Shown here piece by piece: positions 1 to 64,000 of a stretch of DNA of 64,000 nt. Under the pieces are notes generated by a model. It was not told where the DNA came from, searched no databases, and worked only from the letters and a program-made list of their open reading frames with translations. Source of the stretch: Burkholderiales bacterium (GTDB taxonomy: Bacteria; Pseudomonadota; Gammaproteobacteria; Burkholderiales; SG8-39). Position 1 is the first letter of the stretch. Every line of letters begins with the position of its first letter. The position numbers were made by a program, and so were the translations under genes. The DNA is taken from positions 676-64,675 of the forward strand of contig DASRKB010000237.1 of the NCBI GenBank assembly GCA_035649175.1, written 5' to 3'.

Positions 1-175
1 CCGCCAAGTGCCGCAACTCGGTATGAATCGCGTCATCACCGGGGCAGGCGCGACCCCGTCTCGGGCACCGCGCTCTGCGCACCATGTAAGCGCGTGATTC
101 CAGTCTGAAATCCGGCGTTGTTGCCGTGCAGGGGGTATGGTATAAAGCGCGCGCCCTTGATGTGGTCGATCAAGG

Positions 176-1219
176 CTAGACGGTGGCGATCGGCGTCGCC
201 GGCGAGCCAACGGCGCCGGGCAGCCGCAGCGGCGGCGCGGTGAGGAGGAAGCGGCTGCGCCCGTGCTCGCGCAGCCAGCGCGCGAGCTCGGTGAAATACC
301 ACAGCTCGCCGAGGTGGATGCCGTTCTTGAACAGACAGTACTCGTGCAGCGGCAGCCAGGCCTGCCGCCGCGGCAGCGGGTCGGTCAGGCCGGTGGCGAT
401 GAGCTCGACCGCGTAGTTGTCGGCGAGCAGGCACGCGAGGCCCGAGTCGCCGATCCACTGCAGGAGCTTGTCGTCGCTGCCGTCCAGGCCGGCGCAGGTG
501 TGGTGGACGAGCTGCGGGTCCGGTTTCTTGTTCATTTCCAGGAGCACGTCGGCGAAGCCGGTATAGAGGCAGACCATGTCGCCCCGCTCCACTTGCACAA
601 GATCTTTTTCCAGGACTTTCATCAGGTCGTCGTACCCGACGGCCTTGCGCGCGCGGCCGAAGTGGTGGTGCAGGTCGATCATCACGCCCCGCCCCTGCGC
701 CCCATGCTGGGCGAGCCCCTCGATGCCCAGGGCGCGTGCCGCGCTGCCCTCGAAGCGCGCCCAGGACTCGGCTGCGGCGTTCTCGGCGGCCGGCACCACG
801 TGCTCGCCGGCGCGGAAGCCGTTGTAGAACACGAGCTCGGCCTTCCCGTCGCCGTCGGCGTCGAAGCGGGCGCCGACGTGGGCGAAGGAGTCCCACTGCG
901 TCGAGTACTGGAGCGTGAGCAGCGCCTGGTCGTCGCAGATCACGTCGGTCATCGACGCGTTGTACTCGTCGAGCGGCCGGCAGAAGAATTGCCGGCCCTC
1001 GCGCGCGGTGGCCGCGAGCCGCGGCGGCTGGCGCCGGGGGTTGAGCACGTTGCCGCCCGGGTAGTCGAGCGGCAGCGAGCAGCAGAAGACGATGCCCTCC
1101 TTCACCTCGGCCACGCCCTCCAGCACCTTCTCGCGCGTGACGAGGTTCATGCGTCCGCGCTGGTCGTCCGGGCCGAAATCGCCCCAGTTCGATCCGGGTG
1201 GTCGCTGAGTCCACCTCAT
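176..1219 (-). CDS. cyclase-family protein (PF04199-like putative cyclase/amidohydrolase), 347 aa
   Basis: Lower part of track ORF 176..1549, trimmed to the in-frame ATG at 1219 (MRWTQRPPGSNWGDFGPDDQRGRMNLVT...). I recognise this N-terminus from putative-cyclase family proteins. The ATG forms an ATGA overlap with the upstream stop (1216-1219). The 110 upstream codons of the track ORF are Arg/Ala/Pro-rich read-through. Confidence 0.7.
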   Translation of the reverse strand: MRWTQRPPGSNWGDFGPDDQRGRMNLVTREKVLEGVAEVKEGIVFCCSLPLDYPGGNVLNPRRQPPRLAATAREGRQFFCRPLDEYNASMTDVICDDQALLTLQYSTQWDSFAHVGARFDADGDGKAELVFYNGFRAGEHVVPAAENAAAESWARFEGSAARALGIEGLAQHGAQGRGVMIDLHHHFGRARKAVGYDDLMKVLEKDLVQVERGDMVCLYTGFADVLLEMNKKPDPQLVHHTCAGLDGSDDKLLQWIGDSGLACLLADNYAVELIATGLTDPLPRRQAWLPLHEYCLFKNGIHLGELWYFTELARWLREHGRSRFLLTAPPLRLPGAVGSPATPIATV

Positions 1220-1665
1220 GCGTAGTAGTGGCGCCCGATCCACTCGGCGACGAGGGCGGGCTTGTCCCTGCCTTCGATCTCGACCGTCACGTTCCAGGTG
1301 ACCTGCACGCCGTTGCCCTCGATCGGCTCGAACTTGGCGAGGGTGAAGCGCGCGCGCACGCGCGCGCCGCTCGGCACCGGCGAGGTAAATCGCACGCGGT
1401 TCAGGCCGTAGTTGACGCCCATGCGCCGGTCGGAAAAGGAGAAGGTGCGCTCCGACAGGTGAGAAAGCATCGACAGCGTGAGGAAGCCGTGCGCGATGGT
1501 GCCGCCGAAGGGCGAGCCCTTCGCGCGCTCGGGATCGACGTGGATCCACTGGAAGTCCTCGATCGCGTTCGCGAACGTGTCGATGCGTGCCTGGTCGATC
1601 GTGACCCAGGGCGACACGCCCACCTCTTGCCCGACACGGCTCGCCAGCTCGCGGATGCTCGCCAT
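1216..1665 (-). CDS. MaoC-like (R)-specific enoyl-CoA hydratase / hotdog-fold dehydratase, 149 aa
   Basis: Track ORF 1216..1665. MASIRELASRVGQEVGVSPWVTIDQARIDTFANAIEDFQWIHVDPERAKGSPFGGTIAHGFLTLS is a typical MaoC dehydratase core (D-x4-H region). Confidence 0.85.
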   Translation of the reverse strand: MASIRELASRVGQEVGVSPWVTIDQARIDTFANAIEDFQWIHVDPERAKGSPFGGTIAHGFLTLSMLSHLSERTFSFSDRRMGVNYGLNRVRFTSPVPSGARVRARFTLAKFEPIEGNGVQVTWNVTVEIEGRDKPALVAEWIGRHYYA

Positions 1666-1666
1666 C

Positions 1667-2428
1667 TCAGAAGCGCGAGAAGTCGGGCTTGCGCTTCTCC
1701 AGGAAGGCGCTCATGGCCTCCTTCGCCTCGGGCGAGGCGAGGCGCTCGACGAACAGCCTCCCCTCCTCCGCGATCCGCGCCTGCACCTCGGGCGCTTGCG
1801 CCTGCTTCATCAGCCGCTTGGTCAGTCTCAAGGATTCCGGCGGCAGCGCCGCGAGCATGGATGCCGTTCTTTCCGCTCTTGCAAGTAATTCGTCTTTTGA
1901 CACGATATCGGTGACGATGCCGGCGTCCAGCGCCTCCCGGGCGGTGAAGGGCTGCCCGAGCAAGAGCAGCTTCGCCGCGCGCTGGTAGCCGGCCAGGCGC
2001 GGAAGGAGCAGCGTCGAGCCGAACTCGGGGACGATGCCGAGCGGCACGAAGGGCAGCTGGAAGCGCGCGTCTTCGGCGGCAAGAACGAAGTCGCAGTGCA
2101 GGAGAAGCGTGGTGCCGATGCCCACCGCCGGGCCGCCGACCGCGGCGACCACCGGCTTCTCGAGCGCGGGCAGGACCTGGAAAAGGCCGAACACCGGCGA
2201 CTCGCCGGGCTTCCTCTCGAGGAAGTCCGAAACATCGTTGCCGGCGGTGAAGCACTCGGCGCTGCCGCAAAGCAGGATGACGCGCACCTGCGGGTCCCTG
2301 GCGGCCGCGTCGAGCGCGGCGGTAAGCTGCGCGTACATCTCGGCAGTCAGCGCGTTCTTCTTGTCGGGCCGCGAGAGCTCGATGCGCGCGATGCGCTCGC
2401 GCGTCTTGCTCAGGACCTTGCCGCTCAT
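1667..2428 (-). CDS. enoyl-CoA hydratase/isomerase (crotonase family), 253 aa
   Basis: C-terminal 253 aa of track ORF 1667..3451, from the ATG at 2428 (MSGKVLSKTRERIARIELSRPDKKNALT...CFTAGNDV...AAVGGPAVGIGTTLLLHCDF). This is the crotonase oxyanion-hole pattern. There is an ATGA overlap with the upstream stop at 2425-2428. Confidence 0.9.
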   Translation of the reverse strand: MSGKVLSKTRERIARIELSRPDKKNALTAEMYAQLTAALDAAARDPQVRVILLCGSAECFTAGNDVSDFLERKPGESPVFGLFQVLPALEKPVVAAVGGPAVGIGTTLLLHCDFVLAAEDARFQLPFVPLGIVPEFGSTLLLPRLAGYQRAAKLLLLGQPFTAREALDAGIVTDIVSKDELLARAERTASMLAALPPESLRLTKRLMKQAQAPEVQARIAEEGRLFVERLASPEAKEAMSAFLEKRKPDFSRF

Positions 2429-3531
2429 GCGCTCCGCACCTGGTTGCGGCCGCCGTGCTTCGCCTCGTAGAGCGCGCCGTCGGCCCGGTGCAGCGTCTGC
2501 GTCGTGCTTTCGCTCTTGCGCCAGCCCGTCATGCCGGCCGATACGGTGACGGAGAGCCCGGGCGCGATGGCGCTCCAGTCGTGCGCCTGCACTGCCACGC
2601 GGATGCGCTCGAGGGCGTCGCGCGCCGCGCCGGGCGCCGTGGTGGTCAGGATCATCATGAACTCCTCGCCGCCGTAGCGGCCGAACACGTCGGTTTCGCG
2701 CATTGTGGCATGGACGATCTCCGCGAACGCGCGCAGCACGGCGTCGCCTGCGGCATGCCCGTGCGTGTCGTTCACCGCCTTGAAGCGGTCGAGGTCGAGG
2801 AGTGCCAGGCAGAAGTCCTGGCCGGTGCGCTCGGCGCGCGCCCTTTCCTGCTCCAGGCGCGCCATCAGCGCGCGACGGTTTAGCGTCTTGGTGAGCTCGT
2901 CGTGGCTCACGAGCTCCTGGATCTGCTCCATCGACTCGGCGAGCCTCCTGCGGCTGTCGGCGAGCCGCGCGCGCATCCCGGCGGCGTAGACGCTCAGGAA
3001 GACGCAGCGCCCGAGCACGAGCGAGAAGAAGAGCCATCCGAGCGCAAGCTCCGAGGCTATGGCGACGCGATCCGAGGTCAAGTGGAGGACCAGTCCCGTG
3101 CCCAGCGCGGCTGCCACCCAGAGCGCGAGCGCCGTGCCGATGGGGAGCCAGATCATGCCGAAGGCGAACACGGTGAAGAGATTGACGAGCCAGGGCCAGC
3201 CGATCTGCGGGGCTTGCGCGACTACGCCGAGCTGCATGGCAATCGCAACCGCGACTTGCGGCGCCACCATGCCGGGATCGGCAAAGCGCTGGCTCCAGCC
3301 GCTCGCGATACCTGCATAGACGGCGCCGTTCAGGGGCAGCGCGACAAGCAGATACGCAAGGCCGACCGAGTAAGGGATGGCGCCGGCCGCGGCGAACAGG
3401 AGCAGGAACGCCGCGTCGAGGGCGTAGCTCGCCGCGGCGCCGCCCACCCACAGCATGCGGGTGCGCTGGTCGCGCAGCTCGGCGCTCTTGGCCCGGATCG
3501 CCCTGCCGAGCTTCTCGTCGAGCGCGGCCAC
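2425..3531 (-). CDS. membrane-anchored diguanylate cyclase (multi-TM N-terminus + GGDEF domain, GGEEF motif), 368 aa
   Basis: Track ORF 2425..3531. The hydrophobic N-terminal half has about 5-6 TM segments. The C-terminus reads LTKTLNRRAL...LLDLDRFKAVNDTHGHAAGD...RYGGEEFMMIL...ALYEAKHGGRN. The GTG start at 3531 lies 1 nt after the acyl-CoA ligase stop (3533-3535). An alternative internal ATG (MLWVGG) is possible. Confidence 0.85.
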   Translation of the reverse strand: MAALDEKLGRAIRAKSAELRDQRTRMLWVGGAAASYALDAAFLLLFAAAGAIPYSVGLAYLLVALPLNGAVYAGIASGWSQRFADPGMVAPQVAVAIAMQLGVVAQAPQIGWPWLVNLFTVFAFGMIWLPIGTALALWVAAALGTGLVLHLTSDRVAIASELALGWLFFSLVLGRCVFLSVYAAGMRARLADSRRRLAESMEQIQELVSHDELTKTLNRRALMARLEQERARAERTGQDFCLALLDLDRFKAVNDTHGHAAGDAVLRAFAEIVHATMRETDVFGRYGGEEFMMILTTTAPGAARDALERIRVAVQAHDWSAIAPGLSVTVSAGMTGWRKSESTTQTLHRADGALYEAKHGGRNQVRSA

Positions 3532-3532
3532 G

Positions 3533-5155
<1,623 letters not shown>

Positions 5156-5181
5156 GGCTGGCTCCTCCTCGCGCCTAGTTT

Positions 5182-5217
5182 AGAAGAGAAAGGCCGCCCG
5201 CAGACGGCCTCTCTTCT
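5182..5217 (-). terminator. putative intrinsic terminator / attenuating hairpin between the binding-protein gene and the acyl-CoA ligase gene
   Basis: On the minus strand the sequence is AGAAGAGAGGCCG-TCTGCGGG-CGGCCTTTCTCTTCT. This is a GC stem followed by a T-rich tract, 19 nt after the TAA stop at 5236-5238. The stem has a 2-nt bulge. Confidence 0.45.
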
Positions 5218-5235
5218 TTCTTCCCGTGCTGGTCG

Positions 5236-6450
5236 TTACTGACCTAGGACGTCGCCGAACTCCACATAGCGCTTGCCGTCGAAGCGCCCGAGCTGGATCG
5301 CCTCGATCGGCGCGAAGTCCTTCGGGCTGGTGTGCAGGTGGACACCCGGCAGCAGCATCGGCACCTGGATGTTCTTCAGGTTCGCCGCCTGGCGCATGAC
5401 GTTCTCGCGCGTCAGGTCATCGCCGCATTGCAGGAGCACCTGGTGCAGCGTGGAGGACACCGCGTAGGCGTAGACGTAGAAGGCGTCGGTGGTGCTCACG
5501 CCCGGGTTGTACTTCTTCATCCACTCCAGCCAGGCCTTGTAGTCCTTGTCGTTGTGCCACTGCGGGTCGGACGCGTCCTTGAGGTAGAGCGACGAGATGA
5601 TTCCCTTGGACGCCTCGAAGCCGGCGGGCTTGAGCACGTTGTCGATGCTGGAGGACACGTTGTTCAGGAAGTGCTCCGGCTTCCAGCCGATCTCGTGCGC
5701 CTTGCGGATCGCCTGCGCGGCGAACTTAGGCGTGGTGATGTTGAAGAACGCGTCCGCGCCCGAGCCCTTCAGCGTCACGATCTGCGAGTCGACCGTCGGG
5801 TCGGTCACTTCGTAGCTCACTTCTTTTACGATCATGCTGTCCGCCTTGCTGCCGAGCCCGTCGCGGAAGCCCTTGAGGTAGTCCTTGCCGTAGTCGTCGT
5901 TCTGGTAAAGGACGCCGATCTTCGCCTTGGGAAGGTTCTTCAGGATGTACGCGGCGTAGGCCTTCGCCTCGGCCTGGTAGTTCGGCTGCCAGCCCATGGT
6001 CCAGGGATGGCCCTTCGGGTCGTTCCACTTGGTCGCGCCGGTCGCGACGAAGAGCTGCGGCACCTTGCGCGCGTTCATGTACTTGTGGATCGCCGTGTTG
6101 CCGGGGGTGCCGAGCGACTGGAACACCAGCAGCACCTGCTCCTGCTCGACCAGGCGGCGCACCTGCTCGACCGTGCGCGGGGGGCTGTAGCCGTCGTCCA
6201 GCGTGATGAAGTTGACCTTGCGGCCGTTGACGCCGCCGAGGTCATTCACCAGCTTCCAGTACGAGGCGATGCCCTTGCCGATCGAGCCGTAGGCCGACGC
6301 CGGCCCGCTGTAGGGGTTGACGTTGCCGATCTTGATCTCGGTGTCGCTCGCGCCCGGCCCGTACTTCTTCTGCGCCTGCGCCGGTCCCACCGCCAGCGCG
6401 AGCGCGATGGCTGCCGCGAAACCGCCCAACCACTTCTGCTTCGTTCTCAT
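5236..6450 (-). CDS. ABC transporter periplasmic substrate-binding protein, Leu/Ile/Val-binding (HAAT) family, 404 aa
   Basis: C-terminal part of track ORF 5236..7161, from the ATG at 6450. Signal peptide MRTKQKWLGGFAAAIALALAVGPAQA, then IKIGNVNPYSGPASAYGSIGKG...GGVNGRKVNFITLDDGYSPPRTVE. There is a GGAGAA RBS and an ATGA overlap with the livM stop. Confidence 0.9.
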   Translation of the reverse strand: MRTKQKWLGGFAAAIALALAVGPAQAQKKYGPGASDTEIKIGNVNPYSGPASAYGSIGKGIASYWKLVNDLGGVNGRKVNFITLDDGYSPPRTVEQVRRLVEQEQVLLVFQSLGTPGNTAIHKYMNARKVPQLFVATGATKWNDPKGHPWTMGWQPNYQAEAKAYAAYILKNLPKAKIGVLYQNDDYGKDYLKGFRDGLGSKADSMIVKEVSYEVTDPTVDSQIVTLKGSGADAFFNITTPKFAAQAIRKAHEIGWKPEHFLNNVSSSIDNVLKPAGFEASKGIISSLYLKDASDPQWHNDKDYKAWLEWMKKYNPGVSTTDAFYVYAYAVSSTLHQVLLQCGDDLTRENVMRQAANLKNIQVPMLLPGVHLHTSPKDFAPIEAIQLGRFDGKRYVEFGDVLGQ

Positions 6451-7433
6451 GAGGCTTCTCCTGTGACGTGGGAACTGCGTTGAATGCGCCGCCGCGCCCA
6501 ATCCCAGGCGAGGCGAAGAAAGCCCGCGATGCCCACCGGCATCACGAACATGAACACGATAAGGAAGGCGCCGAAGATCGCCTGCGGCGCGGCGCGCGAG
6601 ATGCCTTCCGAGATGTGCGGCACGAAGAGCACGAAGGCCGCGCCGAACACCGCGCCGCTGATCGAGTAGATGCCGCCGATCACCGCGCCGATGAGGAAGA
6701 CGAAGGACAGCCCCACCTGGAAGCTGTCGGGGGCGACGAACTGCACCGCGATCGCCCCCAGCGCCCCTGCCACGCCGGCATACATGGCGCTCACCCCGAA
6801 GGTGACCGACTTGTAGATCGCCGAATTGATGCCCATGGCGCGCGCCGCGGTCGGCTGGTCGCGGATCGCGACGATGGCGCGCCCGACGCGTCCGCGCAGC
6901 AGGTTCCACGCGAGCACGAACATGAGGATGGCGACGGCCAGCGTGAAGTAATAGAGCCACTCGTCCTGGTTGAGCGGCAGGCCGAACGGCGCCTCCGGCT
7001 TGATGAGCACGATGCCCTGCACGCCCCCCGTCCATTGCTCGATGCCCTTCCACTTGAGGATGGAGGGCATTGCCACCGCCAGGGACAGCGTGGCGAGCGC
7101 GAGGAACAGGCCCTCCAGGCGCAGCGCCGGCAGGCCGAACAGGAACCCGGCCGCGAGGCACACCGCCGCCGCCGCGGGCAGCGTCGCCCAGTAGGGCACG
7201 TTGTAGTGCGCCATCAGGATCGCCGCGGTGTACGAGCCGATCGCATAGAAGGCCCCGTGGCCGAGCGTGAACTGGCCGTTGAATCCCGTGAGGATGTTAA
7301 GCCCGAGAAGCGCGATCGCATAGACCATCACCAGCGTGAACTGGAAGGTGCGGTAGTCGCTGACGAGGAAAGGCAGCGCGCAGACGACGATCAAGCCCGC
7401 GGCTAGGGCCGCGATGCGCCAGTCGGGCTTCAT
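6447..7433 (-). CDS. livM: branched-chain amino acid ABC transporter permease (LivM type), 328 aa
   Basis: C-terminal part of track ORF 6447..8138, from the ATG at 7433 (MKPDWRIAALAAGLIVVCALPFLVSDYRTFQFTLVMVYAIALLGLNILTGFNGQFTLGHGAFYAIG). ATGA overlap with the livH stop. Confidence 0.9.
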   Translation of the reverse strand: MKPDWRIAALAAGLIVVCALPFLVSDYRTFQFTLVMVYAIALLGLNILTGFNGQFTLGHGAFYAIGSYTAAILMAHYNVPYWATLPAAAAVCLAAGFLFGLPALRLEGLFLALATLSLAVAMPSILKWKGIEQWTGGVQGIVLIKPEAPFGLPLNQDEWLYYFTLAVAILMFVLAWNLLRGRVGRAIVAIRDQPTAARAMGINSAIYKSVTFGVSAMYAGVAGALGAIAVQFVAPDSFQVGLSFVFLIGAVIGGIYSISGAVFGAAFVLFVPHISEGISRAAPQAIFGAFLIVFMFVMPVGIAGFLRLAWDWARRRIQRSSHVTGEAS

Positions 7434-8301
7434 ACGCGCGTCACCACGGTGCGGCCGAACATGCCCGCGGGCTTGACCACGAGGACTCCGATGATGATGA
7501 CGAGCGCGACGGTCAGCTTGAGCTCCGTGCCCACCACGTAAACCCCCATGATGTTCTCCAGCACGCCCATGGCGAAGCCGCCGATCACCGCGCCCCAGGG
7601 GTTGTCGATCCCGCCGAGCAGCGCGCCGGCGAACGCGTAGATGAGGACGAAGCCCATCATGTTGGGCTCGAGGAAGACGAGCGGCGCCACCATGATGCCG
7701 GCGACGGCGCCGAGCGCCGCGGCGAGGCCCCAGCCGAGCGCGAGCATCCAGCCCACGCGGATGCCGACGAGCCGGCTCGAGACCGGGTTCTCCGCCGCGG
7801 CGCGCATGGCCAGGCCGAGCGGCGTGAAGCGGAAGAACGCATAGACGATGGCGAGGGTGACGAGCACCACGGCGAAGAGCCCCGCCTGGTGCCCCGAGAG
7901 GTAGCCGCCCAGGTACGCCTCGGCCGGGAAGGGGCTGGGGAAGGACTTCAGCGTGTACTCCCAGGTCCAGCCGGCGAGCGAGTTGAGGATGAGGAACAGG
8001 CCGATGAACACCGTCACGACGGAAAGCGTGGCGTCGTGCGACTCGAAGGGCCGGATCACGATGCGCTCGATCGCCACGCCGCCCACGAAGGAGATGGCGA
8101 GGGTGAGGAAGAAGGCACCCCAGTAGGGCATGCCCCACTGGATGAGCTGCCAGGCGAGGTAGGTGGAGAACATCGCCATCTCGCCTTGCGCGAAGTTCAC
8201 CACGTGCGTCGCCTTGTAGATCATCACCACGGCGAGCGCGAGGCTCGCATAGATCCCGCCGGTGGCGAGGCCCGAGAGCACTTGGAGGAGGAAGGCGTCC
8301 A

Positions 8302-8302
<1 letters not shown>
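7430..8302 (-). CDS. livH: branched-chain amino acid ABC transporter permease (LivH type), 290 aa
   Basis: Track ORF 7430..8302. MDAFLLQVLSGLATGGIYASLALAVVMIYKATHVVNFAQGEMAMF is a typical LivH N-terminus. 1-nt overlap with the livF stop. Confidence 0.92.
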
Positions 8303-9014
<712 letters not shown>

Positions 9015-9015
<1 letters not shown>

Positions 9016-9800
9016 CAGTGGGTCGTCCCCAGGTAGGCGCTGATCACGTCGGCGTGCCGCCGCACCTCGGCCGGCGTGCCCTCTGCGATCTTGCGCCCGA
9101 AGTTGAGCGCCACCACCCGGTCCGAGGTGCTCATGACGAGCGACATGTGGTGCTCGACCAGGAGGATCGTGATGCCGAGCGCATCGCGCACGTGCTTCAT
9201 GAGCGTCGCGAGGGCGCTCACCTCCTCGTGGTTCAGCCCGCCCGCCGGCTCGTCGAGCAGCAGAAGCTTGGGCTTGGCGGCGAGCGCGCGCCCGAGCTCG
9301 ACGCGCTTCTGCGTGCCGAACGGCAGGTCCATGACGCGGGCGTGCGCGACGGCACCGAGCTCGAGAAGCGCGACGATCTTCATCGCCTCGGCATGCAGCC
9401 CGTCCTCTTCGCGCTGCACGAAGGGCAGGCGCAGCGCGTTGGAGAAGAATCCGCCGCTGCTGCGGCAGTGTCCGCCCGCCATGACGTTCTGCAGGACCGT
9501 CATGGTGCGGAAGAGCGCGAGATTCTGGAACGTGCGCCCGATGCCGGCCTGGGCGATGCGATGAATCGGCAGCTCGAGGAGCGACGTTCCCTCGAAGCGA
9601 ATGTCGCCCCGGTCGAGCGGATAGAGGCGCGACAGACAGTTGAAGAGCGTCGTCTTGCCGGCGCCGTTAGGGCCGATCAGGCCGACGATCTGGCCGCGCT
9701 CGACGTCGAAGGAAACGCCGTCGAGCGCGACGATGCCGCCGAAGTGCACGGCAACGTTCTCCACGCGCAGCAAGGGCTGCGGCTCGTCGCGTACGGCCAT
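9015..9800 (-). CDS. livG: branched-chain amino acid ABC transporter ATP-binding protein (LivG type), 261 aa
   Basis: Track ORF 9015..9800. It has the VHFGGIVALDGVSF motif, Walker A GPNGAGKTT and Walker B LLLLDEPAGG. A GGAGGAG RBS lies directly upstream of the ATG. Confidence 0.92.
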
Positions 9801-9844
9801 CTCCTCCTCGTCCTCGTCGTCCTTTGCGGATCGTTGTTTCTTTC

Positions 9845-9861
9845 GTCCGATTGTCGGACAA
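9845..9861. promoter_or_regulatory. candidate GntR-family operator in the livG/gntR divergent region
   Basis: Two overlapping palindromes lie between the divergent starts 9800 and 9870. GTCCGA-TTG-TCGGAC is at 9845-9859. TTGTC-G-GACAA is at 9851-9861 and fits the generic GntR/FadR half-site pattern T.GT.N3.AC.A. Confidence 0.35.
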
Positions 9862-9869
9862 TAAATTTG

Positions 9870-10637
9870 ATGGAGTCAAGGACTGCGCCGCCTGCGGCAA
9901 GGTTCCGTCGAGTAGCGAACATCCCCGCCTACCGCCAGGTTGCGGAAGCGATCGAGCGCGAGATCATCGCGGGCCGCATCCGCCCGGGGGAGCCGATCGG
10001 CACGGAAGCCGAGCTCGTCGAGCAGTTCGGCGTCAATCGCTCCACCGTGCGCGAGGGCATACGGCTGCTCGAGCACAGCGGGCTCGTGCGCCGCGACTCG
10101 AGCCGGCGCCTTTGGGTCGGGTTGCCGCATTACGGCGGGCTCGCCTCGCGCACGGGCCGCGCGCTGGTGCTTCACGAAGTGACGTTCCGCGAGCTCTACG
10201 AGGCCGCCATGCCGATGCAGCTCGCGACCATGGAGGCGGCGGTGGAGCGCGCCTCGCCCAAGACGATCGGCGAGCTCGAGGCAAACATCGAGCGCACCGC
10301 GCGCGTGCTAGGCGATCCGGCCGAGGTCGCCCGGCTCGACGCGGAGTTCCACGCGCTCATCGGCAAGGCCTCGCGCAACCGCGTCCTCCAGCTCGCGCGC
10401 GAGCCTTCCGAGCTGCTCGTGATGCCGACGACCGAGATGATCCTCCAGCGGGTGAAGGCAGGCGCCGCGCGGCTCCTCGAGGCCCATCGCATGTACGTCG
10501 AGGCGATCCGCAACCGGGACCAGGAGGCCGCGCGGCTTTGGGTGCGCCGCCACCTCGAGGACTGGCGGAAGGGCTTCGAGCGCGCCGGCAAGGACCTCGA
10601 CCAGCCCATCGACCGGATTTACCTCGAGAGCAGCTAG
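9870..10637 (+). CDS. GntR-family transcriptional regulator (FadR/FCD subfamily), 255 aa
   Basis: C-terminal part of track ORF 9018..10637, from the ATG at 9870. The winged HTH is YRQVAEAIEREIIAGRIRPGEPIGTEAELVEQFGVNRSTVREGIRLLEHSGLV, followed by an all-helical FCD-like domain. The exact start is not certain. Confidence 0.85.
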   Translation: MESRTAPPAARFRRVANIPAYRQVAEAIEREIIAGRIRPGEPIGTEAELVEQFGVNRSTVREGIRLLEHSGLVRRDSSRRLWVGLPHYGGLASRTGRALVLHEVTFRELYEAAMPMQLATMEAAVERASPKTIGELEANIERTARVLGDPAEVARLDAEFHALIGKASRNRVLQLAREPSELLVMPTTEMILQRVKAGAARLLEAHRMYVEAIRNRDQEAARLWVRRHLEDWRKGFERAGKDLDQPIDRIYLESS

Positions 10638-10653
10638 GAAGGCCCGAATCGTC

Positions 10654-10673
10654 GTCCCCGCGAAGGCGGGGAC
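10654..10673 (+). terminator. GC hairpin after the gntR stop (REP-like PAFAG-type element), possible terminator
   Basis: GTCCCCGC-GAAG-GCGGGGAC has an 8-bp perfect stem and lies 17 nt after the TAG at 10635-10637. There is no clean T-run after it (CCCATTAGAATTTG). Confidence 0.4.
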
Positions 10674-10710
10674 CCCATTAGAATTTGTCTCCCCCGTAAA
10701 AGCCAATCGA

Positions 10711-12795
10711 ATGAGCGACGTCCTCCATTACGCCGTCCGCGACGGCATCGCAGTCCTTTCCATGAACAACCCGCCGGTCAACGGCCTCTCGAACGCGCTG
10801 CGTGCGGCGCTGATGGAGAGCCTGAAGAAGGCCGAGGCGGACACCGCGGTCAAGGCGGTGGTGATCACCGGCTCGGCAAAGGCCTTCTCCGGCGGCGCCG
10901 ACATCCGCGAGTTCAACAAGCCGCGCGTCAAGCCCGACCTGCCGGACGTCAACGACCAGCAGGACGCGATGTCGAAGCCGCTCGTCGCGGCCATCGGCGG
11001 TTTTGCGCTCGGGGGAGGCCTCGAGCTCGCGCTCGGTTGCCACTACCGCGTCGCCGCCCCGCGCACGCAGCTCGGTCTGCCCGAGGTCAAGCTCGGCATC
11101 CTGCCCGGCTCCGGCGGCACCCAGCGCCTGCCGCGCCTCATCCCCATGGCGGTGGCCGTCGAGATGATGACCACCGGCAATCCCATCAGCGCCGAGAAGG
11201 CGAATGCCCTCGGCCTGGTCGACGAAGTCGCACAGGGGGATCTGCTGGAAAGCGCGCTGGCCTTCACGAAATCGATTCTTGGGAAGCCCCTGAAGCGCGT
11301 GCGCGACATGAAAGCGAAGCTCGAGGGCGACCCGAAGGCCTTTTTCGCACAGGTCCGGGAGCAAGTGAAGAAAGCTTCGCGCGGCTATCCCGCGCCGCTC
11401 GTCATCGTCGACTGCGCCGAGGCCTCGCTCAAGCCCTTCGACGAGGGCCGCAAGTCCGAGCGCGAGGGCTTCGTCAAGCTGGTCGACTCGACCGAATCGA
11501 AGGCGCTGCGCCACATGTTCTTCGCCGAGCGCCAAACCACCAAGATCCCGGACGTCCCCGAGGATACGCAGACACGCGAGATCGGCAAGGCAGCGGTGAT
11601 CGGCGCGGGCACCATGGGCGGGGGCATCGCCATGGCCTTCGCCAATGCCGGCATCCCGGTGACGCTTGTCGACGTGTCGGAGGACGCGGTGGTCAAGGGC
11701 ATGGCGAAGATCAAGGGCAACTACGCCGCCACCGTGTCCAAGGGACGCCTGGCGCAGGCGGACATGGACAAGCGTATGACGCTCATCACGCCGACCATCA
11801 ACCTCGGCCAGGCCGCCGACGCCGACATCGTGATCGAGGCCGTCTTCGAGCGCATGGACGTGAAGAAGGACATGTTCAAGAAACTCGACGGCATCATGAA
11901 GCAGGGAGCGATCCTCGCCACGAACACCTCGACGCTCGACATCGACGAGATCGCCGCCGTTACCACGCGGCCGCAGGAGGTCATCGGCACGCACTTCTTC
12001 TCGCCTGCGAATGTCATGCGCCTGCTCGAGGTGGTGCGCGGCGAGAAGACCGGCAAGGGCGTGCTCGCCACCACGATGAAGCTCGGCAAGCGCCTGAAGA
12101 AGGTGCCCGTGGTCTCGGGCGTGTGCGACGGCTTCATCGGCAACCGTATGCTCGAGAAGTACGGCCAGCAGAGCCTGTTCCTCATCGACGAGGGCGCGAG
12201 CCCGCAGCAGGTCGACAACGCCCTGCGCAAGTTCGGCATGGCCATGGGCCCGTTCACCATGTACGACATGGCGGGCAACGACATCGGCTGGGAAGTGCGC
12301 AAGCGCCGCTACCAGCAGCGCCCGGACTTCGTCTACTCCAAGGTCGCCGACCGCATTTGCGAGCTCGGCCGCTTCGGCCAGAAGACCGCCAAGGGCTGGT
12401 ATCGATACGAGCCCGGCGACCGCAAGCCCCTCCCGGATCCTGCCGTGGATGACATCATCCAGAAGTACAGGAGCGAGATCGGGGTCAAGCCGCGCCAGAT
12501 TTCCGACGAGGAGATCGTCGAGCGCTGCATCTACGCGCTGGTCAATGAGGGTGCGCACATCCTCCAGGAAGGCATCGCGCTGCGCGCCTCCGACGTCGAC
12601 ATGGTGTACCTGACCGGCTACGGCTTCCCGCCCTACCGCGGCGGCCCGATGTTCTACGCCGATACGATAGGTTTGAGAAACGTTCTGAATTCAATTGAAC
12701 GTTTTCAGCAAGGTTACAAGGGCGAACAGTGGAAGCCAGCGCCCCTGCTTATGAAACTCGCCAAGGAAGGAGGAAAGTTCAATGGCCAACAGTAG
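10711..12795 (+). CDS. bifunctional enoyl-CoA hydratase / 3-hydroxyacyl-CoA dehydrogenase (FadB/FadJ-like), 694 aa
   Basis: Track ORF 10711..12795. The N-terminus is crotonase-like ([19 protein letters not shown]...[18 protein letters not shown]). The central Rossmann motif is [24 protein letters not shown], with a 3HCDH C-terminal domain. Confidence 0.93.
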
Positions 12796-13972
12796 AAATG
12801 AGGCCGTCATCGTTTCCACCGCAAGGACGCCGCTGTGCAAGTCCTGGCGCGGCGCGCTCAACCTGACGCACGGCGCGAAGATGGGCGGGCACGTGGTGCA
12901 CGCCGCGATCGAGCGCGCCAAGGTCGCGCCCGCCGAGGTCGACGACGTGGTCATCGGCTGCGCCAATCCGGAGGGCGCGACCGGCTGGAACATCGCGCGG
13001 CAGATCGCCATCCGCGCCGGCTGCCCGGACACCGTGCCCGGGATGACGGTGAACCGCTTCTGCTCCTCCGGCCTGCAGACCATCGCGCTCGCGAGCCAGC
13101 GCATCATGACCGGTGAGGGCGATGTCTTCGTCGCGGGAGGCGTCGAGTCGATCTCGATGGTGCAGAACGAGATGAACAAGCACCACTTCCAGGACGAGTG
13201 GCTGCACCGGCACAAGCCCGAGACCTACTGGCCGATGCTGCAGACCGCCGAGTACGTGGCGAAGCGCTACGAGATCCCGCGCGAGAAGCAGGACGCGTTC
13301 GGCGTGCAGAGCCAGCAGCGGGCCGCGAAAGCGCGCGCCGAGGGCAAGTTCAAGGACGAGATCGTGCCGATCACCACGAAGATGAAGGTGGTCGACAAGA
13401 ACACCGGCCAGGAGACCGTCAGGGAGGTCAGCTCGAGCGAGGACGAGGGCATCCGCCCGGACACGACCTACGAGGGCGTGTCGCAGATCAAGCCCGCGAT
13501 CGAGGGCGGCTGCGTCGCGGCGGGCAATGCCAGCCAGTTTTCGGACGGCGCTTCTGCCTGCGTAGTGATGTCCTCCGCAGAAGCGTCGAGGCGCGACCTC
13601 AAGCCGTTGGGCATCTTCCGCGGCTTCGCGGTTGCCGGCTGCGACCCGCGCGAGATGGGAATTGGACCGGTTTTCGCCGTTCCAAAACTATTGGAAAGCG
13701 CTGGAAAGCGCGTGGCCGACATCGACCTCTGGGAGTTGAACGAGGCCTTCGCGGTCCAGGTCATCTACTGCCGCGACCGTCTCGGCATCCCGAACGACCG
13801 GCTCAACGTCAACGGCGGCGCGATCGCGGTCGGCCATCCCTACGGCATGTCCGGCGCCCGCCTCGTCGGCCACGCGCTGATCGAAGGCAAGCGCCGCGGC
13901 GCGAAGCTCGTCGTCGTGACCATGTGCATCGGCGGCGGCATGGGCGCGGCCGGGCTCTTCGAAGTCGCGTGA
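12782..13972 (+). CDS. acetyl-CoA C-acyltransferase (thiolase), 396 aa
   Basis: Track ORF 12782..13972. Active-site region [14 protein letters not shown]-terminal [20 protein letters not shown] and [23 protein letters not shown] is present. It overlaps the fadB-like 3' end by 14 nt. Confidence 0.93.
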
Positions 13973-14895
13973 AAATCGCGATTGTTGGAACCGGAGCCAT
14001 GGGCTCGGTGTATGCCGGGCTCTTCGCCTCCGCGGGCCACGAAGTCTGGGCGATCGACGCCTGGCTCGATCATGTCGAGGCGATGAGGAAGAACGGACTT
14101 CGCCTCGAAGGCGCCTCTGGTGACCGCACGGTAAAGGTTCACGCCACGACCGATGCAAAGGAGGCCGGCCCCTGCGACCTGGTCGTCCTCGCCACGAAGG
14201 CGATGCACGTCTCCCAGGCCGCTTCTTCTTTGAAACCTTTGCTGAAGCCCGACACACCCGTTCTTTCGATCCAGAACGGCCTCGGCGGGCCCGAGACGGC
14301 CGCTTCCGTCCTGGGGAAAGACAAGGTCATGGTCGGCGTCGTCGGCGGCTTTGGCGCTTCCATCAAGGCGCCGGGCCACGCGCACCACAACGGCATGGAG
14401 CTCGTGCGCCTGGGCGAGTTTGGCGGTCCCATCACGCCGCGGCTGAAGAAGGTGGAAGACGCCTGGAAAGGCGCGGGCTTCAAGGTGAAGCTGTTCGACG
14501 ACATCGACCAGCTCGTCTGGGAGAAGCTGATCTGCAACTGTGCCTACTCCGGCCCCTGCGGCCTCGCGGAGGGCACCATCGGGGAGGTGATGGCCGACCC
14601 CGACCTCTCGGCGATCTCAGCGGCTTGCGCGAGCGAAGGCTTTGCCGTGGCGAAGAAGAAAGGCGTAAAGCTCGGCTTCGACGACCCGGTGGCCTACGTG
14701 CGCGAGTTCGGCTCCAAGATTCCCAGCGCACGGCCCTCCGTGCTTCTGGATCTGCTGCTGAAGAAGAAGTCCGAAATCGACGTCATCAACGGCTCCATCC
14801 CGCGCGAGGCGAAGAAGCTCGGCATGGAGGCGCCAGTCAACGACACCGTCACCCGGCTCGTGCGCGCCAAGGAGCGGCGGCTGGGCTGCACCTAG
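13969..14895 (+). CDS. 2-dehydropantoate 2-reductase family (ApbA/PanE-like) oxidoreductase, 308 aa
   Basis: C-terminal part of track ORF 13198..14895, from the GTG at 13969 ([27 protein letters not shown]..., a GxGxxG Rossmann motif). GTGA overlap with the thiolase stop. The physiological substrate is not inferable. Confidence 0.8.
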
Positions 14896-14910
14896 AGAAA
14901 GGCATTCGTC

Positions 14911-15966
14911 ATGGCGAGATACGCGAACATCTGCGAAACCGTCGGCAACACGCCGGTCGTGAAGATCGGCAAGCTGGCGCCGGCCGGTGTGGACCTCCAC
15001 GTAAAGATCGAGGCGTTCAACCCGCTCGGCTCGGTGAAGGACCGCCTGGCGCTCGGGGTGATCGAGGACGCGGAGCGCACCGGCAAGCTCAAGCCCGGGC
15101 AGACGGTGATCGAGGCGACAAGCGGCAACACCGGTATCGGCCTCGCCATGGTCTGCGCGCAGAAGGGCTACCCGCTCGTCGTCACCATGGCCGAGAGCTT
15201 CAGCGTCGAGCGGCGCAAGCTCATGCGCTTCCTCGGCGCCAAGGTGGTGATCACCCCCGCCGCAGAGCGAGCGACCGGCATGGTGAAGAAGGCCATCGAG
15301 CTTGCCCAGGCCAACGGCTGGTTCCTCACCCGGCAGTTCGAGAACGAGGCGAACGCCGACTACCACTCGCGCACCACCGCCCAGGAGATCGTGCGGGACT
15401 TTCAGGGACAGCGCCTCGACTACTGGGTGACGGGCTTCGGCACCGGCGGCACGCTGAAGGGCGTGGCGCGCGTGCTCGCCAAGGAGCGGCCGGAGACGAA
15501 GATCGTCGTCTGCGAGCCCGCCGACGCCCCGATGCTCACCAACGGCGCCGTGCAGGAGCGCAACCCCGACGGCACGCCGGCGAAGGGAAACGCCTCCTGG
15601 AAGCCGCACCCGATGCAGGGCTGGAGCCCCGACTTCGTGCCCAAGCTCACCGGAGACGCGGTCGACATGAAGGTGATCCACAAGGTGCTCACGGTCACCG
15701 GACCCGACGCCATGCGCTGCTCGAAGGATCTCGCGCAGAAGGAGGGCATCTTCGTCGGCATCACCGGCGGCGGCACCTTTGCCGCGGCGCTCCAGGTATG
15801 CAAGGAAGCGCCGAAGGGCTCGTCGATCCTCTGCATGCTGCCCGACACCGGCGAGCGCTATCTTTCCACGCCGCTTTTTGCCGATGTTCCGGCCGACATG
15901 ACCGAGGAAGAGCTCGCCATCATGCGCTCGACCCCGAGCTGCCACCTGCCGCCGAAGGCCAGCTAG
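14911..15966 (+). CDS. cysK: cysteine synthase A / O-acetylserine sulfhydrylase family (PLP-dependent), 351 aa
   Basis: Track ORF 14911..15966. NTPVVKI...EAFNPLGSVKDRLALGVI (PLP lysine motif), EATSGNTGIGLA, LPDTGERYLSTPLF. It has a C-terminal tail of about 35 aa. Its stop overlaps the convergent kinase stop. Confidence 0.88.
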   Translation: MARYANICETVGNTPVVKIGKLAPAGVDLHVKIEAFNPLGSVKDRLALGVIEDAERTGKLKPGQTVIEATSGNTGIGLAMVCAQKGYPLVVTMAESFSVERRKLMRFLGAKVVITPAAERATGMVKKAIELAQANGWFLTRQFENEANADYHSRTTAQEIVRDFQGQRLDYWVTGFGTGGTLKGVARVLAKERPETKIVVCEPADAPMLTNGAVQERNPDGTPAKGNASWKPHPMQGWSPDFVPKLTGDAVDMKVIHKVLTVTGPDAMRCSKDLAQKEGIFVGITGGGTFAAALQVCKEAPKGSSILCMLPDTGERYLSTPLFADVPADMTEEELAIMRSTPSCHLPPKAS

Positions 15967-18900
15967 CGAAGCGGCAGCTTCACCGTAAAGGTCGAGCCCT
16001 TGCCGGGCTCGCTCTCGAGCGCAATCTCGCCGCCGTGCAGCTCGACCAGGCGCTTGGTCAGGGCAAGCCCGAGCCCGGTGCCCTCGGCCTTGCGGGTGTA
16101 GTCGGCGCCGACCTGCTTGAACTCCTCGAACACCGCCGGCTGGTCCTCCGCCGCGATGCCGACACCGGTGTCCTTCACCGCGATCTCCACCTTGTCGGTA
16201 TCGAGCTTCGCGACCACGTCCACCCTTCCGCCATCGGGCGTGAACTTCACGGCGTTGGAGAGCAGGTTGAGCAGGATCTGCTTCACCTTGCGCTCGTCGG
16301 CCTCGAAGCCGCCGAGCCGCGGATCGATCTGCATCCCGAGCTGAATGCCGTGGCGCTGTGCGCGCTCGCGCACCAGCGTCATGGCGTTCGAGATAGCGCT
16401 TGGCAGGTGGAAGCTGGAAAGCTCGAGCTCCATGCGCCCCGCCTCGATCTTCGAGAGGTCGAGGATGTCGTTGATGAGCGAGAGCAGGTGCCGGCCCGAC
16501 TCGTGGATATCCTTCAGGTACTCGACCTGCTTCTCGTTCACTTCGCCGAACATCCTCTCGAGGAGCACCTCGGAGAAGCCGATGATGGCGTTGAGCGGCG
16601 TCCTCAGCTCGTGCGACATGTTGGCGAGGAAGTCCGACTTGTGCTTGTTCGCCACCTCGAGCTGCGCGCTCTTCTCCTGGATCTCGCGGAAGAGCCGCGC
16701 GTTCTGGATCGCGATCACCGCCTGATCGGCGAAAGTGCGCAGCTGCGCGACCTGCTTGTCCGTGAAAGGGCCCGACTGCGCGCGCGCCACCCAGATCGCG
16801 CCGATCCCCCTGCCCTCGAAGAGCATGGGCGCGAAGACGATGGCGCGAACGCCAAGGGTGCGGGATCCCGCCACCACCCCTGGCGGCACGCCCGGCGCCT
16901 CGATATCCGGGAAGTGCGCAATCGCGGCGTTGAGGATGGCCCAGCCCGTGCCGCTGTCGCGGGTCAACGGCAACGGATAGATTCTCTTCAGCCGCTCGCC
17001 TTCCGGACCGTGGTAGGCGACCAGCCGCACCGTGTCGCCGTCGGCCACTGTCACCCCGACCAGGTCGCCCTCGAAAAGTCGCTCGCAGCTCGTGAGAATC
17101 TTGTCGAAGACCGGCTTGGTGTCGGCGATCGAGCCGGAGATCGCGCCGAGCACTTCCGCAGAAGCCTTCTGCTGCTCGAGCGCCTCCTTCGTCTCGTTGA
17201 ACAGGCGCACGTTCTCGATGGCGATTACCGCCTGGTCGGCGAACGTGCGCATCAGCGCGAGCTGGGTCTCGGTGAAGGGACGCGCCTCGGCGCGCCGGAT
17301 CATGATCGAGCCGATCGCCGTCCCCTCACGTATGAGCGGCGTGGCGAGCAGCGTGCGGTAGCCGAACTCCCGCGCGATCTCGCTGCCGCGCGGGTACTCG
17401 CTCGCCTCGGCCTGCAGGTCCTCGACGTGGATCTGCCTCCCTTCAAGGATGGCTCTCCCGGTGACGAGCTCCCGGGAGAGCGGGCGCGTGCCACCGACGC
17501 CGACGTTGGGCAGGCTGCCATGGTGCGCGACGAAACGAACCGAGTCGCCCTCACGCAGCTGGATGATCGCGTCCGTCGCCTCGCACAACCGCGCCGCCGT
17601 AGCCGCGACCGCGTCCAGCACCGGCTGGATATTCGTCGGCGAGCCGCTGATCACCTTGAGGATGTCCGCGGTGGCCGTCTGCCGCTCGAGCGCCTCCTTC
17701 GTCTCGTTGAAGAGCCGCACGTTCTCGATGGCGATCACCGCCTGGTCTGCGAAAGTGGTGACCAAGCGAATCTGCGCGTCGGCGAAGGGCCTGACCTCGC
17801 GGCGGTAGATCACCACGGCGCCGATCACCCGGCCGTCCTTCAGCAGCGGCACGGCGAAGAAGGTCCGCGCCTTCAGCTTGTCGACCGTCAACACGCGCAG
17901 CCGGTCCCCCTTGGCCGTGTCGCTGTCGGCAAGCAAATCGGGGATGTGCACCGGGCGGCGCAACCGCACGAGCTTGGCGAAGCCCGTGTGCGGCCCCGCT
18001 TCCACCCGCCGGAACGCCTCGTACGCGCTCGGGTCGTCGCCCTTGTAGCTCACCATGGTCCAGCTTGCGTCCGGCTCCTGCAGGAAGAGCCCACCGAGGT
18101 GCGCGTCGCAGAGCCGGATCGCCTTGTCGAGGATCGTTTCGAATACCGGCTGGACGTCGGTCGGCGACTCGGAGATCACCCGCAGGATGTCCGCCGTCGC
18201 GGTCTGCCGCTCGAGCGCCTCATTCGTCTCGTTGAAAAGGCGCACGTTCTCGATGGCAATGGCCGCCTGGTCGGCGAACGTCTGGAGGAGCTCCACCTGG
18301 CCGGCAGGCGCATTCCCGGGTTCACGCCACGCGACCACCAGGGCGCCCAACGGCTTGCCACCCCGCAGCATCGGCGCGCCGAGCATGCGGCGCCAGTGTC
18401 CGGTGGCCACGGAATCCGGGTCGTAGTGCTCGTCTGCCGCGGAATCCGGGATCTGCACGACGGCCTTGGTGAGAATCGTGCGGCCGCTGAGCAGGTGAGG
18501 GTCGGGCGGAGACGGGTAGACCTTCGAGAAGTAATCGAGCGCCGCCTGCGGCCAATTGTGCGTGGCGGTCATGTGAACGAGCTTGCCGTCGAAGGAAAAC
18601 ACCGCAGCGAGCTCCGCGTCGCATAGCGTCACCGCGCTCCTCAGGATCGCGTTGAACACCGGCTTCACGTCGGCCGGCGAGCCGGCGATCACCTTCAGGA
18701 CCTCGCTCGTGGCCGTCTGGCGCTCAAGCGCCTCCTTCGTCTCGTTGAAGAGGCGCACGTTCTCGATGGCGATCACCGCCTGTGCGGCGAAGGTCCTGAG
18801 CAGGTCCTCATGCCGCTGCAGGATCGCCCCGGGCTGCGCCCATCCCACGGTGATGACGCCGATCGCCCGGCCCTCGCGCATCAGCGGCACGCCCAGGATG

Positions 18901-21900
18901 CGTCGATAGCGCAGCGCTGCCCCGAGCTCCTTGTCGTATCCCGTATCCGCGTGCGTATCCTCGATCCGTACGTCCGCGCCATCCAGGATGACTCGCCCCA
19001 CCACGCGCGAGCGGTCCGGCGCCGCCGGATACGACTGCTTCAGACGCTCGAGGAGCGCGTCGGGCCATCCATGGGACGCCGCCCAGTGGATGCGCTCCCC
19101 GTCGAAGCGGAACACGTTGGCGTAGACCGCGTCGCAAAGCCGGGTCGCGTTGCGTACGATCGCCTCGAACACCGGTCCCGTATCGGTCGGCGTGCTCGAA
19201 ATCACGTGCAGGATCTCGGCGGTGGCGGTCTGCTTCTCTAACGCCTCCTTCGTCTCGTTGAACAGGCGCGCGTTCTCGATCGCGATCACCGCCTGGTCGG
19301 CGAAGCTCCGGATGAGGTCCACTTCCCGTTCATGGAATGGCTTCGCCTCGGCATGCGCAACGCTGACCGCGCCGACGACCTTGCCCTGGAAGAGCATCGG
19401 CGTGAAGATGACTGAGTTGAAATCGAAGTCGCGGGCGAACTGCGCGGTAGCGCTCGGGGCCTCTGGATTGTCGCGCACCGGCGTGATCTGGACGGTGCGC
19501 TTGGACAGCATGGCGCGCCCTCCGATTGTCGTATCGTCGAGAGGCCGCGGATAGCGGGAGCGCAAGCCATCGATTTCCGGCCCGCCGTCCGCCGCCGGCA
19601 TCTCCACGATGTCGCCGCGCAGTATCTGCACGACCGCGTACCGGGCGCCGAACAGCCGACGCAGAATGCGCACGATGCTTTCGAAGACCGGCTGCGCATC
19701 GGTCATCGATCCGCTGATCGTAGAGAGGACCTCCGCAGTCGCCTTCTGCCACTCGAGCGCCTCCTTTGTCTCGTTGAAGAGCCGCACGTTCTCGATCGCG
19801 ATGACCGCCTGGTCCGCGAAGGTCTGGAGCAGGTCCTCATGCTCGCGGGGCACCGGGCCAGCCTCTCCCCAGGTGACGACGATGACACCGATCGGCGATC
19901 CGCCACGCATCAGCGGGACGGCGACGATGCGGCGCCATCCACCGGCCTTCGCGTGGCGCTGGTCGTATTCGGGATCGGCCAACGCGTCCTCCAGCCGCAC
20001 CACCGTCCCGGCGAGGATCGCCCTGCCCGCCATCTGCGACCGGTTGGGTGCCATGGGATAGCTCTCGCTCAACAGATCGCGATACCGAGCGCTGTCCAGG
20101 CTCGTGGCGACAAAGTGCAGCTTCTCGCCGTCGTAGCGAAAGACGTTGGCGAGTAGGCCGTTGCACAGCCGCGCGGCGTGGCGAACCATGGCGTCGAAGA
20201 CGGGTTGCACGTTCGTCTGCGACCGGGCGATCGTCTGCAGGATCTCGCTCGTCGCCGTCTGCCGTTCGAGTGTCTCCTTCGTCTCGTTGAACAGCCGAAC
20301 GTTCTCGATCGCAATGACGGCCTGGTCCGCGAAGGTCTCGAGAAGCTCGATCTGGTGGTTGCTGAACGTCCCGGGCTCGCGGCGCGTGACGGCGATGACG
20401 CCGGTGGCAACGCCCTCGCGCAACATCGGTACGGCGAGCAGGCTGCGCGAGCCGCGTTCGCGCGCGCCTTTGCGGTACTCGTCGGAGTACGCGGGATCGG
20501 TTTCCGCGTCGACGATCCAGGCCGGTTTGCCGGTGAGCACCGCCTTGCCGAACGCGCCTTGGCCCGTAATCTGCGTCGGGAAAAGCTTCCGGAGCGATTC
20601 GGCGCCGGCCTCGCGGAATGCGGTGTGCGCGACAAGATGCAGCATGTCTCCGACACGCCGAGCGACCGCCGCCGAGTTCGCGGCAAACAACTTCTGCGCG
20701 CTTCGCGCGATCGCGTCGAACACCGGCTGTGTATCGGCGGGCGAGCCCGCGATGACTTTCAGGATCTCGGCGGTGGCCGTCTGCCGCTCGAGAGCCTCCT
20801 TGGTCTCGTTGAAGAGACGCACGTTCTCGATGGCGATGACCGCCTGATTGGCGAAAGTGCGAAGCAGCTCGATCTGCTTCGGCGTGTATTGCCTGTTCTC
20901 GGCACCTTCGATGACGTTGATCGTCCCGATGCCTCTGCCATCACGAATCAACGGCGCGCACAGAACATTGCGGAAGCCGAAGCCAGCGGCGAGCGCTTTG
21001 GTGCGATCGGCGAGATCCATGTCCGCCCGCACATCGGGCACGTAGACAACCTCGCCGCTGAGAATCGCGCGCCCTGACACGCTGTGCGCGTTGAGCGGCA
21101 AGGGAAAGAGCTTCTCGTATTGGTCACGACTGCGCAGGCCTTGCTTCGTCGCGAACGCGGCAAGTTCGATGTTGCCCTCCCGCACCAGCGTCACCACCAC
21201 GCTCATCCCGCCGAAAAGATGCACGCAGCTCTGCGCTATCGAGTCGAACACCGGCTGAACGTCGCGCGGCGAGCCCGCGATGACGCCTAGGATGTCGCTC
21301 GTGGCCGTCTGCCGCTCCAGCGCCTCCCTCGTCTCGTTGAACAGCCGGGCGTTCTCGATGGCGATCACCGCCTGCGCGGCAAAAGCCTCGAACAAGGCGA
21401 GCTCCGTGGCGCCGAAGGGCTTGCCCTCCGGGCGCGTCGTGCCGATGGTGCCGATCGCCTTGCCGTCGAGCATGAGCGGCGCGTGCAGCATGGCGTTGTA
21501 GGCAAAGCTCTTCGCGAGCGCCACCGCCTGCGGGGTGGCCTTCGGGTTGCCGATGATCGGTGCGAGCTGCGAGACCCTGCCCGAGCGCAGCGCCTTGCCT
21601 GTGAATCCTTTCCAGTCGACACGCTGCGGGAAGGAGTCGCGGAACGCCCGGAACACATCGGCGTGCCGCTTCTCGAACTGCACGTCGCCCTTGGCGGCGC
21701 CCAGATGCAGCTCGTCGCCCTTGAGCAGGAACACCGCAGCGTAGCGTGTGCTGAAGAGGCGCAGCACGTTTCTCACGATCGCCTCGAAAACGGGCCGGGC
21801 CTCGCCAGTGGAGCGGCTGAGCGACGCGAGGATCTCGGCGGTGGCCGCCTGGTACCGCAGCGCCTGGTCGCGCTCGGCGAGCGCGCGCCGCAGGGGCGAG

Positions 21901-21956
21901 GCGGCTGGCCGCTTATTCCGGGGAGGGGTCTTGCCGGGTTTACGCCGCGCGGCCAT
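15963..21956 (-). CDS. soluble sensor histidine kinase: ten tandem GAF modules + HisKA + HATPase_c, 1997 aa
   Basis: Track ORF 15963..21956. There is no TM segment. Ten units each end in [11 protein letters not shown](V/A)[16 protein letters not shown](A/S)EILKVI..., and the last ends [14 protein letters not shown]. Then come the H-box [21 protein letters not shown], N-box [13 protein letters not shown], G1 VKDTGVGI and G2 [18 protein letters not shown]. Confidence 0.93.
   Translation of the reverse strand: [1997 protein letters not shown]
16573..16691 (-). repeat. 119-nt segment identical to 25891..26009 (H-box/DHp helix-1 coding region of paralogous kinases)
   Basis: By eye, gagaagccgatgatggcgttgagcggcgtcctcagctcgtgcgacatgttggcgaggaagtccgacttgtgcttgttcgccacctcgagctgcgcgctcttctcctggatctcgcggaa occurs unchanged at both loci. 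Flanking sequence is similar but diverged. Confidence 0.8.
16689..21884 (-). repeat. intragenic tandem array of ten GAF + signalling-helix units, period 510-528 bp
   Basis: The Phe codon of the conserved RLF(N/R)E junction recurs at about 16689, 17199, 17709, 18234, 18747, 19260, 19776, 20289, 20811 and 21339. All spacings are multiples of 3. About 75 nt around each junction (gagcgcctccttcgtctcgttgaa..cgcacgttctcgatggcgatcaccgcctggtc) is strongly conserved at DNA level. The outer boundaries are approximate. Confidence 0.85.
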
Positions 21957-21983
21957 CCGGGAAAACGAGGCCTGTCCCTGTTT

Positions 21984-23012
21984 TCAGGTCTTGAAGAGGA
22001 AAGCAGGCACGGGCTTGGAGAAGCCCTTGAGCTCGAGGGGCCCGAGCTCGTCGAACTGGAAGGCGCCGTCGAGCGCGGCCATGGTCTTGCGATCGACGAG
22101 GATCTGGCCGGCCTTCGCCTCGCCGCACAGGCGCGCGGCGAGGTTGGTGACGTTGCCGATGGCGGCGTAGTCCAGGCGCCCCTCGAAGCCGATGGCGCCG
22201 AGCGTTGCATAGCCCTGCGCGATGCCCACCCCGAGGCCCAGCTCGAAGCCGCTCCGCTTGTGCCAGTGCTGGCTGATGGGCACGAACGCCTCATGCACGG
22301 CGAGCGCGGTGCGCAGCGCATGCTCGGCGGGCTTCTCGATCGGCAGCGGGTCGTTGAAAAAGACCATCACCGCGTCGCCGGCGAAGCGCTCGAGCGTGCC
22401 TTGGTGCTCGAGCACGATCTTGCCGAGCGCGCCGTGGAAGCCGCGCAGCAGCTCCATCACTTCCTCGGGCTCAGCGGAGTCCGTGAAAGCGGTGAAGCCG
22501 CGCAGATCGAAGAACTCGACGGTGATCTCGCGCCGGTGCGTCTTAAGCACCTCCTCGCCCTTGCCGGCGGCGATCGCCTCGGCGAGCTGCGGCGAAAAGA
22601 AGGCTTTCAGGCGTCCAAGGCGCTCGTCCTGCAGCCCCTTGATCCGAAGGAGCGAGCGCACGCGCGCGAAGAGCTCGGCCTGGTTGACGGGCTTGGACAG
22701 GAAGTCATCGGCGCCCGCCTCGATGCCCTTCACACGCTCCTGGTTCGGGTCGAGCGAGGTCGCCAGCACCACCGGCAGGAGCGCCGTGGCGGGGTTCTCG
22801 CGGATCTTGCGGCACACCTCGTAGCCGTTGATGCCCGGCATCATGATGTCGAGCAGCACCAGGTCCGGCGGCTGCGCTGCGATCGCCTCCAGCGCCTGCT
22901 CACCGCTCGAGGCTCTGGTGACCTCGTAGCCCTTCGCGCCCAGCAGATCGGCGAAGAGCTTGAGGTTCTGCGGCGTGTCGTCGACGACGAGGATGCGCTG
23001 CTTCGCGCTCAC
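21984..23012 (-). CDS. response regulator receiver fused to class III nucleotidyl (adenylate/guanylate-type) cyclase, 342 aa
   Basis: Track ORF 21984..23012 with a GTG start and a GTGA overlap with the upstream stop. REC is ILVVDDTPQN...PDLVLLDIMMPGINGYE...ADDFLSKP. A coiled linker follows. CHD is HRREITVEFFDLRGFTAFTD...GTLERFAGDAVMVFF...DYAAIGNVTNLAARL. Confidence 0.9.
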   Translation of the reverse strand: MSAKQRILVVDDTPQNLKLFADLLGAKGYEVTRASSGEQALEAIAAQPPDLVLLDIMMPGINGYEVCRKIRENPATALLPVVLATSLDPNQERVKGIEAGADDFLSKPVNQAELFARVRSLLRIKGLQDERLGRLKAFFSPQLAEAIAAGKGEEVLKTHRREITVEFFDLRGFTAFTDSAEPEEVMELLRGFHGALGKIVLEHQGTLERFAGDAVMVFFNDPLPIEKPAEHALRTALAVHEAFVPISQHWHKRSGFELGLGVGIAQGYATLGAIGFEGRLDYAAIGNVTNLAARLCGEAKAGQILVDRKTMAALDGAFQFDELGPLELKGFSKPVPAFLFKT

Positions 23013-23383
23013 GCCTTGGCCGCCTCGACGAGGCGCTTCACCGTGTCCAGGAACTCCTTCAGGTTGATCGGCTTGCTGACGAAGGCGTCGAAGCCCGCGG
23101 CGGTGATCTGGCTGCGGTCGGTCGGCGTCACCGAGGCGGTGAGCGCGACGACTGGAATCCTCGCCGTGTTCGGGTCGGCGCGGATCTGCCTGAAGGCCTC
23201 GATGCCGTTGATGCCGGGAAGCTGGATGTCCATCAGCACCAGGTCCGGCGCCTTTTCCTTCGCGAGCTTCACGCCCTCCTCGCCCGTCACGGCCTCGAGC
23301 GTTCCGTAGCCCTTCGCCTGGAGCACATCCCGCGCGAGCTTCATGTTCTTCTCGTTGTCTTCGACGATCAGCACTGTGCTCAT
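23009..23383 (-). CDS. single-domain response regulator (CheY/DivK-like receiver), 124 aa
   Basis: Track ORF 23009..23383. VLIVEDNEKNMKLARDVL...PDLVLMDIQLPGINGIE...VVALTASV...GFDAFVSKPI. ATGA overlap with the upstream kinase stop. Confidence 0.92.
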   Translation of the reverse strand: MSTVLIVEDNEKNMKLARDVLQAKGYGTLEAVTGEEGVKLAKEKAPDLVLMDIQLPGINGIEAFRQIRADPNTARIPVVALTASVTPTDRSQITAAGFDAFVSKPINLKEFLDTVKRLVEAAKA

Positions 23384-25278
23384 TGGTCCCTCGGTGACTG
23401 TAGCGGTAGGGTTATCGTGAATGCCGAGCCCTTGCCGGGCGCGCTCTCGACGCGGATCGTGCCGCCGTGCAGCTCGACGAAGCGCTTGGTGAGCACGAGG
23501 CCAAGGCCGGTGCCTTCCGCCTTGCGAGTGCTGTCGCGCCCCACCTGCCGGAACTCCTGAAACAGCGCGGCCTGATCCTCGGGCGTCATGCCGGCACCGG
23601 TATCGCGCACCGTGATCTCGGCCGCCTCGTCCCGCAGCCGCGCCGATACGATGACCGTGCCGCCTTCGGGGGTGAACTTCACCGCGTTGGAGAGCAGGTT
23701 CAGCATGATCTGCTTGACCTTGCGCTCGTCGCCGATGACGCTTCCGATGCCCGGCGGGATGTCGATCTGCAGTCGCACGCCATGCCGCTGCGCCCGCTCC
23801 TTGACAAGCGAGGCGGCCCGCTCGATCGCCGTGGCAAGGGCGAACTCCGAGAGATCGAGTTCCATTCGCCCGGCCTCGATCTTGGACAGGTCGAGGACGT
23901 CGTTGATCAGGGAAAGCAGATGCTGTCCGGACTCGAGAATATCCGTCACGTACTCGGCCTGCTTGGCATTGAGCTCGCCGAACATACCCTCCTTAAGGAC
24001 CTCCGAGAACCCGATGATGGCGTTGAGCGGCGTTCTCAGCTCGTGCGACATATTGGCGAGGAACTGGCTCTTCTCTCGGCTTGCCGCCTCAGCCTGCTCC
24101 CGCGCGCGCTGCAGATCGAGCTCGGCGAGCTTGCGACGCGTGACATCGGTGATGGCTCCGATCATCTTGATCGCACGCCCATGCGGATCTCTCAAGGCGA
24201 TGGCGCGGTCGACGATCCACCGGTATCCACCGTCCGTGGCGGCGATGCGGTACTCGTGCTCGAGCCTCGGAGTCAACCGCTTGAAGTGCGCGCCAATCGC
24301 GCGGCGGTAGCCGTCGAGGTCGTCCGGATGCACCAACTCGGTCCAGACCCTGGCGGTCTGCTTCCCGGCAGGCCGGAAGAACTCCCTGGCATTCTCGGTG
24401 ATGAGAAGCTCATCGGTTGCGATGTCCCATTCGTAGATGCCTTCCGTGGCTACGCTCGTCGCGGTCGAATAGCGCTCCTCGCTCTGCCGCAGCGCTTCCT
24501 CGGTCCGCTTGAGCCGGCTGATGTCGCCCGTGGAGCCGATCATGCGCACCGCGCGCCCGGCGGCGTCGCGCTGCGCGATTCCGTGCTGGCGTGCCCAGCG
24601 CCAGCTCCCGTCCTCGGCGCGGTAACGGAACTCGCACTCGAAGCGCTCGGTCCCGCCTTTGAAATGAGCGATCAGTGCGGCGTCATAGCGCGTCCTGTCC
24701 TCGTCATGTATGCGTTGGTGCCAGTCGGCCGCCGTGCGCATATGCTCGGGGGACAGGCCGAGCATATGGATTACGCGCTCGGAGTAGTAGATGCTGTTGT
24801 TGGCAATATCCCAGTCGTAGATGCCCTCGCGCACGGCCTGCAGGGCGAGGTCGTAACGCTCCTCGCTGCGCCGCAGCGCCTCCTCGGTCTTCTTGAACTC
24901 CGTGATGTCGCCGATCGATCCGACCACGCGCGCTGCACGGCCGCGTGCGTCGCGCAAGGCGATGCCGTGCTGCCGGCACCAGCGCCATTCTCCGCTGCGC
25001 GCTCGATAGCGATAATCGCATTCGATGCGCGGCGTTCGCGCCTCGACATGCGCGCGGAACACGTCCATGTAGTGAGCGACATCCTCGGCATGAATGAGAC
25101 TGCGCCAGTCCTTTGCCGTCTGCATGAACGCCCGGTCCACATCCAGGACGTCGTAGACGCGCTCGGAGTAGTAGATGTGGTCCTCTGCCACGTCGTAGTC
25201 GTAGATTGCCTCGTTGATCGCTCGCATGGCGAGCGCATAGCGCTCTTCCGACTCGCGCAGCTGGCTGAGATCGCTCAT
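23380..25278 (-). CDS. cytoplasmic sensor histidine kinase: three tandem PAS domains + HisKA + HATPase_c, 632 aa
   Basis: Track ORF 23380..25278. Three units of about 124 aa each begin SEERY(A/D/S)LA...EGIYDWDI and end GRA.R..GS.GDI(T/S). Then come the H-box [21 protein letters not shown] and the HATPase motifs. Confidence 0.92.
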   Translation of the reverse strand: [632 protein letters not shown]

Positions 25279-28211
25279 GACCTCCCCGTCGGAAAGACCA
25301 CCGTGAAAGTGGAGCCTTTGCCGGGCGAGCTGTCGAGCCGGATGGCGCCGCCGTGCAGCTCGACGAAGCGCTTCGTCAACGCGAGTCCAAGCCCCGTGCC
25401 TTCGGCCTTGCGCTTGGAGTCGCGCCCGACCTGCTTGAACTCCTCGAACACCGACGCCTGGTCCTCGGAGGCAATGCCGATGCCCGTATCCTTCACCGCG
25501 ATCTCCACCTTGTCGGTGTCGAGCCTCGCGGCCACGTCCACCCTTCCGCCATCGGGCGTGAACTTCACGGCGTTGGAGAGCAGGTTGAGCAGGATTTGCT
25601 TGAACTTGCGCTCGTCGGCGCGCAGTTCGCCCAGGCGCGGGTCGACCTCGAGCCCGAGCGCGATGCCGTGGCGCTGCGCACGCTCGCGCACGAGCGTCAT
25701 GGCGTTGGAGAGGGCTGAGGGCAGGTCGAAGTTAGAAAGCTCGAGGTCCATGCGCCCCGCCTCGATCTTCGAGAGGTCGAGGATGTCGTTGATGAGCGAG
25801 AGCAGGTGCTTGCCCGACTCGTGGATGTCCTTGAGATAGTCGAGCTGCTTCTCGTTCACCTCGCCGAACATCCGCTCGATCAGCACCTCCGAGAAGCCGA
25901 TGATGGCGTTGAGCGGCGTCCTCAGCTCGTGCGACATGTTGGCGAGGAAGTCCGACTTGTGCTTGTTCGCCACCTCGAGCTGCGCGCTCTTCTCCTGGAT
26001 CTCGCGGAACAGGCGCACGTTCTCGATGGCAATCACCGCCTGATCGGCGAAAACGCGCACAAGCTCGATCTGCTTCGCTGTGAAGGGCCGGGCCTCACCG
26101 CTGCGGGAGAGCGTGAGCACGCCGATCGGCTCGCCGTCGCGCAGCATCGGCACAGCGAGAATGCTGCGGTAGTTGCCGGCCTGCATGATATCGTGGCGCC
26201 CGTATTGCGGGTCGGCGGCGACGTCGGGAATGTGCACCGTCACTCCGTCGAGCACGGCGCGCCCGGTGGCAGAGGCACGGTCGAGCCTGATCGGCGCGCG
26301 GTCGAACACCCCACGCGTCGCGTCGCCCGGCTGCTGCGCTTCGTCGGCCACGGCGAAGGCCATCGGCACGTACTCGGCCCGCTCGTTGGGCCGGAAGAGG
26401 AAGCCGCGATCGGCCTCGCAGAGCTTGCGCGCCTTGGCGAGCACGATCTCGAGTACGGGCTGCAGGTCGAACGTCGTGCGGCTGATCACTTTCAGGATCT
26501 CGGAGGTCGCGGTCTGCTGCTCGAGCGACTCCTTGGTCTCGTTGAAGAGCCGCACGTTCTCGATGGCGATCACCGCCTGGTCGGCGAAGGTGCGCAGCAG
26601 GGCCATCTGCTTGTCGCTCAGCGGCCCGGGCAGCACACGGCTCACGCTGATGGCGCCGATGGCCGTCCCGCCGCGCAGCATGGGTATGATGGTCATGGCG
26701 CGCGAGCCGCTATCGATGAAGTTCCGAAGCCCCGGCGCGATCGAGGGCTCGTCATGGAGCAGCGCGTCATGCACGTCGATCACGCGGTGGTCGAGGATGG
26801 CAGTCGAGTGCATGTACTCGCGGGTCAGCGGGACGGGAAAGCGCGAGCGTATCGCCTCGGCTTCCGCGGGCTCGCGGGCGGCGACCGCGGCGGCGCGCAC
26901 GTGCGCGCCCTCGGGGAGAGCGACCATCACGGTCGCCTCTGGGAAAAGCTTCAGCCCGCTCTGCACGATGGCCTCGAACACCGGCTGCGTGTCGGTGGTC
27001 GAGCTGCTGATGACCTTGAGGATCTCCGCCGTCGCCGTCTGCTGCTCGAGCGCCTCCTGCAGCTCCGCGGTGCGCGCCTCGACCTTCCTCTCCAGGCCGG
27101 CGTAGGACTCCCGCAGCCGGGCGCTCATCTGGTTGAACTCGTCGGCAAGCGCCTCGAGCTCGTCGCCGGTCTTCACCTCGATTTTCTGCTCGAGCTCGCC
27201 CGCCCCGATGCGCGCGGCGCCGTCGCGCAGGGTGCTGATCGGGCGCGCCATGCTGCGCGCGAGCCACATGGCCGCGAAAGCCGAGAGGAGAAGGCCGGCG
27301 AAGAGGAGGAGGATCGTGCGCAGGATCGCGGCGTCGAGGGACGCGAAGACTTCGGAGACCGGCTGCTCGGCGAAGACTCTCCACCCCAGCGGGTCGATCG
27401 GCGCATAGGCCGTCAGGACCCGGCCCCCGCCGAGGTCCTGGGAAAGCATGGCGGGCGAGCCGCCGGGATCGGGGGCGAGCGAGCGCTTCACGTGCTCGAG
27501 GCTCGAGAGGTCGGTCTTGCGCAGCACGAGCCCGATGTCGGGATCGGCCACGAGGTGGCCGGTCGAGTCAACCACGTAGGCCTTGCCCTTCTCGCCGATG
27601 CGAATGCGGGTCAGGACGTCCCAGATGAACTTGAGGTTGATCTCGCCCACGGCGACCGGGCCGCCTGGGGTGGAGCGGGTGGCCATGACGATGTAGGGCT
27701 CGGTGTCCTTGCGGAAATAGACCTCCCCGAACCACGTCTGCCCGGGTTTCGCGTCCCGGAAAGCCGGCTCCTGCGAGCGATCGCGGCCGCTGTCCACGAC
27801 GTTCATCGAGAGCCGCGACACGAACAGCTGCTCGCGCCCCGCGCGGTCGATGTAGTAGATGTCCGTGACGGCCTCGGCGATACGCAGGAGCTTCTCGAAC
27901 TCGGTCTTGCGCTGCGCCGCGCCCTCGGCCGCGAGCTGGTGAAGCGCCGCGAACTCGAGCTGCCGGTCGATCTGGCGCACGAACTGCTCGATGCGCGCGG
28001 CCGCCGCGCCGGCTTTCTCGCGCTGCAGGCTGGCGAGCGCGGCTTTATTTTCCTCGTAGGAAAAGTACAGGCCGATGCCGCCCGAGATCACGAGCGTACC
28101 GCAGACCAGCGCGAGGATGAGGAGGAGGTACTTGCGGAACAACCGCCCGCGGTGCAGTCGCCGCGCCGCGGCGTGCTCCCCAATCGCGAGATCCGTCGGC
28201 TTCAGGCGCAT
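25275..28211 (-). CDS. membrane sensor histidine kinase: TM - periplasmic Cache-like domain - TM - HAMP - 2 GAF - HisKA - HATPase_c, 978 aa
   Basis: Track ORF 25275..28211. TM1 is [23 protein letters not shown], followed by a periplasmic region of about 250 aa. TM2 is [19 protein letters not shown]. HAMP is [39 protein letters not shown]. Two GAF units carry the same linkers as the 10-GAF kinase. The transmitter is nearly identical to that of 15963..21956. Confidence 0.9.
   Translation of the reverse strand: [978 protein letters not shown]
25891..26009 (-). repeat. 119-nt segment identical to 16573..16691
   Basis: See the partner feature. It encodes the end of the last signalling helix and the H-box. 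Confidence 0.8.
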
Positions 28212-28221
28212 CTCCTCGCGG

Positions 28222-29193
28222 CTACTCTACCACCCGGTCGGCGCGCAGCAGCACGGCCTGCGGAATGGAGATGCGCAGCGCCTTCGCGGTGCGCATGTTG
28301 ATCACGAGCTCGAGCTGCTGGGGCGAGGTGATGGGCAGTTCCGCCGGCGAGGCGCCCGCCAGGATGCGGTCGACATAGCGGGCGGCGCCGCGGAAGCTCG
28401 CCGCCAGGTCCGGCCCATAGGTCGCGAGCGCGCCGGGCGGTGCGAACTCCCCGAGCGGCGAGAGCGTCGGGACGCCGGCGGAGAAGGCCGCCTGCACGAG
28501 CTCCTCGCGCAGCCCGAAGAGCATCGCGTCGGCCGATACGACCAGCGCGTCGGCCTGCAGCGATGCGAGCCTCTCCGGCAGCGCGTCGACGTCCCAGCGG
28601 GCCCGCAGCACCACGGGCACGAGCTCCAGCCCCATCGAGCGCGCGGCGCGCGTGGCGGCCGCTTGGTAGGACGCCGCGGCGGTCCGGTCCGGGTTGACGG
28701 CGAACGCGATGCGCCGCGCCTTGGGCATGAGCACGTGCAAAACCTCGATGACCCGGGCGTGCTGACCCTCGCCCAGGCTTGCCATGCCGGTGACATTGCC
28801 GCCCGGCCGTGCGAGGGTCCGCGCAAGGCCGTCGCCCACCGGATCGATGCCGGACACGATGACGATCGGAATCGTGTCGGTCCTCGCCCTCACGAACCCG
28901 GCCGTGTCCGCGGTGTCCGCGACGATGACGGCGCAGCCCAGCGCGATCAGCTCGTCGGCGATGAAAGGGATGCGGGCCCGATTGCGCTCGTAGTAGCGGG
29001 CGACGAGCGTGTAATGGCGGCCTTCCTCGTAGCCGAGCTCGAGCAAGCCCTCGACGAACTCGCGCCCGAAGCGGTCATCAGTCACGTGGACGAATCCGAC
29101 GCGGTAGGGTCCGCGCGCTTGCTGGGCACGCGCGACCGGCGGCATGGGCGCGGCGACCAGCGCCAGCAGGGCGACGAAGGCCCGCCGCTTCAT
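28222..29193 (-). CDS. periplasmic substrate-binding protein, ABC_sub_bind (PF04392-like) family, 323 aa
   Basis: Track ORF 28222..29193. Signal peptide MKRRAFVALLALVAAPMPPVARA, then VGFVH...NVTGM...ELPI..PQQLELVINMRTAKALRISIPQAVLLRADRVVE, the characteristic C-terminus of this family. No cognate permease or ATPase is adjacent. Confidence 0.8.
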   Translation of the reverse strand: MKRRAFVALLALVAAPMPPVARAQQARGPYRVGFVHVTDDRFGREFVEGLLELGYEEGRHYTLVARYYERNRARIPFIADELIALGCAVIVADTADTAGFVRARTDTIPIVIVSGIDPVGDGLARTLARPGGNVTGMASLGEGQHARVIEVLHVLMPKARRIAFAVNPDRTAAASYQAAATRAARSMGLELVPVVLRARWDVDALPERLASLQADALVVSADAMLFGLREELVQAAFSAGVPTLSPLGEFAPPGALATYGPDLAASFRGAARYVDRILAGASPAELPITSPQQLELVINMRTAKALRISIPQAVLLRADRVVE

Positions 29194-30143
29194 TCGATGA
29201 CGCGGTCGGCGCGCAGGATCAGCGCCGGCGGAATCGCGATGCCGAGGGCGCGTGCAGTGCGCAGGTTGATGGCAAGCTCGAACTTGGTCGGACGCTCGAA
29301 GGGCAGCTCCGAGACCTTGGCGCCCTTCAGGAGGCGGTCCACGTACTGCGCGACACGTCGCCAGATCGCGGCATGGTCGGCGAAGTAGGAGAGCAGCGCG
29401 CCGGCACGGACCTCGGCGCTCGTGAGCATCATCGCCGGGATGCGCCGCTCGATCGAAAGGCGCACTGTGACGTCGGACAACGTTAATGCCTGCCCGGCAA
29501 GCCGCAGTACCGCATCGGCGCGCCAGGCGGCCGCCTCCGCAAAGGCATCTTGGATGTCCTGCTCGGTGCGCGCCGGAAAGTAGCGCATCTCCACTTGGAG
29601 GACGGCCCCCGCCTGCTCCAGGTCGCGTATCTGCGGCTTGACGATCGGCTCGTCGGGGTGAATCAGGCCCGCGACACGCCGAGCTACAGGTAGCGCCTGC
29701 TTCAGTACCTCCAGGCGCTTGGCGACGATCTCGCCCGCCATATTGGTGACGCCGGTGATGTTGCCTTCCGGGCGGGAGATGTTTCGCACGCCGACCAGGC
29801 CTGGCTCGGAGACGACGCCGACGACGATGGGGACCACCTTGGTGGCCGCGGCGGCGGCGCGTCCACCCGGCGTGTTCGCTGCGACGAGAACGTCTACGCC
29901 GGAGTCCACCAGACCCTTGGCGAGCCCCGGCAGGGCCGAGAGCTTTCCGGCGGCTGACCGGACTTCCAGCTCGGCTTGGACGAGGCGGCTCAGCTCGTCA
30001 CGGAAGGCGGCTTCGTCCCACTGTACCTCGGCAGGGACAAGCACACCGACCCGCGGCCGGCGCACCTGCGCCCGTACCGCTACGGGAGCGAGCGCGAGCC
30101 CGCCGAGAATCCTCAGAATCCGCCGCCTGCCCCCCCGCATCAC
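29190..30143 (-). CDS. periplasmic substrate-binding protein, ABC_sub_bind (PF04392-like) family, paralog, about 317 aa
   Basis: Track ORF 29190..30143, starting at GTG 30143 or ATG 30140. It has a signal peptide, then RVGVLVP...NITGVTN...[40 protein letters not shown]. ATGA overlap with the downstream paralog. Confidence 0.8.
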   Translation of the reverse strand: [317 protein letters not shown]

Positions 30144-30405
30144 CTTCCCCCAAGGCAGAAGTATGCGGTTTGCAGGAGCGCGGGTCCAACCGACATCCCC
30201 AGTCGAGGGACACGAGGGCCAGAACGACCATAACCGCCGTGGGAACCATCAGAGCGACAAACTGAAGGTGCTCGAGTACGCTCATGTTTGCCTGCGATCG
30301 CGACATGGGGTTCACAATAGGCGCCTCGCGGCGGCGATTCGGCGATCGATGCCGTCGCGGCCCAGTAGCCGATTCACACCGGAACGGGATGCTGCACCGC
30401 ACACG

Positions 30406-31041
30406 ATGAAGCCTCGCACGACAGAGGTTCTCCCGCCGGCGCTGATCGAGAAGATTGGCGCGGTCGCCACCACGCGCGTGTACGCCAAGAACGCGATCAT
30501 CGTCTCCGAGGGCGACGAGACCGACTCGCTCTACCTGCTCCTTTCCGGGCGGGCGAAGGTGTTCGTCTCCGACGAGAACGGTCGCGAGGTCCAGCTCAAC
30601 CAGATCGGGCCGGGCGAGTACTTCGGCGAGGTCACGCTCGACGGTGGGCCGCGCTCGGCTTCCATCATGGCGCTCGAGGAGTGCCGCTGTGCGGTGGTGA
30701 AGCACGGGGAGCTGACCGCGTTCCTCGAGCGCCATCCGGAGTTCGCGCAGCACCTCGTGCGCAAGCTCGCGCACCGGGTGCGCGAGCTCACCGAAAGCGT
30801 GCGCAGCCTGGCGCTGATGGACGTCTACGGGCGCGTCGCGCGGCTGCTGCTCGAGCTCGCGGAGGAGCAGGACGGGATGATGGTGGTGCAGGAGTCGCTC
30901 ACGCACCGGGACATCGCCGCCCGGGTGGGCTGCTCGCGGGAGATGATCAGCCGGATCTTTTCCGACCTCACCGACGGCGGCTACGTGCGAAAGGAGGCGG
31001 GCCACCTGGTGATCGTCCGCAAGCCGCCGCCCCGCTGGTAG
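30406..31041 (+). CDS. Crp/Fnr-family transcriptional regulator (cNMP-binding domain + HTH), 211 aa
   Basis: C-terminal part of track ORF 29719..31041, from the ATG at 30406. The CNB pocket is FGEVTLDGGPRSASIMALEE (Arg83-Ser84, equivalent to E. coli CRP Arg82-Ser83). The HTH is THRDIAARVGCSREMISRIFSDLTDGGYV. Confidence 0.9.
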   Translation: MKPRTTEVLPPALIEKIGAVATTRVYAKNAIIVSEGDETDSLYLLLSGRAKVFVSDENGREVQLNQIGPGEYFGEVTLDGGPRSASIMALEECRCAVVKHGELTAFLERHPEFAQHLVRKLAHRVRELTESVRSLALMDVYGRVARLLLELAEEQDGMMVVQESLTHRDIAARVGCSREMISRIFSDLTDGGYVRKEAGHLVIVRKPPPRW

Positions 31042-31053
31042 CAGAGAGAAGAT

Positions 31054-32268
31054 CTAACGTGAAGGCTGGGCGATCGGGGCCTGATCTCGAAGGAGCGGAC
31101 GTTCGTCGATCGGGAGGTGAATCAGCGCGGCGATGACCCCGAGCGCGGCGGCGACCATCCACGCGAGGTCGTAGGACCCGGTGCGGTCGAAGAGCCAGCC
31201 GCCCGCCCAGGCGCCGAGGAAGCTGCCGAACTGGTGGCTGAAGAACACGAAGCCCGAGAGCATGGCGAGGTGGCGCACGCCGAAGATCTGCGCCACCACC
31301 GCGTTGGTGAGCGGCACCGTGCCGAGCCACAGGAACCCCATCAGAACGCCGAATGCCATCGCGCTGACCGTACTGAGCGGCAGGGCCATCAGCATCACGA
31401 TCACCACCGCACGCGAGAAGTAAAGGAGCGACAGCAGGTTCTTCTTCAGGTAGCGGCTGCCGAGCCATCCGGCGGCGAAGCTGCCGAAGACGTTGAACAG
31501 GCCGATGAGCGCGAGCGCCATCATGCCGTCGCGCGCGGTGAGGCCGCGGTCCATGAAGTACGAGGGCAGGTGCGAGCCAATGAAGACGACCTGGAAGCCG
31601 CACACGAAGTAGCCCGCGACAAGGAGCCAGAAGCTGCGCTGTGCGCGCGCCTCGGCGATCGCCTCGCCGACCGTCTGCTTGTGCGCCTGCGGAGCGGCGT
31701 GGGGACTCTCCATGAGCGCCGCGGAAAGCGGCGCCATGACGAAGGCCGCGCCGGCCAGCACCACCAGCGCGAAGGCCCAACCGCTCGCCGAGATCAGGGT
31801 CTGCGCGCCGGGAAGGAGCGCGAACTGGCCGAAGGAGGCGACTGCGCCGGCGACGCCGAGCGCCATGGTGCGCTTCTCCGGAGGCGTGTGCCGCCCGATG
31901 ACGCCGTAGACGATGCTGAACGTCGTGCCGGAGAGCCCGAGACCCACGAGCAGGCCCGCGGAGAAGTAGAGCTCGCCCGGCGTGCCCGCCGTGGACATGA
32001 GCCAGAGGCCCGCACCATAGAGGAGCGCACCTCCGAGCACGACGCGCCCGGCGCCGAAGCGGTCGGCGATCATCCCGGAGAAGGGCTGCGCGAACCCCCA
32101 GATCAGGTTCTGGGCCGCAATCGCCAACGAAAACACCTCGCGGCCCCACCCGCGGTCCACGGACATCGGCTGCAGGAAAAGCCCGAAGCCGTGACGGATG
32201 CCCAGAGCGAAGAACAGCACGAGGCTCCCGAAGACGAGCACCGTCCCTGGGGTCAGGCGAAGCTTCAT
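31054..32268 (-). CDS. MFS transporter (oxalate/formate-antiporter-like monocarboxylate type), 404 aa
   Basis: C-terminal part of track ORF 31054..32418, from the ATG at 32268 (MKLRLTPGTVLVFGSLVLFFALGIRHGFGLFLQPMS...). It has 12 predicted hydrophobic spans. ATGA overlap with the upstream cyclase stop. Confidence 0.85.
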   Translation of the reverse strand: MKLRLTPGTVLVFGSLVLFFALGIRHGFGLFLQPMSVDRGWGREVFSLAIAAQNLIWGFAQPFSGMIADRFGAGRVVLGGALLYGAGLWLMSTAGTPGELYFSAGLLVGLGLSGTTFSIVYGVIGRHTPPEKRTMALGVAGAVASFGQFALLPGAQTLISASGWAFALVVLAGAAFVMAPLSAALMESPHAAPQAHKQTVGEAIAEARAQRSFWLLVAGYFVCGFQVVFIGSHLPSYFMDRGLTARDGMMALALIGLFNVFGSFAAGWLGSRYLKKNLLSLLYFSRAVVIVMLMALPLSTVSAMAFGVLMGFLWLGTVPLTNAVVAQIFGVRHLAMLSGFVFFSHQFGSFLGAWAGGWLFDRTGSYDLAWMVAAALGVIAALIHLPIDERPLLRDQAPIAQPSR

Positions 32269-33350
32269 TTCGTAATGGACTTGAGGCGGAAGGCCGGCAC
32301 GGGATGCTTGAAGCCGCGCAGCTCGAGCGGGCCCACCAGCTCGGTCACCGTCATGTGCGCGACGTCGTGCTCGGTTTGCGCGTCCAGGAGAATCTCGCCT
32401 GCGTTCGCCGCGCCACACAGGCGCGCCGCGAGGTTGGGCACGTTGCCGATCGCGGCATATTCCCAGCGTTGCTCGAAGCCGATGATCCCGAGGGTTGCCT
32501 CGCCTTGCGCGATACCGATCCCCAGGCCGACCTCGTGCCCGAGCCTTTCCCAGGCCGCGGAGATCGGCGTGAAGGCCTTCTGCAGGGCGAGCGCCATGCG
32601 CACCGCGCGCGCGGCCGGCTTCTCGACCGGCAACGGGTCATTGAAGAAGATCATGACGCCGTCCCCGGCGAAGTGCTCGAGCGTGCCGCCGAACTCGTCG
32701 ACCGTTCGCCCGAGCGTGGCGTGGTAGGAGCGCAAGAGATCCATCACCTCGTCCGGGTCGGCGCGGTCGGTGAAAGCGGTGAATCCGCGCAGGTCGAGGA
32801 ATACCGCCGTGATCTCGCGCCGGTGGGGCTCGAGCATCCCCTCACCGCCCGCGACGATCGCCTCGGCCACCGGGCGGGAGAAGAAGCGCTTGAGCCGCCC
32901 CAGGCGCTCGAGCTGCGCCACCTGCTCGGCCACGCGCTCCTCGAGCCTCGCGTTCAGCACCTTGAGCTCGTCCTGAAGCGACTTCACGCGCAGGAGCGCC
33001 TTCACGCGAGCGAAGAGCTCCTCCCAGTTGACCGGCTTGGAGATGAAGTCGTCCGCGCCCACTTCCAGCCCCTTGATGCGCTCCGCTTGGGCTTCGAGCG
33101 AGGTCACCAGCACCACCGGAAGAAGCGCCGTCGCGGCGTCCGCGCGCAGCCGCCGGCACAACTCGTAGCCGTCGATGCCCGGCATCAAGATGTCGGAGAC
33201 CACCAGGTCCGGCCGCGCGACGCTCACGCGCTCGAGCGCGTGCGCGCCATCCTGCGCGGTGAGCACGTCGTACCCGCGTGCCTTCAGCACGCCGGCCATC
33301 ATCTCCACGCTGGCGCGCTGGTCGTCGACGACCAAGATGCGGGCAGTCAC
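32265..33350 (-). CDS. response regulator receiver fused to class III nucleotidyl cyclase (paralog of 21984..23012), 361 aa
   Basis: C-terminal part of track ORF 32265..33674, from the GTG at 33350 (VTARILVVDDQRASV...PDLVVSDILMPGIDGYE...). CHD is HRREITAVFLDLRGFTAFTD...GTLEHFAGDGVMIFF...EYAAIGNVPNLAARL. GTGA overlap with the ADH stop. Its coiled-coil linker is about 19 aa longer than in the paralog. Confidence 0.88.
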   Translation of the reverse strand: MTARILVVDDQRASVEMMAGVLKARGYDVLTAQDGAHALERVSVARPDLVVSDILMPGIDGYELCRRLRADAATALLPVVLVTSLEAQAERIKGLEVGADDFISKPVNWEELFARVKALLRVKSLQDELKVLNARLEERVAEQVAQLERLGRLKRFFSRPVAEAIVAGGEGMLEPHRREITAVFLDLRGFTAFTDRADPDEVMDLLRSYHATLGRTVDEFGGTLEHFAGDGVMIFFNDPLPVEKPAARAVRMALALQKAFTPISAAWERLGHEVGLGIGIAQGEATLGIIGFEQRWEYAAIGNVPNLAARLCGAANAGEILLDAQTEHDVAHMTVTELVGPLELRGFKHPVPAFRLKSITK

Positions 33351-34453
33351 GGGAAAACGATCACCCCGCGAGCATTCTTCCCCGATTGCATGTCGGCGAA
33401 CGCCTGCGGCGCATCCTCGATCGAGTAGCGCCGCGTGATGAGCTCCTCGAGCTTGAGGCTTCCCGCCTGGTAGAGCGAGAGCATCCGCGGGAAGTCGACG
33501 CTGGGCACGCAGGAGCCGAAGTAGCTCCCGGTGAGCGTCTTCTCCTCGAAGACCAGCGTCATGCTGCGCACGGCGGTGCTCTCGGTGGGCTTCGCCACGC
33601 CCACCACCACCGCGGCACCGCCGCGGCGGATCGCCCGGTAGGCCGCACCGGCGAGCTCGCCCGAGCCCACGCACTCGAAAGCGTAGTCGGGTCCGCCCCC
33701 AGTGAGCTTCTTCAGGGGTTTGACGATGTCTTCACCCTGCTTGACGATGAGGACATCCGTCGCCCCGAAGCTCATGGCCATCTGGAGCTTCGCCTCGAGC
33801 GTGTCGATCGCGATGATCTGCCTCGCGCCTGCGATGCGCGCGCCCTGGATCACCGAGAGACCCACGCCCCCGCAGCCAAGCACAGCGACGCTCGAGCCCG
33901 GCTCGATCCTCGCGGTGTTGAACACCGCCCCGACCCCGGTCGTGACCGCGCAGCCGACGAGCGCGCCGCACTCCATGGGGATCTTGGGATCGATCTTGAT
34001 GAGATTCTCGGCCGACACCGTCGCGTACTCGGCCATCGCCCCGCAGCCGGAGAAGATGCCGAGGGGCTTGCCAGCGGCGTCATGCACGCGCGGCGTGCCT
34101 TCCAGCGGCGTCGTGAGGGCCTTCCCCTGCTCGAGGCACAGCACCGGGCGGCCCGCCACGCAGAAGCGGCATTTACCACACATGTAGATGAAGGAGAAGA
34201 CGACGTGGTCGCCCTTGGCGAGCCCCGCCACGGCCTCGCCGACCTCCTCCACCACCCCTGCGGCCTCGTGGCCGAGCACCAGCGGCAGCGGCAGCGCGAT
34301 GGTGCCGTTCGCGGCGGACAGGTCGGAGTGACACACGCCGCAGGCGCCGATCTTGACCGTCACCTCGCCTCGCTTCGGCGGGTCGACGACGACGGTTTCG
34401 ACGGCGAACTTGTTCAGCTCGCGGCAGAGGACCGCTCGGGCTTTGCGGGACAT
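33347..34453 (-). CDS. zinc-dependent alcohol dehydrogenase (class III-like MDR), 368 aa
   Basis: Track ORF 33347..34474. GACGVCHSDL, GHEAAGVVEEVG, structural-zinc motif CGKCRFCVAGRPVLC, Rossmann VAVLGCGGVGLSV. I prefer the ATG at 34453 (MSRKARAVLCRE...) because it matches the usual family N-terminus. The GTG at 34474 is the alternative. Confidence 0.88.
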   Translation of the reverse strand: MSRKARAVLCRELNKFAVETVVVDPPKRGEVTVKIGACGVCHSDLSAANGTIALPLPLVLGHEAAGVVEEVGEAVAGLAKGDHVVFSFIYMCGKCRFCVAGRPVLCLEQGKALTTPLEGTPRVHDAAGKPLGIFSGCGAMAEYATVSAENLIKIDPKIPMECGALVGCAVTTGVGAVFNTARIEPGSSVAVLGCGGVGLSVIQGARIAGARQIIAIDTLEAKLQMAMSFGATDVLIVKQGEDIVKPLKKLTGGGPDYAFECVGSGELAGAAYRAIRRGGAAVVVGVAKPTESTAVRSMTLVFEEKTLTGSYFGSCVPSVDFPRMLSLYQAGSLKLEELITRRYSIEDAPQAFADMQSGKNARGVIVFP

Positions 34454-34500
34454 TTTTATCAGTATATCCGGCACTAGCCCTTTGGTAGCATCCAGGAACC

Positions 34501-35925
34501 ATGCTGATCCGAGACAAGCTCTTCATCGACGGCCAATGGGTCGGCCCTTCAAGCAGCGAAACGATCGATGTGCACGACGCCGGCAACGGCAAGGTCATGG
34601 GACGCATCCCCGCCGGCGCCGAGAAGGACGCCGAGGCTGCGGTCCGGGCCGCCCGGTCGGCGCTCGAGACATGGAAGGACATTCCCGTCGAAAAGCGGGC
34701 CGAATACCTCGACAAGATCTCCTCCGGCCTGAAGGCGCGCGCCGACGAGATCGCGCGCACCATCGCGCGGGAAGTCGGCATGCCGCTCAAGATGGCCTCG
34801 CGCATCCAGGCCGGGCTTCCGATTGCGAACTTCGCGAACTACGCGAAGCTCGTGAAGGAGTTCAAGTTCGAGGAGAAGGTTGGAAATTCCCTCGTAGTGC
34901 GCGAGCCGGTGGGCGTGGTGCTCGCCATCACGCCCTGGAACTACCCCCTGCACCAGATCGCCCTGAAGGTGGCGCCGGCGCTCGCGGCCGGCTGCAGCGT
35001 GGTGCTCAAGCCCTCGGAGGTCGCGCCGTTCAACGCCTTCATCCTCGCCGAGGTGATCGAGGCGGCCGGGCTGCCCAGGGGCGTCTTCAACCTCGTCACG
35101 GGCACCGGTCCCGCCGTGGGCGAGGCGCTAGTAAAGCATCCCGACGTCGACATGATCTCCTTCACCGGCTCGACGCGCGCGGGCAAGCGGATCTCCGAGC
35201 TCGCCGCGCAGGGCGTCAAGCGGGTAGCGCTCGAGCTGGGTGGCAAGAGCGCCTCGTTGATCCTGGACGACGCGGACCTCGCGCAGGCGGTGAAGGGCAC
35301 GGTGAATGGTTGCTACCTGAACTCCGGCCAGACGTGCACCGCGCTCACCAGGATGCTGGTGCCCGAGAGCCTCTATCCGGAGGCGGCAAGGCTCGCGGGC
35401 GAGGCTGCGAAGAGTTTTGCCGTGGGTGATCCATTGAATGAGAACTCCAGGCTGGGCCCGCTCAGCTCCCAGGCGCAGCTCGAGCGCGTACGCGGATACA
35501 TCAAGAAGGGAATCGCCGAGGGCGCCGAGCTCGTCGCGGGCGGCGCCGAGCCGCCCGAAGGCGTGCCTGCCGGCGGCTACTACGTGCGCCCGACGGTGTT
35601 CGGCAAGGTGAAGAACAGCATGACCATCGCGCAGGAGGAGATTTTCGGGCCGGTGCTCTCCATCATCCCCTACAAGGACGAGGAAGATGCGGTGCGCATC
35701 GCGAACGACACGGTGTACGGGCTTGCCGGCGCAGTGTGGTCCAAGGACGACGCGCGCGCGCAGCGCGTGGCGCGCCGCATGCGCGCGGGGCAAGTCGACG
35801 TGAACGGCGGCGCGTTCAACATGAACGCCCCCTTCGGCGGCTTCAAGCAATCCGGCCACGGCCGCGAGGCCGGCGTGTACGGGCTCGAAGAATTCCTGGA
35901 ATATAAAGCCCTGCAACTAAAGTGA
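34501..35925 (+). CDS. NAD(P)-dependent aldehyde dehydrogenase, 474 aa
   Basis: Track ORF 34501..35925. [18 protein letters not shown], catalytic Cys region [19 protein letters not shown]. An AGGAA RBS is present. Confidence 0.93.
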
Positions 35926-37577
35926 GATTGCTGCGCCTCGCCACCGGACTGGTGGTCGCGGCGTTCGTCGTCGGGCACTTCCTCAACCACGCGCTCGGCG
36001 TGGTCTCGATCGAGGCAATGAACGGCATGCGCTCCGCCCTGGCCGCGGGGTGGCGCAGCCTGCCGGGCACGATCCTGCTGTACGGCTCGCTCGCCACGCA
36101 TTTCGCGCTCGCGCTCGTATCGCTCTACCGGCGCAGCACGCTGCGCATGCCGGCCTGGGAGGCCGGGCAGCTGCTGCTCGGGCTCGCGATCCCGCCGATG
36201 CTCATCGGCCACGTCGTCGGTACGCGGCTCAGCTGGACGCTCTACGGCCACCACATCGACTACGAGCGCATCGTGGGGCTGCTCTGGTCGGACTCGACCG
36301 CTGCGGCGCGGCAATCGGCGCTCCTCCTGGTCGTGTGGATGCATCTTTCGTTCGGCGTGCACTACTGGCTGCGGGTAAAGGCCTGGTACCCCACGGTGCA
36401 GCCGGTGCTCTTCGCCGCGGCGCTTCTCATCCCCGCCATCGCGCTCGCCGGCTTCGCCGCGGCAGGTGCGAGCCTGTGGCCCGGCATCGAGGCGGTGGGC
36501 GGCATGCAGAAGTACAACCTCGACCTCGCCGGGATGACCGACGCGCAGCGCGCGCGCCTCGTTCACTGGCGCGAGGGGATGACGTGGGGCTTCTGGCTGC
36601 TCCTCGGGGCGACGCTGCTCGCGCGCTGGCTGCGCCAGCGCATCGGCGGGACCTACCAGGTGCGCCACGCCTCCGGCCGCGTCATTACCGCGCCCGTCGG
36701 CCGCACCATCCTCGAGGCGATCCGCGACGCCGGCATCCCCCACGCCTCGGTCTGCGGCGGCCGCGCGCGCTGCACCACCTGCCGCGTGCGCGTCGGCGAA
36801 GGGCTCGCCGCGCTGCCGCCGCCGCGGCCGGCGGAGGCGCGCGCACTCGGGCGCATCGAGGCGCCGCCGAACGTGCGCCTCGCCTGCCAGTGCCGGCCGC
36901 GCACCCACGTCGCCGTCACCCCCCTTCTGCCCGCCGGCGCGGACGCGGCGCTCGCGCGCAACCCCCGCAGCCCGCGGGGGCAGGAGCGGCGCATCGTCGC
37001 CATGTTCGTCGACCTGCGCGAGTCGACCGAGCTCGCCGAGGGACGCCTGCCCTACGACGTGGTCTTCCTCATGAACCAGTTCTTCGCCGAGATGTACCAG
37101 GCGCTGCGGGCGACCAATGGCTACTACGCGCAGTTCCGCGGCGACGGCCTGCTCGCGCTCTATGGCCTCGGAGCCGAGCCCGCGCAGGCCTGCCGGGACG
37201 CCATCGCCGGCGCGGCCGAGATGCAGCGACGGCTCGAGGCGCTCAACGCGAGCCTCGCCGCCGACCTCGCGCGCCCCCTGCGCATCGGCATCGGCGTCCA
37301 CGTCGGCCTCGCCATCGTCGGCACGATGGGCCCGCCGGACGCGCCGATCCACTCCGCGATCGGCGACAACATCAACATCGCGGCGCGCCTGGAAGGCATG
37401 ACGAAGGCGTACGGCTGCGTGCTGGTAATTTCCGAGGACACGCTGACGGAGGCGGGGGTGGAACCGCGCGGCGCGACTTTGCACCGCGTGCGCGTGCGCG
37501 GCAGGAACGAGCGGCTCAGCGTGTACGCCGTCCAGGATCCGCGCATGCTCACGTCGGTCCGGCAAATCGGGGTCTGA
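35922..37577 (+). CDS. membrane protein - [2Fe-2S] ferredoxin domain - class III nucleotidyl cyclase fusion, 551 aa
   Basis: Track ORF 35922..37577, with a GTG start and a GTGA overlap with the ALDH stop. The N-terminal 240 aa or so has 5-6 TM segments with several His (H19, H23, H60, H97, H110/111, H141, H147). The Fer2 domain reads [13 protein letters not shown]...LACQC. The CHD reads [13 protein letters not shown]...[14 protein letters not shown]...[16 protein letters not shown]. Confidence 0.88.
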
Positions 37578-37584
37578 CCCCGAT
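37566..37584. repeat. REP-like palindrome ATCGGGGTC-T-GACCCCGAT between convergent genes (possible bidirectional terminator)
   Basis: Perfect 9-bp arms. The internal TGA (37575-37577) is the stop codon of the cyclase gene. The convergent gene stops at 37588-37590. Confidence 0.7.
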
Positions 37585-37587
37585 CTC

Positions 37588-38037
37588 CTACTTTCCCGAC
37601 AGGGTGCGCGAGAGCTGGTTGGTCGTATTGGCGAGGCGAGCGGCGAGCACGCGGATCAGCTCGAGCGCGGCGTCGGGGTTCTCGCGAATCACCTGGGAGA
37701 AAAGATCCTTGGAGATTCTCAGGGTCTCGAGCGCGGTGAGCGCCTTGGCGGTGGCGGTGCGCGGCACCTCGCCGAAGATGGCGATCTCGCCGATGATGTC
37801 GTTGCGGCCGAGCTTGTTGACCACCAGTGGGCCGCCGGGGGTGGGCACGCTGATCTCCACTTCGCCGTCGATCACGATGTAAGCGGCATCGCCCATGTCC
37901 CCGGCGTTGAACATCACCTGCCCGGGGGCGTAGGAGAGCCGCTCGGCGGAGAACACCAGCAGCTTCTGCATCGCCGGCTGGATCTTGCTGAAGATCGGGA
38001 ACTGGCGGATCAGCTCGACTTCCTGCTCCAGGCTCAT
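37588..38037 (-). CDS. stand-alone cyclic nucleotide-binding domain protein, 149 aa
   Basis: C-terminal part of track ORF 37588..38151, from the ATG at 38037 (MSLEQEVELIRQFPIFSKI...). The CNB core is GDAAYIVIDGEVEI...IIGEIAIFGEVPRTATAKAL (Arg93-Thr94 phosphate-binding cassette). ATGA overlap with the ABC gene stop. Confidence 0.88.
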   Translation of the reverse strand: MSLEQEVELIRQFPIFSKIQPAMQKLLVFSAERLSYAPGQVMFNAGDMGDAAYIVIDGEVEISVPTPGGPLVVNKLGRNDIIGEIAIFGEVPRTATAKALTALETLRISKDLFSQVIRENPDAALELIRVLAARLANTTNQLSRTLSGK

Positions 38038-40688
38038 GCGGCAGTCCTCCTCTTCAGCTCCGTGAACTTGCCCTGCTCCGCGAGGCGCCCACGTTCCATC
38101 ACCAGCACCATGTCGAAGCGCTCGGCGTACTCCTCGCGCGAGAGCGCCCATACCACCCCGGCGCCCCTGCGCTCGGCGAGCACGTTGTCGACCACGCGGC
38201 CCTGCGAGGCCGGGTCGAGCAGCGCGCCCGCGTGGTCCAGGACGAGGAGCACCGGGCGCTTGAGCAATGCGCGCACCAGCGCGACCTTCTGCCGGTCGGA
38301 CGGCGCCAGCCGCGCCCCGCCGACGCCTACGTGATAGCCCAGTCCGTTCCTCACCACCAGCGGCCGCAGGCCAAGCTCGTCCAGCAGCTCCCGCATCAGC
38401 GTCGTGATCCGCTGCACGGCGCCCGCCTGGCCGGTCACGATCTTGCCGAACAGGATGTTGTCCTGCAGGGTCGCGGCCCTGTTGTAGCGCGTCGGGTCGA
38501 AAAACTCCACCGCGTCGCGCATCCCGGCAGGCAGGTGACGCGCGAAGTGGTGGCGGGCCTCGACCACGCGAGCCTCGAAGCTCTCGTCGATGAGCCCGAG
38601 GCGGTGGCGCGCGGCGATGAGGCGGAAGGGCAGCGCGAGCAGCAGGCGCCGTTCGGCCTCCTCGATGCCACGCAGGCCGGCCTCGGTGACGCGCTTCAGG
38701 ATAGCCTCGAACTGCGGCAGGTCCTCTTGCCGGATGAAGCTGTACTGCGCGAAGAACTCGTGGCCGGGTGGCAGGCCGCTGAAGAGCTCGACCATGGTCT
38801 CGGCCACCTTGTGCCCGGTGCGCAGCACGAGGTCGTGCAACCCCGTGTCGTGCAGCACCTGGCGCACGTAGGCGTTGCCGGCGAGGTTCTCGATGTCGAA
38901 GGTGCGTCCGACCGGGGTGCCGAACAGCAGGTTCTCGGCGAGCGTCGCGTTGCGGTTGTAGTGCGCCGGGTCGAAGCGCTCGACCCAGTCCTCGATGCTC
39001 TGGGAAGCAAGGCGCTCGCGCATCTTCTGCCGCGCGGAAAGCACCTTCCCGGAGAATTGGTCGGAGTCTGCGGTGCTGCGCAAGCCGAGCTCGAACACAG
39101 TCTCCTCGAGCTCCACCACGCGCAGCAGCTCGACGATACGCGCCTCCATCTCATCCGTGCTGCCCACCCCGGCCGCGGCGTAGTCGATCCACTCGGCGTT
39201 GATGTCGAGCGGCGAGTTGCCGGTGCGCAGCGCCTCGCGCGCCTCTGCCTCGCGCGCCCTGCGCCTCGCGGCGTCGTGCTCGGGCTCGCGGATCGGCCGG
39301 TGCTTCAGGCCGTAAAGGATGTTCGAGCGCACGTCGGCGGGAAAGAGGTATGCGGGCGTGCCGACGTAGCCGATGGCGCGTCCGGTCACCGCCTCGGGGG
39401 CGCGGGTGATGTCGATGCCGCCCATCTCGATGGCGCCGCTCGTCGGCGGGTAGAGTCGCGCCACGAGCTGCGCGAGCTCGGTGGCGCCCGCGCCACTCTG
39501 CCGCGAAACGATGGCGACGTGCGAGCCAAGATCCGCCTCGAAGGAGACGTTGTCCACCACCCGGCTGCCCGCCTCGTCGACGAAGGTGAGGCCCGTGGCC
39601 CGCATCCGCCCGGCCCGGGGTAGCGGCGGATCCTCGGCGGGCGCCTGCAGCTCCGCCGGGGCGACGTCCTCCGCGGTGAACTGCTCCACCACCTGGCCGT
39701 ACTTGATCTGCACGTCGAGGCGCTGCTGGTCCCAGTCGATCAGCTCCTTCACCGGCGTGGGCAGGTCCTTGTAGGCGGCGATCACCGCCACGAGCGCGCC
39801 GATGTCGAGCCGGCCGACGATCACCAGGTAGCCGCCCAGCGCATAGAACAGGAAGGGCGTGACCTGCGATAGGAAGTTGTTGAGGAACTTGATGAGGAAT
39901 TTGCGCTGGTAGAACTCGAAGCGGATGCGGAAGATGTGCCCCAGCCGCGCGGAGATCTCGGCGCGCTCGTAGTTGGAGGTGTCGTTGGCGTGGATCTCGG
40001 CGATGCCGTCGACCGACTCGGCGATGCGCCCGGCGAGCGCCCGCGCGGTGAGCTGGCGCTCGCGGCCGAGCACGAGCAGGCGCCGGCGCAGCCGCGGGAT
40101 CAGGTACGCCTGCACGCCCACCACCCCCAAGGCGGTCAGGCCGAGCGCGACGTGCTGGTACAGGATGAAGACCATCGCGGTGAGCGCCTGCCCGCCGAGG
40201 AAGAGCGGCGTGATGAGCGCCTCCCCGACGAACCCGCCGAGCGGCTCGACCTCGTCCTTGATCATGGTGGCCATTTCGGCGGCCTTCACGCGCCGGAAGC
40301 GCTGCAGCGGGAAGCGCAGGATGTAGTCGAACAGCGCATAGCGCAGCCGCCGCAGCATGCGCTCGCCCATCCAGCCCTTCATGGTGTTGATCTGGAACTT
40401 GAGCCAACCGTTCAGCACGATCAGGCCGAGGAACACCGCGCTCAGCGCGAAGAGATAGGGAATCCGCTCGAGCGCCAGCCCCAGGAAAGGGACCTTGGCG
40501 TCGGGGCTCGGGAACGCGTCGCCCTGGATCGCCTGGTTGATGATGGTCTTGGGTAGGTCGAGGGAAAGGTAATAGACGACCATGGTCGCGAGCACCAGCG
40601 GCACGATGAGCAGCTGGTCGCGCTTGCTGTAACGCAGGATGAAACCGAAAAGGCTTCGATCCACCTTGGATCCCCGGGGAACGCACAT
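38034..40688 (-). CDS. atypical ABC exporter-like protein: 6-TM ABC membrane domain + degenerate, internally duplicated nucleotide-binding domain, about 884 aa
   Basis: Track ORF 38034..40796, with the start placed at ATG 40688 (MCVPRGSKVDRSLFGFILRYSKRDQ...). A GTG 8 codons downstream is also possible. The TMD resembles type I ABC exporters. In the NBD, the Walker A position reads SRQSGAGAT (nt 39480-39506), the signature position reads LAPSD (38295-38309), and Walker B reads LLVLDH (38232-38249). An insert of about 270 aa (38502-39305) carries a second degenerate helical-subdomain copy. Confidence 0.8.
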   Translation of the reverse strand: MCVPRGSKVDRSLFGFILRYSKRDQLLIVPLVLATMVVYYLSLDLPKTIINQAIQGDAFPSPDAKVPFLGLALERIPYLFALSAVFLGLIVLNGWLKFQINTMKGWMGERMLRRLRYALFDYILRFPLQRFRRVKAAEMATMIKDEVEPLGGFVGEALITPLFLGGQALTAMVFILYQHVALGLTALGVVGVQAYLIPRLRRRLLVLGRERQLTARALAGRIAESVDGIAEIHANDTSNYERAEISARLGHIFRIRFEFYQRKFLIKFLNNFLSQVTPFLFYALGGYLVIVGRLDIGALVAVIAAYKDLPTPVKELIDWDQQRLDVQIKYGQVVEQFTAEDVAPAELQAPAEDPPLPRAGRMRATGLTFVDEAGSRVVDNVSFEADLGSHVAIVSRQSGAGATELAQLVARLYPPTSGAIEMGGIDITRAPEAVTGRAIGYVGTPAYLFPADVRSNILYGLKHRPIREPEHDAARRRAREAEAREALRTGNSPLDINAEWIDYAAAGVGSTDEMEARIVELLRVVELEETVFELGLRSTADSDQFSGKVLSARQKMRERLASQSIEDWVERFDPAHYNRNATLAENLLFGTPVGRTFDIENLAGNAYVRQVLHDTGLHDLVLRTGHKVAETMVELFSGLPPGHEFFAQYSFIRQEDLPQFEAILKRVTEAGLRGIEEAERRLLLALPFRLIAARHRLGLIDESFEARVVEARHHFARHLPAGMRDAVEFFDPTRYNRAATLQDNILFGKIVTGQAGAVQRITTLMRELLDELGLRPLVVRNGLGYHVGVGGARLAPSDRQKVALVRALLKRPVLLVLDHAGALLDPASQGRVVDNVLAERRGAGVVWALSREEYAERFDMVLVMERGRLAEQGKFTELKRRTAA

Positions 40689-40728
40689 CTTACAGTCCCT
40701 GACGGGATTTGCCGCTATAGTTGGACGC

Positions 40729-41556
40729 ATGGACCCCGCTTTCAGCGTGCGCTTCTGGGGCGTGCGAGGCTCGATCGCTTGCTCCGGCCCGCGCACCGCC
40801 CGCTACGGCGGCAACACCTCGTCGCTCGAGGTGCGCTGCGGCGAGCGGCTGCTCCTCTTCGACGCCGGCACCGGCATCCGCTACCTGGGCAAGACCCTCG
40901 AGGGAAAGAGGCTCGACGCCGATCTCTTCTTCACCCACACGCACTTCGACCATATCTGCGGCCTGCCTTTCTTCCGGCCGTTCTTCGAGTCGGGCAACCG
41001 TTTCCGGCTCTGGGCCGGGCACCTCGACGGCCGGCAGGTCACGCTGAAGCGCGTGCTGGCCGAGTTCATGATGTCGCCACTGTTTCCGGTGCCGCCGGAG
41101 ATCTTCCACGCGCGGATGGAGTACCGCGACTTCAAGAGCGGGGACACGCTCCACCCCGCCGATGGCTTCGTCGTGAGAACCGCGCCGCTCAACCACCCCG
41201 ACGGAGCCACCGGATACCGGGTCGAGTACGGGGGGAAGTCGCTCTGCTACGTCACCGACACCGAGCACGTGCCTGGCAATCCCGACCGCAACGTTCTCGG
41301 CCTCATCGCCGGCGCGGACCTCGTGGTCTACGACTGCATGTACACCGACGAGGAGTACCCGCGCTTCGCCACCTGGGGCCACTCCACCTGGCAGGAAGGG
41401 GTGCGTTTGTGCCGCGAGGCCGGCGCGAAGCGCCTCGTGGTCTTTCACCACGAGCCAGACCACGACGACGACATGCTCGACGGCGTCGCGCGAGAAGTGG
41501 ACAGGGCGCTTCCGGGGTCGCTCGTGGCCAAGGAAGGCCTGGTTCTCGAGCCGTAG
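40729..41556 (+). CDS. metallo-beta-lactamase-fold hydrolase (HxHxDH), 275 aa
   Basis: C-terminal part of track ORF 40639..41556, from the ATG at 40729 (MDPAFSVRFWGVRGSIA...LLLFDAGTG...FFTHTHFDHICGLPFF...VFHHEPDHDD). It is divergent from the ABC gene, with 40 bp between the two starts. Confidence 0.85.
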   Translation: MDPAFSVRFWGVRGSIACSGPRTARYGGNTSSLEVRCGERLLLFDAGTGIRYLGKTLEGKRLDADLFFTHTHFDHICGLPFFRPFFESGNRFRLWAGHLDGRQVTLKRVLAEFMMSPLFPVPPEIFHARMEYRDFKSGDTLHPADGFVVRTAPLNHPDGATGYRVEYGGKSLCYVTDTEHVPGNPDRNVLGLIAGADLVVYDCMYTDEEYPRFATWGHSTWQEGVRLCREAGAKRLVVFHHEPDHDDDMLDGVAREVDRALPGSLVAKEGLVLEP

Positions 41557-41567
41557 GTAGATGCGGC

Positions 41568-41631
41568 ACATGGGGTCAGACCCCATGTTCTGCGCGCTGC
41601 GCAAAGCAGCGAAAATGGGGCCTGACCCCGT
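41568..41631. repeat. pair of REP-like palindromes flanking a small hairpin in the MBL/DUF445 intergenic region
   Basis: ACATGGGGTC-A-GACCCCATGT at 41568-41588 has perfect 10-bp arms. CGCTGC-GCAAA-GCAGCG lies at 41595-41611. A degenerate copy, ATGGGGCCTGACCCCGT, lies at 41615-31. These elements generate the spurious track ORF 41561..42031 (MRHMGSDPMF...). Confidence 0.7.
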
Positions 41632-41651
41632 TACCCATTCTCCGCAAATCC

Positions 41652-42935
41652 ATGTTGCCCCGAGCCGAAGCAAAGGATCTGCAGCTCCGGCGCATGAAGC
41701 GCTGGGCCGGTGCCCTTCTCCTGCTGATGTTCAGCCTCTATGTGCTTTTCACCGCGCTCGAGCCGGACCATCCGGCCCTGCATTACGCCGTGTCCTTCAC
41801 CGAGGCCGCCATGGTCGGCGCGATCGCCGACTGGTTCGCGGTGGTGGCGCTGTTTCACCACCCGCTCGGGCTGCGCTTCATTCCGCACACCGCGGTCGTG
41901 CCGCGCAACAAGGGCCGCATCGCCGGGGGCGTGGCCGACTTCATCCAGAACAATTTCCTGTCGCCGGAGGCGATCGTGGCGCGCATCGCGCAGGCACAGC
42001 CAGCGCGCACTCTATGCGGGTGGCTCCTTAAGCCTGAGAACGTCCGCACGCTCGCCGGGTATGCCGGGCGCCTGCTCGCCTACGGCCTTACGGTGCTCGA
42101 CGATGCGCGTATCAGGCGGTTCTTGACCGATCTTCTTTCCCAAAAGGCGAAGGACTTCGACGTAGCATCTGCCGCAGCGGAGATCCTGGACGTGCTCACC
42201 CAGAACGGGCGCCACCACGAGCTGCTCGACGCAGCACTCGCGAGCCTAGACGAGCTGCTCGCGCGCGAAGAGACGCGGCGCATGGTGGCGACGGAGGTGG
42301 CGAAGAACCTTCCGGGCCTTCTCCGGGCGGTAAGTGACGCTCTGCGCCTGGAGCTCGACGAGCGCGCGGCGCTCAAGCTCCTCGACATCGCGGCCGCTAA
42401 GATTGCCGAGGTCCGCGCCGACCGTGGGCACGAGCTGCGCGCACGCTTCGACCAAGCGGTCGCCGGCTTCGTGCGCCGCCTGAAGAGCGACGAGGCGACG
42501 CGCGCGCGCGTGCACGCCCTGCGCGACGAGGTCCTCGCCAACCCGGCGCTCGGCCGCTATGTGGAGGGCCTGTGGGGTGATTTCCGCGCCTGGCTCGCGG
42601 AAGACCTCGGGCAGGAGAATTCCGCGGTACGCGAGCGAATTGCCCAAGTCGTGTCGACTTTCGCGCAGAGGCTGGAGCGGGATACAGACGTACAGCGCTG
42701 GCTCGAAGAGCAGATCCTCGCCGCCCTGCCCCCGCTCGTGCGCGAGCACCGCGCCAAGATCGGGCGGTTCGTCGAAGACCAGATCAACGGCTGGCAAGAG
42801 AGCCGCTTGGTGCAGGAGCTCGAACGCGAGCTCGGCCCCGACCTGCAGTACATCCGGATCAACGGCACTCTGGTGGGCGGCTTGGCGGGGCTCCTGATCG
42901 CGGTATTTACGGACTTATTTCGCATTTCAGTGTAA
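41652..42935 (+). CDS. DUF445-family membrane-associated protein, 427 aa
   Basis: C-terminal part of track ORF 40779..42935, from the ATG at 41652. EAAMVGAIADWFAVVALFHHPLGLRFIPHTAVVPRNKGRIA and the C-terminal LQYIRINGTLVGGLAGLLI are motifs I associate with DUF445/YjiN-like proteins. Confidence 0.75.
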   Translation: MLPRAEAKDLQLRRMKRWAGALLLLMFSLYVLFTALEPDHPALHYAVSFTEAAMVGAIADWFAVVALFHHPLGLRFIPHTAVVPRNKGRIAGGVADFIQNNFLSPEAIVARIAQAQPARTLCGWLLKPENVRTLAGYAGRLLAYGLTVLDDARIRRFLTDLLSQKAKDFDVASAAAEILDVLTQNGRHHELLDAALASLDELLAREETRRMVATEVAKNLPGLLRAVSDALRLELDERAALKLLDIAAAKIAEVRADRGHELRARFDQAVAGFVRRLKSDEATRARVHALRDEVLANPALGRYVEGLWGDFRAWLAEDLGQENSAVRERIAQVVSTFAQRLERDTDVQRWLEEQILAALPPLVREHRAKIGRFVEDQINGWQESRLVQELERELGPDLQYIRINGTLVGGLAGLLIAVFTDLFRISV

Positions 42936-42946
42936 ATTGGCCATCC

Positions 42947-44791
42947 GTGGCCAGTCGTAGTCCGTTCGCGGCGAATAGCGCGCCCCACGAGACCGAGGCG
43001 CGTGCTCCCGCCCTCACCGCGCTTCTATCGGACTGGTACTGGGAGCAGGACGAGCAATCCCGCCTCACCTTCATTTCAGAGGGACTCGCCGGCAAGACCG
43101 GTCTCGACCCGGCTGCATTCCTCGGGCAGGCCCGCTGGGAATACCCCGCCGCCAACATGACCGACGCCGACTGGGCGCGCCACCGCGCCCAGCTCGAGCG
43201 CCGCGAGCCCTTCCGCGACCTGGAGCTCAAGCGGGTGTTTCCGAGCGGGCGGGCAGTGTGGATCTCGGTGAGCGGTGAGCCGGTGTTCGACCCCGAAGGC
43301 CGCTTCAAGGGCTACCGCGGCGCCGGCCGGGACATCACTGCGCAGAAGCGCCTGGAGGAATTGCTGCGCCTCGAGCACGCGGTGGCCCGGGTGCTCGGCC
43401 AGGCTGCGACCCTCTCCGAGGGCCTGCGCGCCGGGCTGCGGGCGATCTGCGACGCCGAAGGCTGGGAGTACGGGCGCTGCGTGCGCGCGGAAAACGGGAC
43501 GCTCGCGAGGCTCGAGGAGGGCTGGTTCGCCCGCGAGCCGTCGGTCGACCAGTTGCTCCATGGCTCGCGGATCCTGTGGCAGGAAGGCAAGCCCGTGTGG
43601 TCGAGCGCTCCTGTCGTCGGCGGCGGCAACTTCGCCACCTTCGCCTTCCCCGCGGTCTCCCAGGGCAAGACCATCGCGATGCTCGTCTTCTCGGGCCACG
43701 GCGCGCCCGAGCCCGACCGCAGCCTGCTCGAGGCGACCCCGGCGATCGGCGGACTGTTCGGCCAGTTTCTCTCGCGCATGGAGGCCGAGGAGTCGCTGCG
43801 CCAGAGCGAGGCGCGCTTCCGCGGCCTCACCCATATGTCGTCCGACTTCTTCTGGGAAAGCGACGCCGAGCACCGCTTCACGAGCATCGTGCACGGCCCC
43901 AACTACGCCGCCGCCCAGCTCGGCCGCGACATGATCGGGCAGGCCCCCTGGGCCGTGGCCTCGCTAAGCCCCGACGCCGCAGGCTGGGCGGCACACCGCG
44001 GCGTGCTCGCGAGCCACCTTTCGTTCCGGGACTTCGAGTTCTCACGGATGATGCCCGACGGCGGCACGCGGCACTTCGCCCTGAGCGGCGAGCCGCGCTT
44101 CGACGGCCAGGGAAGGTTCACCGGCTACCGCGGCGTGGGGCGCGACGTCACGGAGATCGCGCAGGCGCGCGAGCGCATCGCCTTGCTCGCCTACAGCGAC
44201 GCGCTGACCGGGCTCGCCAACCGCATCAGCCTCGGGCCCGCGCTAGAGCAGGCGATCGAGCGCGCGCGCCGGCGCAATGGCAGGCTTGCCGGGGTGTTCG
44301 TTGACCTGGACGGTTTCAAGGCCGTGAACGACCAGCACGGCCACGCCGCGGGTGATGCATTCCTCGTGGAGGTCGGCAGGCGCCTGCGCCGCTCGCTGCG
44401 CGCGAGCGACCTGATCGCGCGCCTGGGCGGCGACGAGTTCTTCGTGCTGCTCGAGGACGTGCGCGACACCGCGACCGTGGAGCGCGTCGTCGGCAAGCTG
44501 GTGAAGGAGCTGCTGCAGCCCTTTGAGGTCTCGAGCGGCGTGCGCCTGCGCGTGTCGGCGAGCATGGGCGTCAGCCTCTATCCGGGCGACGCCATCGACG
44601 CCACCACCCTCGTGGACCACGCCGACAAGGCGATGTACACCGCCAAGAAGGCCGGCAAGAACGCCTACTGCCTCTATGCCGGCAGCGGCACCGGAAACCC
44701 TGCGAGCCACAGCGCACCGATCGACCCCGGCACGGTGAAGATTCCCATCGGGCCGCCGTCCACCGGCATCCCGCCGAGCGTGCGCCAGTAA
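42947..44791 (+). CDS. PAS - GAF-like - PAS - GGDEF diguanylate cyclase, 614 aa
   Basis: Track ORF 42947..44791 (GTG start). Two PAS-like units end in GRFKGYRGAGRDIT and GRFTGYRGVGRDVT. The GGDEF domain reads SDALTGLANR...VDLDGFKAVNDQHGHAAGD...RLGGDEFFVLL...MYTAKKAGKN. Confidence 0.88.
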   Translation: MASRSPFAANSAPHETEARAPALTALLSDWYWEQDEQSRLTFISEGLAGKTGLDPAAFLGQARWEYPAANMTDADWARHRAQLERREPFRDLELKRVFPSGRAVWISVSGEPVFDPEGRFKGYRGAGRDITAQKRLEELLRLEHAVARVLGQAATLSEGLRAGLRAICDAEGWEYGRCVRAENGTLARLEEGWFAREPSVDQLLHGSRILWQEGKPVWSSAPVVGGGNFATFAFPAVSQGKTIAMLVFSGHGAPEPDRSLLEATPAIGGLFGQFLSRMEAEESLRQSEARFRGLTHMSSDFFWESDAEHRFTSIVHGPNYAAAQLGRDMIGQAPWAVASLSPDAAGWAAHRGVLASHLSFRDFEFSRMMPDGGTRHFALSGEPRFDGQGRFTGYRGVGRDVTEIAQARERIALLAYSDALTGLANRISLGPALEQAIERARRRNGRLAGVFVDLDGFKAVNDQHGHAAGDAFLVEVGRRLRRSLRASDLIARLGGDEFFVLLEDVRDTATVERVVGKLVKELLQPFEVSSGVRLRVSASMGVSLYPGDAIDATTLVDHADKAMYTAKKAGKNAYCLYAGSGTGNPASHSAPIDPGTVKIPIGPPSTGIPPSVRQ

Positions 44792-44823
44792 ATGCAGCAA
44801 ATGGGGTTCAAACCACGCCCCGT

Positions 44824-45990
44824 CTACCGAGTCGTAGCGCTGTAGGGATCGGCCGCGTCGCGCAGGCCGTCGCCGAAGAAGTTGAAGGCGAGCACCACGA
44901 TGAAGACCGGCACCACGGAGAGCATGAGCCAGGGGTAGAGCGCGACGACGTTGATGTTCTGCGCCTCGTTGAGCAGCACGCCCCAGCTCGTGACGGGGGG
45001 TCTCAGCCCCAAGCCGAGGAACGACAGGGCCGTCTCGCCCAGGATCATGGCCGGCACGGAGAGCGTCGCCGAGGCGATGAGGTGGCTCGCGAAGGACGGC
45101 AGGAGGTGCCGGCGGATGACGCGCGCCGGGCTCGCGCCCATCAGCACGGCGGCGGTGGCGAAGTCTTCCTCCCTCAGTGCCAGGAGCTTCGAGCGGACCG
45201 CGCGCGCGAGGCCCGGCCAGTCGAGCAGGCCCAGGATGATGGTGATGCCGAAGTAGACGAGGATCGGGCTCCAGGTCACCGGCAGCGCGGCCGAGAGCGC
45301 CATCCACAGCGGCAGCTCCGGGAAGGAGCGCACCATCTCGATGAAGCGCTGGATCGCGTTGTCGATCCAGCCGCCGTAGTAGCCCGAGATGCCGCCGAGC
45401 ACGATGCCGATGAGGAAGCTCACCGCGATGCCGAGCAGCCCCACGGTGAGCGAGATGCGCGTGCCGTAGACGATGCGCGAGAAGAGGTCGCGCCCGAGCC
45501 GGTCGGTGCCCATGAGGTAGAGCGTCCCGTCCTCGGCCGGGCACACGAAGTGGAAGCGGCCGGGGACGAGACCCCAGAAGCGGTACTCGTCGCCCAGGCA
45601 GAAGAAGCGCAGCTTCTGCACCGCGCTCGTGTCGGCCGCGTAGGCGCGCTTCATGCGCACCATGTCGAGCTCCATGCGGTAGCCGTAGACGAAGGGGCCG
45701 ACGAAGCGCCCCTCGTGGAAGAAGCGCAGCTCCTGCGGCGGCGCGTAGATGTGGCCCGTGTCGCGCGTGTGCAGGTGGTAGGGCGCGATGAACTCCGAGA
45801 CGAGGGTCGAGGCGTAGAAGAGCGCGAGGATCACGCCCGAGATCACCGCGATGCGGTGCCGGCGCAGCTTCCACCACATGATCTGCCACTGCGAGGCGCG
45901 ATAGAAGCGCTCCTGCTCCGGCGTCAACTCCTCGGCGGCGTGCGGGTCGAAGGGCTCCTGCGAGACGAAGTGCTCGGCCTTCGCCGTCAC
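44824..45990 (-). CDS. peptide/opine-type ABC transporter permease (YejE/DppC-like), 388 aa
   Basis: C-terminal part of track ORF 44824..47097, from the GTG at 45990 (GTGA overlap with the upstream stop). It has a long N-terminal extension before the TMs, as in YejE. Conserved stretches are LMGTDRLGRDLFSRIVYGTRISL and EDFATAAVLMGASPARVIRRHLLP. Confidence 0.85.
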   Translation of the reverse strand: MTAKAEHFVSQEPFDPHAAEELTPEQERFYRASQWQIMWWKLRRHRIAVISGVILALFYASTLVSEFIAPYHLHTRDTGHIYAPPQELRFFHEGRFVGPFVYGYRMELDMVRMKRAYAADTSAVQKLRFFCLGDEYRFWGLVPGRFHFVCPAEDGTLYLMGTDRLGRDLFSRIVYGTRISLTVGLLGIAVSFLIGIVLGGISGYYGGWIDNAIQRFIEMVRSFPELPLWMALSAALPVTWSPILVYFGITIILGLLDWPGLARAVRSKLLALREEDFATAAVLMGASPARVIRRHLLPSFASHLIASATLSVPAMILGETALSFLGLGLRPPVTSWGVLLNEAQNINVVALYPWLMLSVVPVFIVVLAFNFFGDGLRDAADPYSATTR

Positions 45991-47012
45991 TTCGCCACCC
46001 CGCCGGTCAGGCGGATCCTCGGGTCGAGCGCGGCGAGCAGCAGATCGGAGATGAACATGCCGATCACCGTGAGCAGCGACAGGAACATGAGGAACGACCC
46101 GGCGAGGTACTGGTCCTGGGCGCGCAGCGCCTCCAGCAGCATCGGCCCGGAGGTCTGCAGCGAGAGCACCACCGCGACGATCGCCGAGCCCGAGATCACC
46201 GAGGGCAGCAGGTTGCCGATGTCGGAGATGAAGGGGTTGAGCGACATGCGCAGCGGATACTTCACGAGCAGGCGGAAGGGCGGCATGCCCTTGGAGCGCG
46301 CGGTGACCACGTACTGCTTTTGGAGCTCGTCGAGCAGGTTCGCGCGCAGGCGCCGGATCATGCCGGCGGTGCCCGAGGTGCCGATCACGATCACCGGGAT
46401 CCACAGGTGCTCGAGCACCGAGCGCGCCTTGCCCCAGCTCCAGGGCTCGCCCAGGTACTCCGGGTCCATGATGCCGCCGATCGACAGGCCGAACTGCACG
46501 TTGGCGAAGTACATCAGCACCAGCGCGAGCAGGAAGTTCGGCGTGGCGAGGCCGATGTAGCCGATAAAGGTCAGGCCGTGGTCGCCCCAGCTGTACTGGT
46601 GCGTCGCGGCGTACACGCCGATCGGGAAGGCGACCGCCCAGGTGAACAGGATCACCGAAAAATTGAGGATGAAGGACAGGAACAGCCTGTCGCCGACGAC
46701 CTCCTTCACCGGCAGGTCGTGCTCGAAGGACCAGCCGAGGTCGCCCTGCAGGAGGCCCGCGAAACCGCGTTCCCCCGGCCACAGCCCGATCCAGACGCCG
46801 TACTGCTCGAGGAAGGGCTTGTCCAGCCCGTACTGCTTCCTCAGGAACTCGGCCCTCTCCGCCGCCGCCCGGTCGCCCTGGCTCTGCAGCTCGGCGATCT
46901 GGTTGGAGAGGAAGTCCCCCGGGGGCAGCTGGATGATCACAAAGGTGACGAAGCTGATCACCAGCAGCGTCGGGATCATGATCAGCACCCGCCGGAGGGT
47001 GTAGCGCAGCAT
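45987..47012 (-). CDS. peptide/opine-type ABC transporter permease (YejB/DppB-like), 341 aa
   Basis: C-terminal part of track ORF 45987..48218, from the ATG at 47012 (MLRYTLRRVLIMIPTLLVISFVTFVIIQLPPGDF...). It shows the YVVTARSKGMPP EAA-loop region. 1-nt overlap (TAATG) with the binding-protein stop. Confidence 0.88.
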   Translation of the reverse strand: MLRYTLRRVLIMIPTLLVISFVTFVIIQLPPGDFLSNQIAELQSQGDRAAAERAEFLRKQYGLDKPFLEQYGVWIGLWPGERGFAGLLQGDLGWSFEHDLPVKEVVGDRLFLSFILNFSVILFTWAVAFPIGVYAATHQYSWGDHGLTFIGYIGLATPNFLLALVLMYFANVQFGLSIGGIMDPEYLGEPWSWGKARSVLEHLWIPVIVIGTSGTAGMIRRLRANLLDELQKQYVVTARSKGMPPFRLLVKYPLRMSLNPFISDIGNLLPSVISGSAIVAVVLSLQTSGPMLLEALRAQDQYLAGSFLMFLSLLTVIGMFISDLLLAALDPRIRLTGGVAK

Positions 47013-48892
47013 TACTTGCGGTACCAGAAGGTGTCGGGGTGGTACACGCCGAAGAACGCGCCCGGGTCCCAGTTGTAGAAGCCGGTCTTGGGCACATTCA
47101 TGAGCGTCTCGCGGGCGACCACGGGCTGCGGCACGCCGGTGATGACGCCGATGGTGAACTGCTGCTGGGCATGGATCTCGAGCATGCGGTGCCAGACGCG
47201 CGTGCGCTCCTCGCTCGTCGCCGCGGCGCGCCAGTCGCGGTACAGGTCGGCGAGCGCCTTGACTTCGGGGACGTCCGGCGCGACGCCGGCCTTGCCGCTC
47301 GTCTCCCAGTACTGGCCGAACTTGGGCCACTGGAGCTGCACCTGGTTGGTCGGCGCGAGCTCCTCCGGGCTCGTCTCGGAGGTCGGCAGGCCGTTGTCCA
47401 GCCCGCTCCAGGCCGACATCAGCGTGTCCCCGGAGAAGACGCGCATGCGGAACGCCTCGCGTTGCGAGGGCTTGCTGAAGAGCTTGATGCCGGCCTCGCG
47501 CCAGGTCTCCCGGATGAGCTCGAGCACGTCGGTCTGCTCGGTCGACTCGCCGGCGGTCTCGACGATGATCTCGAGCGGCCGGCCGTCGGGCAGCCGGCGG
47601 ATGCCGTCGGGGCCACGCTTGAGACCCATGTCGTCGAGCAGCTTCGCCGCCGCCTTCTTGTCGTAGCGCGACCACGCCTCGCGGTACTCGCGCTTGTAGA
47701 GCGGGCTCGCCTCGAGCACCGTGTTGCCCGACTCGAGCGCGAGGCCGAAGTAGAGCGACTGGTTGATGAGCGAGCGGTCGATGGCAAGCGAGAGCGCGCG
47801 CCGGAAGCGCACGTCGCGCAGCACCGCGCGCCAGACCGGGTCGTTGGCGTTGAGGTTGGGGAAGAGCGCGAAGTGCGCGCCCTTGCCCGGCCGCCACAGC
47901 AGCGTGCGGTAGTTGTTGGTCTTCTCGTTCTCCTTGAGGAAGGTGACGTTGCTGAAGTTGAGGTCGCGCGCCTGCAGATCGGCCTCGCCCGCGCCGGTCT
48001 TGGCAGGGATGAGCTTCGAGTCGGCGATCGCCAGCACGAAGCGGTCGATGTAGGGGAGCTGGTTGCCCTTGGCGTCCACGCGGTGGAAGTAGGGGTTGCG
48101 CACCGCGACGAAGCGGTCGGCCGGCGGCCGGGTGGTGTTCATCCACGGGTTGAGCGTCGGCAGGTCCGGGTTGTCCGAGTCGTACAGGTTGTCCATCCGG
48201 TTGTGCGTCGCCGACCACTTGCGCTGCGCGCTGCCGTCCTCATCGGCCTTCCTGACCTTCTCCGAGTACTTCTTGTGGAAGGCCTTCATGTAGTGCGCCG
48301 GGCGGAAGATGTAGAGCGGCGAGGCGCCCGCAAGGCGCGGCAGGAACTCCGGGTTGGGCTTGGGCCAGGTGTAGCGCACCTCGGTCGGGGACAGCACCTC
48401 GAACTTCGGCAGCTCCTCGCCCACCATGAGCTCGCGCGGCGGCCCGGCCGGGGAGAGCTCCTTGTTGTGCGCGACGTCCTCCCAGTAGTAGCGGAAGTCC
48501 TCGGTGGTGAACGGATGGCCGTCGGACCAGCGGTGCCCGGCGCGCAGCCTGAGCGTGAACACGCGCCCGTCCTTCACGTCGTACGACTGCAGGATGTCGG
48601 GCACCAGGTTGAACTTGCGATCGTAGCCCACGAGCCGCGCGTAGCCGTAGATGGTGAACAGGCGCGTGTCGCGCGTGCGGCCGGCGAGCGAGTTGAGCGT
48701 CCCGCCGTGGCGTCCCAAGGAGGTGCCGTCCTCGCCGAGGGGCACGACCAGCGGCTCGCGCGGCAGGCGCCTGTCGACCGGCGGCAGCTTGCCCGCCTTG
48801 ACCTCGGCGGCGAGCGACGGGGGTTCCACGTAGGTCTGCGCCAGGCAAAACACCGGGGATAGAAAGAAGACCGAAAGGAAAAGCCGTCTCAT
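47012..48892 (-). CDS. ABC transporter substrate-binding protein, family 5 (YejA-like, long form), 626 aa
   Basis: C-terminal part of track ORF 47012..49693, from the ATG at 48892. Signal peptide [19 protein letters not shown]. The length and motifs (GRVFTLRLRAGHRWSDGHPFTTEDF, NPYFHRVD, YIDR) fit YejA-type SBPs. ATGA overlap with the ATPase stop. Confidence 0.85.
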   Translation of the reverse strand: MRRLFLSVFFLSPVFCLAQTYVEPPSLAAEVKAGKLPPVDRRLPREPLVVPLGEDGTSLGRHGGTLNSLAGRTRDTRLFTIYGYARLVGYDRKFNLVPDILQSYDVKDGRVFTLRLRAGHRWSDGHPFTTEDFRYYWEDVAHNKELSPAGPPRELMVGEELPKFEVLSPTEVRYTWPKPNPEFLPRLAGASPLYIFRPAHYMKAFHKKYSEKVRKADEDGSAQRKWSATHNRMDNLYDSDNPDLPTLNPWMNTTRPPADRFVAVRNPYFHRVDAKGNQLPYIDRFVLAIADSKLIPAKTGAGEADLQARDLNFSNVTFLKENEKTNNYRTLLWRPGKGAHFALFPNLNANDPVWRAVLRDVRFRRALSLAIDRSLINQSLYFGLALESGNTVLEASPLYKREYREAWSRYDKKAAAKLLDDMGLKRGPDGIRRLPDGRPLEIIVETAGESTEQTDVLELIRETWREAGIKLFSKPSQREAFRMRVFSGDTLMSAWSGLDNGLPTSETSPEELAPTNQVQLQWPKFGQYWETSGKAGVAPDVPEVKALADLYRDWRAAATSEERTRVWHRMLEIHAQQQFTIGVITGVPQPVVARETLMNVPKTGFYNWDPGAFFGVYHPDTFWYRK

Positions 48893-50727
48893 GCCGCCCT
48901 CACGTAGTGTCCGTTGCCCACGTGCTGGAGCGCGGGTCGCCGGTTGGTATCGATGCGGAACTCGCCCGGCCAGGCGGCCGGGTCGGAGGCCTTGCCCTCC
49001 ATCAGGGCGTTGAAATCGAGCTTCTTCTCGACGCTGGGCTCGGGAACCGCGGCGAGCAGCGCCTGCGTGTAGGGGTGGCGCGGGTTGCGGAACAGCGTCG
49101 CGGCGGGCGCGATCTCGACCAGGCGTCCGGCGCACATGACCGCGATGCGGTCGGCGAGGTAGTTCACCACCGCGAGGTTGTGCGAGATGAAGATGTAGGT
49201 GAGGCCGAGCGCGGCGCGCAGGTCGGCGAGCAGGTTGAGCACCTGCGCCTGCACCGAGACGTCGAGCGCCGAGACCGGCTCGTCGAGCAGCAGCAGCTCC
49301 GGCCCGAGCGCGAGCGCACGCGCGATGCCGATCCTCTGACGCTGCCCGCCGGAGAAGCTGTGCGGATAGCGGCGCAAATGGCGCACGTCCAGGCCGACGA
49401 GCGCCATCATCTCCTTCACGCGCTCGAAGCGCTCCTCGGGGTCCCCGACCTTGTGGATCACCAGCGGCTCGCTCACGATGTCGTAGGCCGTCATGCGCGG
49501 GTTGAGCGAGCTGAAGGGGTCCTGGAACACGAACTGAACCTGGCGGCGGTAGGCAAAAAGCTCCTCGCCCTTCATCTCCAGGATCTTTCTGTTCTTGAAA
49601 AGAATCTCCCCGGCATCCGGCGCCACGGAGCGCAGGATCATGCGCGCGGTCGTGGTCTTGCCGCAGCCCGACTCCCCCACGATGCCCAGGCACTCGCCGG
49701 CGCGCACGTCGAAGGAGACGTCGTCGACCGCGAGGAGCTCGGCCGCGGGGCCGCCGAACATTCCCCGCTTGCGGATCGCGTAGCGCTTGGTGAGGTTGCG
49801 CACCTCGAGGAGCTTGCCGCGCGGCTCCTCGAACAGCTTCTTCCCCTTCATGATGTGCGAGCCCTCGATCTGTACCTCGCGGATCGGCGTAAGGCGCTCG
49901 TCCGCGGCCATGCCGAAGCGCGGCACGGCGCGCATCAGCGCCCGGAGATACGGATGGCGCGGGTCGCGGAAGATGTCGGCAATCGCTCCCGACTCCATGA
50001 CGCGCCCGCGGTACATGACCACCACCTCGTCGGCCATGTTCGCCACCACGCCGAGGTCATGGGTGATCAGCATGACCGTCATGCCGAGCTCGGCCTGGAG
50101 CTGCTTGATGAGCTGGAGGATCTGCGCCTGGATGGTGACGTCGAGCGCGGTGGTGGGCTCGTCGGCAATGAGCAGCGCCGGCCGGCAGACGAGTGCCATC
50201 GCGATCATGGCGCGCTGGCGCAGGCCGCCGGAAAGCTCGAAGGGGTACGTGTGCTCGGCCTTGACCGGGTCGGGGAACCCCACCAGGCGCAGCATCTCGA
50301 TCGTCGCGGCCATGCGCTCGCGGCGCCCGAGGTCCTCGCGGTGCAGGCCGAGCGCCTCGCCAACCTGGTTGCCGATGGTATGCAGCGGGGAAAGCGCCGT
50401 CATCGGCTCCTGGAAGATGATCGAGATGCGCCCGCCGCGAATGTGCTGCATGGCGCGGCTCGCGGGCGGGATTCTCGCGATGTCGACCTCGGCGCCCTTG
50501 GCTTTGGGATCGCGGAACAGGATTTCGCCGTCCGTGATGCGCGCGATGCGGGGCAGGATGCCCATGATCGATTGCGCGACGACCGACTTGCCGGACCCCG
50601 ATTCGCCGACGAGCGCGACCGTGCCGCCCTCGGGAACGCGAAAGGATACGCCGTCGACGGCCTTCACGGTGCCGGCATCGACGGCGATGTGCACCTTCAG
50701 GTCCCGTACGGCAAGCAGGTCAGCCAT
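48889..50727 (-). CDS. fused double ABC ATPase (YejF/DppDF-like), 612 aa
   Basis: Track ORF 48889..50727. It has two complete NBDs: GESGSGKSV...LSGGLRQR...[12 protein letters not shown] and GESGCGKTT...FSGGQRQR...[12 protein letters not shown]. Confidence 0.92.
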
Positions 50728-51421
50728 GGCCCGCGGCAGTATACGAGAAGAGCTCCGGCGCGCTGGCCCAGCGCACGCCCTCTACGCGCGAAAGCCGCTC
50801 GAGGAAACACCACGCGGCCTCGTCGTGCACCGCATGATGCGTGAGCCAGCCGACCGGGTTGGTCAGGCCCATAAGCTCGGTCGCGGTGGCGAGCGCCTGC
50901 TCCTCGCCGATGAAGCGCCTGCCCTCGCGCCAGGCCACGATGTCGATGTGCGTGTTGACCTGCCGCAGGCCCCGAACCGGCTTCGCCGCGCCATCCCGGC
51001 TCAATCCGGTGAAGCCGGCCTGTGGGAGCGACTCGGCGAGGCTCTCGCGGATGCGATTCCACGGCGGCACGAGCACCGGCAGCGCCCGCTCGCCCGCGAG
51101 CTTCTTCAGCCGCTGCGCCGCAGCGGACAGCCGCTCGAGAGCGCGCGCGTCGGGCTCCGAGGCCGGGAATTCGGTCTTCTTCTCAGCCGGACCGGCGCGG
51201 TTGCGGTGGTCGGCACCGTGCTGAAGAACGCTCACGCTGTCCCGCAGGAGATGGAAGAGCTCCGGGACCGCGAGCTGCGGCACGACCGCGAGTGCAAGCG
51301 GCACCTGAAAGCGCATCAGGCGCTCGAGGGCGGGCGTGGGCAGCGCGGCGTCGTCGTCGCGCCACCAGAACGACACGCCACCGCGGATCCGGATCGCTTC
51401 CTCGAGGCGCGCCCAGCTCAT
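50720..51421 (-). CDS. divergent polysaccharide-deacetylase-like protein (DDD ... HGADH motifs), 233 aa
   Basis: Track ORF 50720..51421. FWWRDDDA and LQHGADHRN resemble NodB-type motif 1 (xDD) and motif 2 (HxxxH). The assignment is tentative. Its 3' end overlaps the ATPase start by 8 nt, and there is an ATGA overlap with the upstream GT stop. Confidence 0.5.
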   Translation of the reverse strand: MSWARLEEAIRIRGGVSFWWRDDDAALPTPALERLMRFQVPLALAVVPQLAVPELFHLLRDSVSVLQHGADHRNRAGPAEKKTEFPASEPDARALERLSAAAQRLKKLAGERALPVLVPPWNRIRESLAESLPQAGFTGLSRDGAAKPVRGLRQVNTHIDIVAWREGRRFIGEEQALATATELMGLTNPVGWLTHHAVHDEAAWCFLERLSRVEGVRWASAPELFSYTAAGHG

Positions 51422-52515
51422 GCGACCCAGCGCGCCACGAGCTCGGCGCTACGGCTGGCGCCGTCGAGGTCGATGTCGCTCGCCTGCGGACGCGGACGAG
51501 CCATCGCCTCGTCCACGGCGGCTGCCAGAGCCGCCGGAGAAAGATCTCTTTCTTCCAGGACGGCCACAAGTCCCCTGTCTGCGAAAAGCCGGGCCCGCAT
51601 TCCCTGCTCCGTCTCGCTCCCCTGCGAGAAAGGCACCACCACGGCCCGGGTCCGGGCCTGCAGCGTCTCCAAGAGCGTGTTGTAACCCGCCTGGCTCACC
51701 GATAGCTCGCAATTCCGGAGCAGCGTCGCGAAATCGATCCGGGCGCGCTCGATGATCACGCCGCTCCGCGGCTCTACCCCCTCCAGGCTTGCATTGATAC
51801 CGCCCAGCAGCCGCCAGGTCCGGTCGCGGAGCCGCGTAAGCGGCCGGGCGACGAGCGCCGTCTCCAGTAGGCGCCGCCCCACGGCTCCGCCGCCTGCCGA
51901 CACGAGCACCTCGCCCCGCCCTGCGTCACCGGCGACGGGCGCCTCCTCGACGACATAGCCAGTATAAAAGAGCCGGTCCGCTAGTTGGGCCGCCGCGGAA
52001 AAGCTCATCTCGAACGGCGCGATGTCGGGGTCGCCGTGGACGAGGACCTTGTGGAAATGCGCCTCGATGAGCCCAACGGCCGCCGCCTCCCGCTCGGGAC
52101 GCTTCTGCAGGATATCCCGCACCGAGCAGATGACCAGCGCGCCGCGCGCCGCCTCGAGGAGCGGCAGGAGCTCGAACCGAAGCTGGCGCCGGCCGAAGGG
52201 AAAGAGCTCGACAATCAGGACATCGGCCCCGGCGGCGCGCCATGCCTCGAGCAGCATTTCCTTTCTTCTCTCCTTCCAGGCCTCGCCGATCGGCCGCCCG
52301 GCTTCGTCCACGAAGGTCTTGAACGCCGCGTCGGCCGCCGCCATGGGGGGAAGCTGCACCCGCTTTCCGGGAAACGACAGCGCCGGGACCGGCGCGCCGC
52401 CGCTCGCGAGCGTCACGTCGAACCCCGCCGCGGCGAGCGCGCGGCACAAAACCACCGCGCGCTTCAGGTGGCCGATGCCCAGGAGGTGCTGCACGTGGAA
52501 GAAAACCCGCTTCAT
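51418..52515 (-). CDS. GT-B fold glycosyltransferase (GT28/MurG-like, COG4671-type; GIGHLKR motif), 365 aa
   Basis: Track ORF 51418..52515. The N-terminal FFHVQHLLGIGHLKR and C-terminal SQAGYNTLLE motifs are shared with the paralog at 55422..56651. Confidence 0.7.
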   Translation of the reverse strand: MKRVFFHVQHLLGIGHLKRAVVLCRALAAAGFDVTLASGGAPVPALSFPGKRVQLPPMAAADAAFKTFVDEAGRPIGEAWKERRKEMLLEAWRAAGADVLIVELFPFGRRQLRFELLPLLEAARGALVICSVRDILQKRPEREAAAVGLIEAHFHKVLVHGDPDIAPFEMSFSAAAQLADRLFYTGYVVEEAPVAGDAGRGEVLVSAGGGAVGRRLLETALVARPLTRLRDRTWRLLGGINASLEGVEPRSGVIIERARIDFATLLRNCELSVSQAGYNTLLETLQARTRAVVVPFSQGSETEQGMRARLFADRGLVAVLEERDLSPAALAAAVDEAMARPRPQASDIDLDGASRSAELVARWVA

Positions 52516-53111
52516 TCCCGGAGTTCGGGGTCAGACACCGAACCGCTCACATTGAGTTGCTTGACCCGAATATTGGCCCGCCCGTCGACCTCGAAGAGCT
52601 GCACCGCCGCGCGGTCGAGCTTCGCGGGGGGCCTGCCGAGCATGTCCCAGCCGGTCGCAGCGGCGAGCACCACGCGGATCACGCCGCGGTGGGTGATCGC
52701 GAGCGTAGGCTCGCGCTGCTCCTTCAGCCACGCGCTCGCCCGCCGCATCACGTCCCTCGGACTCTCGCCGCCGGGCGGGCGGAAGTCGAGGCCGCGGTCT
52801 TCGTTCTCGCGGAACGATTGCCCCAGGGACTCGCGGAGATCCTTCAGGAGGCCGCCCTGCCAGGCGCCCCAATCCATCTCCATGAGCCGCGGCTCGCGCG
52901 GCGCGTTGGGAAAGCCGAGCAGTGCCGCGGTCTCCACGCAGCGCAGGAGCGGGCTCGTCACGACGCGCATGCCGCGGCACGCCGCCGGGAGCTTCGTCGC
53001 GCGCGCCGCGGCGCGGCCCGCGTCCGAAAGCGGAACGTCGGTTTGCCCCTGGATGCGCCCTTCGGCGTTCCACGCCGTCTCGGCGTGCCGCAGGAGAGCG
53101 ACGACCGTCAC
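52512..53111 (-). CDS. histidine phosphatase family protein (phosphoglycerate-mutase-like), 199 aa
   Basis: C-terminal part of track ORF 52512..53318, from the GTG at 53111 (VTVVALLRHAETAWNAEGRIQGQTDVPLSDAG...), which carries the RHGE-type catalytic motif (RHAE). GTGA overlap with the upstream GT stop. Confidence 0.8.
   Translation of the reverse strand: MTVVALLRHAETAWNAEGRIQGQTDVPLSDAGRAAARATKLPAACRGMRVVTSPLLRCVETAALLGFPNAPREPRLMEMDWGAWQGGLLKDLRESLGQSFRENEDRGLDFRPPGGESPRDVMRRASAWLKEQREPTLAITHRGVIRVVLAAATGWDMLGRPPAKLDRAAVQLFEVDGRANIRVKQLNVSGSVSDPELRE
52523..52543. repeat. REP-like palindrome copy (GTTCGGGGTC-A-GACACCGAAC, 1 mismatch) inside the 3' end of the histidine phosphatase gene
   Basis: It has the same GGGGTC(A/T)GACCCC core as 37566, 41568 and 57506. 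It encodes the last residues (..SGSVSDPELRE) of the protein. Confidence 0.6.
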
Positions 53112-54208
53112 GGGAGCAACCGCAAGCGTTCTGCGGCGTGCGCCACGCTGCGTTCCGCGGCTACCCGCCTTGCCGCCTCCGCCCCCATGGCCGAGCGCTT
53201 GCCCTCGTCCATCAGCAGCTCGCGCACGCGAGCGGCGAGCGCGGCCTCGTCGAGCGAGGCTGCGAGCAGGCCGGTCCGGCCGTCCGCCACCACGTCGGGG
53301 ATGCCGCGCAAGGCGCACGAGACCACGGGAAGGCCGGCGGCCTGCGCCTCGAGCAGCGCCATGCCGAACGCCTCGTTGACGCCGGGCCAGACCATGAGGT
53401 CGCCGGCGCCGTAGAGGCGGACAAGTGCTTCTTCCTCCAGGGCGCCCAGGAATTTCACCCTATCCTTCAATTCATCGAACGCCGCTTCCACCCGTCCGCG
53501 CGCCGCCCCGTCGCCCGCGACGAGCAGGCGCCAGGGCAGGTCCACCACCCGGGAAAGCACCTTTGCGAGCAGGCGATAGGACTCGAGCTTGTCGCCTTCG
53601 CGCATCATCGCCGCCACCACGATCCATGGCTCGCTTTCCGGAAGGTGGAGCTGCCGCGCGAATGCATCCCGGGTTTCTTTCCCGTTCGCTCGATAAGGCG
53701 CGGGATCAAGGAAGGGCGGAAGGAAGGTGATGCGACCGCGGCCCACGAGCGGCACGAGGCACGCCTCGTCGTCGCGCGAGAGGCAGAACACGCGCGCGGT
53801 CATGCCGAGCGCCGCCGCGGTCGCCTCGTGCCCGATCGCCCAGGGCCCGCCGGCCCGCTTGGGCGCATGCGTGGCCTCGGCGAGCACGTATGGAATGCCG
53901 AGCGCTTTTGCGATGCGAGGCCCGAGCCAGTCTGGAGCCTTGTAGTACACGTGATAGGTGAACCAGAGCTGCGGCGTGTTTTCGCGCCACTTCCTCAGGA
54001 GCGAATCGGCAATACCGCCGGCTTCCTCGCGGATCGCGGCCTGGCGCGCGGGGTCGCCGCGGCCCTCGTAGCTGCGGAATTCCGAGGCGAGCTCGACCTC
54101 GTGGCCGGCGAGCGAAAGCGCCTGCATGAGCAGACGCGCCACGCGCCGGTCGCCCGAGGGAATAGCGTGCGTCGGCGCCTTAAGCGGTGCGTAGAACGCG
54201 ATCCGCAT
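53108..54208 (-). CDS. glycosyltransferase family 4 (GT-B, group 1), 366 aa
   Basis: Track ORF 53108..54208. The C-terminal domain reads LLVAGDGAARGRVE...DLMVWPGVNEAFGMALLEAQAAGLPVVS...DVVADGRTGLL, the E-x7-E region typical of GT4. Confidence 0.85.
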   Translation of the reverse strand: MRIAFYAPLKAPTHAIPSGDRRVARLLMQALSLAGHEVELASEFRSYEGRGDPARQAAIREEAGGIADSLLRKWRENTPQLWFTYHVYYKAPDWLGPRIAKALGIPYVLAEATHAPKRAGGPWAIGHEATAAALGMTARVFCLSRDDEACLVPLVGRGRITFLPPFLDPAPYRANGKETRDAFARQLHLPESEPWIVVAAMMREGDKLESYRLLAKVLSRVVDLPWRLLVAGDGAARGRVEAAFDELKDRVKFLGALEEEALVRLYGAGDLMVWPGVNEAFGMALLEAQAAGLPVVSCALRGIPDVVADGRTGLLAASLDEAALAARVRELLMDEGKRSAMGAEAARRVAAERSVAHAAERLRLLP

Positions 54209-55421
54209 CGCGCGATAGCCCGAACTTGCGCGCGAGGCGCTCGAGGTTCGCTTCCAGCATGAACTCGGCGCGCACGCGCGCGAGGCCCGCCTCGCCCAGC
54301 GCTCGCCGGCGCGCCGGGTCGCGGATCAGCGCTTCCAGGGCGCGCGCGAGCGCCGCGGAATCGTTCTCCGGGACGAGCACGCCGCTTTGCCCGTCGCGCA
54401 CGAGCTCCGGGATCGCGGACACGCGCGTGGCGACGCAGGCGAGCGCCTGGCTCTGCGCCTCGGCGAGCACGTTGGGCAGTCCATCGCGGTCGCCGTCTCC
54501 CGCGATGCGGCTCGCGAGGGCGAAGAGGTCCGCCTTGCGGTATTCCTCGAGGAGCTCGTCCTGGGTGAGCGGGCCGCGCCACTCGATGCTTTTCTCGATT
54601 CCCAAGGAGTTTGCCTTGAGGATCATCTTCTCCTTGAGCGGGCCGCCTCCGGCGTGCACCAGCTTCCACCGAAGCGCCGGAGGAAGAAGGCCGAGCGCCT
54701 CGAGCAGCACCTCCATGCCCTTTTTCTCGACCAGCCGGCACACCGAGAGGATCGTGACCGGCTCGCCGGCACCGTCGAGCGCGGGCCGCTGCGCGCCCCG
54801 CGGCGGAAAGCGGGAAAGATCGATGCCGTGGTAGACGAGCTCAACTCGCCCCGGCGGCGCAAGCGCGGCGAGGTGCTCGCGGTTCGCGGCAGTGCACGTC
54901 ACCAGCCACTCGCAAGAGGCGAGCTTCTCGCGCTTCTCCCATTCCGGCGTGGTCCAGATGTCTTTGGCGTGCGCGGAGCCGGTCCACGGCATGCCGAGCA
55001 GCGCGGCGCCGTAGCGCGTGACCGATGCCGGCGTGTGCAGGAAATGGGCGTGCAGGCTGCGCACGTCCCCGGGGAGCTCGGCGGCGAGCACCAGCGCCTG
55101 CCCGAAGCGGCGCACGCGGTTCGCCGTCGGGTCACGCTGCAGATCCTTCAGCCAAAGGGATCTTGCATTCGTGTATCCGGCCGTCTTCCTCGTTCTCCAC
55201 CATCCCTTGAGAACCCGGAAAGGCTCGAGAAGGAGATACTCGGGGAGATACAGGACCTGCGCGCGGATCGCACGGTGCACGGCGTGCACGCGGCCCTCGG
55301 TCGGCTTGCGCAGCGAGACGATCAGGATATCCAGGCTGCGGCGCTCAAGCGCGGCGATCTCCTGGGCGATGAACGCCTCGGAGAGCCGGGGATATCCCTT
55401 CAGGACAAAAGCGACCCGCAA
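54180..55421 (-). CDS. glycosyltransferase family 4 (WcaL-like), 413 aa
   Basis: Track ORF 54180..55421. The N-terminus is MRVAFVLKGYPRLSEAFIAQEI. The C-terminal domain reads LVHAGGGPLKE...GDGDRDGLPNVLAEAQSQALACVAT...ELVRDGQSGVLV. It overlaps the next GT4 gene by 29 nt. Confidence 0.85.
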   Translation of the reverse strand: MRVAFVLKGYPRLSEAFIAQEIAALERRSLDILIVSLRKPTEGRVHAVHRAIRAQVLYLPEYLLLEPFRVLKGWWRTRKTAGYTNARSLWLKDLQRDPTANRVRRFGQALVLAAELPGDVRSLHAHFLHTPASVTRYGAALLGMPWTGSAHAKDIWTTPEWEKREKLASCEWLVTCTAANREHLAALAPPGRVELVYHGIDLSRFPPRGAQRPALDGAGEPVTILSVCRLVEKKGMEVLLEALGLLPPALRWKLVHAGGGPLKEKMILKANSLGIEKSIEWRGPLTQDELLEEYRKADLFALASRIAGDGDRDGLPNVLAEAQSQALACVATRVSAIPELVRDGQSGVLVPENDSAALARALEALIRDPARRRALGEAGLARVRAEFMLEANLERLARKFGLSRDADRVLRTA

Positions 55422-56651
55422 TTACCGGAGACGCGAAACGCTCGCCTGCACACGCCCCTCCTCGTTGCCGGAAGCGATCCAGGGCGCGACGAGCCGCGAG
55501 ACGTTCTTCAGCCCCTCGAGCAGTCCGGGCACCACCACATCGGAGGGGCGGCTCTGGCGTGGCAGCGCGCGCAGCGCCGCGGCCATCACCGCGGGGTCGT
55601 GTGTGCCGTCGTCCGAGAGCATGCTGACCAGCCCGAGCTTCGCCGCGCGCGAGGCTCGGATGTGCTGCTCCAGGCGCGGCGCGGTGCGCGGCACGATGAG
55701 CGCGCGCTTGTCCAGCGAAATCACCTCGCAGAAGGTGTTGTAGCCGCCCATCGCCACCACGCCGGCGGCGCGCGACACGAGCGTCTCGAGCTGGCCGTGA
55801 AAGGTGATAGCGTCGACGCGCTTGATCTTCGCGGCGCGATCCATGAACTCCGCCTGGCGCTCGGGCTGCATGAACGGCCCGAGCACGAGCAGCGCCGGAT
55901 ACGGCAGCAGCGGATCGTGCTCGTAGGCGCGCAGCACCCAGTCGACGAGGCTGTCGCCGTCGCCCCCGCCGCCGGTGGTGACCAGCAGGAACGGGCGCTT
56001 GGCGATCTCGGGCAGGCGCGGCGGCGCGCCGTGCGAGGGGACCTCGCGGTGCAGGTAGCCGGTGTAGACCATCTTCTGGCGCACGCGCTGCGGCAGCGCG
56101 ATGCCCTCCAGCGGGTCGCAGATCTGCGGCAGCCCGTACACCCAGATCTCGTCGTAGAGCTCGCGCAGCGCGGGCAGCACCTTCTTGCGCTGCCACTCCG
56201 GCACGAGGAGCCGGGGCTCGTCCATCACGTCGCGCAGGCCGAGCACCAGGCGCGTGCCACGGCGCTTGAGCGACTTCAGCGTTTGGAGCACCTCGCCACG
56301 CAGGCCGACCGGCTCCTTGTCGACAATGAAGAGATCCGGGTCGAACAGCTCCGCGGTGTGCTGGATGATCGAGGCGCGCATGGAGAGCGTCTTCTCGATG
56401 TCGAGGTGCAGGTTGAGCGGCGTGTACTCGCCGTTGCGCAGCTTGATCACCCCCGGAACGCGCACGAAGTCGACACGGGCACGGAAGTCGAAGCTGCCGA
56501 TGATCGGCGAGCCCGACAGGATGAGCACCGAGAGCTGCTTGAAGTTCTCGACCAGCGAATGCGCGATCGCCCGGCAGCGTCGCAGGTGGCCGAGTCCGAA
56601 GGTGTCGTGGCTGTAGATGAGAACGCGGCCGTCGCCGCGAGCCGACCTCAT
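55422..56651 (-). CDS. GT-B fold glycosyltransferase (COG4671-type; GLGHLRR motif), paralog of 51418..52515, 409 aa
   Basis: Track ORF 55422..56702, trimmed to the ATG at 56651 (MRSARGDGRVLIYSHDTFGLGHLRRCRAIAHSL...). GGGGDG and MGGYNTFCE motifs are present. Its stop abuts the next start with 0 nt between them. Confidence 0.72.
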   Translation of the reverse strand: MRSARGDGRVLIYSHDTFGLGHLRRCRAIAHSLVENFKQLSVLILSGSPIIGSFDFRARVDFVRVPGVIKLRNGEYTPLNLHLDIEKTLSMRASIIQHTAELFDPDLFIVDKEPVGLRGEVLQTLKSLKRRGTRLVLGLRDVMDEPRLLVPEWQRKKVLPALRELYDEIWVYGLPQICDPLEGIALPQRVRQKMVYTGYLHREVPSHGAPPRLPEIAKRPFLLVTTGGGGDGDSLVDWVLRAYEHDPLLPYPALLVLGPFMQPERQAEFMDRAAKIKRVDAITFHGQLETLVSRAAGVVAMGGYNTFCEVISLDKRALIVPRTAPRLEQHIRASRAAKLGLVSMLSDDGTHDPAVMAAALRALPRQSRPSDVVVPGLLEGLKNVSRLVAPWIASGNEEGRVQASVSRLR

Positions 56652-56722
56652 GGGTCCCCCTTGTGGGGCCCGATTGTGAGCCGGGCCGGCGGGATTGCGC
56701 AAGCCGGGGGTACGATAGCGCC

Positions 56723-57499
56723 GTGAACGTCCGAAAATTGCTGGAGCTGGGCGGCCGCGCCGCCCTGGTGACCGGGGGATCGAGGGGTCTTGGCCTGCAG
56801 CTCGCCGAGGCGCTGGGCGAGATGGGCGCGCGGATCGCCATCACCGCACGCAAGAAGGATGAGCTCGACGAGGCCAGCTCCCACCTGAGAAAGAGCGGGA
56901 TAGAGGCCCATCCGTTCGTCTGTGACGTCGGCAATCGGCAAGCCATCCCGGCGCTCGTCGACGCGGTGATCGGCAAGCTCGGAAGCGTCGATATCCTCGT
57001 CAACAACGCCGGCGCGACCTGGGGCGCGCCGGCCGAGGACCATCCGCTCGAGGCATGGGACAAGCTGGTGAGCGTGAACATGACGGGCGCGTTCCTGCTT
57101 TCGCAGGCGCTCGCCAAGCGATGCATGATTCCGGCGCGGTGGGGACGCATCATCAACGTCGCCTCGGTCGCCGGCCTGATGGGGCAGGATCCGCGCTTCG
57201 CCCCGACCGCGGCCTATACCGCGACCAAGCACGGCGTGGTCGGACTCACGCGCCAGCTCGCCGCCGAATGGGGCGTGCACGGCATCACCGTGAACGCGAT
57301 CTGTCCGGGCTTCTTTCCCTCCAAGATGACCAAAGCCGTGCTCGCCGCGGCCGGCGAGAAGATCCGCGAGCTCACGCCGACGCGGCGCCTGGGCAACGAG
57401 GAGGATCTCAAGGGCCTCGTCGTACTGCTCGCCTCCGAGGCGTCGCGGCACATCACCGGGCAGGCAATCGCGGTGGACGGCGGTGCGGTGATCGTATGA
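56723..57499 (+). CDS. SDR-family oxidoreductase (gluconate 5-dehydrogenase-like), 258 aa
   Basis: Track ORF 56663..57499, trimmed to the GTG at 56723 (VNVRKLLELGGRAALVTGGSRGLGLQ...). TGxxxGxG, NNAG and YxxxK (YTATKHG) motifs are present. Confidence 0.88.
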   Translation: MNVRKLLELGGRAALVTGGSRGLGLQLAEALGEMGARIAITARKKDELDEASSHLRKSGIEAHPFVCDVGNRQAIPALVDAVIGKLGSVDILVNNAGATWGAPAEDHPLEAWDKLVSVNMTGAFLLSQALAKRCMIPARWGRIINVASVAGLMGQDPRFAPTAAYTATKHGVVGLTRQLAAEWGVHGITVNAICPGFFPSKMTKAVLAAAGEKIRELTPTRRLGNEEDLKGLVVLLASEASRHITGQAIAVDGGAVIV

Positions 57500-57505
57500 A
57501 GACAG

Positions 57506-57524
57506 TTCGGGGTCTGACCCCGAA
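57506..57524. repeat. REP-like palindrome TTCGGGGTC-T-GACCCCGAA between the SDR and thioesterase genes
   Basis: Perfect 9-bp arms. It lies 7 nt after the TGA at 57497-57499 and 10 nt before the ATG at 57534. Confidence 0.7.
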
Positions 57525-57533
57525 TGCAAGCCG

Positions 57534-57956
57534 ATGAACGACCGCCTGGCATTCACGCGCGAGTACCAGAAGAAAATCCCGTTCGTTCAGCACCTGAAGA
57601 TTGTCACGGAGGAGCTGGGCGAGGGAACGGCGAGGCTCTCGCTTCCGGTGGAGCCCGGGTTCACGAACAGCCTCGGCACGGTGCACGGCGGCGTGATCAT
57701 GTCGCTGCTCGACGTGGCGCTCTGCACGGCGGCGCGCACGCTGCACCCGGAGTCGACCGGCGTCATCACCATCGACCTTTCCGCCTCGTTCATCGGCGGG
57801 GGCAACGGCGCGCGGCTCATCGCCGAGGCGCGGGTGCTTCGCGATGCGCGCACGATGAGCTTCGTGGAAGGGGAAGCGAGGAACCCGGACGGCACGCTGG
57901 TGGCCAAGGCGATCGCCACCGTTCGGGTGCGAACCAGGGAGAAACCAACAGGCTGA
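57534..57956 (+). CDS. PaaI-family hotdog-fold thioesterase, 140 aa
   Basis: Track ORF 57534..57956. NSLGTVHGGVIMSLLDVALCTA is the typical PaaI/DUF4442-like HGG motif. Confidence 0.85.
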   Translation: MNDRLAFTREYQKKIPFVQHLKIVTEELGEGTARLSLPVEPGFTNSLGTVHGGVIMSLLDVALCTAARTLHPESTGVITIDLSASFIGGGNGARLIAEARVLRDARTMSFVEGEARNPDGTLVAKAIATVRVRTREKPTG

Positions 57957-57966
57957 AGGGAGAGCG

Positions 57967-58734
57967 ATGACCACGAACCCGTATGCGGCGCCTAAGGCCA
58001 CGATCGCCGCCGACACGATCACGCGGGGTGGCTTCATTCCGGGCGGCCGCTCGGTCGCCGCCAAGCGGGGCGGCAGCTGGATCGGCGACGCCTGGGGCCT
58101 CTTCCGCCGCGCCGCAGGCGTGTGGATCGCCATCATCATCGTGCTGACGGTCATCTTCCTCGTCGCGGCCTTCATCCCGTTGATCGGCATGCTCGCCACC
58201 ATGATCTTCTTTCCCGTCTTCGCGGGGGGACTCATGATCGGCTGCCGCGAGGTGGAGGAGGATCGTCTGCTCGAGTTCAGCCACCTTTTCGCCGGGTTTC
58301 GCCAGCACTTCGGCACGCTCGCCAAGGTAGGCGCGCTCTACCTCGGGGGGTCGATCATCGTGACGCTGCTCGTGGCGCTCCTCGCCGGCCCGGGCATGTT
58401 CGCCCTTTTCGGCGGGGCCGAGACGCAGCCGGAGGACGTCGCCACCATGGGTATGGCCTTCCTTCTCATCCTCGCGCTCAGCCTTCCGCTCGCGATGGCG
58501 GTGTGGTTCGCCGCGCCGCTCGTGGTGTTCCACCAGCACAGTGCCTTCGACGCGATGAAGGGTAGCTTCACCGGCTGCCTGAGGAACGTCCTGCCGTTCT
58601 CCGTCTACGGCATCGTCATGCTGGTGCTCGCGCTAGTCGCCACCGTGCCGATCATGCTCGGGTGGCTCGTGCTCGGGCCGGTGCTTGCCGCGAGCGTCTA
58701 CACCGCCTACACCGACATCTATCTCAATCGGTAA
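57967..58734 (+). CDS. integral membrane protein of unknown function (BPSS1780/DUF2189-like), 255 aa
   Basis: Track ORF 57967..58734. MTTNPYAAPKA... is followed by 4-5 hydrophobic spans. The composition is natural and a GGGAGAG RBS is present. The family name is tentative. Confidence 0.7.
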   Translation: MTTNPYAAPKATIAADTITRGGFIPGGRSVAAKRGGSWIGDAWGLFRRAAGVWIAIIIVLTVIFLVAAFIPLIGMLATMIFFPVFAGGLMIGCREVEEDRLLEFSHLFAGFRQHFGTLAKVGALYLGGSIIVTLLVALLAGPGMFALFGGAETQPEDVATMGMAFLLILALSLPLAMAVWFAAPLVVFHQHSAFDAMKGSFTGCLRNVLPFSVYGIVMLVLALVATVPIMLGWLVLGPVLAASVYTAYTDIYLNR

Positions 58735-59920
58735 TCAGCCGGCGGCCGCGCCACATCCAGGCGAGGCCCGCGAGCTGCACCACCCACACCATGCCGAGGG
58801 CCCACGTGTAGCCCTCGGCCGCATAACGGCCTTCGACCGCGGGCCACAGGTCGAGCACCAGGCCGATGCTCCACTGGCCCGAGAACATGCCGATGAAGCC
58901 GAACAGGTTGATCGCGGTGTTGACCCGCCCGGAAATCTCCCTCGGATAGCGCCGCGAGAGGATCGCGTAGCCGAGCACGACCGCCGTGCCCGCGGCGACG
59001 AAGATGCACCATAAAAGCAGGCTCTTCATCCCCGCGATAATCAGCAGAAGGCTGCAGGAGGACACGCCGACGCCAGAGAGCAGCAACGGTAGCGCGCTGC
59101 GCCCCTCGCGCTGCGCGATATCGGCCGCGCGGCCGAACGCCATGTAGCCGACGATCATCGCCACATTCACCGCCAGCAGCCCGCGCGCCACCTCGGCCTG
59201 GGACCAGCCGGCCACGTCGCGCAGCCAGGGAGCGATCCACAGCGTCTGCAGCGCCACCGCGGCGAACTGGCTCGCGCCCAGGCACACGGCCACGCGCCTG
59301 AAAGCGGGATCGGCGAGGAGCGAGACGAGTCCTCGCCACTGGCTCGCCCAATCGCCGCGCCGTGCGATGCTCTTCTCCGGAACCCAGAACCAGAGCACCA
59401 GACTCACCACCAGGGTCGCGGCGACGATTAGCATGAACGCATCGCGCCAGGGCCATACGCGCAGCAGCATCTCGAGGGGCACGGTCGCAGTCATCGCGCC
59501 CACGGCGCCGGCCGAGAACGCGATGGCGTTCATGGTCGCGATGCGCTCGGGCGGGTACCACAGCACGAACGCGGTGAAAGACGCCATGAGGCAGCCGGAC
59601 ACCCCGATGCCGATCAGCGCGCGCGCGGCGATGGCCGCGCCAGCCGACTCCGCGTGCGCGAACCAGGCGCCGCCCGCCACAGCGACGAGCATCAGGAGCG
59701 CGTTCACGCGGCGCGGGCCGAAGCGGTCGAACGCGAGCCCCAGGGGCAGTTGTACGAGGGCGAACCCGAGAAAGTACACGCTGGAGAGCAGGCCCAGGCC
59801 GCCGGCCGAGAGGTCGAACTCGCGCGCGAGCGTCGGCGCGAGCACCGCGTTCACCATGCGGTACACGTACGACACGTAATAGCCCGCGATGAACGGGACC
59901 GCTACGCGCCAGAAGATCAA
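58724..59920 (-). CDS. MFS transporter, about 398 aa
   Basis: C-terminal part of track ORF 58724..60640. There is no ATG upstream of TM1, so I place the start at the TTG at 59920, forming a TTGA overlap with the SDR stop (59917-59919). This gives (M)IFWRVAVPFIAGYYVSYVYRMVNAVLAPTL... The MFS motif is GLAFDRFGPRRV. The start codon is uncertain. Confidence 0.75.
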   Translation of the reverse strand: MIFWRVAVPFIAGYYVSYVYRMVNAVLAPTLAREFDLSAGGLGLLSSVYFLGFALVQLPLGLAFDRFGPRRVNALLMLVAVAGGAWFAHAESAGAAIAARALIGIGVSGCLMASFTAFVLWYPPERIATMNAIAFSAGAVGAMTATVPLEMLLRVWPWRDAFMLIVAATLVVSLVLWFWVPEKSIARRGDWASQWRGLVSLLADPAFRRVAVCLGASQFAAVALQTLWIAPWLRDVAGWSQAEVARGLLAVNVAMIVGYMAFGRAADIAQREGRSALPLLLSGVGVSSCSLLLIIAGMKSLLLWCIFVAAGTAVVLGYAILSRRYPREISGRVNTAINLFGFIGMFSGQWSIGLVLDLWPAVEGRYAAEGYTWALGMVWVVQLAGLAWMWRGRRLITD

Positions 59921-60663
59921 GATTTTGGCGTTTCGAACCCGCCCAGGTAGAAGCGGTTCCAGGTCGGGGTCAGGGTCAGCTCGTTGACGCAGGCGCGGGG
60001 CGGAAGCGAGGCGATGAACGCGATGGCGCGCCCGAGATCCTCGGGCTGCAGCATCCTCGCGCGCACCTCCGGCGCGGGCGGCACCGGGCGCTTCTCGAGG
60101 ATCGGCGTCGCCGCCTCTCCCGGAAGGAGCGCGGTGGCGCGGATGCCGTTGGCGCACTCCTCCATGTTGATCGACTCGGTGAGCGCGATCACCGCGTGCT
60201 TGGTGGCGTTGTAGCCCGGCCCGGTGAGCACGCTCGGGTGACGGCCCGCCCAGGACGAAACGTTGATGATGAGCCCGTCCTTCTTCTCGCGCATAGAGGG
60301 CAGCACCGCGTGCACGCAATAGAAGAGGCCCGAGAGGTTGACCGCGACGACCTGGTCCCAACCGTCGACCGAGACATTGCGGAAGTTGCGCTGCGGCAGG
60401 TTGATGCCCGCGCTGTTGACCAGGATGTCGACGCGGCCGTGGCGCTTGAGGATCTCGCGCGCCGCCCTCTGCACTTCCTCTCTCTCGGCGACATCGAGAG
60501 CGATCGTCTCGGCGTCGACCTTCTTCGCCGCCTCGCGCAGCGTGGCGGCGCTGCGTCCCGAGATCACCACCTTCGCGCCGGCCGCAGCGAGCTCGATCGC
60601 GCCGGCGAGCCCGATGCCCGAGCCGCCGCCCGTGATCCACGCCACCTTCCCCTGCAGCGTCAC
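59917..60663 (-). CDS. SDR-family oxidoreductase, 248 aa
   Basis: Track ORF 59917..60663, with a GTG start and a GTGA overlap with the phnA stop. Motifs are ITGGGSGIGLA, NSAG and YNATKHA. Confidence 0.88.
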   Translation of the reverse strand: MTLQGKVAWITGGGSGIGLAGAIELAAAGAKVVISGRSAATLREAAKKVDAETIALDVAEREEVQRAAREILKRHGRVDILVNSAGINLPQRNFRNVSVDGWDQVVAVNLSGLFYCVHAVLPSMREKKDGLIINVSSWAGRHPSVLTGPGYNATKHAVIALTESINMEECANGIRATALLPGEAATPILEKRPVPPAPEVRARMLQPEDLGRAIAFIASLPPRACVNELTLTPTWNRFYLGGFETPKS

Positions 60664-61904
60664 ACGCGCCCCCTCAGCCCGTTCAGGGCGTAATCGAAGA
60701 TCTCGAAGCTCCTGGGCGTCGCCGCCCCTGCCTTCACCCGGTAGGCATCATTGAGCGGCGCACTTAGGATGAACGGCACCTTCGCCTCCGATACGCCGCC
60801 GTGCGTGCGCAGCCGGTGTCCCGCAAGTCCGGAGAGATCGTGCTCGGCCTCGGCGGCGCCGATGCAGGTGTCGGCGCTCGAGATCACCACCACGTCCGCC
60901 TCGCGGTCCTCGGGCAGGTCGTGCACGCGGCACGCGGTTCTCTTGTCCAAGACGCTTTCGATGCCCGCAACCCCATAGATGGCGCTCATCACGTCCCTGC
61001 TCTTGGTCTCGCCCTGGCACCACACCCTCACGAACCCGCCGAGCGCGCCGTGGTGCGCGACGAAGGCGTCGGTAATGGGGCAGATGACGCGCGTTGAGCC
61101 CTTGCCGAGCGTCTCGTCGAGGATATCCTGCAGCCAGATGACGTTCGGGCGTCCCTCAGCATCGGACTTGTCGTTCATGCCGTGGTCGGCGGTGAGCGCG
61201 ACGTCGACGCCGAGCTCGGCGAGGCGGCCAAAGCAGCGGTCGAGCGACTGATAGAAGCGCTTCGCCTCGGGCTCTTGCGGCGCGTACTTGTGCTGCACCC
61301 AGTCGGTGAGCGACAGATAGAGGAGATCCGGCCGGTCCTTCCGCTCGAGCAGACGGATGCCCGCCTCGAGCACGAACAGCGAAAGCTCCATCGAGTACAT
61401 TCCCGGCTGCGGCATGCCGACGAAGCCGAGGACGTTTTCTATCCCGTTCTCCTCTACGGTCGCCTTATTGGCAAATTCCGAAGAGAAGCTGACGTTGCCG
61501 TGCGACACGTCGAGCCCTTTCGCGAGCTGCTTCCTCAGCTTGTCCTTGGCGGTGATCGAGGCGACGCGCGCTCCGGCCGCGGCGAAGCGCGAGAGGATGG
61601 TGTCGCCGCGCAGGAGCTCCGGCCCGGTCATCACCACGGCTTTTCCGCTCTTCACGTCCAGATAGAAGTTTCCGGAGATGCCGTGGCGCGAAGCCGGCGT
61701 ACCGGTGATGATCGACATGTTGTTCGGGCAGGTGAAGCTCGGCACCGTGCCGTACGCCACGGTCGCGAAGCCCTCGCGCATGAAGCGCGCGATGTTGGGC
61801 AGCGCGTCCTCCGCGAGGTAGCGCTGCAGGTACGCCGGGTCGCCGCCGTCGATGCAGACGACAGCCAACGGACGGCGCGGCCACGCATACGCCGTGCCGT
61901 TCAC
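60660..61904 (-). CDS. phnA: phosphonoacetate hydrolase (alkaline-phosphatase superfamily), about 414 aa
   Basis: Track ORF 60660..61940. These stretches match what I recall of characterised PhnA: VVCIDGGDPAYL, VPSFTCPNNMSIITGTPASRHGISGNFYLD, ITAKDKLRKQL, LSLTDWVQHKYAP, LTADHGMNDK, PITDAFVAHHGALGG, RTHGGVSEAKVPFI. I prefer the GTG at 61904 (VNGTAY...) because an AGGAAAG RBS precedes it and it avoids overlap with the GST gene. The GTG at 61940 is the alternative. Confidence 0.8.
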   Translation of the reverse strand: MNGTAYAWPRRPLAVVCIDGGDPAYLQRYLAEDALPNIARFMREGFATVAYGTVPSFTCPNNMSIITGTPASRHGISGNFYLDVKSGKAVVMTGPELLRGDTILSRFAAAGARVASITAKDKLRKQLAKGLDVSHGNVSFSSEFANKATVEENGIENVLGFVGMPQPGMYSMELSLFVLEAGIRLLERKDRPDLLYLSLTDWVQHKYAPQEPEAKRFYQSLDRCFGRLAELGVDVALTADHGMNDKSDAEGRPNVIWLQDILDETLGKGSTRVICPITDAFVAHHGALGGFVRVWCQGETKSRDVMSAIYGVAGIESVLDKRTACRVHDLPEDREADVVVISSADTCIGAAEAEHDLSGLAGHRLRTHGGVSEAKVPFILSAPLNDAYRVKAGAATPRSFEIFDYALNGLRGRV

Positions 61905-61914
61905 TTCGACTTTC

Positions 61915-62613
61915 CTATCTTTTTGCGTACTGGGTGGCACCGAAGAGGATCTCGGCTTGCTCCTTGGTGAAGCTCGGGGTGGGACGGCGCCGGTCGGCGA
62001 GCACCTCGACCGCGCGCTTCACCGCCGGGCGCTCGGCGATGCGGTCGCGCCAGCGCTTCACGTTCGGAAATTCCTCGATGTCGACGCCCTGGCGCTCGGG
62101 GAAGCGTAACCAGGGCATGGTGGCCATGTCGGCGATCGTGTACTCGCCGCATGCCAGCCACTTCGACTTCTGGAGCTGCTTGTCGAGAACCCCGTAGAGC
62201 CGCCTGGCCTCGTTGCGGTAGCGGTTCATGGCGTACTCGATCTTTTCCGGCGCGTACTGCAGGAAGTGGTGCGCCTGCCCGAGCATCGGGCCGACGTGCC
62301 CCATCTGCGTCATCACCCACTGCATGACGCGCCAGCGGTCGGCAAGGTCCTTCGGCAGGAACTTGCCGGTCTTGGAGGCGAGGTAGAAGAGCATGGCGCC
62401 GGACTCGGCGAGCGCAATCGGCTTGCCGCCCGGACCCTCGGTATCGATCATCGCGGGGATCTTGTTGTTTGGCGAAATTTCGAGGAACTCCGCCTCGAAC
62501 TGCTCGCCCTTGCCGATATCCACCGCGTGAACGTTATACGGCAGGCCGGTCTCCTCCAGCATGATGTGGATCTTGTGCCCGTTCGGGGTGGGCCAGGTAT
62601 AGAGCTCAATCAT
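61915..62613 (-). CDS. Nu-class glutathione S-transferase (YfcG/YghU-like), 232 aa
   Basis: Track ORF 61915..62613. MIELYTWPTPNGHKIHIMLEETGLPY...ISPNNKIPAMID...ESGAMLFYLA...GPMLGQAHHF closely parallels E. coli YfcG as I remember it. Confidence 0.88.
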   Translation of the reverse strand: MIELYTWPTPNGHKIHIMLEETGLPYNVHAVDIGKGEQFEAEFLEISPNNKIPAMIDTEGPGGKPIALAESGAMLFYLASKTGKFLPKDLADRWRVMQWVMTQMGHVGPMLGQAHHFLQYAPEKIEYAMNRYRNEARRLYGVLDKQLQKSKWLACGEYTIADMATMPWLRFPERQGVDIEEFPNVKRWRDRIAERPAVKRAVEVLADRRRPTPSFTKEQAEILFGATQYAKR

Positions 62614-63031
62614 CGTCGTCGATCACCACGGTTCCCGCGATCTTGTCGTGCCACCCCTGCTTGCGCCGGTCGATCGCGATCCAGGCGAAGCCGAGGAACA
62701 GGGGCAGCATCGAAACCAGGTAGGCGGCATAGCGCGCTATGAGCCGCCCGGTGGAGGGCGCGCCGCCGGTCTTTGCATCCACGATGCGCGCGCCGACCGC
62801 CATCTTGCCGGGCGTGGCCCCGTAGCGGCGCCAGAAGGCGAGCACGGCGAGCGCAGGCAGCAAGGCCTCGAAGAGGAACCCGCGCAGCCCGAAGAGCGCG
62901 AGCGGACCGATCACCACGAACGCGAGCAGCGCGTCGATGATGAACGCCACGAAGCGGCTTCCCAGCCCGACGTAGGCCACGGCGCGAAGCGCCGGGACCG
63001 TCTCAGGCGAGCTTGACCAGCTGCTTGCCAA
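62606..63031 (-). CDS. RDD-family membrane protein, 124-141 aa
   Basis: Track ORF 62606..63031. SRFVAFIIDALL...GATPGKMAVGARIV...DRRKQGWHDKIAGTVVI. The 63031 start would overlap the upstream gene by 29 nt. An in-frame GTG at 62980 (VAYVGLGSRF...) is a plausible alternative. Confidence 0.75.
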   Translation of the reverse strand: MASSWSSSPETVPALRAVAYVGLGSRFVAFIIDALLAFVVIGPLALFGLRGFLFEALLPALAVLAFWRRYGATPGKMAVGARIVDAKTGGAPSTGRLIARYAAYLVSMLPLFLGFAWIAIDRRKQGWHDKIAGTVVIDDDD

Positions 63032-63998
63032 AGTTTCCGCCCTTGAGGAGGGAGATCAGGCCGCGCGGCGCGTTCTCCAGGCCCTCCACGACCGATTCGC
63101 GGGTCTTCAGGCTTCCTTCCTGATACATCTTCAAGAGTGCCCTCAGTGCCTCGCCGTAGCGCTCGCGCCAGTCGAACACGATCATGCCCTGCATGCGGAT
63201 GCGGTTCACGAGCACCGAGCGCATATTGCGGTACCCGTAGGGCTCGGCGAGGTTGTATTCGGAGATCAGGCCGCAGATGACGATGCGCGAGAAGACGTTC
63301 ATGCGGCGCAGGCAGGTGTCGAGGCTCTCGCCGCCGACGTTCTCGAACAGGACGTCGATGCCCTTCGGGCAAGCCTCCTTCAGGTCGCGGTAGAGGTTGC
63401 CGGCCTTGTAGTCAATTGCCGCGTCGAAGCCGAGCTCGTCCTTCACATAGGCGCACTTCTGCGCGCCGCCGGCGATGCCCACGACGCGCGCGCCCCAGCT
63501 CTTGGCAAGCTGCCCAACCACGCTGCCCACCGCCCCGGAGGCCGCGGACACCACGACGGTCTCGCCAGGCTTGGGTTGGCCGATCTCCTTCAGGCCGAAG
63601 TACGCCGTCCTCCCGGGCATGCCGAGGCATCCCAGGTAATAGCTCAGGGGAGCCTTGGTCTCATCCACCCGGAAAGCCTCCCGCGTGGTGCCGTACATCT
63701 GCCAGCCCAGGCGCGCGAGCACCTTGTCGCCCTCTTTGAGCTTGTCATTCCTGGACTCCAGGACCTCGCCCACCGTCTCGCCTTCCATGACCTCGCCGAT
63801 GCCGACGCTTTTCGCATAGCTCTTGGCGTCGTCCATGCGCCCGCGCATGTAGGGATCGAGCGAGAGCCAGAGATTTCTTACCAGCACCTCGCCTTCGGCG
63901 GGCTTGGGGATCGGCCCCATCTCGAGCCGGAAGTTTTCTTCGGTGACCCAGCCAGAGGGACGGCTGGCGAGGACGACGCGCTTGTTGTCGTTTCCCAT
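63003..63998 (-). CDS. NADP-dependent alkenal/one oxidoreductase (MDR, YncB/CurA/PTGR-like), 331 aa
   Basis: Track ORF 63003..63998. LWLSLDPYMRGRM, GMPGRTAYFGL, VVVSAASGAVGSVVGQLAK, GNFGKQLVKL. Confidence 0.9.
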   Translation of the reverse strand: MGNDNKRVVLASRPSGWVTEENFRLEMGPIPKPAEGEVLVRNLWLSLDPYMRGRMDDAKSYAKSVGIGEVMEGETVGEVLESRNDKLKEGDKVLARLGWQMYGTTREAFRVDETKAPLSYYLGCLGMPGRTAYFGLKEIGQPKPGETVVVSAASGAVGSVVGQLAKSWGARVVGIAGGAQKCAYVKDELGFDAAIDYKAGNLYRDLKEACPKGIDVLFENVGGESLDTCLRRMNVFSRIVICGLISEYNLAEPYGYRNMRSVLVNRIRMQGMIVFDWRERYGEALRALLKMYQEGSLKTRESVVEGLENAPRGLISLLKGGNFGKQLVKLA

Positions 63999-64000
63999 GG

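Follow-up and report, generated by a model that had tools for sequence, protein, structure and literature searches.

A gene of a Burkholderiales bacterium predicted to encode a CyaC-type redox-regulated class III nucleotide cyclase

Introduction

The closest described relative of the cyclase considered here is CyaC of Sinorhizobium meliloti (SMc01818). In three papers (PMC10463352, PMC9552081, PMC13259868), CyaC is described as an adenylate cyclase with six transmembrane (TM) helices, two haem B and a [2Fe-2S] cluster, which is oxidised and reduced by ubiquinone and is activated after oxidation. We note that this characterisation is the work of Wissig et al. (2019, Mol Microbiol 112:16), here taken from the summary in PMC10463352. 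Earlier, Beltz et al. (2016, eLife, PMC4821796) predicted two haems for a ferredoxin-containing cluster of class IIIb cyclases from alpha- and betaproteobacteria. In this cluster (cluster 1, with Q132R4 of Rhodopseudomonas palustris as an example), the ferredoxin follows a cytochrome-b-like 6TM anchor and precedes the catalytic domain. The design of haem, Fe-S cluster and cyclase is thus already known, having been published for CyaC and predicted for the cluster. Since the mechanism of CyaC is already published, the gene described below mainly serves correct annotation.

Domain organisation and homology to CyaC

We analysed one gene within a 64,000-nucleotide stretch of DNA from a Burkholderiales bacterium (hereafter the window). 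The gene has a GTG start and is open for 551 aa in the open reading frame list and its translation. We consider it highly likely that its product is a redox-regulated class III nucleotide cyclase of the CyaC type (Table 1).

Table 1. Positions of the cyclase gene, its upstream neighbour, and predicted domains and ligand codons in the window
Feature	Position	Strand	Evidence
NAD-type aldehyde dehydrogenase (ALDH) gene, upstream	34501..35925	+	Pfam Aldedh, E 4e-167
Whole gene, probable CyaC-type membrane cyclase	35922..37577	+	ORF; >5,360 full-length relatives; alignment to Ensifer ortholog
6TM anchor, residues 1–241, with a predicted type-B FrdC/SdhC-like dihaem cytochrome b fold and one additional helix (the sixth)	35922..36644	+	AF2 model, VIA-align, Foldseek
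His19 codon, TM1 towards periplasmic end, putative distal haem ligand	35976..35978	+	Invariant, 158/158
His60 codon, TM2 towards cytoplasmic end, putative proximal haem ligand	36099..36101	+	Invariant
His97 codon, TM3, putative distal haem ligand	36210..36212	+	Invariant
His141 codon, TM4, putative proximal haem ligand	36342..36344	+	Invariant
Fer2 [2Fe-2S] domain, residues 251–327, ligand Cys 278, 284, 287 and 322	36672..36902	+	Pfam PF00111; Cys conservation; alignment to adrenodoxin/ISC-type ferredoxins
Class III (IIIb-like) cyclase catalytic domain, residues ~351–541	36972..37544	+	Pfam PF00211; alignments to 2w01, 6fht and 1wc0; family column counts

The original prediction, made from the sequence alone, had proposed a polytopic N-terminal region of about 240 aa with five or six TM helices, followed by a Fer2 domain and a class III cyclase domain, and this layout was borne out. 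Six TM helices were found by hydropathy and in the AlphaFold model (residues 2–27, 47–70, 78–108, 125–150, 156–190 and 207–241). Pfam identified both Fer2 (PF00111, E 9e-11) and, at residues 357–497, Guanylate_cyc (PF00211, E 4.4e-11), each above its curated cut-off, and assigned residues 1–245 to no family.

The window protein was 44% identical over residues 6–545 to a Fer2-cyclase of Ensifer sp. LCM 4579 (E 5e-144), with all four invariant His of the anchor (see below) aligned to His of that protein. We judged the homology to S. meliloti CyaC by proxy through this syntenic congeneric ortholog, the gene of which lies between LysR and TetR genes, like cyaC of S. meliloti. The window protein and CyaC agree in the order of their domains (6TM anchor, then Fer2, then class III cyclase) and in the four His and four Cys, and both hosts are proteobacteria, although the window host is a betaproteobacterium (Burkholderiales) and S. 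meliloti is a rhizobium.

The protein also agrees in every point with the description of cluster 1 of Beltz et al., whose members are alpha- and betaproteobacterial and combine a 6TM region carrying four spaced intramembrane His with a ferredoxin module and a class IIIb-like catalytic domain. That cluster comprised 30 sequences (PMC4821796), whereas the family as collected here comprises ~1,900 clusters at 50% identity and occurs in at least 584 species genomes. The CyaC family is therefore much larger and more widespread than first described. Several of the genomes bearing a family member are labelled as lying outside Proteobacteria.

Histidine residues and fold of the membrane anchor

Four His residues of the anchor (H19, H60, H97 and H141), one in each of TM1–4, were invariant in 59 relatives of 34%–47% identity and in all sequences of the larger set (158/158). 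Two further His were less strictly conserved (H23 in 92% and H147 in 73%). Conservation of the four anchor His, like that of the four ligand Cys of the Fer2 domain, was far above chance. The His motifs noted in the original prediction as lying in or near the helices were found at the positions given there, and from TM1 to TM4 the four invariant His lie by turns in the periplasmic and the cytoplasmic half of their helices, with helix limits taken from the model.

The AF2 model of the anchor was of high confidence (pLDDT 94.1, pTM 0.88), and its best structural matches with both Foldseek and VIA-align were dihaem cytochrome b chains. Residues 1–204 had the same fold as FrdC of Wolinella succinogenes and Desulfovibrio gigas and SdhC of Chloroflexus aurantiacus, with VIA-align Z scores of 13.8 (1e7p_C), 13.8 (5xmj_C) and 11.8 (9lay_C) and a next match of 7.6, and Foldseek gave TM-scores of 0.43–0.53 with these three chains only. 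Since two aligners matched the anchor only to type-B cytochrome b of quinol:fumarate reductase and succinate:quinone reductase (QFR/SQR), we assign it an FrdC/SdhC-type fold. The likeness extends to the His residues, which in FrdC and SdhC are also carried by the first four helices at alternating depths.

At the level of sequence, the relationship is far less visible, with only 14%–16% identity between the anchor and FrdC/SdhC. A profile of the anchor searched against PDB sequences returned only a mycobacterial SdhC, which was not significant (E 0.82). In a Pfam scan of the anchors of 27 relatives, Sdh_cyt was touched in two, with a best E of 0.03, and DUF4405 was also marginal. TIGR02046 (the b558 family) had no match in the window genome but was found in four out of four control genomes, in three of them over the cut-off. 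Because the cytochrome b sequence models were not significant, the relationship to FrdC rests on fold and His pattern.

We considered whether the N-terminal domain might be a plain, haem-free membrane anchor in which the conserved His serve another purpose. The lack of a significant match to any cytochrome b sequence model is in keeping with such an anchor. A haem-free domain is very hard to reconcile, however, with the invariance of four His, no more and no fewer, at depths like those in FrdC and with a fold that matches dihaem cytochromes b only, and haem B is reported for CyaC (PMC10463352). We therefore regard a haem-free anchor as highly improbable. Ligation of b-type haem by the N-terminal domain, which had been suggested from His spacing, is instead supported by the invariant His and the FrdC/SdhC-type fold, and it would place a distal haem b (periplasmic side) on His19 and His97 and a proximal haem b (cytoplasmic side) on His60 and His141, a pairing that we infer from FrdC topology.

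The anchor nonetheless differs from its structural relatives in its extra sixth helix and in its partners. Whereas FrdC and SdhC dock to flavoprotein and Fe-S subunits, the anchor in the window is fused to Fer2 and cyclase domains, and given this fusion we interpret it as a sensor and not a respiratory enzyme. No sdhAB or frdAB genes were found among its neighbours, which include genes for ALDH, Zn-ADH, cyclases and cNMP-binding proteins instead.

Ferredoxin domain

The Cys ligand pattern proposed for the Fer2 domain was confirmed. C278, C284, C287 and C322 were conserved in 95%–97% of relatives, compared with 5% for C324, and these Cys aligned with Fer2 ligands. However, the domain is not of the plant type, as had been suggested. 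Its spacing is C-x5-C-x2-C-x34-C, with 34 residues before the fourth Cys, while that of plant-type ferredoxins is C-x4-C-x2-C-x29-C. In alignments its ligand motif, CGGxxxCxTC...RL(A/S)CQ, falls on the ligating Cys of adrenodoxin/ISC-type ferredoxins, and the motif is common to adrenodoxin, putidaredoxin, ISC ferredoxins and the ferredoxin domain of NqrF. The 28 solved matches were adrenodoxin-, putidaredoxin- and ISC-type ferredoxins and NqrF, with the plant-type-related PnsB3 appearing only at E ~0.007, and the best partial NCBIfam matches of the region were nqrF and fdx_isc. Adrenodoxin/ISC-type ferredoxins are soluble carriers, whereas the Fer2 domain in the window lies within the chain of a membrane signalling protein.

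Proposed redox signalling

Taken with the homology to CyaC, these features suggest a route from the respiratory chain to a cyclic nucleotide. The six helices would hold the cyclase in the inner membrane, with the first five forming the dihaem cytochrome b fold of type-B fumarate reductases and succinate dehydrogenases and the sixth returning the chain to the cytoplasm, where the adrenodoxin-like [2Fe-2S] domain would lie between anchor and catalytic domain. Ubiquinone is the respiratory quinone of Burkholderiales, and by homology with S. meliloti CyaC, ubiquinone and ubiquinol would oxidise or reduce the haems. Occupancy of the haem and [2Fe-2S] sites, responsiveness to quinone and the direction of regulation are likewise predicted to follow CyaC. 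The cyclic nucleotide made would most likely be cAMP. Homology to the published CyaC thus lends support to the relay put forward in the original prediction, in which haem and Fe-S centres leading to a cyclase would report the state of the quinone pool as cNMP. Such a gene would link respiratory-chain redox state directly to cyclic-nucleotide signalling in the host betaproteobacterium.

Haem and [2Fe-2S] centres sense gases and oxidants in other proteins, and what the haems or the Fe-S cluster of the window protein read directly could in principle be a diffusible gas or oxidant (O2, NO, CO or H2O2), and not the quinone pool. We think this improbable. The four invariant His point to two haems of the kind present in FrdC and SdhC, each six-coordinate with bis-His ligation and with no open coordination site, and CyaC is reported to be both oxidised and reduced by ubiquinone (PMC10463352).

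Genomic neighbourhood

The original prediction also drew attention to coupling of the cyclase gene to the ALDH gene upstream. The overlap itself was confirmed, with the TGA stop of the ALDH gene and the GTG start of the cyclase gene sharing GTGA at 35922–35925. The association is specific to a lineage, however, and lies outside the module. Pairing was kept only in the closest relatives (72%–86% identity), ALDH was found upstream of the cyclase in only 2–3 of the 74 loci with enough upstream sequence, and Ensifer orthologs have a LysR gene in its place. On this distribution we reject ALDH as an obligatory partner of the cyclase.

The overlap and its retention in close relatives could also be read as a sign that anchor and Fer2 form a working electron-transfer enzyme tied to ALDH, one that might, for instance, take electrons from quinone or donate them to it, and that the cyclase plays a secondary part. 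We find this most unlikely in view of the same distribution, and its Pfam match marks the ALDH as an ordinary soluble NAD(P)-type enzyme, which needs no membrane partner. A sensory role of the anchor and Fer2 domain remains our preferred reading.

The surroundings of the gene differ from those of S. meliloti cyaC, which is accompanied by LysR and TetR (CycR) genes, while the window gene follows ALDH and is itself followed by a cNMP-binding/ABC-like pair. A Crp-type regulator is also encoded in the neighbourhood, and this regulator and the nearby cNMP-binding proteins could act as readers of the cyclase signal. An apparent second Fer2-cyclase on contig C192 proved to be a zinc-ribbon/cyclase/AAA_16/TPR protein and so is not a paralog.

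Catalytic domain and nucleotide specificity

Class III cyclases homodimerise. Alignments to 2w01, 6fht and 1wc0 showed that the catalytic residues of the window domain are intact, including the metal-binding Asp364 and Asp408 and the transition-state residues Asn485 and Arg489. The Lys/Thr pair that selects adenine in class IIIb adenylate cyclases is absent, however. In its place the window cyclase has Gln404 and Ser478, whereas CyaC orthologs, including that of Ensifer, and Spirulina CyaC have Lys/Thr. In the alignments, Spirulina CyaC has Lys1057 opposite Gln404 and Thr opposite Ser478, and the guanylate cyclase Cya2 has Glu and Gly at these two positions.

This substitution is common in the family. 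Gln was found at the Lys position in about half of the members, and 53 of the 158 sequences have the Gln/Ser combination. The catalytic residues are kept in 67 of the 78 sequences with Gln. Lys and Gln have been exchanged at least eight times on well-supported branches. With Gln so common, the Gln/Ser pair is variation inside the CyaC family and gives no ground for excluding the window gene from it. Nevertheless, with Gln404/Ser478 in place of Lys/Thr, cAMP is a less certain product than it is for CyaC, although we infer it to be the most likely one.

Architecture and redox sensing could be unchanged while the product is not, or not only, cAMP, being cGMP, another cNMP or a mixture made by a promiscuous enzyme. 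The position of Gln/Ser opposite both Lys/Thr and the Glu/Gly of Cya2, the departure from the Ensifer ortholog, and the recurrence of the pair in otherwise intact enzymes all give this some weight. Rv0386 of Mycobacterium tuberculosis, with Gln/Asn at the substrate positions, has a guanylate cyclase side activity; our literature search returned nothing usable documenting Gln at the Lys position in this enzyme. To our knowledge, no Gln/Ser-type enzyme of the CyaC family has been assayed so far. On the other hand, at least eight interchanges of Lys and Gln in one otherwise uniform family fit near-equivalent function better than repeated change of messenger, the guanine-selecting Glu is absent from the window cyclase, and the neighbouring readers have ordinary Crp-type and cNMP-binding domains. 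We therefore hold a product other than cAMP to be unlikely, though it is the alternative to which we give the most room, and continue to favour cAMP.

A more specific and somewhat more doubtful idea is that the Gln/Ser branch, about one-third of the CyaC family including the window gene, consists of redox-regulated cyclases whose nucleotide specificity is altered or relaxed. In the cyclase-rich island of the window, such an enzyme would feed a non-cAMP signal; the adjacent cNMP-binding/ABC-like pair would act as the reader of this signal, and a nearby hydrolase of the metallo-beta-lactamase fold would clear it. The Gln/Ser pair is a point of some value, since it is common to many members of the CyaC family.

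Membrane anchor and conserved residues

The cyclase gene in the window is another member of the known CyaC family, whose mechanism is already published. The claimed reading frame, with a Fer2 domain followed by a class III cyclase domain, was borne out (see the table), and the His and Cys positions that had been quoted were all correct. No Pfam family matched the first 245 residues of the protein, and NCBIfam gave only partial ferredoxin-domain matches (nqrF and fdx_isc). Where five to six N-terminal transmembrane helices had been expected, hydropathy and an AlphaFold model of residues 1-245 (pLDDT 94.1, pTM 0.88, from a 27-sequence alignment) gave six long ones (2-27, 47-70, 78-108, 125-150, 156-190 and 207-241), with three further short loop helices in the model.

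Structural comparison pointed to dihaem cytochrome b subunits, in keeping with the b-type haem ligation originally suggested. In Foldseek searches against the PDB, only these chains reached a meaningful TM-score (0.43-0.53), namely Chloroflexus SdhC (9lay_C), Wolinella FrdC (2bs4_C, 2bs3_C and 1qlb_C) and D. gigas FrdC (5xmj_C), with weak E-values (best 0.045). A second, independent aligner ranked the same three proteins top: 1e7p_C of Wolinella FrdC (Z 13.8, 192 aligned residues, rmsd 3.4 Å), 5xmj_C (Z 13.8, 174, 2.9 Å) and 9lay_C (Z 11.8, 182, 3.3 Å), followed by 6lum_D (Z 7.6, 108, 2.6 Å). These matches cover the model from residue 1 to residue 204 and leave TM6 as an extra helix; a cytoplasmic C-terminal domain on a five-helix cytochrome b would require one. 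At the level of sequence models the connection is not seen: the anchor profile returned from PDB sequences a single SdhC at E 0.82, Pfam matched a few relatives marginally, and TIGR02046 had no match anywhere in the source genome.

Exactly four histidines (H19, H60, H97 and H141, one each in TM1 to TM4) were invariant in 59 full-length relatives at 34-47% identity, and all four were kept in 158 of 158 sequences of a larger set; H23 and H147 were conserved in 92% and 73% of the 59. With helix boundaries taken from the model, H19 and H97 fall toward the periplasmic ends of their helices and H60 and H141 toward the cytoplasmic ends. Together with the conservation and with what FrdC shows, this placement fits one distal and one proximal bis-His haem. 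Besides the four histidines, N22, R71, Y114 and W139 were invariant or almost so family-wide, and H23 and R102 were at least 90% conserved; these six residues may contact the haem propionates or form part of a quinone site.

Relation to the published CyaC family

A cluster of alpha- and beta-proteobacterial class IIIb adenylate cyclases, with a ferredoxin placed between anchor and catalytic domain, was described by Beltz et al. 2016 (PMC4821796). The 6TM anchors of this cluster are similar to the cytochromes b of fumarate reductase/succinate dehydrogenase and have four spaced histidines within the membrane, for which the authors predicted two haems. According to passages in PMC10463352, PMC9552081 and PMC13259868, Wissig et al. 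2019 reported that Sinorhizobium meliloti CyaC (SMc01818) has a 6TM domain with two haem B and a [2Fe-2S] cluster, is oxidised or reduced by ubiquinone, and is activated as a cyclase after oxidation. The haem/Fe-S-to-cyclase relay originally proposed coincides with this mechanism, which by homology would extend to the window protein. Our genome scan found in Ensifer sp. LCM 4579 a Fer2-cyclase flanked by LysR (upstream, same strand) and TetR (downstream, opposite strand), and the gene order in S. meliloti matches (smc01817, cyaC, cycR; PMC10463352). The window protein is 44% identical to this ortholog over residues 6-545 (E 5e-144), and each of the four His and four Cys has its counterpart in the alignment.

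The Fer2-cyclase architecture is very common. A word-indexed search gave more than 5,360 full-length relatives (among the matches listed, all Fer2 plus Guanylate_cyc), an anchor-only search gave 1,896 clusters at 50% identity, and a pattern scan of species genomes gave at least 584 confirmed relatives. Among the matches listed, Alpha-, Beta- and Gammaproteobacteria predominated as hosts; some genomes carried other labels, among them Rokubacteria, Methylomirabilota and Verrucomicrobiota.

The [2Fe-2S] Fer2 assignment held, with a Pfam match and the cysteines on the ligand motif. C278, C284, C287 and C322 were 95-97% conserved, and C322 is taken as the fourth ligand because C324 is not conserved. 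The label "plant-type" was imprecise, since the domain alone matched adrenodoxin-, putidaredoxin- and ISC-type ferredoxins and NqrF, with the stretch ...RLACQ aligning on their CGGxxxCxTCHV...RLSCQ motif and a spacing of C-x5-C-x2-C-x34-C; the Pfam Fer2 fold is nonetheless common to all these proteins.

Substrate-selecting residues

Gln/Ser at the purine-selecting positions is the one feature for which we found no explanation in the literature on the family. To assign the cyclase residues, the domain was aligned with three references: Spirulina CyaC (1wc0), Cya2 (2w01) and 6fht, which is engineered. Spirulina CyaC and the Ensifer ortholog have Lys/Thr at these positions, whereas the guanylate cyclase Cya2 has Glu/Gly. 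Among 158 family members, 53 had Gln/Ser, 52 Lys/Thr and 24 Gln/Thr, the rest being rarer, and most members of every group retained intact catalytic residues. On a FastTree tree made after removing the two purine-selecting columns, pair states were clustered, yet well-supported branches forced at least eight switches, so the residue has changed state again and again within a family that is uniform in other respects.

Genomic neighbourhood

Features of the cyclase gene, its product and the surrounding region
Feature	Position	Strand	Remark
Zn-ADH, then response-regulator cyclase downstream	32265-34474	-	
ALDH, then CyaC-type cyclase	34501-37577	+	
Aldehyde dehydrogenase (ALDH) gene	34501-35925	+	Aldedh, E 4e-167; directly upstream of cyclase
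CyaC-type cyclase gene	35922-37577	+	open ORF, 551 aa, GTG start
Fer2 [2Fe-2S] domain	residues 251-327		Pfam, E 9e-11, over cut-off
Class III cyclase domain	residues 357-497		Pfam, E 4.4e-11, over cut-off
Metal-binding residues	Asp364, Asp408		alignment
Purine-selecting pair	Gln404/Ser478		alignment
Transition-state residues	Asn485, Arg489		alignment
Palindrome GGGGTCTGACCCC	37566-37584		
cNMP-binding protein + ABC-like protein pair	37588-40796	-	
Small cNMP-binding protein	37588-38151	-	
Lactamase_B_2 (metallo-beta-lactamase-fold) protein	40639-41556	+	
Crp-type regulator			within cNMP-rich region

The claimed coupling to ALDH stands in the window, where the cyclase GTG start and the ALDH TGA stop overlap as GTGA. 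It does not stand as a general trait: ALDH was upstream in just 2-3 of the 74 loci with enough upstream sequence, so the coupling is lineage-specific. The region is rich in cNMP-signalling genes, and its layout recurs in metagenomic relatives at 72-86% identity. The two divergent units, about 26 nt apart, each pair an alcohol/aldehyde oxidoreductase with a cyclase, and one relative's locus (L002) has the same layout.

The small cNMP-binding gene lies immediately 3' of an ABC_membrane/ABC_tran-like gene; this pair, kept beside the cyclase in the loci of two relatives (L001 and L002), is a candidate reader of the cyclase product. Divergent from it is the Lactamase_B_2 gene, possibly encoding a cNMP phosphodiesterase, with homologs in both loci that carry weak Anti-Pycsar_Apyc1 matches in precomputed annotation. 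The palindrome encodes the final cyclase residues, with the stop TGA at its centre, and a few bases beyond it lies the end of the cNMP-binding gene, which runs on the opposite strand. It may therefore act as a bidirectional terminator for both genes or represent a REP-like element.

The source genome (4.3 Mb, 99.9% complete) encodes at least 21 class III cyclase domains, with the CyaC-type anchor in the window gene only. Another of these domains, on contig C192 (L091:490-3945, - strand), belongs to a 1,151-aa STAND-type cyclase with the order double zinc ribbon, class III cyclase, AAA_16 and TPR.

Follow-up and report, generated by a model that had tools for sequence, protein, structure and literature searches.

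A proteobacterial family of predicted ABC-exporter-fold proteins with replaced ATP-site motifs, linked to a cyclic-nucleotide-binding partner

The DNA analysed here, referred to as the window, is a stretch of 64,000 nucleotides from a Burkholderiales bacterium (GCA_035649175.1, DASRKB010000237.1:676-64675). Two overlapping genes on its minus strand form the core of the locus. The first, at 38034..40688 (stop codon included), encodes a predicted ABC-exporter-fold protein of 884 aa, and the second, at 37588..38037, encodes a stand-alone cNMP-binding (CNB) protein of 149 aa. On the plus strand, a gene for a membrane-anchored 2Fe-2S ferredoxin with a class III nucleotide cyclase (35922..37577; Pfam Fer2 and Guanylate_cyc) converges with the CNB gene across a 10-bp gap, and a gene for an MBL-fold hydrolase (40639..41556; Pfam Lactamase_B_2) diverges from the ABC gene. 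A glycosyltransferase cluster sits 10 kb from the ABC-CNB pair.

The 884-aa protein is predicted, from its sequence and its structural model, to adopt the type IV ABC-exporter fold. Pfam places ABC_membrane at aa 81-304 (E = 7e-15), while ABC_tran matches partially, over the first 80 of its 137 positions (aa 379-490). The exporter models of NCBIfam match as two pieces flanking an insert; the top matches are the lipid and glycan exporters MsbA, HepA and ChvA, with every score far under the family cut-off, as with MsbA (159 vs 602). The AF2 model has a pLDDT of 87.2 and a pTM of 0.84, and its best Foldseek matches are TmrAB, PCAT1, MsbA and Cgt, with a probability of 1.00 against the first three. 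The membrane domain (TMD; aa 13-337, 39678..40652, minus strand), delimited by DSSP on the model and by ABC_membrane, consists of six long helices (13-54, 75-125, 136-174, 183-227, 238-290 and 296-337), and Pfam, AF2 and Foldseek agree on the six-helix ABC_membrane type of the type IV exporter fold. Its TMD and coupling regions are those of a typical exporter, with conserved coupling-region residues. The nucleotide-binding domain (NBD), on the same strand, is composed of an N-terminal core with degenerate Walker A and Q-loop positions (39306..39608), a 268-aa insert (aa 462-729, 38502..39305), and a structural helical subdomain followed by the C-terminal core (38037..38501). The reading as a decaying pseudogene was dropped because the ORF is intact with a GC3 of 0.92, relatives occur in at least 566 species genomes, the model is of high confidence and the insert is strongly conserved.

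The ATP-site motifs were placed by HMMER alignment of the protein to ABCB4/ABCB1, which also delimits the two NBD cores, and by this alignment all five catalytic motifs are replaced. At the Walker A position the protein reads SRQSGAGAT (aa 395-403, nt 39480-39506), so that SRQSGAGATE stands opposite G-SSGCGKST in place of GxxGxGKST, with Lys replaced by Ala. The Q-loop position reads YVGTPAYLF (aa 441-449; 39351-39368), YVGTPA standing opposite VVSQEP with Gln replaced by Thr, and SNILYGL follows at aa 455-461. The LSGGQ signature of the C-loop has become LAPSD (aa 794-798, nt 38295-38309). Walker B, LLVLDH (aa 814-819, nt 38232-38249), retains its Asp, but the catalytic Glu is a His. At the H-loop position, WALSR (38136-38150) stands opposite IAHRL, with His replaced by Ser. 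Every motif string and coordinate of the initial annotation, including the bounds of the insert, was reproduced, and its view of the NBD as non-canonical at each catalytic motif is borne out by the canonical motifs opposite these strings; the H-loop loss is an addition to it. The P-loop strand-loop-helix geometry is retained in the AF2 model (E390-395, H402-409).

These replacements belong to a large family of 874 clusters at 50% identity, which a genome scan with the full-length alignment traced to at least 566 species genomes; the insert alone offered no stretch conserved enough for such a scan. Among 369 members, none carries all 10 canonical ATP-site residues, the best having 7 and the mode being 2, and when all 884 positions are ordered by conservation those of the ATP site fall at ranks 387-782. 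The Q-loop Gln is found in 50 members and the H-loop His in 29, and the first and second signature Gly are retained in 7 and 20 members, respectively. In 120 close relatives the replacements are fixed as GSGASE, LxxxD and hhhhDQ/H; GSGASE is the Walker A consensus of the window clade, and its Walker B catalytic position is Gln or His. The degeneracy is thus no sequencing accident, as the replacements hold across the whole clade. The initial description of the NBD as dead does not hold uniformly across the family, since alphaproteobacterial members keep the Walker A Lys and the catalytic Glu, and about a dozen of them the H-loop His. The substitutions co-vary by clade: K-D/E occurs with N-E, R-E with N/S-D/E, and A-S with D-Q/H. 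Our searches of the literature, Pfam and NCBIfam found no publication or model for the family, it did not appear in the literature on CNB/ABC combinations, degenerate homodimeric ABC proteins or CNB-domain ABC exporters, and it is missing from the 2005 signal-transduction census. This proteobacterial family is widespread but unstudied.

The insert had been described as containing a second, more degenerate copy of the helical subdomain. The repeat is real, and at the sequence level far beyond chance: BLASTP aligns the insert with the C-terminal part at E = 6e-13, with 37% identity over 84 aa. What had been called a duplication is a triplication, however, as profile-profile comparison finds the Q-loop/helical-subdomain unit in three copies. 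In hhalign, copies 2 and 3 match at 99% (5e-18), copies 1 and 3 at 96% (4e-9), and copies 1 and 2 at 90.6% (1e-6). The insert (aa 462-729) takes up what is left of copy 1, copy 2 in full and the first part of copy 3, with the rest of copy 3 forming the structural helical subdomain; the corresponding subdomain strings, on the minus strand, are FDPAHYNRNATLAENLLFGT (aa 572-591) and FDPTRYNRAATLQDNILFGK (aa 730-749). The pLDDT of the insert is mostly >90, and a fold search of the PDB with the insert domain alone gave nothing significant (best E = 0.23, TM <=0.19). The 12 most conserved positions across the 369 members include residues of the insert, and W500, R553, N586, G590, G625 and R712 are among the most conserved of the family. 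Sequence and model together indicate that the insert is a real, folded and selected domain, because the unit is triplicated, the pLDDT is about 90, 874 representatives exist and its residues are conserved.

The 149-aa partner matches Pfam cNMP_binding (PF00027) at E = 3e-20 over positions 2-89 of 89, and its PDB relatives are the CNB domains of the CRP family, PKA-R and PKG. It carries the phosphate-binding cassette GEIAIFGEVPRTAT (37750-37791, minus strand), which conforms to the pattern G-E...R-[ST]-A, and Pfam finds in it no output domain of its own. The cassette pattern is present in 68 of 76 CNB partners; most of the eight deviating cassettes have GD or AE for GE and keep Arg-Thr-Ala, and two have RNA or RVA for RTA. 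The stop codon of the ABC gene overlaps the CNB start as ATGA (38034-38037). This coupling, noted in the initial annotation, is real in the window but restricted to it and its three nearest relatives, the genes lying 40-300 bp apart elsewhere. The linkage of the genes has a far wider range. At all 76 informative loci (those with enough sequence), the CNB gene lies directly downstream of the ABC gene on the same strand, with ABC identity as low as 44%. All nine of the long members that were tested have the CNB domain fused to the ABC C-terminus, and well over 100 other proteins share this architecture; the fused class is mainly gammaproteobacterial, and in some relatives a degenerate GGDEF-like domain follows the fused CNB domain. 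Conservation of the CNB gene downstream or as a fusion, which had been set as a check, is therefore what the homologues display. Comparison of genomes strongly supports the ABC-fold/CNB link, near the limit of what comparative genomics can offer, because adjacency holds in every informative locus and C-terminal fusion occurs in other lineages.

The two flanking genes suggest a local signal module. The initial annotation of the pair had taken in neither these genes nor the glycosyltransferase cluster, all of them relevant to function. Both metal-binding Asp residues of the cyclase seem present (FVDL and GDG, in an alignment inspected by eye), and the specificity pair reads Gln/Ser, a non-standard pair from which the nucleotide is not nameable. 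Orthologues of the ferredoxin-cyclase occur in four loci (L001, L002, L004 and L037), and other cyclase genes lie <=5 kb away in three (L003, L006 and L017); the ferredoxin-cyclase itself is conserved only among close Burkholderiales relatives. It is the likely local source of cNMP. The MBL-fold protein, with HTHFDH at 40936-40953, gives weak NCBIfam matches to two models, RNase Z and a phosphodiesterase that degrades cyclic nucleotides, and its gene accompanies the ABC-CNB pair at 15 loci, where two gene arrangements occur. These matches make it a candidate cNMP phosphodiesterase. A PAS-GGDEF gene is also conserved near the pair in the beta clade.

The companion cluster (50720..56702, minus strand) was delineated by tblastn with Reyranella genes, Pfam and NCBIfam. 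It includes genes for a GT28C-like glycosyltransferase (55422-56702), two GT4 proteins (54180-55421 and 53108-54208), a histidine phosphatase (52512-53318, the true start probably being later), a second GT28C-like glycosyltransferase (51418-52515) and a 233-aa protein (50720-51421), all on the minus strand. In tblastn, the window cluster and the Reyranella genes share 61, 50, 45 and 24% identity. A glycosyltransferase (GT-B) cluster adjoins the pair in two gene orders, at 59 of the 80 loci, and this association extends over alpha- and betaproteobacteria; 34 loci have the phosphatase and 38 the 233-aa protein. The cluster product is not nameable, because the first GT28C-like protein had no match among PDB sequences and a GT4 protein matched only the generic GT4 relatives PimB' and MshA. 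The adjoining glycosyltransferases, together with the lipid and glycan exporters matched by the ABC protein, make a glycoconjugate or glycolipid produced by the cluster the probable cargo or object of control. Of three fused-class loci inspected, two have no such cluster and one (L084) has only a single GT4 gene nearby, so this suggestion is restricted to the split class of alpha- and betaproteobacteria.

We propose, at about an even chance of being right, that the pair constitutes a cNMP-controlled ABC-fold membrane effector, which is not run on canonical ATP hydrolysis and possibly translocates a glycoconjugate. The initial annotation had already suggested cNMP gating through the partner in place of ATP hydrolysis, a suggestion that the comparisons support in part, as regards the non-canonical NBD and the CNB link. 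The two overlapping genes would produce one membrane machine, a dimer of the type IV ABC-exporter fold with the small CNB subunit docked on the cytoplasmic part. In that part the ATP site lacks the residues for canonical ATP binding and hydrolysis, and the helical lobe is enlarged, the tripled helical-subdomain unit forming a conserved new domain. The cNMP would be made locally, in the window lineage by the adjacent ferredoxin-cyclase, and would bind the CNB subunit, which may sit on or rearrange the enlarged lobes. In ABC exporters, closure of the cytoplasmic domains is normally driven by ATP binding and hydrolysis. In the proposed machine, the CNB subunit would drive or block closure of the two cytoplasmic domains, the membrane domain would change state, and the MBL-fold hydrolase would end the signal. 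The ancestral family protein may still use ATP, with the CNB subunit only modulating, because alphaproteobacterial members keep the residues named above. A bolder reading, which we consider rather unlikely, is that the family is an ATP-independent, cNMP-gated translocator or scramblase, in which cNMP-CNB acting through the triplicated lobe replaces ATP-driven NBD dimerisation and opens a glycoconjugate pathway.

An ATP-driven exporter with a drifted, non-standard but working site, the CNB protein being an accessory regulator of an ordinary cycle, is an unlikely reading with several observations in its favour. GSGK and the catalytic Glu persist in many alphaproteobacterial members, in some of them together with the H-loop His, the clade-wise co-variation is suggestive of compensation and not of random decay, and the P-loop geometry, TMD and coupling regions are those of an exporter. 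However, the window clade has stably lost the Lys of Walker A, the catalytic Glu, the Gln of the Q-loop, the GGQ of the signature and the His of the H-loop, no member has a complete site, and in canonical exporters a single mutation of Walker A or of the catalytic Glu abolishes function (PMC7756269).

Information might also run the other way, from the membrane protein to its soluble partner. As a non-transporting signalling scaffold, the ABC-fold protein would sense something in the membrane or the state of the glycosyltransferase pathway and hold or release the CNB protein or a fused GGDEF-like domain. Regulatory ABC-fold proteins such as SUR do exist, and the GGDEF-like domain of some relatives and the PAS-GGDEF gene of the beta clade would suit such a role. 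We nevertheless think it decidedly unlikely, as a stand-alone CNB protein with no output domain makes a poor signal carrier, and the full exporter TMD architecture is retained with its conserved coupling residues.

Heterodimers with a single degenerate site are common among exporters (TmrAB, TM287/288, Rv1273c/72c), the ones named are among the top structural matches of the model, and the initial annotation had offered half of such a heterodimer, with a catalytically active half-transporter encoded elsewhere, as its alternative. That alternative is very improbable: Walker A, the Walker B Glu, the H-loop and the donated signature are all degenerate in one chain, so neither composite site would be canonical with any partner, and the 80 loci have no second conserved exporter gene, nor does the window have one close to the ABC gene. 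A Pycsar-like anti-phage module, in which infection-induced cyclase cNMP would have a CNB-linked membrane effector disrupt the membrane, is equally remote, for although the cyclase matches PycC (53 bits) and the CNB protein the CNB part of PycTIR (about 41 bits) in PADLOC, the fused forms formally resemble a CNB-plus-membrane effector and the specificity pair is non-standard, the evidence leans against it in the stable, syntenic, housekeeping-like glycosyltransferase context across alpha- and betaproteobacteria, in a cyclase not conserved with the pair, and in the MBL and ABC proteins, which have no meaningful PADLOC match (the sole one being a marginal 18-bit match of ABC to mad3). A defence role was not adopted, as the PADLOC matches are domain-level only.

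To our knowledge, few bacterial cAMP/cGMP effectors are known beyond CRP-type regulators and a few channels and enzymes. If the cNMP-controlled effector proposed here is real, this widespread ABC-fold membrane protein would add a new output branch to bacterial cNMP signalling; on the bolder, ATP-independent reading it would represent a previously unrecognised effector class and a new way to energise or gate the ABC fold. Proteins of the window type would be a natural test of the ABC fold without canonical ATP hydrolysis, and the co-conserved glycosyltransferases point to an envelope glycoconjugate, possibly under cNMP control. The constant CNB linkage makes the hypothesis of cNMP control directly testable, with culturable hosts including Azospirillum, Mesorhizobium and Reyranella.

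Among known systems, MsbA, NdvA/ChvA (Cgt), TmrAB and PCAT1 share with the window protein a TMD whose six helices extend far into the cell, with an NBD after it, and the glycosyltransferase genes near the pair are reminiscent of glycan or lipid exporters. Unlike these proteins, the window protein has all its catalytic ATP-site motifs replaced, an NBD split by the insert with its triplicated unit, and an obligate CNB partner. Departures from consensus at the Walker B Glu, in the H-loop and in the signature are also seen in TM287/288, TmrAB, BmrCD, Rv1273c/72c, CFTR and TAP. In the degenerate exporters reviewed, the deviations map to one nucleotide-binding site, which has become structural or regulatory, and its counterpart remains active (PMC7756269). 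The motifs of such heterodimers are split over two chains, whereas one window chain carries every degenerate motif and provides no consensus site; the protein presumably homodimerises with both sites non-canonical, outside the described range of one active and one degenerate site.

The cyanobacterial-type bacteriocin exporters (TIGR03796, TIGR03797 and TIGR03896) are likewise ABC exporters associated with a CNB-domain protein, as an accessory protein or an N-terminal domain. Their NBDs are canonical, the window protein scores far under their cut-offs (135.5 vs 853, 106.5 vs 709 and 42.5 vs 161, respectively), and neither a peptidase domain nor an HlyD partner nor a precursor peptide was seen at the window locus. 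MloK1 and SthK, whose type of CNB domain is among the PDB relatives of the 149-aa protein, resemble the fused relatives in joining a membrane protein to a C-terminal CNB domain with an intact phosphate-binding cassette, but theirs is a tetrameric K+-channel fold and the membrane domain here is of the ABC exporter fold. CFTR has the ABC-exporter fold, and the cAMP pathway controls its opening indirectly, by way of PKA, which phosphorylates the R domain. ATP must still bind to the NBDs of CFTR, which has neither a CNB domain nor an insert of this kind. The likeness of the window protein to CFTR lies in what is proposed for it, namely an ABC-exporter fold put under cyclic-nucleotide control.

At 38034-40688 on the minus strand, the window encodes an 884-aa protein with the fold of an ABC exporter, a non-canonical nucleotide site, and a conserved new domain, made by triplication, which is inserted at aa 462-729 and splits the nucleotide-binding domain (NBD). 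The ORF shows the third-position bias of a real gene (GC3 0.92, in a window of ~68% GC). By Pfam, ABC_membrane lies at aa 81-304, and ABC_tran is matched at aa 379-490 over only the first 80 of its 137 positions. The top NCBIfam exporter models, of the MsbA, HepA and ChvA/NdvA types, are split into two pieces flanking aa 470-738, and all fall far under their cut-offs. The initial annotation had described an NBD devoid of catalytic motifs; its motif strings and coordinates were all reproduced exactly, and HMMER alignment of the protein to ABCB4/ABCB1 bears out the loss. Walker A (canonical G-SSGCGKST) reads SRQSGAGATE, with Lys replaced by Ala, the Q-loop (VSQEP) reads VGTPA, with Gln replaced by Thr, and the signature (LSGGQ) reads LAPSD, having lost GGQ. 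Walker B (LLLDE) reads LVLDH, which keeps the Asp and exchanges the catalytic Glu for His, and the H-loop (IAHR) reads ALSR, the replacement of its His by Ser being an addition to the earlier list. The consensus of 120 close relatives (74-90% identity) is GRP-GSGASE, YVGSPA, LAVAD or LPVAD, and LLVLDQA, with His in place of the Gln of LLVLDQA in about 24, and the H-loop His present in only 13. As read from these sequences, motif loss is the stable state of the clade.

Across the family, no member of a 369-member alignment, a sample skewed to the beta and gamma clades, contains all ten canonical ATP-site residues; the best has 7 and the mode is 2. In this alignment, the ATP-site positions rank 387-782 of 884 in conservation, and N586, G590, R712, R553, G625, and W500 of the insert are within the twelve most conserved positions; selection has therefore shifted away from the ATP site and onto the insert. 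As aligned, the degeneracy differs by lineage. The beta clade, including the window protein, has A-S in Walker A, D-Q/H in Walker B and an LxxxD signature, with the H-loop His mostly lost. The mainly gammaproteobacterial class, in which the cNMP-binding (CNB) domain is fused to the C-terminus, has R-E, N/S-D/E and L[ST]xxQ, and a minority has His at the aligned H-loop position, where it is mostly lost. The alpha clade has K-D/E, N-E and LSxxQ, and keeps the H-loop His in about a dozen of 80 loci. The Walker A and Walker B changes (window positions 402/403 and 818/819) co-vary by clade, K-D/E occurring with N-E, R-E with N/S-D/E, and A-S with D-Q/H. An acidic residue for the Walker A Ser/Thr, together with Asn for the Walker B Asp, might represent a compensated metal site. 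These differences bear on the main rival explanation, in which some unusual remnant of the ATP cycle persists and is modulated by the CNB subunit; it is plausible for the alpha type, for which ATP binding might still be possible, and less so for the window type, which is very probably without canonical ATP binding.

The insert was previously described as an internal duplication of the helical subdomain. The repeat is real, as the insert matches the C-terminal part of the protein by BLASTP (E = 6e-13, 37% identity over 84 aa), and profile comparison raises the number of copies from two to three. When the family alignment was cut into three blocks and their profiles compared pairwise, block 2 (aa 546-700) matched block 3 (aa 701-812) with 99% probability (E = 5e-18), block 1 (aa 436-545) matched block 3 with 96% (E = 4e-9), and blocks 1 and 2 matched with 90.6% (E = 1e-6). 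The repeat unit, which runs from the Q-loop into the helical subdomain, follows the pattern '…Y/F-x-(Q-loop position)…-[DE]N-[IL]-L-[FY]-G – linker – helix – GL…', and only copy 3 continues into the signature-like motif and the Walker B strand. The AlphaFold2 model, built from a 62-sequence alignment, is confident (mean pLDDT 87.2, pTM 0.84), with the insert mostly above 90, and the insert modelled by itself reaches 89.7. Fold matches to the whole model are type IV exporters (TmrAB, PCAT1, MsbA, Rv1273c/72c, and the cyclic-glucan transporter Cgt) at a query TM-score of only ~0.4, a value consistent with about one third of the modelled query, the insert, having no counterpart in the targets. 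The insert by itself gave nothing significant in a fold search of the PDB (best E = 0.23), and is absent from solved structures by sequence and fold comparison; neither the insert nor the family is represented by a Pfam or NCBIfam model.

Searched by itself against 1.84 billion cluster representatives, the insert matched 874 proteins with E <= 1e-3, of which 199 had E <= 1e-30. When GTDB was scanned with one genome for each species, at least 566 stretches that encode a relative were found. The locus counts given here rest on the best 80 of these, which come from Burkholderiales, Nitrosomonadales, Rhodoferax, and many Alphaproteobacteria, including Reyranella, Azospirillum, Mesorhizobium, Kiloniellaceae, Dongiaceae, and Rhodobiaceae. 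Relatives carry generic source labels, such as 'ABC transporter transmembrane domain-containing protein' or 'putative ABC transport system ATP-binding protein', and full-text literature searches found no description of the family. One representative, P0129 (843 aa), lacks the transmembrane domain: the NBD comes first, followed by the insert, a CNB domain and then a GGDEF-like region. This is a soluble form of the module or else a truncated gene call.

The CNB domain is obligately coupled, genetically, to the ABC-fold protein. In the window, the 149-aa CNB protein (37588-38037, minus strand) contains a full-length Pfam cNMP_binding domain, and its ATG is overlapped by the TGA of the ABC gene (…GCATGAGC…). 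In other genomes, this gene is kept beside the ABC gene or fused to it. A CNB homologue lies directly downstream on the same strand in 76 of the 80 loci, with ABC identity down to 44%, and the other 4 end within 300 bp of the ABC gene, giving adjacency in 76 of 76 informative loci. The ATGA overlap is found only in the window and three close relatives; other spacers are 40-300 bp. All nine long members scanned (1026-1206 aa) carry a C-terminal cNMP_binding domain, and one of them, used as the query of a further search, brought up well over 100 fusions of ~1015-1050 aa, from Xanthomonadales or Lysobacterales where named and, in one case, Rhodospirillaceae. Another fusion class, of ~1175-1200 aa, adds a GGDEF-like domain after the CNB domain (representatives P0192, P0214, and P0323-P0388), the motif being degenerate by eye in three sequences (AYGDF, DLCRF, SDTMF). 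The phosphate-binding cassette of the partners, GEI[AG]I..DVPRTAT, keeps the G-E...R-[ST]-A pattern in 68 of 76, which makes ligand binding likely; among the remaining eight, most have GD or AE for GE and keep Arg-Thr-Ala, and two have RNA or RVA for RTA. Relatives of the CNB protein in the PDB are the CNB domains of CRP-family regulators, PKA-R, PKG, MloK1, and SthK.

Convergent with the CNB gene across a 10-bp gap is a ferredoxin-cyclase gene (35922-37577, plus strand, 551 aa). Its product has an N-terminal stretch without Pfam match, hydrophobic by eye, followed by a 2Fe-2S ferredoxin domain and a class III cyclase domain, a layout that suggests redox control. Aligned to Cya2 and CyaC, its nucleotide-specifying positions are Gln and Ser, rather than Lys/Asp(Thr) or Glu/Cys(Gly). 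Orthologues occur only in loci of close relatives (L001, L002, L004, and L037), and different cyclase genes lie within 5 kb in loci L003, L006, and L017. Divergent from the ABC gene is an MBL-fold hydrolase (40639-41556, plus strand) with an intact HxHxDH motif (HTHFDH). The ORF as listed runs 50 nt into the start of the ABC gene, and alignments to homologues begin only at aa 32-35, which places the probable true start near 40729. Linkage of the MBL gene to the ABC-CNB pair is seen in 15 of 80 loci (L057, L064, L073, and L079 among them) and takes two forms: in the beta clade the gene is upstream and divergent, and in Mesorhizobium-type loci it comes immediately after the CNB gene. This points to a functional connection. 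The hydrolase may act as a cNMP phosphodiesterase, the sole hint of specificity being a weak NCBIfam match to a cyclic-nucleotide-degrading phosphodiesterase model.

Further upstream of the ABC gene, beyond the MBL gene, are DUF445, a PAS-GGDEF protein (42947-44791, plus strand) and an Opp-type importer; in the beta clade, such a stand-alone PAS-GGDEF gene is regularly placed two or three genes ahead of the ABC gene. When all neighbouring ORFs were clustered, a GT-B glycosyltransferase set was found to adjoin the ABC-CNB pair in 59 of 80 loci, in divergent or co-directional order. Of its four glycosyltransferase genes, two are GT28C-like (MJ1255/VC2487 type) and two belong to GT4, and they are accompanied by genes for a histidine phosphatase and for a 233-aa protein. 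The window cluster (50720-56702, minus strand; 61/50/45% identity to Reyranella genes) is co-directional with the ABC gene, with the Opp, GGDEF, DUF445, and MBL genes between. The 233-aa protein has no Pfam match; by eye, its DDD and HGxxH motifs are reminiscent of polysaccharide deacetylase. For one GT4, the top-scoring models, all of them weak matches, are BshA and MshA, and the make-up of the cluster recalls glycoside, phosphatase, deacetylase pathways. Two of three fused-class loci inspected lack the cluster; near the third there is just one GT4 gene, along with genes for DAGK_cat (diacylglycerol-kinase-type catalytic domain), DUF374, and LpxK. In 38 alphaproteobacterial loci (within L014-L075), a small Methyltransf_17 (PF12692) gene, sometimes duplicated, lies immediately behind the CNB gene in the same orientation; the window has no such gene. 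Elsewhere, the window is unusually dense in signalling genes, with a 1997-aa histidine kinase of ten tandem GAF domains, HisKA and HATPase_c (15963-21956, minus strand) followed by sensor kinases at 23380-25278 (PAS) and 25275-28211 (dCache-HAMP-GAF).

We favour a reading in which cNMP would bind the CNB subunit, which may then act on the enlarged cytoplasmic lobes, and these in turn would control the conformational switch normally driven by ATP. The weakest step is the cargo: linkage to glycosyltransferases and affinity to MsbA, HepA and ChvA hint at a glycoconjugate or glycolipid. A signalling-scaffold role is a less probable reading. The initial annotation's alternative, half of a heterodimer with a catalytically active partner, is unlikely, as every degenerate motif is on one chain, so that a consensus site could not be restored by any partner, and as the degenerate ABC exporters reviewed in PMC7756269 retain one active site. 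Neither the annotated ±10-12 kb around the ABC gene in the window nor the set of genes conserved in the 80 loci includes a second type IV exporter gene. A Pycsar-like defence role is disfavoured by the stable and syntenic context. In this family, the known fold of ABC exporters is combined with a new domain, a nucleotide site that is non-canonical, and a cNMP sensor.
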